A stretch of DNA of 24,000 nucleotides from Candidatus Jordarchaeia archaeon (lineage in GTDB: Archaea > Asgardarchaeota > Jordiarchaeia > Jordiarchaeales > Jordiarchaeaceae): NCBI GenBank assembly GCA_029856435.1, contig JAHQXB010000022.1, positions 25-24,024 on the forward strand, written 5' to 3'. Both the position numbers and the translations under genes were made by a program. The notes below the pieces were generated by a model, which was not told the origin of the DNA, searched no databases, and saw only the letters and a list, made by a program, of their open reading frames with translations. Positions within the stretch are counted from its first letter, which is position 1. Each line of letters starts with the position of its first letter. This document shows, piece after piece, positions 1 through 24,000 of the stretch.

Positions 1-123
1 TCTGCTTATGGAGCGGCCACGCGCCTTCAGAGTCACTTCCTTTTTTCCGTTATGGAAAAGAGTTATGCATGCTAAAACATAATTCATCACGGGTTTGGAA
101 CCTATGTAGATAGAGTTTTCTTC
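1..123 (-). CDS. albA: Chromatin/RNA-binding protein Alba, N-terminal part only (gene continues past the left window edge)
   Basis: The minus-strand translation of 1..123 reads [42 protein letters not shown]. This matches the conserved Alba N-terminus (..[31 protein letters not shown]..). It is absent from the ORF track because the window edge truncates it. The only in-frame canonical starts are GTG 88-90 and ATG 85-87; see the start-anomaly finding. Confidence 0.8.
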
Positions 124-188
124 TGACCTGGTTGTTACCTCTTCAAGGCTTTTGGATTGGTTGCATTATCACTAAACGCCGTATATAC

Positions 189-203
189 CTATAAATAATA
201 AAG
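189..203 (-). promoter_or_regulatory. Candidate archaeal TATA box upstream of alba
   Basis: The minus strand reads TTTATTATTTATAGG, about 25-35 nt upstream of the ATG at 166..164. That spacing fits a leaderless or short-leader archaeal transcript. By eye only. Confidence 0.3.
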
Positions 204-215
204 TTTTTGGTGACA

Positions 216-830
216 CTAAAAAAGTCGGAGGAATTCGTCCAGTCCTTGGCCGGTTTTCTCGTTTCCCTCTACCCCCATCTCCCATTTTCCGCTCACCCCC
301 AGCATCACTCCCCGCCGTTGTAGAATGCGTCTAGGTCGGTCACGGCTATTTTCTCCTTCTCGTAGCTCAGGGTTTCTGGTTCTCCTTCTATACAGTAGTT
401 TTCGAGGGGGTCTATGTGGCTTTCCAGAGTATGCTGGGCTTGACGCCGTAGAATGCTTTGGTCTTCTCAACGCTGGAGTTAAGGTAGATGTAGGCTGCGA
501 TCGCCATTATCATCTTCTTGAACCTGAAGATAGTACTCTTGAAGGTGTTTGTGGATGGGTGCCTTTTTTCCGCATCTTTTGCATAGGAATGCTTATGTTC
601 AGGCTCCGTTTTGTCCATCCTTGACCGGGGGGAGCCGCAGAAGCGGCGCAGCAATCTTCTTGGTATCAGTATGGTGGTGTTGACTGCTTCTGGTATTAGG
701 GGTGGTGTTGATCTTCTTCACTACGTTCCAGCTTTTCTCCATCTCCTCATTTGGGGACGTGATTTCGATTTCGGGTGTTTGGGTTGAGACAGGTCTCAGG
801 TCTCCTTTTGGGGGTACATAAGTCGCCGTG
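216..830 (-). pseudogene. Possible decayed DDE (IS4/IS5-like) transposase remnant
   Basis: Protein-like minus-strand sequence is split over several frames by stops or frameshifts. One piece is ..DKTEPEHKHSYAKDAEKRHPSTNTFKSTIFRFKKMIMAIAAYIYLN..YGVKPSIL (654..415). The next is HIDPLENYCIEGEPETLSYEKEKIAVTDLDAFYNGGE (418..308, a different frame), followed by a tail ending at 216. The F.FKKMIMAIA and IAVTDxxFY blocks loosely resemble the GYK.H.A.D and ..aDrGY blocks of DDE_Tnp_1 transposases. I could not identify terminal inverted repeats. Confidence 0.3.
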
Positions 831-990
831 GTTCATAACATCATCACCCTTATAACCCCCAACGAAAATATTCCTTTTGGGACACCATCACTCGCTAACC
901 GAAGGTGTTATTTTTATATTGTGAAAAAATATAAAATTAAAGACTTAACATAGTATATTGAACCTTCCTGATTTCTAAAAATTCTGGGTA

Positions 991-3048
991 ATGGTTAACA
1001 TGATTAAGGCGTTCCATATTCTTCTGAAGTCCGGTGAGCCCCTTTTCCATAGGGCTTATGGTAAGGAGCAGGTAGATGAATCGCTTTTTTCGGGGTTTCT
1101 AGGCGCTGTTTACAACTTTGCTAAGGAACTGGGCCATGGAGATATCAAGACTGTGGAGGTTGGCGATGCAAGGTTCGTATGCGAAGTTTCTGAGAACTTG
1201 ATTTTCGTGGCTGTTGTTGGGAAAGACGACGATGAGCAAGAACTCAAAAATTTTCTAGGCTTTGCTTCTAAAGCCTTTGTTAACCGCTTCAGGGAGGAAC
1301 TTAGAACATGGCGAGGAAATGTGGTTGTCTTTAGGCCATTTACCCAAGAGTTAGATCACTTGGTAGAAGATTATCAAATGAGGCGGCTCCCCGGTAAGGT
1401 TAAACTGGTGCCTTTTCTAAGAGATGCTTCTGGGGGGTCTTCAAGTTACCCCTTTGATGTGGAGATTGCCTCTGTTTTCTCTTTACTGGAAGATGCAAGA
1501 GGGCGTGGAGGGGGCTTTCTCTGGAAAAAGCCAGAGGAGGAGTTGAGGGGTATTGTAAGAGTTTTATGGCCTTTTTGGATAGTGCCTTTTGAGGATGGAG
1601 TCCGGGGAGTTATAGTGGATGCTATGAGTACGGCGTCCCTACAAATACGAACTAAACGTTACCCGGCTTTAGATAACGCTGATGATTTTCTCAAAATAAA
1701 TAGTGTAGATGTGTTTGTAAATTCTCTCGAGGATCTACTATTAGATTTAGAAAGTGAGAAATTGGAGGAATTTCCACTATATGGATTTTTAGCTCCAGAG
1801 TTAGTTAAAGATTTGGAGGTCAGCTTTTCTCAAGCGAGGTTGGGTGAGGCTAAGGATTATGTTGTAGTCCGCCCCCTTGTAAGTCGCACCCAGGCGGTTG
1901 AGAATAAAACTGTTTTTATGAAGTTAATTCAGGATTTGGAAATACGTTCTCAAAGGCTAATGGAAAAGGAAAATTTCTTAACATTAATAACTGAGAAATG
2001 GCTCAAGGTAATAAGTGAAAAGATGGTGGAGACCGGGGAAAGTTATAAAGTAAAAATAGAGGAAACCGTGAAGGATGTTGAGAAGCAGATTGGAATGCTC
2101 TTACAGCTAAGAGAAGAGGAACTAAAAAAGCTTGATGCTTGGTTTGCTGAAGCCGATAAGAATCTAATACTAGAAATAAAAGAATTGTTTGGTCCACTGA
2201 TTGAGGTTTTAGAAGATGTTGCGTTAAAATCCACCGAGGAGATAGAAAAAACAATCGATGAAAAAATTAGTGTGTTGGAAGTTATAGAGGGGAGAATTCA
2301 AAAATTAGCTAACGTTTCGGAGTATATGAATAAGATCAAGAAATTGATGGAGAACATTTCTAAGAGTATAAAGAAAATTGATTCAACTATTGAGAAAATA
2401 AACAAGAAAATAGAAGTTGACAAAAACTCTATTCTGCAGGACTTTGATAGGAAGATTATGGAACAAAGAAGCCGTGTAGACTTGCTGAAAGAAGAAGCAA
2501 AAGATGTCTTGGGCAAACAACAGATTTTAATGGGCAGAGTTAAATCTAAAATCCAGGAATTAAGTCAGCTGGTTCAACGTGAGCGCAAAGAAATCGGGCA
2601 TATCTTAAACCTTTTAAATTCGCTAATAGTTAAAATGCCGGACAAAATATTTTCCCCATCTCTATTTTATATTCCTCTCTACATTGGAAAATTCGAAGAT
2701 ACAAAGCAAGAAAGATTTTTTGTGGTGCCCCCATTAGTTCTGCTAAAATCGAACGAAGCTATTAGTTGTGATTTTGGGCAGAAAACACTCCCCTTAGATC
2801 TACCTAACCCTGCGTTTCTAGAAGCTGTAAAAGGAAAGGCTGAAACACTAATTAATGATAGTAAGGAACTAAAATTAGAAATTCAAAAGGGCCTTAAAAA
2901 AGCAAATCTAATAAATTCACAACAAGTAGAAACATGCGTTTACGAAGGCTTAAACAATCTATTACGCCTCAATATTCTTACTGAGAAGGACTTTCAAATT
3001 TTGAAAGCTAGAGCCAAAGAGGTTTTTAGGACGGAGGAGAGAATTTAA
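991..3048 (+). CDS. Longin/roadblock-like N-terminal domain protein with long coiled coil (function unknown)
   Basis: This is a 685-aa ORF with an AT-rich TATA-like region upstream (about 905..945). The N-terminal ~100 aa (MIKAFHILLKSGEPLFHRAYG...ARFVCEVSENLIFVAVVGKDDDEQELKNFLGFASKAFVNRF) follows the pattern of longin / roadblock (LC7, MglB) alpha-beta domains. Residues ~300-560 are heptad-rich K/E/I/L coiled coil. The start may be ATG 991 or ATG 1000. Confidence 0.6.
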   Translation: MVNMIKAFHILLKSGEPLFHRAYGKEQVDESLFSGFLGAVYNFAKELGHGDIKTVEVGDARFVCEVSENLIFVAVVGKDDDEQELKNFLGFASKAFVNRFREELRTWRGNVVVFRPFTQELDHLVEDYQMRRLPGKVKLVPFLRDASGGSSSYPFDVEIASVFSLLEDARGRGGGFLWKKPEEELRGIVRVLWPFWIVPFEDGVRGVIVDAMSTASLQIRTKRYPALDNADDFLKINSVDVFVNSLEDLLLDLESEKLEEFPLYGFLAPELVKDLEVSFSQARLGEAKDYVVVRPLVSRTQAVENKTVFMKLIQDLEIRSQRLMEKENFLTLITEKWLKVISEKMVETGESYKVKIEETVKDVEKQIGMLLQLREEELKKLDAWFAEADKNLILEIKELFGPLIEVLEDVALKSTEEIEKTIDEKISVLEVIEGRIQKLANVSEYMNKIKKLMENISKSIKKIDSTIEKINKKIEVDKNSILQDFDRKIMEQRSRVDLLKEEAKDVLGKQQILMGRVKSKIQELSQLVQRERKEIGHILNLLNSLIVKMPDKIFSPSLFYIPLYIGKFEDTKQERFFVVPPLVLLKSNEAISCDFGQKTLPLDLPNPAFLEAVKGKAETLINDSKELKLEIQKGLKKANLINSQQVETCVYEGLNNLLRLNILTEKDFQILKARAKEVFRTEERI

Positions 3049-3058
3049 AAAATAAAAT

Positions 3059-4171
3059 TTAACCAATCAGTTCATATATTGTTGTTCTCTGAACTGGGAT
3101 CCGTCCACAGTCTTTGATGAGGGCTATTATAGTTTCGGGGGGAAGATACTCTCCACTGGGGGATCCAGCTATTTTTGAAATATTTTCCTCAATTAATGTT
3201 CCGCCGAAATCATTTGCGCCCGCGTTTAAGCAGAACTGGGCGAATTTTGTGCCAAGCTTAACCCAGCTCACCTGGATATTATTTATTAATCCGTCAAACA
3301 TTAAGCGGGAAATAGCATAAACTTTTACGTCTTCCATGCCTGTGGCGCCTGGCCGGGAGGAAAAATTCTTGTAGAGCTCTGTTTGTTGGTGAATGAAGCT
3401 GAGTGGAACAAATTCTGTGAATCCCTTGGTTCTTTTCTGTATATTTCTTAAAATATCCATATGGACTGCCTTGTCTCTACTGCTTTCTATATGCCCATAC
3501 ATCATAGTGCTTGAGGTCAATATTCCTAACCTATGGGCTTCCTCAATAATCTTAATCCATTCCTTTACTGATATTTTCGTGGGGCAAATCACTTCCCTAA
3601 CTTTATCCACTAATATTTCTGCCGCTGTTCCGGGCATAGAGTTTAATCCCGCTTCCTTTAGAATCTTTAAGACTTCACATGTGCTTAACCCTTCCTTTCT
3701 TGCAGCGTGGTGTATCTCCATTGGGCTGAAGGCGTGAATGTGTATGTCTGGGCTAACCCTTCTCACTGCCTTTATTATTTCTAGGTATAAGTCGAGGGTT
3801 GCTTCTGGATGCAGTCCACCTTGAATGCAAACTTCGGTGGCTCTCATATTTATTGCTTCGCGGGTTTTGTTTTCAATCTCTTTTGTTGATAAAAGAAATT
3901 GGTTCGGAGAATCTTTATCTTCCCTAAATGCGCAAAAACGGCATCTATTGACACACACATTTGTAAAGTTAATGTTTCGATTTATAACATAAGTTACAAT
4001 GTCACCCACAGCTCTCCTTCTAATCTGATCCGCGACAAGGATTAAGGCTAGAAACTCTTGGCCAGTGCAATTGAACAGGAGTTCTGCTTCGTCTATCGAG
4101 GGAGGGTGCCCATCTATGGCTCTTTGAAGTATGTGGGAAACTTCCCCATTTATGTTATCTAGCAAATTCAA
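3059..4171 (-). CDS. cofH: FO synthase subunit 2 (5-amino-6-(D-ribitylamino)uracil--L-tyrosine 4-hydroxyphenyl transferase), radical SAM
   Basis: The motif TYVINRNINFTNVCVNRCRFCAF (CxxxCxxC) matches the CofH / FbiC C-terminal half. Length is 370 aa. The TTG start overlaps the cofG stop (TTGA at 4171..4168). Confidence 0.85.
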   Translation of the reverse strand: MNLLDNINGEVSHILQRAIDGHPPSIDEAELLFNCTGQEFLALILVADQIRRRAVGDIVTYVINRNINFTNVCVNRCRFCAFREDKDSPNQFLLSTKEIENKTREAINMRATEVCIQGGLHPEATLDLYLEIIKAVRRVSPDIHIHAFSPMEIHHAARKEGLSTCEVLKILKEAGLNSMPGTAAEILVDKVREVICPTKISVKEWIKIIEEAHRLGILTSSTMMYGHIESSRDKAVHMDILRNIQKRTKGFTEFVPLSFIHQQTELYKNFSSRPGATGMEDVKVYAISRLMFDGLINNIQVSWVKLGTKFAQFCLNAGANDFGGTLIEENISKIAGSPSGEYLPPETIIALIKDCGRIPVQRTTIYELIG

Positions 4172-5304
4172 TTTTCACACTTCCTGTAACCTTTTTCGTC
4201 TGCCAATTCGTGGATGAGGGGGGCAATTTTACCAGAAACATAGCCTTTTTGTATATATTTCGGATAAATTGGTAATCTTTCTACCAGTCTGAAGTTATTT
4301 TCTCTAGTTACTTTTTCAAGCTTTTGCCTTGTTGGCCAGGGATGATTTGGATTAATTTCATCTGAAGTTACTGGTGAGATTCCTCCCCAGTCATTCATCC
4401 CCGATGTTAGTAGCTCACATTCACGTCCAATGTTTAAATTTGGGGGAATCTGAATGCTTACTTCACCCCTAAAAACTAATCGCGTAATAGCAGCGGTTAG
4501 CATAACATCACTCAAACTTGGCGGCGGCACCTTTTCCATGGGTGTGCCCGGTATCGGAGTGAAATTCTGAACTATTATTTCCTGTATGTGGCCATATTTT
4601 TCATGGAGCTTTTTTAAGGTGAATATACTCTCTATTCTTTCCTTAACTGTTTCCCCTATTCCCAGAAGGATGCCGGTCGTGAAGGGCACCTTCAACTCTC
4701 CCGCGTATTTTATAGTTTTGATTCTGCTCTCAGGTAATTTTCCTGGACTATGCTCATGCGGTCCGCCCGCTCCACACAGTCTCTCACTACAATTTTCCAA
4801 CATGAGGCCCATACTGGCATTCACCTGTTTCAGCTTCTCAATCTCACTCTTCTCCAAGATTCCCGGATTGCTGTGAGGAAGCAATCCCACATCTAGTGCC
4901 GCCAGACAAAGATCGTAGAGATAATCCACCATTGAGGAGTATCCCCACTCCTCAAGTAAATTTCTAACTTCGGGATACTTTTCTTCAGGTTTCTCCCCGA
5001 AGGTGAAGAGGGCTTCAGTGCACCCCGCCTTTTTTCCCCTAATTAAGAGATTTTCTACTTCTTCGGGGCTCATAATCCTTGCAAGCGGATCCCCCGGTTC
5101 CCTTCGAAAACCACAATAACTGCAACGGTTTCTACAATAATTGGTTAGGGGAATAAAAACGTTTAGAGAAAATGTTACAATGTCACCATAATACCTTTTC
5201 CTTATTCTATTAGCCACATCACATATAGCCCGAAGATTTTTTTCACTTGATAGACTTAGTGCTTCCTCAAATGTTAAGTCCTCGAAATCAATATTCTTAA
5301 ACAC
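4168..5304 (-). CDS. cofG: FO synthase subunit 1 (7,8-didemethyl-8-hydroxy-5-deazariboflavin synthase), radical SAM
   Basis: The motif TFSLNVFIPLTNYCRNRCSYCGF matches the CofG / FbiC N-terminal half. Length is 378 aa. The start is GTG at 5304; the first in-frame ATG (residue 78) lies after the Cys triad, so it cannot be the start. Confidence 0.85.
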   Translation of the reverse strand: MFKNIDFEDLTFEEALSLSSEKNLRAICDVANRIRKRYYGDIVTFSLNVFIPLTNYCRNRCSYCGFRREPGDPLARIMSPEEVENLLIRGKKAGCTEALFTFGEKPEEKYPEVRNLLEEWGYSSMVDYLYDLCLAALDVGLLPHSNPGILEKSEIEKLKQVNASMGLMLENCSERLCGAGGPHEHSPGKLPESRIKTIKYAGELKVPFTTGILLGIGETVKERIESIFTLKKLHEKYGHIQEIIVQNFTPIPGTPMEKVPPPSLSDVMLTAAITRLVFRGEVSIQIPPNLNIGRECELLTSGMNDWGGISPVTSDEINPNHPWPTRQKLEKVTRENNFRLVERLPIYPKYIQKGYVSGKIAPLIHELADEKGYRKCEN

Positions 5305-5345
5305 GACCCAAGCCTTCCTTGATTTGTAAATATTAGTTGAATCTG

Positions 5346-6485
5346 CTATAGGGAGAGAGTATTTTTCTTTTTGGCGGATGGGAAGGAGCCCATTATTTTT
5401 ACCTCTCCGGCGATTTTTCTAATATTTATTATTGCCTCCTTAACCTTTGGGTCTTTTCTGTGGCCTTCCAAATCCACAAAAAATATGTAGTCTCCTAAAA
5501 CTCTTTTTGAGGGTCTAGACTCGATTCTTGTAAGGTTGATGTTTCTTTCTTTGAACTGCTCTAAAACTTCGCATAAAGCACCGGGTCTATCCTGCAATAG
5601 AAATATGGCTATGGAGGTTTTATCTTGGCCTGTGGGTTCAGTGTCTTCGGGGGCTATGACTGCGAACCGGGTTTCATTGGTTTGTTCATCCTGTATTCCC
5701 TCGGCGAGCACAGTCATTCCATAAAGTTTTGCGGCTGCTAGGCTACCGATGGCCGCTATGTTTGTGTCTTCTTCTTCTGCAACCATCTTAACCGCCTCTG
5801 CGGTGCTAAGAGTTTCATAGAGATGTGCATGTGGTAGCTTTTTGGCTAGAAATGTTCTACACTGGGCCAAAGCTTGTGGATGAGAGTAAACCTTCGTTAT
5901 TTTGTCAAGGCTTATTTTTTCTTTTGAAATTAAATTGTGTACCACGGGTAGGATGATTTCTCCACAAATCTTTGCCTCGCTTCGAGCTAAGAGGTCCAGG
6001 GTTATCGTTACACTGCCTTCCACCGAATTTTCAATGGGGATGATTCCAATGTCCACATGTTTATTTTCCACAGCAGATATAATACTTGCAATTGTTGACA
6101 TGGGAATTAGTTCCGCTTCGGTTCCCGTTGCGTATTTTAGGGCGGCTTCTTCTGTGAAGGTTCCACGTGGGGATAAATAAGCAATTTTTTTGACTTCGCC
6201 CCTCACCTCGCCTTCCGTTCTTCTTCCATACTCAATGATTTCAAGGAAAATCTTATTCACAAAACTGGGATCCAAGCCCATTTCGACTGCCCTTTTTTCA
6301 CTATTGGCAATTACTTGTGTTTCCCTTTTCTGGTCTCTAATCTTCAATTTCAAACTTGACTTTACTTTGGCTAGCTCCCTGATCTTATCTCTTCTCTGGG
6401 CTAAGAGCTCCACTATCTGTGAATCGATTTCGTCTATTTTCTTCCTAATGGTTACCAACTTATCTTCATAATTTTTTGATGTCAC
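5346..6485 (-). CDS. pheA: Bifunctional chorismate mutase / prephenate dehydratase with C-terminal ACT domain
   Basis: There is an N-terminal helical CM_2-like region (LVTIRKKIDEIDSQIVELLAQRRD...). PDT motifs IAYLSPRGTFTEEAA and LTRIESRPSK follow, and the tail is ACT-like. The start is GTG, with a GGTG SD-like element just upstream. Confidence 0.85.
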   Translation of the reverse strand: MTSKNYEDKLVTIRKKIDEIDSQIVELLAQRRDKIRELAKVKSSLKLKIRDQKRETQVIANSEKRAVEMGLDPSFVNKIFLEIIEYGRRTEGEVRGEVKKIAYLSPRGTFTEEAALKYATGTEAELIPMSTIASIISAVENKHVDIGIIPIENSVEGSVTITLDLLARSEAKICGEIILPVVHNLISKEKISLDKITKVYSHPQALAQCRTFLAKKLPHAHLYETLSTAEAVKMVAEEEDTNIAAIGSLAAAKLYGMTVLAEGIQDEQTNETRFAVIAPEDTEPTGQDKTSIAIFLLQDRPGALCEVLEQFKERNINLTRIESRPSKRVLGDYIFFVDLEGHRKDPKVKEAIINIRKIAGEVKIMGSFPSAKKKNTLSL

Positions 6486-6654
6486 TTCTCACACCAATCT
6501 GCGACTTAAGAATGCAGATTACTTTTTTAGATTTATAACTTTCTGTTAGGTAGTATTGGGACTTGCAAAACCAATATATTGTCCTTTGAGTCTCTTTTTA
6601 ATATTAAAAAATTTAAATCCTTTGACCTATTTCCGGAATTTACGGTGCCTTACT

Positions 6655-7437
6655 ATGTGTAAATTGTTAGCCTTATCTGGTAGTAGTGAAGAAGACAACA
6701 AAGGTATTTTGGAAGCTTTTGTTAAAAAATTTGGGTCTACAAATCCAGATGGTTGGGGAATGGCCTATCTGGACGAATCAACTGGACTATACCGTATCAA
6801 AAAGGTTTACCATAGGGACCGACGACGGTTGGAGGAGGCTTTCTTCCGTGATTTAGGAGAGGTAAAAACCAGGTCGTTAATTGCTCATTTACGAAAGGCA
6901 TCAATCGGTCGGAAGAGTCAAGAGAACTGCCATCCCTTCGAAGGATACATAGATAACCACCAATTTATCTTTGTACATAATGGTAGTGTGTGGCCCAGAA
7001 GAGTTCTTGAATCTAAACTGGTTAACCATAAACCAGAATCTGATGATCCCACTGATTCAGAACTGGTTTTCTGCTACATCATGGAAGTTTTAGAAGAAAG
7101 GGGTGTCAATCTGAACTCGTGGCGGGATATAGTTGAAACTATAAATAGTGTAGTTTTAAGCATCCGCTCGGAGGCCCTTATTACTAAATTTAATTTCATA
7201 CTCGCCGATAAAAGTTACATATACTGCTACAACTGGGGTGAACTCCAATATTCACTAATTGAGGAAAGCACTAATAGCAAACTTCCCAACGAAACATTCT
7301 CCCCCAGTAATGGAAAATTTTTAGTGTGCAGTAGACCTCTAATGGAACCCCCTTCTTGGAACTCCATACCCCCAAAAACCATTTTGGTTCTACGAGAGGG
7401 AAAAATACAATTCTCAAGCAAAAATACTAGATTCTAG
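6655..7437 (+). CDS. Class II (Ntn) glutamine amidotransferase, YafJ-like
   Basis: The product begins MCKLLALSG, where Cys2 is the catalytic nucleophile after Met removal. It also has GWGMAY and IAHLRKAS..NCHPF motifs. The track ORF starts at 6556, but the conserved MC start at 6655 is preferred. Confidence 0.7.
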   Translation: MCKLLALSGSSEEDNKGILEAFVKKFGSTNPDGWGMAYLDESTGLYRIKKVYHRDRRRLEEAFFRDLGEVKTRSLIAHLRKASIGRKSQENCHPFEGYIDNHQFIFVHNGSVWPRRVLESKLVNHKPESDDPTDSELVFCYIMEVLEERGVNLNSWRDIVETINSVVLSIRSEALITKFNFILADKSYIYCYNWGELQYSLIEESTNSKLPNETFSPSNGKFLVCSRPLMEPPSWNSIPPKTILVLREGKIQFSSKNTRF

Positions 7438-7580
7438 GTAGCTAATTTTTAAATTAAACCCAAATATATATAATTGTAAAATGTACTCATAACAATTAAT
7501 TTAGATTTAATGATAATTGGTTATTTAAAAAAGAGACCAAGTTTCCATGAAGCATTATCCGTTTTTGGAGGGTAACCCAA

Positions 7581-8873
7581 TTGAAAGCACTAATACTTGC
7601 GGGCGGAACGGGTAAAAGGCTCTTCCCCTTAACAGAGACTCTTCCCAAAGCCATGATTCCACTGGCTGGGAAACCGGTGCTGGAGTATGTTATAGAATAC
7701 TTGGTTCACACCAACTTGAATGACATCATCATTGTGGTGGGACCTAAAAAGGAGCAAATTTGTGATTACTTCTCAACAGGTAAGGATTTCGGGGCAAATA
7801 TTTCGTATGTAGAGCAAAAGAGACCAGTGGGAGTGGAGGACGCAATTCTCACCGCTCTACCAGTGTTGGAAAAAGAGGAGGAATTCCTAATTGTTCATTC
7901 TGATTTTGTTGCCTCCAGCGAAATAATCCGTAGAGCTATAGAATATCATAAGGGTTTAGATTCCGATGCCACTATTGTGATTACCTTGGTTGACGATCCT
8001 GCCCTTTATGGTGCGGTGGAAATTGATGAAAACGCGAGAATTAAGAGAATTATTGAGAAGCCTAAAAAAGAGGAGGCCCCAAGCAACTATGCTGCAGCAG
8101 GAGTTTATGTCTTTAGGGGGGAGTTCCTAAAGAAATTGGAGGAAACAAAGAGATTTGACGTGGCTGTCCAATTAATGATAGAGGAGGATAAAACGGTTTA
8201 TGGTATGGTTTGGGAAAAGGATTGGATTGAGATAACCTATCCTTGGGATATTCTAAAGGCTAACAGATTCGTTCTGGCCCAAAGGCTTAAAGGTAAGGGC
8301 TCTTTTATTGCAGAAAGCGCGCAGATTGATAGCACTGCCAAAATAGAGGCTCCGGTTTGGATTTGTGACGACGTGATAATAAGGCCTCGCGCGGTCATAA
8401 GAGGCCCCTGTTTCATTGGTCCAGACAGTTTTATTGGTGATGGAGCCCTAATAAGAGACCACACCTCAATAGGTAAGCATGTTTCCATAGGGTTCGGAGT
8501 AGAAATAAAAAATAGTTTAATACTTGACAACTCCTCTGTTGGAAGATTAAGTTATATTGGCGAGAGTATAATAGGAAGATCAGTTAAAATCGGGGCGGGA
8601 ACTCAGACGTGGAATATTAAAATGAGGGGAGGCCCCCCAATAGAAATGAATATTGATGATAAAAAAGTTCCAGTACCCGCAGAACGGTTCGGTGCTATTA
8701 TAGGGGAGAATGCTGAAATAAGCATTAACGTTTCAATATTTCCAGGCAAAAAGATTGGCGCAGGGTCAACGGTATTCCCCGGAGTGATAGTTGAAGAAGA
8801 CGTTCCCTCAAATGCGGAGGTAAGAGCCAAACAAGAAATTAAAATCGTTACAAAAAAAGATTCTAAACTATAA
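7581..8873 (+). CDS. Sugar-1-phosphate nucleotidyltransferase with C-terminal left-handed beta-helix (archaeal GlmU/ST0452-like)
   Basis: The N-terminus is MKALILAGGTGKRLFPLT..PKAMIPLAGKP. Hexapeptide repeats follow (IGDGALIRDHTSIGKHVSIGFGVEIKNS...). The start is TTG, with GGAGGGT about 10 nt upstream. Confidence 0.8.
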   Translation: MKALILAGGTGKRLFPLTETLPKAMIPLAGKPVLEYVIEYLVHTNLNDIIIVVGPKKEQICDYFSTGKDFGANISYVEQKRPVGVEDAILTALPVLEKEEEFLIVHSDFVASSEIIRRAIEYHKGLDSDATIVITLVDDPALYGAVEIDENARIKRIIEKPKKEEAPSNYAAAGVYVFRGEFLKKLEETKRFDVAVQLMIEEDKTVYGMVWEKDWIEITYPWDILKANRFVLAQRLKGKGSFIAESAQIDSTAKIEAPVWICDDVIIRPRAVIRGPCFIGPDSFIGDGALIRDHTSIGKHVSIGFGVEIKNSLILDNSSVGRLSYIGESIIGRSVKIGAGTQTWNIKMRGGPPIEMNIDDKKVPVPAERFGAIIGENAEISINVSIFPGKKIGAGSTVFPGVIVEEDVPSNAEVRAKQEIKIVTKKDSKL

Positions 8874-8884
8874 AGGTATTTGTG

Positions 8885-9502
8885 ATGTTTATGTTGGAGG
8901 CTTTTTACCAAAAATTAGATGAAGACATTAAAACTGCTAATGATTTGGAGAAGAGGGGAGATTTTAGAGCTGCGGCGAAACTTTGGATTGAGATAGCTGA
9001 ATACTGCTTAAAATTTGCTAGATCTGAATATGCTTCCGAGGAAATTAGAAAAAACCTTATTGAGAGGTCTGAAGGCTATATTGAGCATGCAAAAATGCTA
9101 AAAATTAGACCAGCACCCTTAAAGGGCTCCATAGAAAAAAGCTCCCCGGCAATAGATTATTTGGAAAAAGCTTTGGATGATAAGATTAGGGCTGATAAAC
9201 AGTGGGTAGCCCTTGACTTAAACTCGTACATAATAACTATGTTTGGTGTAATTGAAAAGCTGCTCTACCATGTTTACATCTCCAAAACGGGTAATCTTCC
9301 TCATTTCGAAGAAACATTTACTTCTCTTGTTAAATGGGCCTACCGGGAAGGAATTATTAGTGATCATCCCGACAATATTGAATTCGTTAGGCTCCTTTAC
9401 GAAAAATTATCCAAAAAATCGCAAAAAATAACTAGTGAACAGGCTATGGAAGCAAGAGAAATAATGGAGCGAGTGTACAAAGAGTTATGCGAAAACCTAT
9501 AG
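8885..9502 (+). CDS. Small helical protein with MIT-like N-terminal three-helix domain (putative)
   Basis: Residues ~5-75 read YQKLDEDIKTANDLEKRGDFRAAAKLWIEIAEYCLKFARSEYASEEIRKNLIERSEGYIEHAKMLK. This follows the MIT pattern seen in Vps4/CdvC (A..a...G....A...Y..A...l........  ....Y..R...LK). The C-terminal half is a helical bundle, possibly HEPN-like, and remains unassigned. The gene starts 8-11 nt after the preceding gene's stop. Confidence 0.45.
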   Translation: MFMLEAFYQKLDEDIKTANDLEKRGDFRAAAKLWIEIAEYCLKFARSEYASEEIRKNLIERSEGYIEHAKMLKIRPAPLKGSIEKSSPAIDYLEKALDDKIRADKQWVALDLNSYIITMFGVIEKLLYHVYISKTGNLPHFEETFTSLVKWAYREGIISDHPDNIEFVRLLYEKLSKKSQKITSEQAMEAREIMERVYKELCENL

Positions 9503-9647
9503 ATTTTCTCATTAATTTTTTTCCTAAACCTCTCCTTAACCAAGGTTATTTTAGGCTTCCTTCCCCCAAAAAAGGTGAAAAAACCACATTTTCTGGAAGT
9601 GAAAAGGAAAAATTAACTGGAGAGTCTACATTACTTTCATATGCCTT

Positions 9648-10349
9648 CTACTTCTTTTTCCAAACCTTCTTTATTTCCTCTTCAGAGGCTAGTCTGAAGG
9701 TTTGAGTCTCTGCGTCAATGATGCCTAGATCTATGTCTTCAGGCTGAAGGTTTTCGGAAACTTCCCTCAAGGTGTCTACCGCCAGTTTTAACATTTCACT
9801 TATCGACATATCCTCCTTATACCCTGCTTTCAGAATTTCCAAAGCCTTAGGTTCATTAGCCCCAACCGCTGCGGCTTTGCTTTTGGTCAAGGCTCCCGAA
9901 GTGTCTATGAGAACTATTTCCGAGCCCCCTCTGCTTATTCCTCCGAAAAGTAAGGCACATCCAAATGGGCGTGTTCCCCCTAACTGTGTAAAGCGCTGCA
10001 TAAGACGCCCTAGCCTTTGGGCAAGTGTACTAACATCTATTTTTTCATCGTATGTTACTCTATACGATTGAGCTATGATTCTTGCTCTGTCAAGTAGAAG
10101 TCTTGAATCCGACATGTATCCGGCACTCGTGGCGCCTATGTGGTCGTCGATTTTCAAAACTTTTTCATGGGATTCAAGCAGTTTGCTATGTGTTTTTGCC
10201 ACCCCTGCTAATACCACGCCCTTAGATGTTTTTATTCCAACAGCCGGCGCTCCTTTTTTAACTGCCTCGCTGGAATACTCCACTTGAATGATACGCCCTT
10301 CAGGAGAATACATTGTGCTACTTTTATCATAATCCATCTCGTCGGACAT
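9648..10349 (-). CDS. psmA: Proteasome subunit alpha
   Basis: The N-terminus YDKSSTMYSPEGRIIQVEYSSEAVKKGAPAVGIKTSKGVVLAG is the alpha-subunit signature (YD...t.FSPeGRl.QVEYA). Length is 233 aa. Confidence 0.9.
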   Translation of the reverse strand: MSDEMDYDKSSTMYSPEGRIIQVEYSSEAVKKGAPAVGIKTSKGVVLAGVAKTHSKLLESHEKVLKIDDHIGATSAGYMSDSRLLLDRARIIAQSYRVTYDEKIDVSTLAQRLGRLMQRFTQLGGTRPFGCALLFGGISRGGSEIVLIDTSGALTKSKAAAVGANEPKALEILKAGYKEDMSISEMLKLAVDTLREVSENLQPEDIDLGIIDAETQTFRLASEEEIKKVWKKK

Positions 10350-10825
10350 TAGCCGTCTCCTCTTATATTTTGACCTATATCCTATAAGAATTGAAAGTTT
10401 CTAAATATTTCCTAAATCCTTGCTATTCCCTAAATTTTTAAATCTTTTTAATTTTGGTTATATATTTAGCTCCTGGGAGCCAACTTAGTGTTATATGCTT
10501 CCTTTCCCTGAAAGGAGGGCTATTCTTGGTTCTTCTCTAGGGTTAGAAACGTTCGTCAGAAAAGTACAAATAAGCCTTCCTTCGGGTTTTAGAGCCCTCA
10601 GTATCCGTTATTCAAACACGACAGCCAAACACCCATACACTAAAGCGCTTTAGACAAAGGATGAAAACCTAAAGCTTTTTCATAGCAAACCCACATACTA
10701 ATTTTGTATTATTTACACTATGCAAATCTGTTTCTAAACTCTATACACTTGGTTAAAGCAGGGTGTGTTAGGGAAGCCTAGCGTTTCCACTAATCCGTAC
10801 AATCCTCCGTTTCTTTACTAGAATT

Positions 10826-11650
10826 TTACTTGCTAGAAATTTTTTTGAGCACATCTCGAATATCATATAAGCAGGTTAGGACACTTTCTATATCAAGTAT
10901 ATCTTGCTGTAGCAAGTTGCCGGCGCGTGAAAGGTCTATCTGTAATCTGAGTATAAAGGGTGAAAAGCCCTCGTTTAATTCAGGGTTTTCGGTATAAATC
11001 GCTGCGTGTATCAAGTCAACGCCGCCGTAGCCTAGGTCGAAAAGCAAGTCGTCAACTTTCAAAAGCAACTCAACTATTCGTTGCTTATCACCCTCGGTGC
11101 GTAGTTCTGCCTCGGCATCAGACAAACTTTTACTAATCTCTTCCAGCCTCTTTTTCAAAGAATCCGCGTTTATAGGCCTCTCCTCTCGATACATGGTAGC
11201 CTCTGGGCAGAAATTAAACCACCACTCAAAGTAGTGCGCTGTGCTGCAGAAGAATTTTTTATCATGATTTAATGGCTCCACGGAAACAGTGTACATGCAT
11301 TCTTCACCACAAATAGTGCACACCCCCGTCCCGTCTTGATATGGCCTGATACCTCCACAAAAAGGTACACGAACGTACATAGCGTCGCCTTTGGGGGGTA
11401 GAAGATTAGGGGGAATTTGCAACTCTTTACTGAATGGTTTTGAGTCTAATTCGGCAAATATTGCAGTCCAGACCGGGCCTCGTGGAGTTCGAACTAAAAG
11501 AGGATTTCTTCTCGGGTGGTTGTTGCAATACGTCCAATATGGATCTTCAATTTTGAAGTTTCTAACCTCACAGAAGGGCTCTTGGCCTTTATCCCTATTT
11601 GCTTTATTGAATATACATGTTCCACAGCAGTCGCTGCCACCATTAGGCAT
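10826..11650 (-). CDS. Cysteine-rich hypothetical protein with FCS/TRASH-like zinc-finger signature
   Basis: This is a 274-aa ORF. It contains the Cys clusters SDCCGTC..FCEV..YCNNHP and VCTICGEEC-x19-FFCSTAHYFEWW (CxxC ... FCS..H). The C-terminal ~110 aa are helical. No family was recognised beyond the zinc-finger pattern. Confidence 0.55.
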   Translation of the reverse strand: MPNGGSDCCGTCIFNKANRDKGQEPFCEVRNFKIEDPYWTYCNNHPRRNPLLVRTPRGPVWTAIFAELDSKPFSKELQIPPNLLPPKGDAMYVRVPFCGGIRPYQDGTGVCTICGEECMYTVSVEPLNHDKKFFCSTAHYFEWWFNFCPEATMYREERPINADSLKKRLEEISKSLSDAEAELRTEGDKQRIVELLLKVDDLLFDLGYGGVDLIHAAIYTENPELNEGFSPFILRLQIDLSRAGNLLQQDILDIESVLTCLYDIRDVLKKISSK

Positions 11651-12048
11651 AATAATTCTCTCCTAAAACCACACAATGCAATTAATCCTTTCTACTTATC
11701 TGATATGTGCTTACATAGGGTCGGGTGGTATTTGAATTTTGTACATTTCAGGTACACTTATTGGGTGTTGTAAGGTTTCGAGTGTTCATCGCTTACAAAA
11801 TGTTATTTATGGTGTATCTTTCGTCAATAATATGTGCTGAGTTGTAGTGTAATGCCTTTTTAATATAGTAACTGTTTTATCCCTTTTTAGATAAAATTGT
11901 GGCGGTTCTGGGATTTTAATAAACTTCTTTCTTAAGAATTATGGCAATATTTTGGTAACATCTGGCTATAGTTTCTCACTCTACGGGGATAATAGTCAAT
12001 ATAATAAGTGACTTTCACTAGGTTTTTAAAGGCGGTGGGTTCGATTTG

Positions 12049-13545
12049 ATGTCTCTAGATAGATTCAAGTGTACTTCTTGTAATGAGGCTGAGGCGGCTT
12101 ACTACTGTGAGGACTGCAAATCAGCTTTCTGTATGGGATGCGCCCAGGAGAGAAGGGAGGAGTTTTTTATCTGCGATTCGTGTGGCTTCAAGGAAACAAA
12201 CCTTGGAATAGATAGGGATAAGAAAAGCTCCTCAAGATGTCCAAATTGTGGTTCAACTAATTTGAGATCTGGGATTAGAAAATGGAAACTTTGTCCTAAC
12301 TGTCGCTCTGGTATGGTTATAAGCGTTCAAGATAAGAGGGTGGAGCTAAAAAAAACCTTTATTGATAATGTTAACAGTATTCTATATGGTTATGAATTGT
12401 TGAAAGATTTTTCGAGGAGACTTAGGGAAACTAGAAAGAGGCTAATCTTTCTCAGACACAGAGGGTATTTCCACTATCCAAAAATGGAGGAAACTCTAAT
12501 CTCTCTGTTCCAAGAAATTATTTCCTTGAAAAAGAAGGTGGAGGCACGGGCTCAACAGGTCTTAAATGTGATTCAAGTGCAACTCGTAGATTTTTCTTAC
12601 CCTGATAATTGGAGCCCACACGATTTTGCACAGATTCAAACAGCAGTGGACAGGATAAAAGCCGATGTGAATGACTACAAAGAATATGTGAAGGGTCTTA
12701 TGGAACAACCTGAAAAGAATCTCGAGACTGTTGTTTCCTTGGTAAAATTGCTGAGTTTTCACTGGAAGTTCTTTGAGGAACATAGAGAAAAAATTGATTT
12801 AGAAATTGGGGAAAAACCTGTAGCAGCCATTCAGAGGGTAAAATATGTGGGAAGCTCTTTTCTCAGTTTAGAAAAATGTAGTGGAATACTTTTGTTAACA
12901 GATAAAAGGATAATTTTTATCAGGGAAAAGGGACTTCTAAACAAGTCGTACCAGAAACATTTTGAACTCCCCTTAAAAGCTCACCAAATTGTAGTTGAAG
13001 GATCCATATGGAAAAAACTCTCTTTTGAAGGTTCACAGGGAGATGTGCGTTTCTCTGCATCCAAAAATACACTAAAAGCAATTGAAAGATACGTAGAATT
13101 AGCTAAAAACTTTGATAAAAGCTCCATAAAGGATAAAACCCAAACCGAAAAACTGGAAAAACTGGAAATAGCCCTAGACGACCTGAAAACTGAGCTACAC
13201 AAAAAAATTATGAGCATTTTCACACCCAAAATTAAGGAGCCCAGTTACGGATTCGAACCACAGCCACATGTTCCCACTGTCACTTCCAGATCTGCTCAAA
13301 AATCTACACCCCCACCATCCACTTATAATCGGGTACAAGTTCAAACTGTGGAAGGATCAGGAAGAGGGGATGTACTAGATTGGGAGCGAAAGAAATTCTC
13401 CGTTGAGCAGCTCCTCAAAAAAATTGAGGAGCTTTGGCGACGTGGGGACATTTCTGTAGAAGAGTATCTAAAAAGAATGAAGAATCTTTATGAAGAACTC
13501 TATGTCTTGAACCAAAAATTGAAAGAAATCCAAGTTCAGGCCTAA
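12049..13545 (+). CDS. Multi-zinc-finger (B-box-like + zinc ribbon) protein with PH/GRAM/GLUE-like domain and SHOCT-like C-terminal tail
   Basis: Six CxxC pairs lie at 12070..12303, with spacing C-x2-C-x8-C-x2-C-x4-C-x2-C-x10-C-x2-C-x18-C-x2-C-x14-C-x2-C. The stretch at 12817..13110 reads VKYVGSSFLSLEKCSGILLLTDKRIIFIREKG...VRFSASKNTLKAIERYVELAKN, a G.L.LT..R.IF split-beta-sandwich pattern. A Pro/Ser/Thr-rich linker follows, then KIEELWRRGDISVEEYLKRMKNLYEEL. I prefer ATG 12049 over the track's TTG 12046; GGCGGTGGG lies upstream. Confidence 0.65.
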   Translation: MSLDRFKCTSCNEAEAAYYCEDCKSAFCMGCAQERREEFFICDSCGFKETNLGIDRDKKSSSRCPNCGSTNLRSGIRKWKLCPNCRSGMVISVQDKRVELKKTFIDNVNSILYGYELLKDFSRRLRETRKRLIFLRHRGYFHYPKMEETLISLFQEIISLKKKVEARAQQVLNVIQVQLVDFSYPDNWSPHDFAQIQTAVDRIKADVNDYKEYVKGLMEQPEKNLETVVSLVKLLSFHWKFFEEHREKIDLEIGEKPVAAIQRVKYVGSSFLSLEKCSGILLLTDKRIIFIREKGLLNKSYQKHFELPLKAHQIVVEGSIWKKLSFEGSQGDVRFSASKNTLKAIERYVELAKNFDKSSIKDKTQTEKLEKLEIALDDLKTELHKKIMSIFTPKIKEPSYGFEPQPHVPTVTSRSAQKSTPPPSTYNRVQVQTVEGSGRGDVLDWERKKFSVEQLLKKIEELWRRGDISVEEYLKRMKNLYEELYVLNQKLKEIQVQA

Positions 13546-13613
13546 ACCATTACAAACCAGATATGTCTCAATTACTTTCTTAGAAGTCTTAATGTACGAA
13601 GAGAAATCCTCAG

Positions 13614-14249
13614 CTATTCCTTTTCTTTGGGCTTCTTTGAACTCTCCAACTCCCTCCTTAGATCTTCTAGCTCAGATGCCAAGGAAGATTTTTCTGTTAT
13701 TATGTCTCCTTGTGGTACTTTAGGTTCCTCTATTCCCTCTAATGCTATTTCCGCTTCTAGACGGTTTAACTCACTTTCAATGTCTCCTGCTTCTTCAACG
13801 CCCATTTCGGAGGGAGTCGCCAAAATTTCTGAGCTTCTAGAAATTTCGTGCATAGCTTCCTCTTGCTTTATCATCATTTCGAGTATCTGTTCCGAGTTGA
13901 CGAGTTTTCGGGCGTTTTCAAGCTCCGCTCCTGCCAATTCAAATGCTTCTTTGAGTTCTGAAACGTCATGGGCTTCTTCTATGGCGATGAGCCTCGTTTC
14001 AAGGTTCTCGATAAATGCGGTGTACTTGCCTAGAAAATTCTGGTATCTTCTGAACTTTCTGAGGGCGAATGTTGCCATGCCCTTGTTACCCATTTTTAAG
14101 TATTGTTTAGCCCTGTTTCTCTCCTCAATTGCCTTTCTCTCGTAGTTCCGTGAACGCAGAGTCAACCTGTTTATACTAGTTCTCAGCTGTGCAACTATTT
14201 CATCCTTATTTTTCGGCCTTTTTCCAAATAGTATATCTTTAATACTCAT
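13614..14249 (-). CDS. ESCRT-III family protein, Snf7 (Vps20/32/60)-like
   Basis: This is a 211-aa ORF. The stretch RNRAKQYLKMGNKGMATFALRKFRRYQNFLGKYTAFIENLETRLIAIEEAHDVSELKEAFELAGAELE aligns by eye with the yeast Snf7 core (EARIFLTKGNKVMAKNALKKKKTIEQLLSKVEGTMESMEQQLFSIESANLNLE, quoted from memory). The C-terminal half is acidic and ends in an amphipathic helix. AGGAG lies 9 nt upstream of the ATG. Confidence 0.75.
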   Translation of the reverse strand: MSIKDILFGKRPKNKDEIVAQLRTSINRLTLRSRNYERKAIEERNRAKQYLKMGNKGMATFALRKFRRYQNFLGKYTAFIENLETRLIAIEEAHDVSELKEAFELAGAELENARKLVNSEQILEMMIKQEEAMHEISRSSEILATPSEMGVEEAGDIESELNRLEAEIALEGIEEPKVPQGDIITEKSSLASELEDLRRELESSKKPKEKE

Positions 14250-14345
14250 ACCTTTCTCCTCTGAGAGTATTCATAGGCTTCCTAATACATATAATAACTT
14301 CTATTCTTTATTAAACTCTACTCTTTAGGCATTATTATACATATT

Positions 14346-15383
14346 CTATCCGTATATTCTGTTTATTTCTTTTTGTCTGGTTTCTATAAAATCGATGAAG
14401 CTTTCCAGTGAAGGATCCTCCTCAGCTTCCTCATGCACCAGTTCTGCTATGCTAAGCAGGGAGGCTGCCACATGGGTACGTGCGGGCTCAGATTTTATCT
14501 CAGGCTTAATGAGGGCTGCTATTCTCTTTTCAAAATCATTGAAAGTTAGGATTCTATCCACGAGGAGAATAAAGGATTCGGTTATTTTCCTTTCCAGATC
14601 CTGTTTTTCATCAAATATCAAGTTGGCTGCCAAATTTTTGAGGGCGGGTTTCACAATGTCCTCTCTAAACCAACTGAAAAGTTTGCCCTTTTTATCTGAT
14701 GGCGGAAGAAAGCTTGAAGCAGGGACACTAATAGTTTTAGGCTGTTTTTTAAAGTTCTCCGCCATTTTGTGAATGTCTGAGCCTTTAATGGTTTCCATTG
14801 CCGCTAGTACTAGCGACTTCACCCCCAAAACCACTTCTTTCCTACTGAAGACCTCCAACATTTTTTCCAGAGCGTGTTTGGCTTCCTCGTAGGAGACCTC
14901 CTTTAAAATAAAAGATTTGAAAAGTTCCAAGATTTTTGCTCTTGTTTCTAGAGCTTCACTATAGCCAACGCTATCCAGTGTCAGGATTCTATAGCCGGGA
15001 TCCAGAACTTGCTTGTCAAACCACTTCACAACTATGTATTCATCAGTAACTCTCTTTAAGTCCTCTAGAGTAAGTTTGGGCTCCACTTCCTCTAACTCAT
15101 CGCAAAGCTGTGAGGCAAATGTTTCAAATACCGAGGACACGTAGGTTTGGAGCGCTTCATCCAACTTGAGACCTTCTAAAATCTTCTCAACCTTCTTTTT
15201 AAACGTGGGCTCAGAAATTTTTCCTTCCACCCGCTGTTTAAAATATGGAAACGACTTCTCCTTAACTATCTGAGATTTCTCAACAAAATTAGTCACAATA
15301 CTGTCTAAGACGCCAAAAACCACATACTCAAAAAATTCTCTTAAAATTTTTAGACTCTTTTCTGAATCAAAAATGTAGGGCAT
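14346..15383 (-). CDS. Hypothetical all-helical protein, translationally coupled to the upstream ATPase gene
   Basis: This is a 345-aa ORF. It starts 16 nt after the ATPase stop, and that gap contains a GGTGA SD-like element. I recognised no motif. Confidence 0.6.
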   Translation of the reverse strand: MPYIFDSEKSLKILREFFEYVVFGVLDSIVTNFVEKSQIVKEKSFPYFKQRVEGKISEPTFKKKVEKILEGLKLDEALQTYVSSVFETFASQLCDELEEVEPKLTLEDLKRVTDEYIVVKWFDKQVLDPGYRILTLDSVGYSEALETRAKILELFKSFILKEVSYEEAKHALEKMLEVFSRKEVVLGVKSLVLAAMETIKGSDIHKMAENFKKQPKTISVPASSFLPPSDKKGKLFSWFREDIVKPALKNLAANLIFDEKQDLERKITESFILLVDRILTFNDFEKRIAALIKPEIKSEPARTHVAASLLSIAELVHEEAEEDPSLESFIDFIETRQKEINRIYG

Positions 15384-15399
15384 TCAAATTCACCAAGAA

Positions 15400-18300
15400 T
15401 CATTCGATAAGTGATCTGCGCAGTTGCTCAATTTTTTCGAAAGCTTTCCTCTTCAAGAAAACATACTCATCTTCAGACATCCTACCCAACTCAAAATACT
15501 CGTGCAAGCTCCTTAAATATTTCTGGAATTTCTCTATCTGCCTCAGAATCTCTTCCTGCCTTTTCTCCTTACCAGACAACTTTTCCTCCCCCGCTTCCTC
15601 TAATGGTTTTACGCTCACTGGTTCGCCTACCGGCTTACTAACTTCTGGTTCGCTTACTGGTTTACTAATTTCCGGTTCAACGCTCTCTTCGGCGCTTATT
15701 CTGGGTACTGGTAGTGGGCTGGTCAATTCTGGAGGTTCCTCCCTCACTGTGGTTTCCTTAATTAGGGGTTTTGGCCTTGGTCTACGGGGAGCCGCCTTTA
15801 AGCCTCTAACTATCTCTTTAATTGTTGTTACTATGCCTGTCGCCTCATTTTTAAGCGCCGAAGTGGATGAGACACCAATTACTGTGTTTTCCTCGGTTTC
15901 AACTATTCCTACGGCTAATCTTGACTTCTCCTTAGAGGCTAAAACCACAGGTACACTTTTTGTCGCGTCTATCTCTGTTTGCCAGCCGTCTTCCCTCAAT
16001 TTTGTGTAAATTTCACGGACGGCTTCTCCGCCGCGTCCCTGCGTCACTATTGATTCTGCTACTCCCTCCATTTTGGGAGCTGGATATAAATGATCGTAAA
16101 ATCTGTATTCCAAGACACGCTTTAGGTAGTCAGAGGCCAAATCCGTTGGTAGGCTGAGTACGGGTGGGGCTGGTATTGATATGTCTGGGGACACTTCCAC
16201 CCTTTCTTCTTCTATAAGTTCTTCCAAAGCTTCTAAGGTCTCGGTCTCTTTTTCGGGTGTACTCCCTATTTCCTCGACGGTTTTTTCAATTTCCGGAGTG
16301 GCAACCTTTTTTGGAGCAATGGCTGTGAGTTCCCCAATTATCTTGGGAAGGGCTTCGCGGCCGGAATGCTGACTCAGTCTCGGTCTTATCTTAACTACAA
16401 GGGCACGGTTACTGGTAATAGATTCGTCTGAAACAATGGTCATTCCAACGGGAATGTTCCTTATAAATCCGGAATCCTTTATTTCTATGGGGACTTCTGC
16501 TGGTGATCTTTTTGTGAAAGCAGTAATGTCTGGTTCATAGGACAAATAATGTGTTATCAGCACGTCTAGTTGAGATAAAATTCTACTATCTGTGGCTGAG
16601 GGTTGCTGGGTCACAAGCACTAATCCACAGCCGGGTTTCCTTCCCAGTTTAGCATATTCTACGAGCGGTTCAGAAGCTGCAGTAGCACCTTTAGAGGGAG
16701 CGAGTAGATGAGCTTCATCAATCATCAGCCAAGTCACAGGAATCTCTGCCTCAACCTTTTCCTCCGTTGCCTCGCCCAGCTGTGCAGCCTCTTCCCTTCT
16801 TGCTATCTGCGCTCTCACCTTAAGTATCCTTCGCGCCAGTATGCCAATAATTAGAGCACGCAGACTATCATCTATATGACTTACGTCAATGACAGATACC
16901 TGATTGGGAACCGCTAACTGAGTTAAGCTAGTTCCTTTGGCTGAGAAGATTCCCCACTGATTTGCGGAGGAAAATCTGGCAACCAAAGCTCTTCTAGTGT
17001 CACGCCTAAATCCCTTGTCCTCAGAAATAATGTCGGAACAAGTCTCAACACATTTAATTAAATCCTCTAGGCTGTAATCGTTTCCTTTAGCGGGGACATC
17101 CACTTCTTGGTCGTCGATTGTGGCCCTGTAGCCTTTTTTGACCCTATCAATGACCTGTTCTGTTAAGAGGCCAAGTGCGCCAAACCTGTCTATACCAAAG
17201 GTGTGGCACCAATCGTCAGCTGTTAACTCCGAGGGCCTCAACGAGAAAGGCATATCCCTAGTTTGCTCAGGAACCCTATCATAGAAACCAATTGGAATAA
17301 AGACCCTCACGTTATCGAATCCCTTAGGGGTGAGGTTCCATTTTTCAAGAGCTTCCAACTCTTTTTCATCCCAATTGGGATACTTCATACTCCAAAAGAT
17401 TCCCATGGGATCAACGATGATGGTGGCGATTCCCAGTCTTGATTCCGCTAACTCCTCTGCAATAACTCCCATAGTGTAAGATTTACCAGAGCCTCTATGA
17501 CCACTTATAAATATAACGTGAGGCTTCACCCCATCAAGAAGAACCTTACAGCCAAGCAGGTTCACATCTTTGCTAGTCCTCTCTCCCACACAACCAATGT
17601 AGAATGTTCCCCTGCAGCCAAGTTTGGCTTGTGTAGACTTTGTTCTCCCTAAAATTACTGATTCGCCTAGACTGTCTCTAAGAACATTGAGTGGGCTGTC
17701 AACTATTTTAGGCGTGTCAACTATATTTACCCTCTCAGAGTTAATCACACTCGCCTCACCAATAATGTAGGCTAGCGCCTGCCAGTAATCCTTCAAACTT
17801 TTAAAACCAATTTGCTCCGCAATGTACCTTCTAAGCTTTGGTTGTTTTGGGTACTTCTCTTTATCGAAGCTCGACAGGCTCCATAGAAGGAAATCCGCGG
17901 TTTCCTGAGCTGATAGTCTCCCTAATGGTTTAACCGCCTTCAGAGCTTTTTCCAAATATTCCATACTCTCGGTAGCCATCAAAAGAAGCAGAAATACCTC
18001 CACCCGCTTATTTATATCAATTGAACTTATGAGCTCAACCATATTGTCAAGAAATTTGTCATCTTCATTATACATAAAACCTTCAAAAAGAATCTTCGCA
18101 ATTTCTAGGTCGAGTGATTTCTGGAACAAAGCGAACTCCAATGCGGCCTGAAGAGACTTTTGAATCTTGTCGCTCCCAGATTCTGCCAGTAGTGAACGAA
18201 AGGCATGGACTATGGTTGCTGTGGCTTCGCCGTCTATTTCTCCCCTGCTTGAAAGCCAAGCTCCAGAATTTGATTGTAGAGAAATCAGTCCTTCAGCGGT

Positions 18301-18465
18301 TTCGTTAGATTTCTCCAAGAAGGACTTCTCGCCAGTAGCCCTATACATGAGGATATAACAGTTCAGAAGATAGGCCCTGTCTCTAATGGTCGCAGGTTCC
18401 ACCGTCAAAACGTTCTGGATAATGTTAGAAAGTAATTCACATAAGGGCCTTCCGCTAAATAACAT
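15400..18465 (-). CDS. HerA/FtsK-type (DUF87-like) P-loop ATPase with N-terminal helical domain and C-terminal extension
   Basis: Walker A is VIFISGHRGSGKSYTMG (GHRGSGKS at 17479..17502). Walker B is WLMIDEAHLL (16708..16728). The block GCGLVLVTQQPSATDSRILSQLDVLITHYL is typical of HerA/FtsK-like translocases, and the core ends KIRPRLSQHSG. About 320 aa of helical sequence precede the P-loop. About 320 aa follow the core, including 9-aa repeats and a SHOCT-like tail. GAGGGG lies about 8 nt upstream of the ATG. Confidence 0.8.
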   Translation of the reverse strand: MLFSGRPLCELLSNIIQNVLTVEPATIRDRAYLLNCYILMYRATGEKSFLEKSNETAEGLISLQSNSGAWLSSRGEIDGEATATIVHAFRSLLAESGSDKIQKSLQAALEFALFQKSLDLEIAKILFEGFMYNEDDKFLDNMVELISSIDINKRVEVFLLLLMATESMEYLEKALKAVKPLGRLSAQETADFLLWSLSSFDKEKYPKQPKLRRYIAEQIGFKSLKDYWQALAYIIGEASVINSERVNIVDTPKIVDSPLNVLRDSLGESVILGRTKSTQAKLGCRGTFYIGCVGERTSKDVNLLGCKVLLDGVKPHVIFISGHRGSGKSYTMGVIAEELAESRLGIATIIVDPMGIFWSMKYPNWDEKELEALEKWNLTPKGFDNVRVFIPIGFYDRVPEQTRDMPFSLRPSELTADDWCHTFGIDRFGALGLLTEQVIDRVKKGYRATIDDQEVDVPAKGNDYSLEDLIKCVETCSDIISEDKGFRRDTRRALVARFSSANQWGIFSAKGTSLTQLAVPNQVSVIDVSHIDDSLRALIIGILARRILKVRAQIARREEAAQLGEATEEKVEAEIPVTWLMIDEAHLLAPSKGATAASEPLVEYAKLGRKPGCGLVLVTQQPSATDSRILSQLDVLITHYLSYEPDITAFTKRSPAEVPIEIKDSGFIRNIPVGMTIVSDESITSNRALVVKIRPRLSQHSGREALPKIIGELTAIAPKKVATPEIEKTVEEIGSTPEKETETLEALEELIEEERVEVSPDISIPAPPVLSLPTDLASDYLKRVLEYRFYDHLYPAPKMEGVAESIVTQGRGGEAVREIYTKLREDGWQTEIDATKSVPVVLASKEKSRLAVGIVETEENTVIGVSSTSALKNEATGIVTTIKEIVRGLKAAPRRPRPKPLIKETTVREEPPELTSPLPVPRISAEESVEPEISKPVSEPEVSKPVGEPVSVKPLEEAGEEKLSGKEKRQEEILRQIEKFQKYLRSLHEYFELGRMSEDEYVFLKRKAFEKIEQLRRSLIE
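15620..15673. repeat. Two tandem 27-nt units (22/27 identical) inside the ATPase gene, with degenerate flanking copies
   Basis: Unit 1 is ggttcgcctaccggcttactaacttct (15620..15646) and unit 2 is ggttcgcttactggtttactaatttcc (15647..15673). All five differences are C/T transitions. The units encode EPE(I/V)SKPV(S/G), a Pro/Glu/Lys-rich linker. Confidence 0.85.
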
Positions 18466-18508
18466 AATCGCTTCCCCTCAAATTTCCAAGTAGAAAAAGG
18501 GAAGAGTT

Positions 18509-19120
18509 TCAGAGTTCTTCTTTCAATTTCTTAATGTCTTTTTCCAGTTCCTCAATCTTCCCGCTCGGTGCAGAAGGAAGCTTTACACCAGTCTCCACAC
18601 CGATTTCTTGGTCAATCTCGGAAATAGTTGCCGCAACCTCTTGGGATGTCACCTCAGTGGAAACCGTCATTCTCTCCATTCCCGCCTCAGCAACATCCTG
18701 AGCCACGTCAAAATCCTGCATAGTTCCATCTATTTCCTCAACCATTTGGGCTATGTCTGGCAAGTTAACTGCCCCCTTAAGCCCATTAAGAGCGGATCTT
18801 ATGCCTGATAGGGTGCTGGCAACATCATAAATGGACTCGCTCTGACGAAGCCTAACCACCATGCCTTGAATCCTGAGACGGTAGGCGTCTGTTGCTAGAG
18901 CCCACTTTGAATACCTTACATAGTGTTCGGCATACATTTTAGCTGCTTCTGTGTTTCCCCTAAGCCGGTACTTCTTGGCTTCCTCTCGGTTTTTTCTAGA
19001 CTCTCTCTCTAGCTGTTTTTTCTGATATTCAAGCTTGCGGGTGAACACTTCAAGTTTGTAAATAACATCTTTAATTTTAGGCCCACCCTTAAGCCAACTC
19101 ACAAACTTTTTTAGCGGCAT
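18509..19120 (-). CDS. ESCRT-III family protein, Vps2/24/46 (CHMP1/2/3)-like
   Basis: The stretch REEAKKYRLRGNTEAAKMYAEHYVRYSKWALATDAYRLRIQGMVVRLRQSESIYDVASTLSGIRSALNGLKGAVNLPDIAQMVEEIDGTMQDFDV aligns by eye with the yeast Vps2 core (IKKSAKNGQVAAAKVQAKDLVRTRNYIQKFDNMKAQLQAISLRIQAVRSSDQMTRSMSEATGLLAGMNRTMNLPQLQRISMEFEKQSDLM, quoted from memory). I set the start at the internal ATG 19120 (MPLKKFVSWLKGG...) rather than the track start at 19237. The reasons are a TATA-like element at 19153..19160 and the typical ESCRT-III N-terminus. Confidence 0.75.
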   Translation of the reverse strand: MPLKKFVSWLKGGPKIKDVIYKLEVFTRKLEYQKKQLERESRKNREEAKKYRLRGNTEAAKMYAEHYVRYSKWALATDAYRLRIQGMVVRLRQSESIYDVASTLSGIRSALNGLKGAVNLPDIAQMVEEIDGTMQDFDVAQDVAEAGMERMTVSTEVTSQEVAATISEIDQEIGVETGVKLPSAPSGKIEELEKDIKKLKEEL

Positions 19121-19152
19121 ATAAATTACACCAATAAACTCTTGATATATCC

Positions 19153-19160
19153 TATATAAG
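19153..19160 (-). promoter_or_regulatory. Candidate TATA box for the ESCRT-III/ATPase gene string
   Basis: The minus strand reads CTTATATA, about 32 nt upstream of ATG 19120. A GGTG lies 12-15 nt before that ATG. By eye only. Confidence 0.3.
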
Positions 19161-19535
19161 AAAATTGAGAAGGAAGCATATAACACTTTCTTAATGTGCA
19201 TTTGAGACCTTGTCGTAAGTATGTGGTTTGTTGACATGGTATGTGTGCAGGTTTAGCCATTCTTACCATTTTTTGGGCCTATTTGGAAGGAAGCCCTGTT
19301 AAGCCTCCTTTTTTTGAGAGGATCAAACGATTACGCATAGAAGAGAAGCTACATACTTAAGACGAGGTCCCTGTGCATTTTTTCCCCTCAAAACCGTTCC
19401 ACTTCCCATGTTTCTGGACTAAATTTGAAAATTTTAAATCACTCATAAAAGCTTCGAAGCGTTTAAAGCAAACATATAATCGCTTCGTCTAAACGCAAAT
19501 TGTGAAAGGCACTTAGCTTTTTTCATAGTACTAGA

Positions 19536-20147
19536 TTATTTTTTCTTCTTAATAACTCGGTTTAGCTTTTCTTGAATGAGAGATATGCAGTGGCTTCCCA
19601 AGTATTCTTTGGGCCCCAAACTTATTGGTTTAATTCCCATTTCCACTAGGTATTTAATGTCATTTTGATTTAGTCCTATATGATCTCCTAGTATAAATGT
19701 GAGTTGCGGCCTTTTCAAATTTGGAAATCCGCTCAAAACCTCGTTAATATTTTTACCTGCACGGTGTAGAAAGTAGGTTTCAGATTCGCAAAGCTTTTCC
19801 TCCACTATGTCTTGGAAGCCTTTATTCATTAATTTAAACCCCGAAACAGTATCTGGTGTTTTCTCGGGGTCTAATAGCTCTTTTAGTATTAAGGCGACTT
19901 TTAGTTCGTCCCTTGGTAAATTCTCAATTTTTTCACCGTTGACCTCAACTGTGATTGAAGGCCTTGGTGGGCCTTCTAGCACAGCGTAAAATATCGTGTC
20001 TGGTCTGTGGCCCTCCGACAGAAGGAGAGAGGAGAGAATACATCTACACACTACGTCTAATCTTCCTGAAGTGCCCGGCAGGTCTTTTATGGTGAATTTA
20101 TTATCGGTGCGGGCAGTGCTGGCTTTAAGAATGAATATCCTTTTCAA
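19536..20147 (-). CDS. trmY: tRNA (pseudouridine54-N1)-methyltransferase, SPOUT family (TrmY-like)
   Basis: The stretch FTIKDLPGTSGRLDVVCRCILSSLLLSEGHRPDTIFYAVLEGPP matches the TrmY/DUF358 signature (F.l.DLPG..GR.D...R...sal..S...R.d). Length is 203 aa, with a TTG start. Confidence 0.65.
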   Translation of the reverse strand: MKRIFILKASTARTDNKFTIKDLPGTSGRLDVVCRCILSSLLLSEGHRPDTIFYAVLEGPPRPSITVEVNGEKIENLPRDELKVALILKELLDPEKTPDTVSGFKLMNKGFQDIVEEKLCESETYFLHRAGKNINEVLSGFPNLKRPQLTFILGDHIGLNQNDIKYLVEMGIKPISLGPKEYLGSHCISLIQEKLNRVIKKKK

Positions 20148-20158
20148 AAGGCCTTCAC

Positions 20159-21142
20159 CTAAAGACTAATTAGCGCTTCGTAAATCATTTTAATCGCTAT
20201 AAGGATCATAGCTGAGCCAAAGATTTTTCGAAGAAGTTGGGAGCTCAGTTTCAAAGTTATTCTACAACCTATCTGCGCTCCGATTATCGCTCCTATTATC
20301 ATAACAATTCCCACCGGCCAATCTACCTGTCCTAGCATGGCGTGTTCAAAGGTTGCGAAGGCTGATGTAAAAATTATCATAAACATTGATGTGGCCACTG
20401 TGATAATCATAGGAACTCCCAAGATAATATTCATTACAGGCACTTGAACTATACCCCCACCTATTCCAAGCAGACCCGAAGAAAGTCCCGCTAAAAAGGA
20501 GAACGCCAGACCTAAAGGTAAGTTTATTGAGTACTCGTAGTTTTCGCCACTGCCCGTTTTAATTTTTCTTTTCCAAATCAAAACGCTTTTTATTAACTTT
20601 CTTTCCTCTTTGAGGGGTTCTTGATAAACAAAAGGATTTTGATTTTGCTTCTTTAAAATCATATTAATTCCTATGATTGTTAACACGATACCAAAGATTA
20701 ATTGGAGTATCCCCTCCCGAACCAATCCAGTCAAAAAAGCTCCTAGAAAAGCTCCAGGAATCGAAGTTGTAACTAAAGCTAAACCCAGTTTGAAATCTAT
20801 AACCCTTTTAACACCATATCCTAAGGTGGCGGAAAACGAGGTAAACATTATAACGAATAAGCTAGTTCCTATGGCTACATTTATTGTCTCATTTGCCAAA
20901 TAATTTATTATTGGAACATTCAAGAATCCACCTCCCACGCCTAACATGGCCGCTATTATCCCCGTAAAAACTGTTACTCCACCGAGCAACAGATACGGCC
21001 ACCATTCGCCACTGTTACTATTCAGTAAAAGGAACCATAGCCACCAGTCCAAAATATCATCTCCAATCAGATACTTAATAACAGCGACGTAGTATAAAAT
21101 AGTTTCTAGCCTCCATTTGGCCTTTTCATCATTTTTACCCAA
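20159..21142 (-). CDS. TauE/SafE (TSUP, DUF81) family membrane permease
   Basis: The product is multi-pass hydrophobic, with two GxGGG motifs (MLGVGGGFLNVP and LLGIGGGIVQVP) typical of TSUP transporters. The exact start is uncertain; the track uses TTG at 21142. Confidence 0.7.
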   Translation of the reverse strand: MGKNDEKAKWRLETILYYVAVIKYLIGDDILDWWLWFLLLNSNSGEWWPYLLLGGVTVFTGIIAAMLGVGGGFLNVPIINYLANETINVAIGTSLFVIMFTSFSATLGYGVKRVIDFKLGLALVTTSIPGAFLGAFLTGLVREGILQLIFGIVLTIIGINMILKKQNQNPFVYQEPLKEERKLIKSVLIWKRKIKTGSGENYEYSINLPLGLAFSFLAGLSSGLLGIGGGIVQVPVMNIILGVPMIITVATSMFMIIFTSAFATFEHAMLGQVDWPVGIVMIIGAIIGAQIGCRITLKLSSQLLRKIFGSAMILIAIKMIYEALISL

Positions 21143-21218
21143 AAGTTTTTGAGGATAAAAATAAATACTCCCTTATGCGTAGTTTGGACTAGTTAAAAAA
21201 GTAAAAAGAAGTGATGCC

Positions 21219-21494
21219 TTGCCAAAAAAACGTAAGAGCCGTGGAAGAGCCAAAGGAGACGCTGGGAAAAAAGCAAGAGTTCAATGCAGTATGTGCGGTA
21301 AACTGGTTCCTCGCGATAAAGCCAAGAAGGTAACTAGATACACAACTGTTGTTGATCCCATGATAAGCCGAGAATTGAGACAGCAGGGAGCCTACATTCC
21401 AAGAACTAAGGAAATCAAAATGTACTGCATTAATTGCGCCGTTCACAGAAACGTGGTTCGAGTCAGATCAAAGGAAGAGAGGAAATCCCGCTAA
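21219..21494 (+). CDS. rps26e: 30S ribosomal protein eS26
   Basis: The sequence MPKKRKSRGRAKGDAGKKARVQCSMCGKLVPRDKA...YCINCAVHRNVVRVRSKEERK matches eS26 (M.KKRRN.GR.K.GRG....C..C...VPKDKA...YC.SCAIH..VVR.RS.E.RK). The start is TTG. Confidence 0.85.
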   Translation: MPKKRKSRGRAKGDAGKKARVQCSMCGKLVPRDKAKKVTRYTTVVDPMISRELRQQGAYIPRTKEIKMYCINCAVHRNVVRVRSKEERKSR

Positions 21495-21552
21495 ATAAGA
21501 AGAAATGATGCCTCCATTAACTTCTGATTAGACCCGTTACGGGAGGAAGATT

Positions 21553-22437
21553 TTGTTTGATTTAGTGGTTATTGGGCATATTGCAAAAGATACTATAATC
21601 CGGGAGGGTGCCAAGACCCACTCTATTGGGGGAGCTCCCTATTACGCGGGTATAGCGGCTAGAAAAATGGGGGGAAATGTGGGTATAGTTTCCAAGATAG
21701 GTGCAGATCTCGATAATTCCTCCCTATCTGTTTTCAATGAAATGGGAATCCAAACTTGTATTAGAAGGACCAAGGGTTTAACTACCAGCTTTGAGCTTGA
21801 ATACCTAAAAGACTCAAGAAAACTAACACTGAAACAGGCGTGTGAGCCAATTTTATTTGAAGAAGTTCCAAAACGTTTTTTAAATTCTCGTTCCATTCTC
21901 CTCAGTCCTATTGCAGGGGAAATTTCCCCAATCTTCGTGGAGAAACTATATAGAGAAACAGATTCTCTCATTGCGGCTGACGCGCAAGGTTTCGTTCGAA
22001 GGTTCGATAGTAAAGGAATCACGCAGTTTGCTTTCTGGGAGGACGCGGGAAGGATTCTCCCCCTACTGGACATTGTCAAGTTTTCCAAGCGTGAGGCATT
22101 AACAGCCATGAACTGTGATAGTATAGACAAGGCTGCCCAGAAAATTTTGAATTTCGGTCCGGAAATAGTTATAATAACACTCGGCGATGAGGGAGTCGTA
22201 ATTAGGGGCAAAGAAAACCTTTTCATTAAACCAAAAACTCTGCCGAAAAGGGTGTTGGAAACCACCGGCGCAGGAGACATATTCCTTGGAGTGTTCCTCT
22301 TGGAGTATGCACTCACAAAAGATGTGGCAAATTCTGGAAACATTGCAACAATCGCGGCTACAAAATCTACCGAGACAACAGGGTTATCCCGATTTGTGAC
22401 AAGAGATACAATTGAAAAGGACATTCAAAAATTTTAA
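21553..22437 (+). CDS. PfkB-family carbohydrate/nucleoside kinase
   Basis: The N-terminus is DLVVIGHIAKD. The C-terminal motif TTGAGDIFLGVFL is the ribokinase-family anion hole / catalytic Asp. The start is TTG. Confidence 0.75.
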   Translation: MFDLVVIGHIAKDTIIREGAKTHSIGGAPYYAGIAARKMGGNVGIVSKIGADLDNSSLSVFNEMGIQTCIRRTKGLTTSFELEYLKDSRKLTLKQACEPILFEEVPKRFLNSRSILLSPIAGEISPIFVEKLYRETDSLIAADAQGFVRRFDSKGITQFAFWEDAGRILPLLDIVKFSKREALTAMNCDSIDKAAQKILNFGPEIVIITLGDEGVVIRGKENLFIKPKTLPKRVLETTGAGDIFLGVFLLEYALTKDVANSGNIATIAATKSTETTGLSRFVTRDTIEKDIQKF

Positions 22438-22465
22438 GAGGTTTGAATTTCTCTAATCAAAAACT

Positions 22466-22795
22466 GTGGTTTGCCAATCTACGAAGAATGGGAAGGTGAA
22501 CTATGTGATACAGGTAGAACAGATAAAGATTGGAAACGTTTCCTGTCTTGGTCTAAAAGTTGATTTAAAACCTGCTCCCCTTATCCTCATAATCGGTGAG
22601 AAAGGCTTCTTGTCATGTGGCTTTCTTAATGTCGAAGTTGCAGAGAAACTTGGAGTTGCAGCAGCAGTGGTGACTGGAGTAAAAACTTTTGAGGATTTAC
22701 TAAATGGAGAAGTAAAAGGCCTTACTACCAAAGCCGAAAAAATGGGAGTAAAGGCTGGCCAAAAAGGCGTAGAGGCTATGAGTAAATTAGTATAA
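22466..22795 (+). CDS. DUF1805 (YunC-like) domain protein
   Basis: The stretch PLILIIGEKGFLSCGFLNVEVAEKLGVAAAVVTGVKTFEDLLNGEVKGLTTKAEKMGVKAG matches the DUF1805 pattern. The start is non-ATG (GTG), and the exact start is uncertain. Confidence 0.6.
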   Translation: MVCQSTKNGKVNYVIQVEQIKIGNVSCLGLKVDLKPAPLILIIGEKGFLSCGFLNVEVAEKLGVAAAVVTGVKTFEDLLNGEVKGLTTKAEKMGVKAGQKGVEAMSKLV

Positions 22796-22872
22796 TTATT
22801 ATCTTGCAATACACAGAATCGAATTCTGGTTTTCCTAAAAACCATTTTTTTCAACAACTTTTCCAGAAATAC

Positions 22873-24000
22873 CTACTTCGATGGTTGTATATTTCCCAAA
22901 ATACCGAAGGCCGGGCATCCCGCTATGAATACTCCTCTGTCCCTATATCTCTCCGCGCAGTCTCCTATAACATAGGTTCTGCCCTCCATTTTTTGGGGCA
23001 GCCTTACGTCTCGGCCAATAATGAGGTTAATTTTTCCTATTTTTTCTATGAGGCCATGTTTTCCTAACCTATCAAGCTCCACTCTTGTCCAAGCCAGGCA
23101 ACCTTCATGGCATGCGCATCCAACATAGACCTCCACATTTGGATAAACGCCCATCACATCCGCTAAAGGCCTCTTAAAATACCTACGAACTTCACTGATG
23201 TTCGCTCCCTTCACTTCGATTCTGTCAAGGTTCATTTCTCCCAATCCTTGGATGGCGGCGAGTCTTAAATGAGCAATTTCTTGGGGATCAAAACCCATAA
23301 TACTTGAGGCCACAGCATCCACGGCCACCAAATCTTCCCCGGCGATGACAACTCCCATTTTTACCGAGTTCCCATAGGTTGGCCCCTGCCCCTCTAATGC
23401 GATCAAGCCATCAATTATTGCCAAGTCTGGTTTAGCTGCAAGAGTCACATCCACCACTTTTTGGTGAATGTCTGTCCTATGATAAATCTGCTTCTCCTCA
23501 GGGGACAGCAGTCCGATTTGATTCTTAATGGCTAAACTAACTCCACACATCGTATGCGTCTTTAATTTTGGTACAGTTATAAACTTGTCACAGTCCAGCA
23601 ACTTTTTGGGAAGTTTAACTGTATTCATCAACTTCGCCTTTGGAAACTTTACCTCCACATATTCCTCTTCGTCTAAGTAAACAGCCTCCGCTTCCTCTTC
23701 TTCCACCACTTTTTTTGTTCCAGTTACCTCGAAAGCCCTCCTAGATTTGTAAATAAAAACTGGAGCGTCTCCAACCATTATTTGGCTGGCGCCCGCCTCC
23801 TTAACTAGTTTAATTACTGCCCTAACCACTTCTGGGTCGGTGACTGTACCGGATTCTCTTGGGAGGGGTACAACTAGGTTGGGTTTGATAAAAACTTTAT
23901 CCCCTCTTTTTACAACTTTTTTGATTCCGCCAATCATGTCTACAGCTTCTCGAACAGCCTCAGCCACTGTTTCACCCTTCACCAAAGATACTACGGTCAT
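22873..24000 (-). CDS. DUF362 domain protein
   Basis: The N-terminus (VSLVKGE..EAVREAVDMIGGIKKVVKRGDKVFIKPNLV...TDPEVVRAVIKLVKEAGA) is typical of DUF362. The ATG sits exactly at the right window edge (23998..24000), so the CDS appears complete. The C-terminal part is Cys-rich (GCACHEGC, GDCAERY, GCP). Confidence 0.65.
   Translation of the reverse strand: MTVVSLVKGETVAEAVREAVDMIGGIKKVVKRGDKVFIKPNLVVPLPRESGTVTDPEVVRAVIKLVKEAGASQIMVGDAPVFIYKSRRAFEVTGTKKVVEEEEAEAVYLDEEEYVEVKFPKAKLMNTVKLPKKLLDCDKFITVPKLKTHTMCGVSLAIKNQIGLLSPEEKQIYHRTDIHQKVVDVTLAAKPDLAIIDGLIALEGQGPTYGNSVKMGVVIAGEDLVAVDAVASSIMGFDPQEIAHLRLAAIQGLGEMNLDRIEVKGANISEVRRYFKRPLADVMGVYPNVEVYVGCACHEGCLAWTRVELDRLGKHGLIEKIGKINLIIGRDVRLPQKMEGRTYVIGDCAERYRDRGVFIAGCPAFGILGNIQPSK

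Follow-up and report, generated by a model that had tools for sequence, protein, structure and literature searches.

In Asgard archaea, the canonical ESCRT-III/Vps4 locus combines genes for ESCRT-IIIA, ESCRT-IIIB, and Vps4 with those for ESCRT-I/II and ubiquitin. The Asgard ESCRT is currently viewed as a ubiquitin-linked sorting/vesicle system, and FtsZ is available for division; thus, a role in handling DNA is not obvious. The characterised HerA and FtsK ATPases act on double-stranded DNA, and FtsK clears DNA ahead of scission. The published descriptions of Asgard ESCRT loci that we found make no mention of a HerA-clade ATPase, and our literature search yielded no paper linking ESCRT with HerA/DUF87, in line with the suspicion of the original prediction that such a pairing had not been described.

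We studied a window of 24,000 nucleotides (the whole stretch of DNA analysed) from a Candidatus Jordarchaeia archaeon. Its central feature is a string of four co-directional minus-strand genes, which is the core ESCRT-III locus of this Freyarchaeia/Jordarchaeia genome. The features discussed below are as follows.

19145..19160, minus strand: TATA-like element cttatataggatatat, about 35 nt 5' of the ATG at 19120, as read from the sequence
18509..19120, minus strand: first gene of the string, ESCRT-III of the Vps2/24/46 (CHMP1-3, 'A-type') class, 203 aa (Pfam Snf7, E=1.4e-17)
15400..18465, minus strand: second gene, HerA-clade ring ATPase, 1021 aa (Pfam DUF87 and HerA_C; Foldseek)
17716..18465, minus strand: N-terminal 12-helix domain of the ATPase, aa 1-250 (AF2 pLDDT >90; HMM distribution)
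16351..17703, minus strand: HAS-barrel and RecA-like core of the ATPase, aa 255-705 (Pfam, AF2, Foldseek)
15799..16173, minus strand: C-terminal alpha/beta domain of the ATPase, aa 765-889 (AF2 pLDDT 82-92; HMM distribution)
15406..15573, minus strand: C-terminal helical hairpin of the ATPase, aa 965-1020 (AF2 pLDDT ~90)
14346..15383, minus strand: third gene, ORPH, an all-helical protein of 345 aa without a Pfam, NCBIfam, or PADLOC family
13614..14249, minus strand: last gene, ESCRT-III of the Vps20/32/60 (CHMP4/6/7, 'B-type') class, 211 aa (Pfam Snf7, E=1.9e-19)
12046..13545, plus strand: Znr_PH_CC_SB, with zinc ribbons, a PH-like domain, a coiled coil, and a steadiness-box-like hairpin, convergent with the string
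8882..9502, plus strand: MIT-HEPN protein, 206 aa (Pfam MIT, E=5e-4; HEPN, E=0.09)

All four minus-strand ORFs of the original prediction are present at its coordinates, with the intergenic distances that it gave (43, 16, and 96 nt); the GAGGGG, GGTGA, and AGGAG motifs lie 6-9 nt 5' of the three internal start codons. The first ORF can be extended 5' to an ATG at 19237 (242 aa); as the homologues of its product are 203-208 aa long, the start at 19120 is correct. The TATA-like element is a candidate archaeal promoter of the string and would imply a short leader. The composition is native. TauE, RNA methyltransferase, and proteasome alpha subunit genes are also syntenic between the Jord loci.

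The profile search placed both small proteins in Snf7/PF03357 with 70 bits (13614..14249) and 64 bits (18509..19120), above the Pfam gathering cutoff of 27.3. The expected division into a Vps2/24/46-like and a Snf7-like protein held up against the closest solved structures, which are CHMP1A/1B/2A/3 for the former and the Heimdall AB_125 ESCRT-IIIB (9ftl), a Vps20/32/60-like protein (9fn1), and yeast Snf7 for the latter. The C-terminus of the A-type protein (...GKIEELEKDIKKLKEEL) has the spacing of a MIM1-like Lxxx[IL]xxLK motif. The two genes appear to be the single A-type and the single B-type ESCRT-III of the lineage; each Atabeya/Freya genome has one ESCRT-III per class, except for one genome without a Vps24-class gene (PMC11291895).

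The ESCRT-III genes proved to be conserved neighbours of the ATPase, far beyond chance. A co-directional Snf7 gene lies within 3 kb (<=3 kb) in 24/28 Asgard-clade ATPase loci and in 0/51 loci of euryarchaeal homologues (Fisher p=1.8e-16). By MAG taxonomic labels, which are imperfect, ESCRT-III genes adjoin this ATPase clade in Jord/Freyarchaeia, Promethearchaeota, Helarchaeales, Hod/Wukong-labelled MAGs, Heimdallarchaeia, and three Bathyarchaeia/TACK loci. Across Asgard classes the order is fixed (Vps2/24/46-type, ATPase, ORPH where present, Vps20/32/60-type). Most loci have gaps no longer than 118 nt; in two they reach about 400 nt. In a Promethearchaeota locus (L002), Vps28, EAP30, Vps25, and Vps4 precede Snf7, the ATPase, and ORPH, which are followed by an Arf-like GTPase, RING, ubiquitin, E2, and E1. 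The gene order in TACK differs from that in Asgard, but the ATPase still lies within an operon with Snf7, a Vps25-like gene, and Vps4 in all three Bathyarchaeia/TACK loci; one operon consists, all co-directionally, of Snf7, a 199-aa gene, the Vps25-like gene, the ATPase, and Vps4, and L029 and L094 are similar. The link between the ATPase and ESCRT outlasts extensive rearrangement of the other neighbours. Not every Asgard ESCRT locus contains the ATPase: in Heimdall AB_125 and LC_2, Vps24 and Vps20 are adjacent with nothing between them. No ATPase homologue was labelled as coming from a cultured Loki strain, the one more distant Thor DUF87 protein that we checked has no ESCRT linkage, and two Heimdall-type loci (L061 and L090) have the ATPase and ORPH with no Snf7 nearby.

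The original prediction regarded the ATPase as present instead of Vps4. The window indeed contains no Vps4, CdvA, NurA, Mre11, or Rad50; however, sister lineages encode a canonical Vps4 (MIT+AAA+Vps4_C) immediately beside the module, divergently upstream of it in Promethearchaeota, Helarchaeales, Hod, and Wukong loci, and each of the seven Atabeyarchaeia/Freyarchaeia genomes tabulated has one or two Vps4 genes (PMC11291895 Supplementary Data 5). The ATPase does not stand in for Vps4, which is encoded elsewhere in the Freyarchaeia/Jordarchaeia lineage and adjacent to the module in others.

The statement that the window has no recognisable ESCRT-I/II also needs correction. The converging zinc-finger/PH protein (start at TTG 12046 or ATG 12049) matches Znr_PH_CC_SB, an Asgard family and candidate ESCRT-I component (PMC11188069). 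It has weak Pfam matches to zinc ribbons and bPH_3 and a Vps23_core match of E=0.012, and the best PDB match of its C-terminal profile is the weakly similar yeast Vps23 steadiness box (2f66, E=0.0034). The gene is kept as a convergent neighbour in 8 other loci. The MIT-HEPN protein, 4 kb from the string, was drawn in by a Vps4-seeded jackhmmer search (E=2e-32), and L013 and L014 each have a match of the same size about as far away. Both MIT and HEPN are among the domains of ESCRT neighbourhoods (PMC11188069), and the protein is possibly an ESCRT-III-binding accessory. These two ESCRT-related genes had not been recognised in the original prediction.

The DUF87/HerA assignment expected for the 1021-aa protein was obtained (DUF87/HerA central E=2e-13, HerA_C E=4.8e-6). 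Walker A (GHRGSGKS, aa 321-328), Walker B (IDEAH, aa 582-586), and Q620-Q621 of a TQQP motif do not vary among 18 Asgard homologues, and by these motifs the ATPase is catalytically intact. The top PDB matches of its AF2 model (pLDDT 78) by Foldseek are the HerAs of T. kodakarensis, D. radiodurans, and S. solfataricus (E down to 5e-15), at 13-18% sequence identity; the NCBIfam HerA equivalog models give 45-46 bits against cutoffs of 800-970.

Only the clade with the ESCRT-linked loci has the accreted N- and C-terminal domains. By HMM, every complete Asgard member of the clade and one Bathyarchaeote have the 12-helix domain, and no euryarchaeal homologue does; the domain has no Pfam match and, by hhalign, no MIT similarity. 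The C-terminal alpha/beta domain (two helices, then beta-alpha-beta4-alpha) is shared by the complete ATPases of Asgard and by most of those from Bathyarchaeia/TACK, is absent from all of the about 50 euryarchaeal homologues without ESCRT neighbours, and has no sequence match in Pfam or PDB. The terminal hairpin is found only in Jord/Freyarchaeia; it has no PDB match of its own and weakly resembles the steadiness-box-like C-terminus of Znr_PH_CC_SB (hhalign E=6.5e-4, probability 28%). In an NJ tree without support values, the Snf7-linked ATPases group together and the branching roughly follows taxonomy.

ORPH homologues lie directly 3' of the ATPase in 20/20 cases and were seen nowhere else, with just 19 representatives among 1.84 billion proteins. 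From the 16-nt gap and the GGTGA motif, ORPH is probably translationally coupled to the ATPase. A Foldseek search of its AF2 model (pLDDT 84, pTM 0.80) against PDB gave nothing at E<1, including no Bro1, Vta1, or IST1-like match.

Found in this and many other Asgard and Bathyarchaeia genomes, a HerA-type ATPase in an ESCRT-III operon suggests a second motor that works beside Vps4 without replacing it and that has apparently not been described. Our preferred reading, with a probability of roughly 0.55, is that the ATPase and ORPH are conserved ESCRT accessory components alongside Vps4, and that the ring pumps a polymer, likely double-stranded DNA, at the ESCRT-III neck. The ATPase would form a hexameric ring and would be brought to ESCRT-III assemblies by its clade-specific N- and C-terminal domains and ORPH; in Jord/Freyarchaeia, pairing of its hairpin with Znr_PH_CC_SB may help recruitment. 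Powered by ATP, the ring would then pump a polymer through the membrane neck constricted by ESCRT-III, or out of it. By analogy with characterised HerA and FtsK, this polymer would most likely be double-stranded DNA, and we infer DNA translocation coupled to scission as the preferred mechanism; DNA would be either cleared before scission, as by FtsK, or loaded into vesicles. According to a statement in a preprint (10.1101/2021.11.29.470303), Asgard ESCRT-III/Vps4 bind DNA.

A less likely reading, although the strongest of the others, is that the ATPase works with ESCRT as a motor or scaffold and complements Vps4 by acting on proteins rather than DNA, in ESCRT-III polymer remodelling or nucleation, in cargo threading, or as a hexameric assembly platform (cf. 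HerA for Sir2 and DUF4297 effectors). The position of its gene exactly between both ESCRT-III genes and beside Vps4, the non-catalytic domains together with a dedicated helical partner without a nucleic-acid-binding signature, and a neighbourhood of the ubiquitin/sorting type rather than the DNA type are consistent with it, and HerA is a platform for partner proteins in solved HerA complexes among the Foldseek matches. However, we know of no HerA-clade enzyme that translocates polypeptides, the N-terminal domain has no detectable MIT-like domain, ORPH has no match resembling Bro1, Vta1, or IST1, and ESCRT-III disassembly is already covered by Vps4.

It is improbable that the ATPase is an unrelated housekeeping DUF87 protein held in a stable gene block by conserved synteny. 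The three other syntenic genes of the Jord loci, the presence of CDC48 near the ATPase in Heimdall and some euryarchaeal loci, and the lack of the ATPase in some Asgard ESCRT loci would fit such a block, but the link is kept across Asgard classes and TACK despite the rearrangement around it, the gaps are short with SD-like motifs in the window, and the euryarchaeal homologues without the C-terminal domain never adjoin Snf7 (0/51).

Still harder to sustain is an origin as a HerA-based anti-phage system (Sir2-HerA, DUF4297-HerA) or a mobile-element, conjugation, or DNA-import ATPase inserted beside ESCRT genes. Weak PADLOC matches to mad8 and defence HerA models (E=3e-18 to 2e-5) and weak NCBIfam similarity to anti-phage HerA, VirB4, and CedD models hint at it, but the NCBIfam scores are all far under the family cutoffs, the window contains no effector (Sir2, nuclease) and no T4SS/Ced partner, the composition is native, and the fixed position in a housekeeping locus across phyla and the tree argue for vertical inheritance. 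A DNA-repair HerA (end resection with NurA/Mre11/Rad50) displaced from its partners is the least likely reading, since the resemblance to repair HerAs in structure is offset by the low identity and equivalog scores, the extra terminal domains, and the lack of NurA, Mre11, and Rad50 both among the annotated neighbours and among the conserved neighbour clusters in about 90 loci examined.

Compared with the canonical Asgard ESCRT locus, the string has the same two ESCRT-III classes with Znr_PH_CC_SB beside them, and the sister-lineage modules are contiguous with Vps4, Vps25, EAP30/Vps22, Vps28, ubiquitin, E1, and E2; it differs in the HerA-clade ATPase, often with the 345-aa partner, between the two ESCRT-III genes, and in that Vps4 is not adjacent in the Freyarchaeia/Jordarchaeia lineage. 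HerA of the HerA-NurA end-resection translocase (PDB 4d2i, 7wrx, 9x1m) shares the HAS-barrel, the RecA-like core, and intact Walker A/B and provides the best structural matches, but the ATPase lacks the NurA/Mre11/Rad50 partner, falls below the equivalog cutoffs at 13-18% identity, and adds the 12-helix and alpha/beta domains and, in Jord/Freyarchaeia, the hairpin. The HerA-based anti-phage systems (Sir2-HerA, DUF4297-HerA, TdpAB), which are among the structural matches, likewise place a HerA-like ring next to a dedicated partner; ORPH, in contrast, is a non-enzymatic helical protein without a defence-family match in a vertically conserved housekeeping context. FtsK/SpoIIIE at the bacterial septum, of the same ATPase superfamily, may by analogy provide a precedent, in concept, for coupling a ring-shaped DNA pump to a membrane-closing machinery, although the ATPase has no FtsK_SpoIIIE Pfam match and no evident N-terminal transmembrane anchor or gamma domain, and the partner is ESCRT-III instead of FtsZ. 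Vps4/CdvC, the AAA+ ATPase for ESCRT-III disassembly, is similarly a hexameric ATPase (a hexamer being presumed here) encoded beside ESCRT-III genes; the ATPase of the string is of the RecA/HerA fold class without an MIT domain or Vps4_C, and it coexists with Vps4 rather than substituting for it.

The pairing of ESCRT-III genes with a HerA-clade ATPase, proposed in the original prediction, proved to be real and extends to other Asgard lineages and to Bathyarchaeia/TACK. ORF calls reproduced the four minus-strand genes of the string, with the gaps of 43, 16, and 96 nt and the GAGGGG, GGTGA, and AGGAG elements upstream of the three internal starts that had been claimed. The genes of the window discussed here are as follows.

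991..3048 (+), 685 aa, N-terminal longin domain, then a long coiled-coil region
8882..9502 (+), 206 aa, N-terminal MIT-like match and weak C-terminal HEPN match
10826..11650 (-), 274 aa, cysteine-rich N-terminal half and helical C-terminal half
12046..13545 (+), Znr_PH_CC_SB, 499-aa zinc-finger/PH protein converging on the string
13614..14249 (-), ESCRT-III protein of the Vps20/32/60 class
14346..15383 (-), ORPH, 345-aa all-helical partner protein
15400..18465 (-), the ATPase, 1021-aa HerA-clade P-loop protein
18509..19120 (-), ESCRT-III protein of the Vps2/24/46 class

A TATA-like element, read from the sequence, precedes the first start of the string (19120) by about 35 nt. A longer ORF from 19237 would encode 242 aa; the homologues have 203-208 aa, which supports the start at 19120. 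The window has a G+C content of about 41% and ordinary chromosomal gene content, including two radical-SAM genes (one with a CofH/MqnC C-terminal domain) and genes for prephenate dehydratase, the proteasome alpha subunit, TauE, and an RNA methyltransferase. The 274-aa protein, encoded between the proteasome alpha and Znr_PH_CC_SB genes, had no family match in Pfam, NCBIfam, or PADLOC. The 685-aa protein matched Fuz_longin_1 (E=1.8e-6) and had no Vps28-C or adaptin match beyond the longin domain; by its sequence it is an Asgard trafficking-type signature protein.

Both small proteins of the string belong to the Snf7/ESCRT-III family, as predicted, and scored well above the cutoff of 27.3 for Pfam Snf7 (PF03357). 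The 13614..14249 product matched profile positions 3-168 of 171 (E=1.9e-19, 70.4 bits), and the 18509..19120 product matched positions 5-170 of 171 (E=1.4e-17, 64.4 bits). The nearest solved structures were the Heimdallarchaeote ESCRT-IIIB, a Vps20/32/60-like protein, and yeast Snf7 for the former and CHMP1A/1B/2A/3 for the latter, which confirms the assignment of the upstream gene as Vps2/24/46-like and the downstream gene as Snf7-like. The two classes separated cleanly over 46 Snf7-family ORFs from the collected loci. The conserved ESCRT-III C-terminal segment ELEKDIKKLKEEL has, as judged by eye only, MIM1-like hydrophobic spacing with the central Arg missing. On a complete Freyarchaeia chromosome (L014; L numbers denote collected loci carrying ATPase homologues), an extra 80-aa fragment at 14725..14967 (+) duplicates the C-terminus of a Vps20/32/60-type Snf7 whose intact gene lies about 2 kb upstream of the fragment, and is probably the remnant of a local duplication.

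The large protein contains a central Pfam DUF87/HerA domain and HerA_C, as had been expected. An AlphaFold2 monomer model, built from 18 homologues (pLDDT 78), has the following parts.

aa 8-247, confident 12-helix N-terminal domain
aa ~255-700, beta-barrel (HAS-barrel) and RecA-like P-loop core
aa 770-890, compact alpha/beta domain with a disordered linker on its N-terminal side
aa 965-1020, terminal helical hairpin after a second disordered linker

When the model was compared with the PDB by Foldseek, the top 50 matches were all HerA-type chains (E=5e-15 to 6e-10), with TM(target) of 0.4-0.57 and identities of just 13-18%. They came from HerA-NurA of T. kodakarensis, HerA of D. radiodurans and S. 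solfataricus, the HerA subunits of Sir2-HerA and DUF4297-HerA, and TdpA. None of the 18 homologues varies at K328 or S329 of Walker A (GHRGSGKS), at D583 or E584 of Walker B (IDEAH), or at Q620-Q621 of a TQQP motif, and the ATPase is probably an active enzyme. Its closest relatives, at 88-89% identity, are from Freyarchaeota/Jordarchaeia MAGs.

To examine the gene neighborhood, we collected loci with flanking sequences (9 by direct look-up, 80 from one-genome-per-species GTDB contigs, and 7 later), called their ORFs, and marked homologs of Snf7, ORPH, Znr_PH, and Vps4 with jackhmmer. Conserved proximity of ESCRT-III genes to the ATPase, which the original prediction had proposed as a check, was observed: a co-directional Snf7 gene lies within 3 kb of the ATPase gene in 24 of the 28 Asgard-clade loci versus none of the 51 euryarchaeal loci (Methanofastidiosa, Thermoplasmatota, Thermococci, Hadarchaeota, Theionarchaea, and others; Fisher p=1.8e-16). 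In two of the four exceptional loci the sequence stops within 455 nt of the ATPase gene, and the other two (L033 and L061), as well as the later-found L090, keep ORPH without Snf7. The gene order is invariant: Vps2/24/46-type, ATPase, optional ORPH, and Vps20/32/60-type, with Heimdall-type loci having only the ATPase-ORPH-Vps20/32/60 part. In a neighbor-joining tree of the ATPase core, constructed without support values, the Snf7-linked ATPases formed a cluster separate from the euryarchaeal clades; one Hod/Wukong pair, on a long branch, was unstable. The search gave no match bearing the name of a cultured Asgard strain.

Some source labels require comment. L015, L019, and L061 are labelled Thermoproteota, Deferrimicrobium (a bacterium), and Bathyarchaeia, yet they carry typical Asgard ESCRT modules; since the L015 ATPase groups with Freyarchaeota proteins at 90% identity, the labels of these MAGs are probably incorrect. 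The long-branch ATPases are those of L026 (a Wukongarchaeum yapensis contig) and L027 (Hodarchaeota DZ1B.339), which contain Vps4, Snf7, ATPase, and Snf7, with Znr_PH also in L027. Wukongarchaeia and Hodarchaeia were described as having no ESCRT (Makarova et al. 2024, PMC11188069); either the newer MAGs differ, or the contigs are mis-binned. Heimdall-type loci have a gene for a CDC48-type double-AAA ATPase (about 730 aa) near the module on the opposite strand, one Jordarchaeales locus has it on the same strand, and in some Theionarchaea/Thermococci loci it lies 300-520 nt downstream of the ATPase gene on the opposite strand (L007, L032, L034, L037, L052, and L001; also L063, L066, and L086). 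This proximity may reflect old synteny or a functional link.

The ATPase had been proposed to occur instead of Vps4, and this part of the prediction did not hold. A divergent Vps4 gene (384-394 aa) lies just upstream of the first Snf7 gene in Promethearchaeota, Helarchaeales, and Hod-/Wukong-labelled MAGs, and Vps4 adjoins the module in seven loci (L002, L018, L019, L022, L024, L026, and L027); the L002 protein has the canonical MIT, AAA+, and Vps4_C domains. The order in L002 is Vps28, EAP30, a large protein, Vps25, and Vps4, then Snf7, ATPase, and ORPH, followed by an Arf-like GTPase, RING, ubiquitin, E2, and E1, which places the ATPase mid-way in a textbook Asgard ubiquitin-ESCRT cluster. 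According to the ESP table of Valentin-Alvarado et al. (2024, PMC11291895), all seven Atabeyarchaeia/Freyarchaeia genomes have at least one Vps4 (one or two each) and exactly one Vps20-family protein, and six of them have one Vps24-family protein, with none in the remaining genome. From these counts, the two Snf7 genes of the window appear to be the canonical pair, with Vps4 encoded elsewhere.

The claim that the window has no recognisable ESCRT-I likewise failed, because the converging gene fits a published candidate, Znr_PH_CC_SB (asCOG cog.011556), which was proposed to be an Asgard ESCRT-I component (Makarova et al. 2024, PMC11188069). The zinc ribbons, PH domain, coiled coil, and C-terminal steadiness box of its 499-aa product match the published architecture (in Pfam, several weak zinc-ribbon/zinc-finger matches; bPH_3, E=0.005; Vps23_core, E=0.012). 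The top PDB match of its C-terminal profile was the yeast Vps23 steadiness box (E=0.0034); taken singly, each of these matches is weak. The gene is kept as a convergent neighbor in eight other loci. Four kilobases from the module, the 206-aa MIT-like protein (Pfam E=5e-4) was recruited by a Vps4-seeded jackhmmer search (E=2e-32), and same-sized matches occur at a similar distance in L013 and L014. This protein could bind the MIM-like tail of ESCRT-III.

Outside the Asgard clade, the ATPase lies in or beside ESCRT gene sets at three independent Bathyarchaeia/TACK loci. L091/L092 contain, all co-directional, Snf7, a 199-aa gene, Vps25-like ESCRT-II, ATPase, and Vps4; L029 contains Vps4, then Snf7, a 196-aa gene, an ESCRT-II-like gene, a zinc ribbon, and the ATPase; L094 contains ATPase, Vps4, and Snf7 with Band_7 and EAP30 nearby. 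Other Bathyarchaeia loci (L006 and L093) had no ESCRT neighbors. A Ser/Thr protein kinase is common to the three, adjoining the gene set in L091/L092, following the ATPase in L029, and lying nearby in L094, and an FHA protein adjoins in L091/L092 and is faintly matched in L094, which suggests a Bathyarchaeia/TACK ESCRT variant under phospho-regulation. The partners of the euryarchaeal homologues are DUF835/HTH fusions, transglutaminase-like proteins, EMC6-arch, DUF8179, and CDC48, none of which is a DNA-repair protein. Some Thermoplasmatota-type ATPase-core homologues are fused to DUF835 and a MarR/TrmB HTH (L008 and the homologue table), and at seven Thermoplasmatota loci the homologue is followed by co-directional genes for a transglutaminase-like protein and an EMC6-arch membrane protein. 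This arrangement (L008, L055, and L074-L082) is a different, uncharacterised module on the same motor.

The accessory domains of the ATPase follow the clades. By HMM, the C-terminal alpha/beta domain was found in complete Asgard ATPases and most Bathyarchaeia/TACK ones (not L094), and was absent from all euryarchaeal homologues; it had no Pfam or PDB sequence match, and its modelled beta-alpha-beta4-alpha topology reminded us of a TBP-like fold. The N-terminal helical domain was limited to complete Asgard ATPases and one Bathyarchaeote; it was rejected as an MIT array, with an hhalign probability of 0.6% against the MIT profile and no Pfam match. The terminal hairpin occurs only in Jord/Freyarchaeia ATPases. 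This hairpin, 15406..15573 (-) (QKYLRSLHEYFELGRMSEDEYVFLKRK), and the Znr_PH_CC_SB C-terminus, 13372..13545 (+) (LLKKIEELWRRGDISVEEYLKRMKN), have a common motif, which among ATPases is found only in Jord/Freyarchaeia; the profile match was weak (hhalign E=6.5e-4 but probability 28%). The motif may be a steadiness-box-type pairing surface. The hairpin was not accepted as a steadiness box itself, as it matched weakly only the Znr_PH_CC_SB C-terminus and nothing in the PDB.

ORPH had no family in Pfam, NCBIfam, or PADLOC and just 19 representatives among 1.84 billion proteins. Its AlphaFold2 model has 13 helices (pLDDT 84, pTM 0.80), and no PDB match with E<1 was obtained by Foldseek despite the confident model; on these searches, ORPH was rejected as a known ESCRT accessory (Bro1, Vta1, or IST1). 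Comparisons by hhalign with Snf7 and with the N-terminal domain of the ATPase were negative. All of the 20 ORPH homologues directly follow the ATPase.

As the original prediction supposed, we found no report of the pairing in the literature covered, which takes in part of the subscription journals. HerA is not mentioned in the ESCRT survey (PMC11188069/PMC10936438), a review (PMC7619361, 2025), Hatano et al. (2022, PMC9192718), or Souza et al. (2025, PMC11804906), nor are DUF87 and FtsK in those of these papers checked for them. Full-text searches within the same coverage, pairing ESCRT or Asgard with HerA, DUF87, HerA-like, or Snf7, gave nothing relevant.

A distinct HerA-clade ATPase subfamily is thus a stable resident of ESCRT-III/Vps4 loci over two archaeal phyla. 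Its members bear extra domains specific to the clade, and many lineages also have a dedicated partner for it. The ATPase is probably co-transcribed with these loci, and we infer for it the role of a functional ESCRT accessory. To our knowledge, all characterised HerA/FtsK relatives pump DNA through a hexameric ring, so that DNA translocation at ESCRT-III-constricted necks is the most economical mechanism. The ATPase would be recruited via its accreted domains and ORPH, and in Jord/Freyarchaeia possibly also via the steadiness-box-like hairpin; the pumping would serve clearance before scission or loading into vesicles. A further-reaching reading, to which we give a probability of roughly one in four, is that this RecA-fold hexameric motor is an ancient, overlooked part of archaeal ESCRT that predates the Asgard-TACK split; it would couple DNA translocation (chromosome clearance or vesicle DNA loading) to ESCRT-III scission, as a functional FtsK counterpart not inherited by eukaryotes.

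The main rival is a protein-directed role, in which the ATPase would remodel ESCRT-III or provide a scaffold for it; the sorting-type setting of the genes favors this role. Pure synteny without shared function is poorly supported beside the recurrence of the pairing over two phyla. So is a defence system: in PADLOC the ATPase showed only generic similarity to HerA/mad8 and its neighbors had no meaningful match, and the effector (Sir2, DUF4297 nuclease, etc.) that adjoins HerA in anti-phage systems was not found beside it. A displaced repair HerA is also poorly supported, an identity as repair HerA being ruled out by scores far under the NCBIfam equivalog cutoffs (NF040937, 46.0 bits versus 800; NF040819, 44.7 versus 970) and by the absence of NurA, Mre11, and Rad50 from the window and from the annotated neighbors and conserved neighbor clusters of about 90 homologous loci.

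ESCRT-III in archaea and eukaryotes is currently viewed as driven by a single ATPase, Vps4. Co-occurrence with Vps4 is a defining feature of archaeal ESCRT-III according to a recent review (PMC7619361). That the archaea nearest to eukaryotes, and Bathyarchaeia as well, encode within ESCRT operons a second ring ATPase, of a fold class structurally unrelated to that of Vps4, suggests an archaeal ESCRT activity beyond what the eukaryotic model predicts. With DNA as the substrate, the pairing would be the first to connect ESCRT scission to DNA pumping at the genomic level. It would then bear on how archaea exclude DNA from membrane necks that are closing, or place it there, and on the long-standing proposal of an early evolutionary tie between HerA/FtsK pumps and division; with a protein substrate, the ATPase would represent a new type of regulator of ESCRT-III. 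In either case, the ATPase and its two clade-specific domains, together with ORPH, are testable candidates. Vps4/CdvC consists of an N-terminal MIT, an AAA+ cassette, and Vps4_C, whereas the ATPase has no Pfam match to MIT or Vps4_C and matches Pfam AAA below the cutoff (E=0.056); the whole is best classed as an ESCRT system with an additional conserved motor.

Follow-up and report, generated by a model that had tools for sequence, protein, structure and literature searches.

Asgard archaea encode a protein family, described as asCOG cog.011556 and named Znr_CC_PH_SB, that was proposed to be an ESCRT-I-like component (Makarova et al. 2024, mBio 15:e00335-24, PMC10936438). The protein As_004-p_01543 of Lokiarchaeum GC14_75 is listed as cog.011556 Znr_CC_PH_SB in this work, and the term "Jord" does not occur in its main text and the supplementary files searched. 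The root of the Asgard tree has been placed between Jordarchaeia and the remaining Asgard archaea (Eme et al. 2023, as summarised in PMC12395588). Here we describe a gene on a 24,000-nucleotide stretch of Jordarchaeial DNA, referred to below as the window. Its product is, with near certainty, a Jordarchaeial member of Znr_CC_PH_SB; the family was already described in 2024 and is not new.

A Jordarchaeial gene of the Znr_CC_PH_SB family

The complete gene, including its stop codon, occupies positions 12049..13545 of the plus strand. It is the sole long open reading frame at its position (12046/12049-13545, +), and translation from the ATG at 12049 gives a protein of 498 residues, whose start methionine is aligned with that of full-length homologues. 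A profile search gave 157 representative clusters with E ≤ 1e-3, of which 97 reach E ≤ 1e-10, and full-length members are numerous. The family is represented in Jord-, Thor- and Lokiarchaeia, and both P. syntrophicum MK-D1 and L. ossiferum, which are in culture, have a member. The family HMM scores 483.9 bits against the window protein. The Pfam matches of the protein itself all lie below the gathering thresholds, NCBIfam contains no informative model for it, and a single-sequence search of the PDB with the whole protein gave chance-level matches only.

The identity of this family with cog.011556 is near certain and is based on architecture and synteny rather than on direct sequence comparison. 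A Lokiarchaeial member, P0026, matches the family profile with an E value of 1.7e-63, and its locus has the same gene order as the GC14_75 locus, namely PepC69, L35Ae, X, MetE, Snf7/Vps20 and DHQS. Because this exact gene order is shared, we infer that P0026 and As_004-p_01543 are orthologues, an assignment made from synteny and not from aligned sequences. The GC14_75 member itself is not among the 120 matches listed.

The domains are arranged in the order zinc module, three-helix stalk, GLUE/GRAM-type PH domain, flexible proline-rich linker and Vps23-type steadiness box. The preliminary description had read the protein as a B-box-like zinc finger fused to a PH-like domain and linked to adjacent ESCRT-III and ATPase genes. 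The PH domain and the ESCRT-III linkage hold, the B-box is borne out in part, and the ATPase linkage is not general. The C-terminal steadiness box, the three-helix stalk and the prior publication as Znr_CC_PH_SB had been missed.

Zinc module, PH domain and steadiness box

The N-terminal module contains three predicted zinc sites. As had been noted before, twelve cysteines form six CxxC pairs, at positions 8, 11, 20, 23, 28, 31, 42, 45, 64, 67, 82 and 85, with the full spacing C-x2-C-x8-C-x2-C-x4-C-x2-C-x10-C-x2-C-x18-C-x2-C-x14-C-x2-C. When 47 homologues with 20-60% identity to the window protein are aligned, none of the 12 varies, so the pattern is not a product of chance. The thirteenth cysteine, Cys-277, is situated within the PH domain and outside the conserved columns. 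Among the 47 members, the gap is x7-11 between pairs 1 and 2, x4 between pairs 2 and 3 (47 of 47), x10 between pairs 3 and 4 (46 of 47), x12-35 between pairs 4 and 5, and x14 between pairs 5 and 6 (41 of 47).

These cysteine positions and invariant gaps define pairs 1-4 (residues 8-45; 12070..12183, +) as one compact, predicted two-zinc unit with B-box or C4C4 RING-like spacing. Pairs 5-6 (residues 64-85; 12238..12303, +) form a predicted classical zinc ribbon, C-x2-C-x14-C-x2-C, around a β-hairpin, and AF2 predicts strands at residues 72-81 and 90-92. The Pfam matches of this pair are DZR_2, Zn_ribbon_3 and Zn_ribbon_8, and Zn_Ribbon_TF matches 4 of the 47 members (best E 8.9e-8). Foldseek aligned pairs 5-6 with the zinc ribbons of MCM, HypA and Trf, none significantly.

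The assignment of pairs 1-4 to a cross-brace finger of the B-box or RING-like type, by spacing and sub-threshold profiles, is only partly supported. The spacing C-x2-C-x8-C-x2-C-x4-C-x2-C that had been reported for pairs 1-3 is found exactly so in the sequence, and ligands 1-6 agree with the B-box pattern C-x2-C-x7-10-C-x2-C-x4-5-C-x2-C (x8 and x4 here; x7-11 and x4 in the family). The top Pfam zinc-finger matches of the module are ANCHR-like_BBOX (E 2.5e-4) and zf-B_box (E 8.2e-4), both sub-threshold; on the excised module, they score 21.5 against a threshold of 27 bits and 19.9 against a gathering threshold of 24.1 bits, respectively. At E ≤ 0.01, zf-B_box matches 13 of the 47 members and ANCHR-like_BBOX matches 7, and many family members carry the NCBI name "B-box zinc finger protein". 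Three results speak against this assignment: the fourth pair, the scores below the Pfam thresholds and the outcome of the fold search. B-box ligands 7-8 would be His or Cys at x3-6 and x2-8 after ligand 6, but the family has a CxxC after x10 in 46 of 47 members, and the window protein has no histidine in residues 1-136. Structure prediction of residues 1-95, which the preliminary description had proposed as a check, gives strands only and no helix (AF2, pLDDT 82). Foldseek on the isolated module found no significant match, with a best E value of 0.077 and the CONSTANS B-box aligned over 25 columns only; its RING matches have high rmsd.

When the zinc-module profile is compared with the PDB, RING, B-box and PHD cross-brace fingers are retrieved. 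RING domains come first (RNF4, 7.1e-6; TRIM21, 2.7e-4; then RING2/BMI1 and RNF8), and the B-boxes of TRIM2, TRIM3, KAP1, CONSTANS and MID1 are also matched, together with the TFIIH p44 chain 1z60. The x2/x8/x2/x4/x2/x10/x2 cysteine spacing resembles that of C4C4 RINGs, such as the CNOT4 and p44 patterns. As in the B-box fingers of TRIM proteins, CONSTANS and ANCHR/ZFYVE19 (PF00643, PF22586), pair 2 of the module is preceded by an aromatic residue and pair 3 by a hydrophobic one. In contrast to these fingers, the last pair of the family is a CxxC after x10, the scores are sub-threshold and no helix is predicted. An NZF-type ubiquitin-binding finger was also considered for the x10 gap between pairs 3 and 4 and was rejected, as the NZF Trp/Asn and Thr-Phe residues are absent by inspection.

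The module is followed by three long helices (residues 93-244; 12325..12780, +), which make up a helical stalk and correspond to the "CC" of the family name. AF2 places them at residues 93-137, 144-179 and 190-244 with pLDDT values mostly of 84-97 and one block at 70; the stalk has no significant Pfam match.

The PH domain, of the GLUE/GRAM/bacterial-PH type, comprises residues 257-353 (12817..13107, +) and is identified by AF2, Foldseek and profile searches. The PH-like fold that had been suggested for this region is borne out by the AF2 model, in which these residues form seven strands and a C-terminal helix (pLDDT 80.5). The G-x-L-x-LT-x2-R-x2-F motif noted before is found as G279-I-L-L-L-T284-D-K-R287-I-I-F290. 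Gly-279 is invariant, and Thr-284 and Phe-290 are nearly invariant, in the 47-homologue alignment. Among single domains, Foldseek ranks the Vps36 GLUE domain highest (2cay; E 4.2e-4, 24% identity, TM 0.52), ahead of the GRAM/PH domains of Lam6 and MTMR2; PH matches at E ≤ 1e-3 have probabilities of 0.9-1.0. Vps36 also ranks first, weakly, when the PH-region profile is compared with the PDB (E 0.0078). By predicted structure and by profile, the Vps36 GLUE domain is the closest solved relative of the modelled PH domain, with a weak sequence signal. Pfam bPH_3 matches 22 of the 47 members and GRAM matches 7, and Vps36_ESCRT-II scores 14.9 against a threshold of 24.1 bits. Winged-helix domains are absent from the AF2 model, in which the PH domain is uninterrupted, and Pfam gives no EAP30 or ESCRT-II match.

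Short helices (residues 362-391) and a disordered Pro/Ser/Thr-rich linker (residues 396-439, pLDDT below 50) come next in the AF2 model (13132..13365, +). Alignments show that the linker is variable in length and sequence, with much longer linkers in Loki-type members, and no P[ST]xP motif was seen in the linker by inspection of the sequence.

The protein ends in a predicted helical hairpin (residues 440-497; 13366..13539, +), modelled with helices at residues 439-464 and 470-497 (pLDDT 86-94), that by its sequence is homologous to the Vps23-type steadiness box. Pfam Vps23_core matches the window protein with an E value of 3.8e-3 and 9 of the 47 members, at best with 7.2e-6. The top three PDB matches of the family's steadiness-box profile are all the yeast Vps23 core (2p22, 2f66 and 2caz; E 3.4e-7 to 4e-6), and TSG101 and VPS37B follow near E 0.01. 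The alignment with Vps23 covers 56 columns and includes the GxI motif, and the steadiness-box part of the family profile retrieves proteins with UEV and Vps23_core domains. With default filters, the steadiness-box HMM matches only family members among all reading frames of the window and the loci. Neither UEV nor UQ_con has a Pfam match in the window protein or in the 47 members. A SHOCT domain at the C terminus was tried and rejected: Pfam gives no SHOCT match at E ≤ 10 and reports Vps23_core, and the PDB profile comparison favours Vps23.

Linkage to ESCRT-III genes and a HerA-like ATPase operon

An ESCRT-III (Snf7) gene on the minus strand (13614..14249; Pfam Snf7, 1.9e-19) converges on the target gene, with 68 nucleotides between the two stop codons. 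It is of the Vps20 type, as it groups by BLAST with the Lokiarchaeial Snf7 protein at the position of the GC14_75 "Vps20", cog.001938. The preliminary description had proposed a link to ESCRT-III in this genome, and the link extends beyond it. In 10 of 14 distinct genomic contexts, a convergent Snf7 gene lies at most 3.7 kb downstream of the family gene (two Jordarchaeial clades and loci L006, L008, L009, L011, L014/15, L016, L017 and L024). The convergent neighbour is of the Vps20 type in 9 of these 10, where the L024 gene is placed by the L008/GC14_75 gene order and not by typing. Three contexts (L010, L022 and L018) contain no Snf7 gene within about 5-8 kb, and the one in L023 lies at a distance of 4.4 kb in the same orientation. 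If a genome of roughly 4 Mb holds about two Snf7 genes, we estimate the chance of such adjacency at about 0.2% per genome. In Thorarchaeota, the family gene is found beside Snf7, Vps4, Vps25 and Vps22.

Beyond the first Snf7 gene, the minus strand carries a 345-residue reading frame, a 1021-residue HerA/DUF87 ATPase and a second Snf7 gene, in this order. The 345-residue protein (14346..15383, -) has no Pfam or NCBIfam match and is detectable only in the close Jordarchaeial clade (the window and L004). The ATPase (15400..18465, -) belongs to the HerA/FtsK superfamily (Pfam DUF87, 2e-13; HerA_C, 4.8e-6), and the NCBIfam HerA models score far below their cut-offs. Its N-terminal helical domain is conserved, its C-terminal hairpin is specific to Jordarchaeia, and no MIT domain was found by Pfam in residues 1-300, residues 701-900 or the C terminus. 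The second Snf7 gene (18509..19120, -; Pfam Snf7, 2.4e-17) is listed as a reading frame extending to 19237, but its L001 and L004 orthologues start at the methionine at 19120 in an alignment. It is of the Vps2/24 type, as typed by BLAST with the Thorarchaeial Snf7 that adjoins Vps4.

An operon of ESCRT-III, HerA-like ATPase and ESCRT-III genes is conserved in Jord-, Hel- and Heimdallarchaeota, and in the latter two lineages the ATPase orthologues lie between or beside Snf7 genes. A description of a HerA/DUF87-ESCRT-III link in Asgard archaea was not found in the searchable literature, an absence that is not proof; if truly undescribed, this operon may be the more novel result from the window.

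Linkage of the family to the ATPase is not general: among the contexts examined, the HerA-like gene adjoins a family member only in Jordarchaeia. The Heimdallarchaeal operon (L021) has no family member within 6 kb, and the Hel locus (L020) gives no information on this point because its contig stops on the side in question.

Proposed role and comparison with known ESCRT components

The Jordarchaeial protein is probably a membrane adaptor of the ESCRT-I/II-like kind that works upstream of ESCRT-III, a role that agrees with the published ESCRT-I-like reading of the family (Makarova et al. 2024, PMC10936438). The following sequence of steps can be proposed on the basis of domain homology and gene linkage. 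The PH domain would dock the protein on a membrane, and the steadiness box may pair with those of ESCRT-I-type subunits (Vps23-like, Vps28-like) or with itself. The zinc module would then bind a partner or cargo, possibly of the ubiquitin type, and the assembly would mark the site where the Vps20-like initiator ESCRT-III, encoded tail to tail, starts to polymerise.

A CdvA-like function, in which the protein would not be a cargo-sorting ESCRT-I subunit but would polymerise as a membrane anchor and recruit ESCRT-III for division or abscission, appears unlikely. The predicted membrane-binding domain, the long helical region, the hairpin and the adjoining ESCRT-III gene would fit such a function, the steadiness box has been reported to resemble CdvA in HHpred (Makarova et al., PMC10936438), and Pfam CdvA matches one family member (E 0.0059) as well as some proteins retrieved only via the steadiness-box part of the profile. 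However, the family protein lacks a PRC-barrel domain, Vps23 is by a wide margin the best PDB match of its steadiness-box profile, and the Thorarchaeal Vps4/Vps25/Vps22 locus fits a sorting-type ESCRT. We hold it to be very unlikely that the zinc module is a RING- or B-box-type E3 or E2-docking module, through which the protein would link the Asgard ubiquitin system to membranes and ubiquitylate cargo or itself. RING domains are indeed the first profile matches (RNF4, 7.1e-6), and the spacing of pairs 1-4 is RING-like, but cysteine-rich profiles readily score other cysteine-rich fingers. The missing helix and the high rmsd of the Foldseek RING matches also argue against it, and an E1 or E2 gene was not found within the window.

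Two further explanations concern the neighbouring genes. That the protein in Jordarchaeia serves chiefly as an adaptor of the adjacent HerA-like ATPase, via paired C-terminal hairpins, is compatible with the ESCRT-I/II-like role but quite unlikely. The extra hairpin of the Jordarchaeial ATPases (consensus QKYLRSLHEYyxLGRMTEEEYxFLKRK) resembles the steadiness box (11.4 bits with the steadiness-box HMM, with filters off only; hhalign P 3e-4), Hel, Heimdall and further homologues lack such a tail, and all loci with a family member directly beside the operon are Jordarchaeial. On the other hand, the similarity is weak, with an hhalign probability of 39.5% over 29 columns. Outside Jordarchaeia, family genes are linked to ESCRT-III genes but not to the ATPase, and the Heimdallarchaeal operon has no family member within 6 kb. 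It is also conceivable, but unlikely, that the Jordarchaeial protein is the membrane- and site-recognition subunit of an undescribed ESCRT-III machine with a HerA/FtsK-type motor, coupled through steadiness-box-like C-terminal hairpins. If true, membrane scission by ESCRT-III could thereby be connected to an ATPase that pumps DNA or acts as a pump on the polymer. Finally, a generic zinc-ribbon and bacterial-PH protein without ESCRT function, whose adjacency to Snf7 is only inherited synteny, is highly improbable. The conserved Jordarchaeial block does hold housekeeping genes (proteasome alpha, RNA methyltransferase and TauE), but the Snf7 adjacency recurs in lineages where all other neighbours differ, and the steadiness-box homology to Vps23 is specific.

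Few Asgard ESCRT components lack a eukaryotic counterpart, and Znr_CC_PH_SB is among them. With Jordarchaeia as the sister lineage of the other Asgard archaea, a conserved full-length Jordarchaeial orthologue supports the published inference that Asgard archaea inherited the family from their common ancestor. That the gene is repeatedly paired tail to tail with a Vps20-like ESCRT-III gene suggests how Asgard ESCRT-III may be targeted to membranes, and experiments are possible because members exist in both cultured Asgard archaea.

The window protein and Vps36 (PDB codes 2cay and 1w7p) share the PH fold of the GLUE domain and, as in yeast Vps36, zinc fingers in the same polypeptide. In contrast to yeast Vps36, the zinc fingers are N-terminal and do not interrupt the PH domain, and they do not belong to the NZF type. 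With the ESCRT-I subunit Vps23/TSG101 (2p22, 2f66, 2caz and 6vme) the family shares the C-terminal helical hairpin, but it carries a zinc module and a PH domain on the N-terminal side instead of a UEV domain, and a disordered linker rather than a continuous stalk precedes the steadiness box. The agreement with cog.011556 extends to the zinc module, the helical or coiled-coil region, the PH domain and the steadiness box, all in the same order, to the restriction to Asgard archaea, and to the position of the gene beside a Vps20-type ESCRT-III gene in Lokiarchaeia. The window protein differs in that it is short (498 residues), comes from Jordarchaeia and is encoded beside the HerA-like ATPase operon, and its CxxC pairs 1-4 are better described as a single cross-brace-like unit than as two independent ribbons.

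Architecture and family of the window protein

The ORF at window positions 12049–13545 (+) encodes a protein of 498 residues, for which an AlphaFold2 model of the full chain was built from 15 sequences (mean pLDDT 80.5). The model consists of a strand-only zinc module (residues 1–92), three long helices (93–244), a β-sandwich with a C-terminal helix (PH; 257–353), short helices (362–391), a disordered proline-rich linker (396–439), and a confidently predicted helical hairpin (439–497).

A PH/GRAM/GLUE domain had been proposed in the preliminary description from the motif G279-x-L-x-L-T-x-x-R-x-x-F290, which is found in the protein. The β-sandwich of the model bears this out, as do the database matches. 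Foldseek against the PDB returned PH domains; the multi-domain matches were DH-PH proteins with poor overall TM-scores, and the top single-domain matches were the GLUE domain of yeast Vps36 (2cay, 24% identity, TM 0.52 on the target) and the GRAM-type PH domains of Lam6 and MTMR2. When a profile of the PH segment was searched against the PDB, Vps36 chains took the first two places, though weakly (E 0.0078 and 0.015), and bacterial PH and GRAM proteins came after them. Over 47 family members, Pfam matched bPH_3 in 22, GRAM in 7, and Vps36_ESCRT-II in one (4.3e-5).

The clearest domain signal is the C-terminal hairpin, which was absent from the preliminary description. Its profile placed the yeast Vps23 ESCRT-I core structures 2p22, 2f66, and 2caz as the top three PDB matches (E 3.4e-7 to 4e-6; 56 columns), with TSG101 and VPS37B next, near 0.01. 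Pfam Vps23_core matched the segment at 3.8e-3 and was found in 9 of the 47 members (best 7.2e-6), and the hairpin region of the family profile alone retrieved proteins that combine UEV with Vps23_core from 1.8 billion representatives. By these profile matches the hairpin is a steadiness box. The preliminary interpretation is partly supported and has to be extended by this domain.

In a word-indexed search the protein had only 14 relatives, each of them Jordarchaeial. Exhaustive searching with a profile reached 157 representative clusters, of which 97 had E ≤ 1e-10; full-length proteins (500–830 residues), whose main difference is the length of the linker, are common among the representatives. 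Members with a named source belong to Loki-/Promethearchaeota, to Thorarchaeota, or to bins labelled Hod-, Heimdall-, and Odinarchaeota, and two cultured archaea, Promethearchaeum syntrophicum MK-D1 and Lokiarchaeum ossiferum, have copies. The Asgard-specific family Znr_CC_PH_SB (cog.011556) has a Lokiarchaeum GC14_75 member that is tabled with L35Ae on one side and MetE on the other, and with a Vps20-type ESCRT-III and 3-dehydroquinate synthase beyond MetE (Makarova et al. 2024, PMC10936438). Because exactly this gene order occurs at the Loki homologue P0026, and likewise at locus L024, we infer from architecture and synteny that the window protein is a Jordarchaeial member of cog.011556.

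The zinc module

The six CxxC pairs (8/11, 20/23, 28/31, 42/45, 64/67, and 82/85) and their spacing are present exactly as first described. All 12 cysteines are invariant in an alignment of 47 homologues, each only 20–60% identical to the window protein, so the pattern is not due to chance. The gaps between pairs 2 and 3 (x4, 47/47), 3 and 4 (x10, 46/47), and 5 and 6 (x14, 41/47) are nearly fixed, whereas that between pairs 4 and 5 varies from 12 to 35 residues. Pairs 1–4 thus behave like one rigid unit and pairs 5–6 like a second.

The best Pfam matches of the excised module were ANCHR-like_BBOX (2.5e-4) and zf-B_box (8.2e-4), both under the gathering scores; across the family they match 7 and 13 of the 47 members, respectively. 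Many members are already annotated as "B-box zinc finger protein" by the NCBI pipeline. The module profile matched almost exclusively cross-brace fingers in the PDB (E 7e-6 to 0.05), among them the RINGs of RNF4 and TRIM21 and the B-boxes of TRIM2, TRIM3, KAP1, CONSTANS, MID1, and PML, as well as PHD fingers and a chain of the TFIIH p44 subunit (1z60). Other results speak against membership. In contrast to a B-box, where a His/Cys pair follows after x3–6, the fourth ligand pair here is CxxC after x10. A separate model of residues 1–95 (pLDDT 82) contains no helix, and Foldseek with it gave nothing significant (best E 0.077), its list mixing zinc ribbons with high-rmsd RINGs and a match to CONSTANS over 25 columns. 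Pairs 1–4 therefore appear B-box or C4C4-RING-like by spacing and profile, with B-box membership putative. Pairs 5–6 make up an ordinary zinc ribbon.

Genomic linkage to ESCRT-III and the neighbouring operon

Fourteen distinct genomic contexts were compared, and in 10 of them the family member has a convergent Snf7 (ESCRT-III) gene downstream: at 68 nt in the window (Jordarchaeial clade I), 99 nt in Jordarchaeial clade II (L001–3), with a 4-nt overlap in L006, and at 33 nt in L011 (Thorarchaeota), 0.9 kb in L016, 1.2 kb in L008, 1.5 kb in L009, 1.6 kb in L024, 2.4 kb in MK-D1 (L014/15), and 3.6 kb in L. ossiferum (L017). In L023 Snf7 is 4.4 kb away and co-directional, and in L010, L022, and L018 there is none near the family member. 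In L004 a Snf7 fragment lies immediately downstream, with a full Snf7 2.2 kb further. This fragment of Ca. Freyarchaeum deiterrae (80 residues, L004 11586–11825 (−)) is separated from the full gene by three inserted genes and looks like something that a duplication or insertion has left behind. The clade P0015–P0017 (L010, L022), which has no adjoining Snf7, has glycosyltransferase genes nearby in both contexts and a Ribophorin_I gene downstream, which in L022 directly follows the family member and in L010 is some 7 kb distant.

By BLAST typing the neighbouring Snf7 is the Vps20-type paralogue in all lineages but Thorarchaeota, that of L024 being counted as such from its L008/GC14_75-like gene order. 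In Thorarchaeota it is of the Vps2/24 type, and Vps4, Vps25, and Vps22 come next. Since the other neighbours differ between lineages, the linkage to Snf7 reflects selection rather than inherited synteny. Of the linkage to ESCRT-III and the ATPase proposed earlier, the ESCRT-III part stands, but the HerA-like ATPase adjoins the family member only in Jordarchaeial loci among those examined.

On the minus strand of the window (13614–19237), the order is Vps2/24-type Snf7, a HerA/FtsK-superfamily (DUF87) ATPase of 1021 residues, a 345-residue ORF, and Vps20-type Snf7, so that the ATPase is encoded between the two paralogues. Helarchaeota (L020, 210–4281) have Snf7 (Vps2/24 type), ATPase, and Snf7 (Vps20 type), all co-directional, and Heimdallarchaeota (L021, 6001–10876) have the ATPase, a 304-residue ORF, and Snf7 (Vps20 type). 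The arrangement is conserved in Jord-, Hel-, and Heimdallarchaeota. The ATPase orthologues share an N-terminal domain and the ATPase core. The Jordarchaeial ones carry an extra hairpin (…QKYLRSLHEYFELGRMSEDEYVFLKRK…) in their last ~50 residues (15400–15560 (−)) that is missing from the Hel, Heimdall, and other homologues compared; its likeness to the steadiness box is faint (11.4 bits; hhalign probability 39.5%, P 3e-4). The 345-residue ORF (14346–15383 (−)) has no family match and could be detected in no clade but the closest Jordarchaeial one; the 304-residue ORF that fills its slot in Heimdallarchaeota is non-homologous. The Vps2/24-type Snf7 (18509–19237 (−)) is listed with 39 N-terminal codons that have no counterpart in orthologues, and translation probably begins at the Met at 19120. 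In the ESCRT literature searched, HerA or DUF87 is mentioned only in a supplementary gene table, for HerA-NurA loci of Crenarchaeota (Makarova et al. 2024, PMC10936438), and searches for HerA/DUF87 combined with ESCRT-III found nothing relevant.

The window (G+C ~41%) holds an Asgard-type gene set of a longin-domain protein, two Snf7, a MIT-domain protein, and an archaeal proteasome α subunit, and the closest homologues of the protein carry the labels Candidatus Freyarchaeota, Jordarchaeum, or Jordarchaeales. The MIT candidate (8882–9502 (+), 206 residues, sub-threshold E 5.4e-4, C terminus faintly HEPN-like) lies 2.5 kb upstream and is kept in L004 and L005; ESCRT-III tails are ligands of MIT domains. 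A 274-residue Cys-rich protein (10826–11650 (−)), between the proteasome α subunit and our gene, was not found in the syntenic loci L004, L005, and L001 and is thus probably a lineage-specific insertion. A further eukaryote-signature trafficking domain, a longin of the FUZ/MON1/HPS1 type (Pfam E 1.8e-6), stands at the N terminus of a 685-residue protein (991–3048 (+)); at the corresponding position L004 has a gene for 681 residues.

Proposed role and relation to the published family

The analysis shows the domain set and the gene linkage, and from there we infer a mechanism in which the PH domain would bind the membrane, the steadiness box would pair with other hairpins of the ESCRT-I type, and the zinc module would bind a partner or cargo. 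The complex may then set the site where initiator-type ESCRT-III polymerises. A passage in Souza et al. 2025 (PMC11804906) has remodelling "initiate"d by B-type (Vps20-like) paralogues.

Three other readings were weighed. That the protein beside Snf7 is a CdvA-like anchor for division is unlikely. Coupling to the HerA-like ATPase, specific to Jordarchaeia, is slightly more doubtful, and an E3-type role of the zinc finger, whose profile matches include RINGs along with B-boxes and PHD fingers, seems the least probable. The conserved pairing with the Vps20-type paralogue is part of the value of the finding, as is the operon beside the gene.

The family having been published, the protein is a new lineage's member and not a new family. 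Makarova et al. 2024 (PMC10936438) regard cog.011556 as "a likely ESCRT-I component", say of its PH domain that it "is expected to be membrane associated", and consider the family "likely to be ancestral in Asgardarchaeota", a status to which the Jordarchaeial protein adds support.

Follow-up and report, generated by a model that had tools for sequence, protein, structure and literature searches.

In archaea and eukaryotes, the core machinery of membrane scission is considered complete with ESCRT-III and Vps4. Among motors of the FtsK-HerA superfamily, FtsK and SpoIIIE move DNA through a membrane neck as it closes, and the division machinery is encoded with them or recruits them; FtsK clears DNA at the bacterial septum before scission. 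VirB4-type members act on pilin proteins. Recent surveys of archaeal ESCRT systems (including PMC11188069) are anchored on Vps4 and are silent on the ATPase described here. We found no mention of it in the searchable ESCRT literature, and nothing relevant on HerA, DUF87 or FtsK in connection with ESCRT or Asgard archaea. This ATPase is a new variant among known kinds, the HerA/FtsK motors and the ESCRT systems. The placement of its gene suggests an unrecognized second motor in the ESCRT machinery inherited by eukaryotes. Such a motor, unrelated to Vps4, would add a component to the machinery in which the origin of the eukaryotic endomembrane system is sought.

The ATPase gene is located in the window, the 24-kb stretch of DNA that was analyzed, from a Jord/Freyarchaeial Asgard archaeon. 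The ESCRT locus in the window contains five genes:

18509..19237, minus strand: ESCRT-IIIA (Vps2/24/46, CHMP1-like), immediately upstream of the ATPase gene; Pfam Snf7 2.4e-17
15400..18465, minus strand: HerA-clade ATPase with accessory domains, 1021 aa; ORF, Pfam, 184 homologues, AlphaFold2 model
14346..15383, minus strand: 345-aa protein, follows the ATPase gene after 16 nt; no Pfam or PDB match
13614..14249, minus strand: ESCRT-IIIB (Vps20/32/60-like), last in the co-directional block; Pfam Snf7 1.9e-19
12046..13545, plus strand: Znr_PH_CC_SB, ESCRT-I-like, convergent with the block; Zn-ribbon and bPH matches

The first four form a co-directional block in the order ESCRT-IIIA, ATPase, 345-aa protein and ESCRT-IIIB, separated by 43, 16 and 96 nt. 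The best PDB matches of ESCRT-IIIA are CHMP1A/B (about 1e-11), and that of ESCRT-IIIB is the Heimdallarchaeal ESCRT-IIIB 9ftl (4.7e-13). The architecture of Znr_PH_CC_SB agrees with the description in PMC11188069, and its C-terminus shows a sub-threshold match to Pfam Vps23_core (0.0038). The gene for the 345-aa protein is directly 3' of the ATPase gene in 10 other loci. Homologues of this protein are all unnamed and found only in Asgard archaea, and the PADLOC models yielded only LeoBC at 0.0044. A NurA-like nuclease was considered for it and dropped, with no match of note in Pfam, PDB or PADLOC. The first-pass annotation viewed the ATPase alone, and missed both its position between ESCRT-IIIA and ESCRT-IIIB and the conservation of this position.

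The linkage to ESCRT genes extends across archaea. Of 17 species-level Asgard loci with a toroid-bearing ATPase, 12 have flanking Snf7 (ESCRT-III) genes, and in several Asgard lineages the ATPase gene has its place between ESCRT-IIIA and ESCRT-IIIB. Among the five exceptions, three offer little or no downstream sequence: the available sequence of L016 and L036 stops with the ATPase gene or shortly beyond it, and L014 has about 3 kb. The linkage recurs among Asgard archaea of the Jord/Frey, Loki, Hel and Heimdall lineages, and also in one clade of metagenome-assembled genomes named Nitrososphaerota (taxon names are those of the depositors). Three distinct relatives in the latter group have the gene order Snf7, weak Snf7-like, Vps25 (ESCRT-II), ATPase and Vps4. 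In Loki- and Hel-type genomes, Vps4, Vps25 and UEV-Vps23 are encoded in the same loci. The conserved co-directional adjacency makes the ATPase a component of the ESCRT system by genomic association. Several of these loci encode Vps4 next to the ATPase, which therefore supplements Vps4 and does not replace it.

In a neighbor-joining tree without support values, one clade unites the ESCRT-linked proteins and most proteins that carry the C-terminal domain described below. The carriers outside this clade are the Thor/Hermod group and L053. Two Bathyarchaeota proteins (L081 and L084) are close relatives with the C-terminal domain, one also with the toroid, and ESCRT genes are not adjacent to them. 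One Bathyarchaeal member of the same clade is located between Orc1/Cdc6 and GINS plus RFC. The Thor/Hermod relatives have no ESCRT neighbors. Searched with an ESCRT-III HMM at an E limit of 1e-3, the Euryarchaeota, DPANN and Thor relatives showed no Snf7 neighbors; since the HMM was built from Asgard ESCRT-III, very divergent ESCRT-III or PspA neighbors may be missed. Fusions to DNA-binding domains, of the SAP and the MarR/TrmB winged-helix type, occur in some Euryarchaeota/DPANN relatives.

The 1021-aa ORF is present as the first-pass annotation described. Full-length sequences among the 184 homologues collected span 89% to about 34% identity, indicating that it is a real gene. The family is widespread, with at least 579 matches in one-genome-per-species data. 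These data define an uncharacterized archaeal HerA-like family with a strikingly conserved motor. The AlphaFold2 model of the protein has a mean pLDDT of 80, and shows the following organization:

17716..18465, minus strand: predicted (alpha/alpha)-toroid N-terminal domain, aa 1-250; separate model pLDDT 91, Foldseek, profile matches
17518..17715, minus strand: short beta-rich segment at the position of the HerA HAS barrel, aa 251-316; AlphaFold2 strands
16360..17517, minus strand: P-loop motor core, aa 317-702; Foldseek HerA matches, family-wide conservation
17479..17502, minus strand: Walker A GHRGSGKS, aa 322-329; conservation in homologues
16708..16731, minus strand: Walker B WLMIDEAH, aa 579-586; conservation in homologues
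16171..16359, minus strand: acidic disordered linker, aa 703-765; pLDDT below 50, pI 4.3
15796..16170, minus strand: C-terminal globular domain, aa 766-890; pLDDT about 85
15577..15795, minus strand: disordered Pro/Glu/Lys region, aa 891-963; pLDDT about 30
15618-15678: 27-nt tandem repeat; TRF, 2.3 copies, 85% matches
15403..15576, minus strand: C-terminal helical hairpin, aa 964-1021 (..LGRMSEDEYVFLKRKAFEKIEQL..); AlphaFold2 helices

The motor is intact and falls in the HerA clade within the FtsK-HerA superfamily; the first-pass annotation had called it HerA-like. This is supported by Pfam (DUF87 2e-13, HerA_C 4.8e-6), sequence matches in the PDB and Foldseek, whose best matches to the motor are all HerA (9x1m at 4.5e-15; 4d2i with a TMt of 0.60). 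Matches to Pfam AAA families (AAA, AAA_16 and AAA_22) are far below their cut-offs. Walker A, placed correctly by the annotation at around residue 322, and Walker B are invariant or nearly so among 45 homologues. The invariant residues are G322, G325, S326, G327, K328 and S329 in the former, and W579, D583, E584 and A585 in the latter. Across 88 archaeal relatives, conservation reaches 90% or more at 74 positions of the motor, eight of which are Arg and one Lys/Arg. The motor core is 45-51% identical to those of the Euryarchaeota/DPANN relatives. By analogy to its structural relatives, the motor probably forms a hexameric-type P-loop ring.

The N-terminal domain is an (alpha/alpha)-toroid according to its predicted structure. 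Twelve helices are found in aa 8-247, with pLDDT above 90. The annotation had noted an all-helical region with a motif reminiscent of such toroids and proposed AlphaFold modeling and a Foldseek search as a check. A Foldseek search with the model of the isolated domain retrieved GH76 mannanases, complement TED domains and AGE-type epimerases, at E 5e-4 to 1e-2 and a TMq of about 0.6. Its sequence profile on its own matches GH76 (E 1.5e-3), and also LanC, squalene-hopene cyclase and GH88/127-type proteins. Compared to (alpha/alpha)6-toroid proteins of this fold (GH76, C3d/C5 TED, N-acylglucosamine 2-epimerase and LanC), the toroid in the ATPase is about 10% identical, shorter (250 versus 300-400 aa), cytosolic and fused to a motor. 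No conserved catalytic motif was seen in it. The LQSNSGAW motif at aa 62-69 is located inside the toroid; Q..SGxW-like motifs are retained in some lineages only, and the residues invariant among homologues, W195, P206, R212 and E237, are located elsewhere. The toroid is restricted to the N-terminus of this ATPase family, in 12 clusters among 1.84e9 representatives. An MIT/TPR-like array binding ESCRT-III tails, which we also considered for this region, is ruled out by the toroid fold.

The toroid had been thought to stand in place of the HAS barrel. This idea is not supported, because a reduced beta segment persists at aa 255-316, with predicted strands at 269-272, 287-293 and 307-311. Every relative keeps the segment, even where the toroid is missing. 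In the model, the toroid is an addition in front of the beta segment and not a substitute for it.

The extra elements proposed C-terminal to the motor were largely found. In the model the motor core extends to about aa 700 and the acidic linker is disordered at aa 703-762; the length of this linker ranges between 38 and 114 aa in the homologues. The additional domain, expected to be about 110 aa, has a folded alpha/beta part of about 115 aa (aa 774-887), with the element order helix, strand, helix, four strands, helix. Its strand-helix-four strands-helix order in the model resembles a TBP-like/helix-grip unit; profile searches with it against PDB sequences and Pfam gave nothing significant. 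The domain is present in Asgard, Nitrososphaerota-named, Bathyarchaeal and Thor relatives, and absent in Euryarchaeota/DPANN relatives. The Pro/Glu/Lys region, disordered at aa 896-963 in the model, and the hairpin are found in the Jord/Frey clade only. The 9-aa repeats in the former are real, matching the 27-nt period, but few. The terminal helix is a hairpin, with predicted helices at 965-992 and 998-1020. The SHOCT identity assigned to it was dropped, as Pfam gave no SHOCT match on the isolated tail at E up to 10. An hhalign comparison of the tail with the C-termini of Znr_PH_CC_SB and Vps23 (steadiness box) gave a weak match (E 0.0017, probability 16%), and Pfam Vps23_core did not match the tail. 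Of the earlier interpretation as a whole, the toroid, the HerA-like motor and the C-terminal extras are retained, whereas the SHOCT label and the replacement of the HAS barrel are not.

Structural comparison indicated that HerA is the closest described system. Sulfolobus HerA (4D2I), Thermococcus HerA-NurA (9X1L/M) and Deinococcus HerA (7WRW) rank first by structure, with E from 1e-15 to 1e-12 and a TMt of at most 0.60 across some 450 columns. HerA also leads the PDB sequence matches, and DUF87 and HerA_C are common to both. However, the ATPase scores 46 and 45 bits with the NCBIfam HerA equivalog models, whose cut-offs are 800 and 970. Compared to HerA, it has an additional 250-aa toroid before the reduced beta segment and a 320-aa C-terminal extension. 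Its locus has ESCRT-III neighbors instead of NurA, Sir2, DUF4297 or another nuclease or effector. The anti-phage HerA systems (Sir2-HerA, DUF4297-HerA, TdpAB and MADS mad8) have a similar motor, but the ATPase has no effector gene and its chromosomal place is conserved in ESCRT loci. The PADLOC mad8 model matches the motor at 2.9e-18, a similarity confined to the ATPase level, and no other MADS genes of note were found among three other window proteins scanned. A search of 2.9 million viral contigs turned up only one distant relative. A mobile element or defense island is thus unlikely.

FtsK and SpoIIIE, in the same superfamily, are likewise modular motors with long disordered linkers, although FtsK and viral structures match the motor more poorly than HerA does. 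Unlike them, the ATPase has no N-terminal membrane domain. No transmembrane-like segment is present, as the annotation claimed; 19-residue Kyte-Doolittle means peak at 1.32, and the protein is not the membrane-embedded secretion ATPase that the annotation had called unlikely. It also gave no wHTH match corresponding to the gamma winged-helix domain, and by analogy its recruitment would be mediated by ESCRT proteins, not FtsZ. Vps4/CdvC is similarly encoded beside ESCRT-III genes in the same loci. Its fold class is unrelated, AAA+ as opposed to an ASCE FtsK-HerA motor. No MIT or Vps4_C match was found in the ATPase, whose N-terminal domain is a predicted toroid and not a three-helix MIT.

Gene order and homology lead us to propose, tentatively and with confidence a little short of even, that the ATPase is a dedicated motor of the ESCRT-III module that moves DNA at membrane necks. 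It would translocate DNA through its ring, like its structural relatives. The toroid, the C-terminal domain and the 345-aa partner would dock it on ESCRT-III or ESCRT-I assemblies at the constricting neck, with the steadiness-box-like hairpin also helping in Jord/Frey archaea. The motor would then shift DNA relative to the neck, either clearing it before scission as FtsK does, or loading it into a bud. DNA is the probable substrate by analogy: the best structural matches are all DNA translocases, and those from viruses are FtsK or packaging ATPases. The DNA-binding fusions of Euryarchaeota/DPANN relatives with a similar core, the family-wide conserved core positions and the replication-gene neighbors of the Bathyarchaeal member point the same way. 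DNA is bound by Loki ESCRT-III and promotes its assembly into tubes in vitro (10.1101/2021.11.29.470303; PMC11791191). Several points weigh on the other side. No recognizable DNA-binding domain was found in the ATPase, which counts against a DNA pump. The Bathyarchaeota proteins L081 and L084 and the Thor/Hermod relatives have no adjacent ESCRT genes. Asgard archaea are thought to divide using FtsZ (review PMC7619361), so an FtsK-like role in cytokinesis is not obvious.

The motor may instead act on protein, remodeling, nucleating or exchanging ESCRT-III subunits, or extracting or threading cargo, beside Vps4, with the toroid and the 345-aa protein as substrate adaptors. The location of the gene exactly between those of ESCRT-IIIA and ESCRT-IIIB, the missing match to a DNA-binding domain and the precedent of the VirB4-type relatives are consistent with this, as is the toroid, which, judging from HerA complexes, would be on the partner-binding face of HerA-type rings. 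We consider it unlikely, however. An MIT-bearing Vps4 is already encoded in the same loci, the N-terminal domain is not MIT-like, and the best PDB matches, all HerA-type DNA translocases, include no protein unfoldase. The motor is also nearly unchanged compared to relatives that have DNA-binding fusions and replication-gene neighbors.

Retention of the linkage in at least four Asgard lineages and the Nitrososphaerota-named group, despite differing surrounding genes, argues against a role of its own for the ATPase in DNA repair, segregation or defense, in which the adjacency would reflect shared regulation or inherited synteny. The tight co-directional spacing, the lack of a nuclease or other defense partner in our searches and the near absence of the family from viral contigs also make such a role improbable, although some clade members are not adjacent to ESCRT genes, the Euryarchaeota and DPANN relatives have no Snf7 neighbors, and PADLOC shows mad8 and HerA-type similarity. 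It is even less probable, to the point of being hard to credit, that the motor substitutes for Vps4 in ESCRT-III recycling in Jord/Freyarchaeia. No Vps4 gene was found in the window or in the 9 kb upstream at locus L002, in line with such a substitution, but the two ATPases are encoded side by side in Loki/Hel-type and Nitrososphaerota-named loci.

It is possible, though doubtful, that Asgard ESCRT-III, from which the eukaryotic machinery directly descends, natively includes a HerA/FtsK-type DNA pump that was lost toward eukaryotes. The ancestral role of Asgard ESCRT-III would then be to couple membrane constriction or scission with actively handling DNA. It could keep necks free of chromosomes, load DNA into vesicles or protrusions, or close membranes around it. 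The DNA- and chromatin-related functions of eukaryotic ESCRT would then be its remnant. The ATPase would also provide a testable handle on the DNA binding of Loki ESCRT-III and on the effect of DNA on its polymerization.

The true start of ESCRT-IIIA in the window is probably Met40 at 19120, giving a protein of 203 aa; its orthologue at locus L002 is 203 aa long.

Gene context is the main result on the ATPase, a 1021-aa P-loop motor protein of the HerA clade. Its gene is the second of four tightly spaced co-directional genes, and a fifth gene converges with this block.

18509..19237 (-): ESCRT-IIIA (Snf7); best PDB matches CHMP1A/B; 43 nt from the ATPase gene
15400..18465 (-): the ATPase
14346..15383 (-): 345-aa protein; 16 nt beyond the ATPase gene
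13614..14249 (-): ESCRT-IIIB (Snf7); best match Heimdallarchaeal ESCRT-IIIB 9ftl (4.7e-13); 96 nt beyond the 345-aa gene
12046..13545 (+): 499-aa ESCRT-I-like protein, convergent with the block; Zn-ribbons, PH-like domain, coiled coil and Vps23-core-like C-terminus

The ESCRT-IIIA open reading frame is probably called too long, with its true start at Met40 (nt 19120), because the PDB alignments start at about residue 57 and the orthologue in L002, another Jordarchaeia/Freyarchaeia locus, has 203 aa. The architecture of the 499-aa protein is that of the Asgard-specific ‘Znr_PH_CC_SB’ ESCRT-I-like protein (PMC11188069), and its gene keeps its place beside ESCRT-IIIB in L001 and L005. Searches detected no relatives of known function for the 345-aa protein.

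The ORF of 1021 codons at 15400..18465 (-) is a real gene. An identical protein is on record, in a cluster named only ‘DUF87 domain-containing protein [Candidatus Jordarchaeaceae archaeon]’. The 184 homologues range from 89% identity in Frey/Jordarchaeia to full-length matches at about 34% in Loki, Hel and Heimdall archaea.

Scanning a set with one genome per species yielded 80 loci, which were analysed by ORF calling, HMM searches and clustering. Seventeen of the 80 encode an ATPase bearing the N-terminal toroid domain, and ESCRT-III genes adjoin it in 12 of these 17, a linkage defined by gene order only. The arrangements are listed below, with taxon names of the MAGs as assigned by depositors; the Hel-type group comprises Helarchaeota L008 and relatives whose labels are unclear or read uncultured.

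Jordarchaeia/Freyarchaeia L001, L002: ESCRT-IIIA, ATPase, 345-aa protein, then ESCRT-IIIB (seen in L001; the L002 contig stops before it)
Promethearchaeota-named L003: ESCRT-IIIA, ATPase, 345-aa protein; no ESCRT-IIIB downstream
Hel-type L004, L007, L008: ESCRT-IIIA, ATPase, ESCRT-IIIB
Hel-type L006: ESCRT-IIIA, ATPase; contig ends past the ATPase
Heimdall-type L013, L015, L017, L026: ATPase, 345-aa protein, one or two small genes, ESCRT-IIIB

Five toroid loci have no Snf7 match; among them, L016 and L036 stop at or just past the ATPase gene, and L014 extends only about 3 kb downstream. ESCRT-IIIB is also found downstream of the ATPase in the truncated Jordarchaeia locus L005, where the toroid was not recovered. 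The genes just upstream in L003 (labelled Promethearchaeota), L004 (Deferrimicrobium), L006 (uncultured) and L008 (Helarchaeota) include Vps4 (MIT, AAA and Vps4_C) and Vps25. Upstream in L004 there is also UEV-Vps23, and L008 has its cluster-mate. These upstream genes place the ATPase inside the canonical Asgard ESCRT locus.

An AlphaFold2 model of the full-length ATPase was built on an alignment of 45 homologues (mean pLDDT 80). Every structural statement on the protein comes from predictions.

aa 8-247: N-domain, twelve helices (pLDDT >90)
aa 269-272, 287-293, 307-311: strands of a short beta segment
to about aa 700: motor
aa 703-762: disordered acidic linker (pI 4.3)
aa 774-887: folded C-domain; helix, strand, helix, four strands, helix (pLDDT ~85)
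aa 896-963: disordered Pro/Glu/Lys stretch
aa 965-1020: terminal helical hairpin

Much of this layout had been anticipated by the first-pass annotation. Its all-helical N-region, acidic linker after the core and extra C-terminal domain of ~110 aa all appear in the model, and its terminal helix is predicted to be a hairpin. At the DNA level, the Pro/Glu/Lys 9-aa repeats that it described are 2.3 copies of a 27-nt tandem repeat (15618-15678). It placed the Walker A motif near residue 322, where GHRGSGKS is found (aa 322-329); this motif and Walker B (WLMIDEAH, aa 579-586) are invariant or near-invariant in the 45 aligned homologues. As it had also proposed, no transmembrane-like segment is present in the 1021-aa sequence. 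A SHOCT-like tail, however, gained no backing, as the hairpin matches neither the SHOCT nor the Vps23_core model of Pfam.

The N-domain, modelled separately (pLDDT 91), is predicted to be an alpha/alpha toroid, on which structure matches and sequence profiles agree. Its Foldseek matches are (alpha/alpha)6 toroids, including GH76 mannanases (E 5e-4, TMq 0.62), complement C5/C3d TED domains, and AGE-type isomerases and epimerases. The sequence profile finds GH76 in the PDB at E 1.5e-3. Among 1.84 billion representatives, it gives weak multi-repeat matches to proteins with LanC, squalene-hopene cyclase, GH76/88/127 and TED domains. A ‘Q..SGxW’ motif had earlier been taken as a hint of a toroid; the fold was rightly guessed, but the motif is kept in some lineages only. 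The invariant residues are W195, P206, R212 and E237. Strong profile matches (E <1e-10) in the same 1.84 billion representatives are confined to 12 clusters, all N-termini of the same ATPase family, which marks the toroid as a private acquisition of this family.

The C-terminal regions differ in their distribution. Profile searches detected no relatives of known function for the C-domain. The Pro/Glu/Lys region and hairpin occur in the Jordarchaeia/Freyarchaeia clade only; other homologues stop after the C-domain. The hairpin pattern ‘G-[DER]-[IM]-[ST]-x-x-E-Y’ also occurs in the steadiness-box region of the neighbouring Znr_PH_CC_SB protein and of Vps23 from Hel-type loci. Profile comparison of the hairpin with the steadiness box is weak (E 0.0017, probability 16%).

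The only Pfam matches in the ATPase are DUF87 (aa 320-547, 2e-13) and HerA_C (aa 565-641). The best PDB matches of the full-length model in a Foldseek search are all HerA: Thermococcus HerA-NurA 9x1m (4.5e-15), Deinococcus HerA 7wrw, the anti-phage HerA 8xav and 8wld, and Sulfolobus HerA 4d2i (TMt 0.60 over 449 columns). Matches among viral proteins score lower; these are FtsK-like or packaging ATPases. The NCBIfam HerA models score about 46 bits, far under their cut-offs of 800-970. Together, these results indicate that the ATPase belongs to the HerA clade by its predicted fold, yet is not an orthologue of a characterised HerA.

Relatives of 747-770 aa come from MAGs named Nitrososphaeria or Nitrososphaerota. 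They keep the motor and C-domain and have a different N-terminus of 130 aa. Their gene order, in three distinct versions, is Snf7, a weak Snf7-like gene, ESCRT-II/Vps25, ATPase, Vps4. A neighbour-joining tree of the core, computed with no support values, groups all ESCRT-linked proteins and most C-domain proteins in one clade, separate from Euryarchaeota/DPANN relatives. The C-domain is also found in L053 and in the Thor/Hermod group, both of which lie outside this clade; Thor/Hermod proteins lack the toroid, and their genes have no Snf7 neighbour.

In the literature searched, no paper names both ‘DUF87’ and ‘ESCRT’, and nothing relevant links HerA or FtsK to ESCRT and Asgard. An ATPase of this kind goes unmentioned in the main ESCRT surveys and in Asgard ESCRT papers, although published synteny figures may show the gene without a label. 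The ATPase is rated as a new HerA-clade subfamily with a new architecture, and its locus as an ESCRT locus that carries a further conserved motor.

The Vps4 gene adjoins the ATPase gene in several lineages, which indicates that the motor complements Vps4 and does not replace it. Several lines point to DNA as its substrate. The close structural relatives are all DNA translocases. The motor shares 45-51% identity with Euryarchaeota/DPANN relatives, some of which bear C-terminal SAP and MarR/TrmB winged-helix domains. Across all 88 sequences, 74 core positions are at least 90% conserved, including eight Arg and one Lys/Arg, which argues for one substrate class across the family. On a Bathyarchaeota chromosome (L057 8383-16770), a relative of the same clade directly follows Orc1/Cdc6 and precedes a small ORF, a beta-CASP metallo-beta-lactamase nuclease, GINS and two RFC subunits. 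Independently, Loki ESCRT-III binds DNA, which promotes its tube assembly in vitro; the authors describe the physiological meaning as unknown (10.1101/2021.11.29.470303; PMC11791191).

From these lines we favour a DNA pump at ESCRT-III necks, resembling FtsK in its logic. Recruitment of the motor would run through its accessory domains together with the 345-aa partner; both substrate and contacts are what we infer. Remodelling of proteins by the motor is the main rival to pumping of DNA. A function mechanistically independent of ESCRT is less likely, since the linkage to ESCRT genes persists while surrounding genes change. There are exceptions to this linkage: no ESCRT genes lie next to those for L081, a Bathyarchaeal protein that has both toroid and C-domain, and L084, a short relative.

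Several further observations concern the relatives. In L084 (12165-13520), too, a beta-CASP gene lies just downstream of the relative, past small ORFs, and may encode a nuclease partner in the L057/L084 sub-clade. The Thor/Hermod loci (L065-L080) lack the toroid and a Snf7 gene, and most keep the C-domain. Two neighbours are also kept, a 773-aa TPR protein and a winged-helix protein of 205 aa that weakly matches EAP30/Vps36 (ESCRT-II-like; 2.9e-4; e.g. L065 4790-5407 (-)). L082 belongs to the Nitrososphaerota-named relatives, and its ATPase has no toroid. About 9 kb from that ATPase, a second large protein (1-1139 (-)) has faint alpha/alpha-toroid family matches and weakly matches the N-domain profile (E 3e-6, repeated hairpins). 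This locus also encodes FHA proteins, a Band_7 protein and a protein kinase. Heimdall-type loci encode ~1040-aa proteins (cluster c5, no Pfam match) divergently upstream of the ATPase. L013, L016, L017 and L035 have two copies (about 700-9800), and L014, L015 and L026 are further loci of this kind. A LarC-like gene and another uncharacterised gene accompany them in most of these loci. In the Hel-type loci L004, L007 and L008, the gene for the DNA polymerase D large subunit (DP2) follows ESCRT-IIIB at a distance of three to four genes, which may be mere synteny among related genomes.

Within the window, a 206-aa protein about 4 kb from the operon (8882-9502 (+)) has a sub-threshold MIT match (5e-4) and a faint HEPN match, making it a candidate further ESCRT-III-binding factor. 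A Cys-rich 274-aa protein (10826-11650 (-)) has no family match, and its position near the ESCRT block is kept in L001. A 685-aa protein (991-3048 (+)) resembles a eukaryote-like trafficking protein, with a longin domain at its N-terminus (Fuz_longin_1, 1.8e-6) and a long remainder that gives only weak, sub-threshold matches to helical and coiled-coil-type families.
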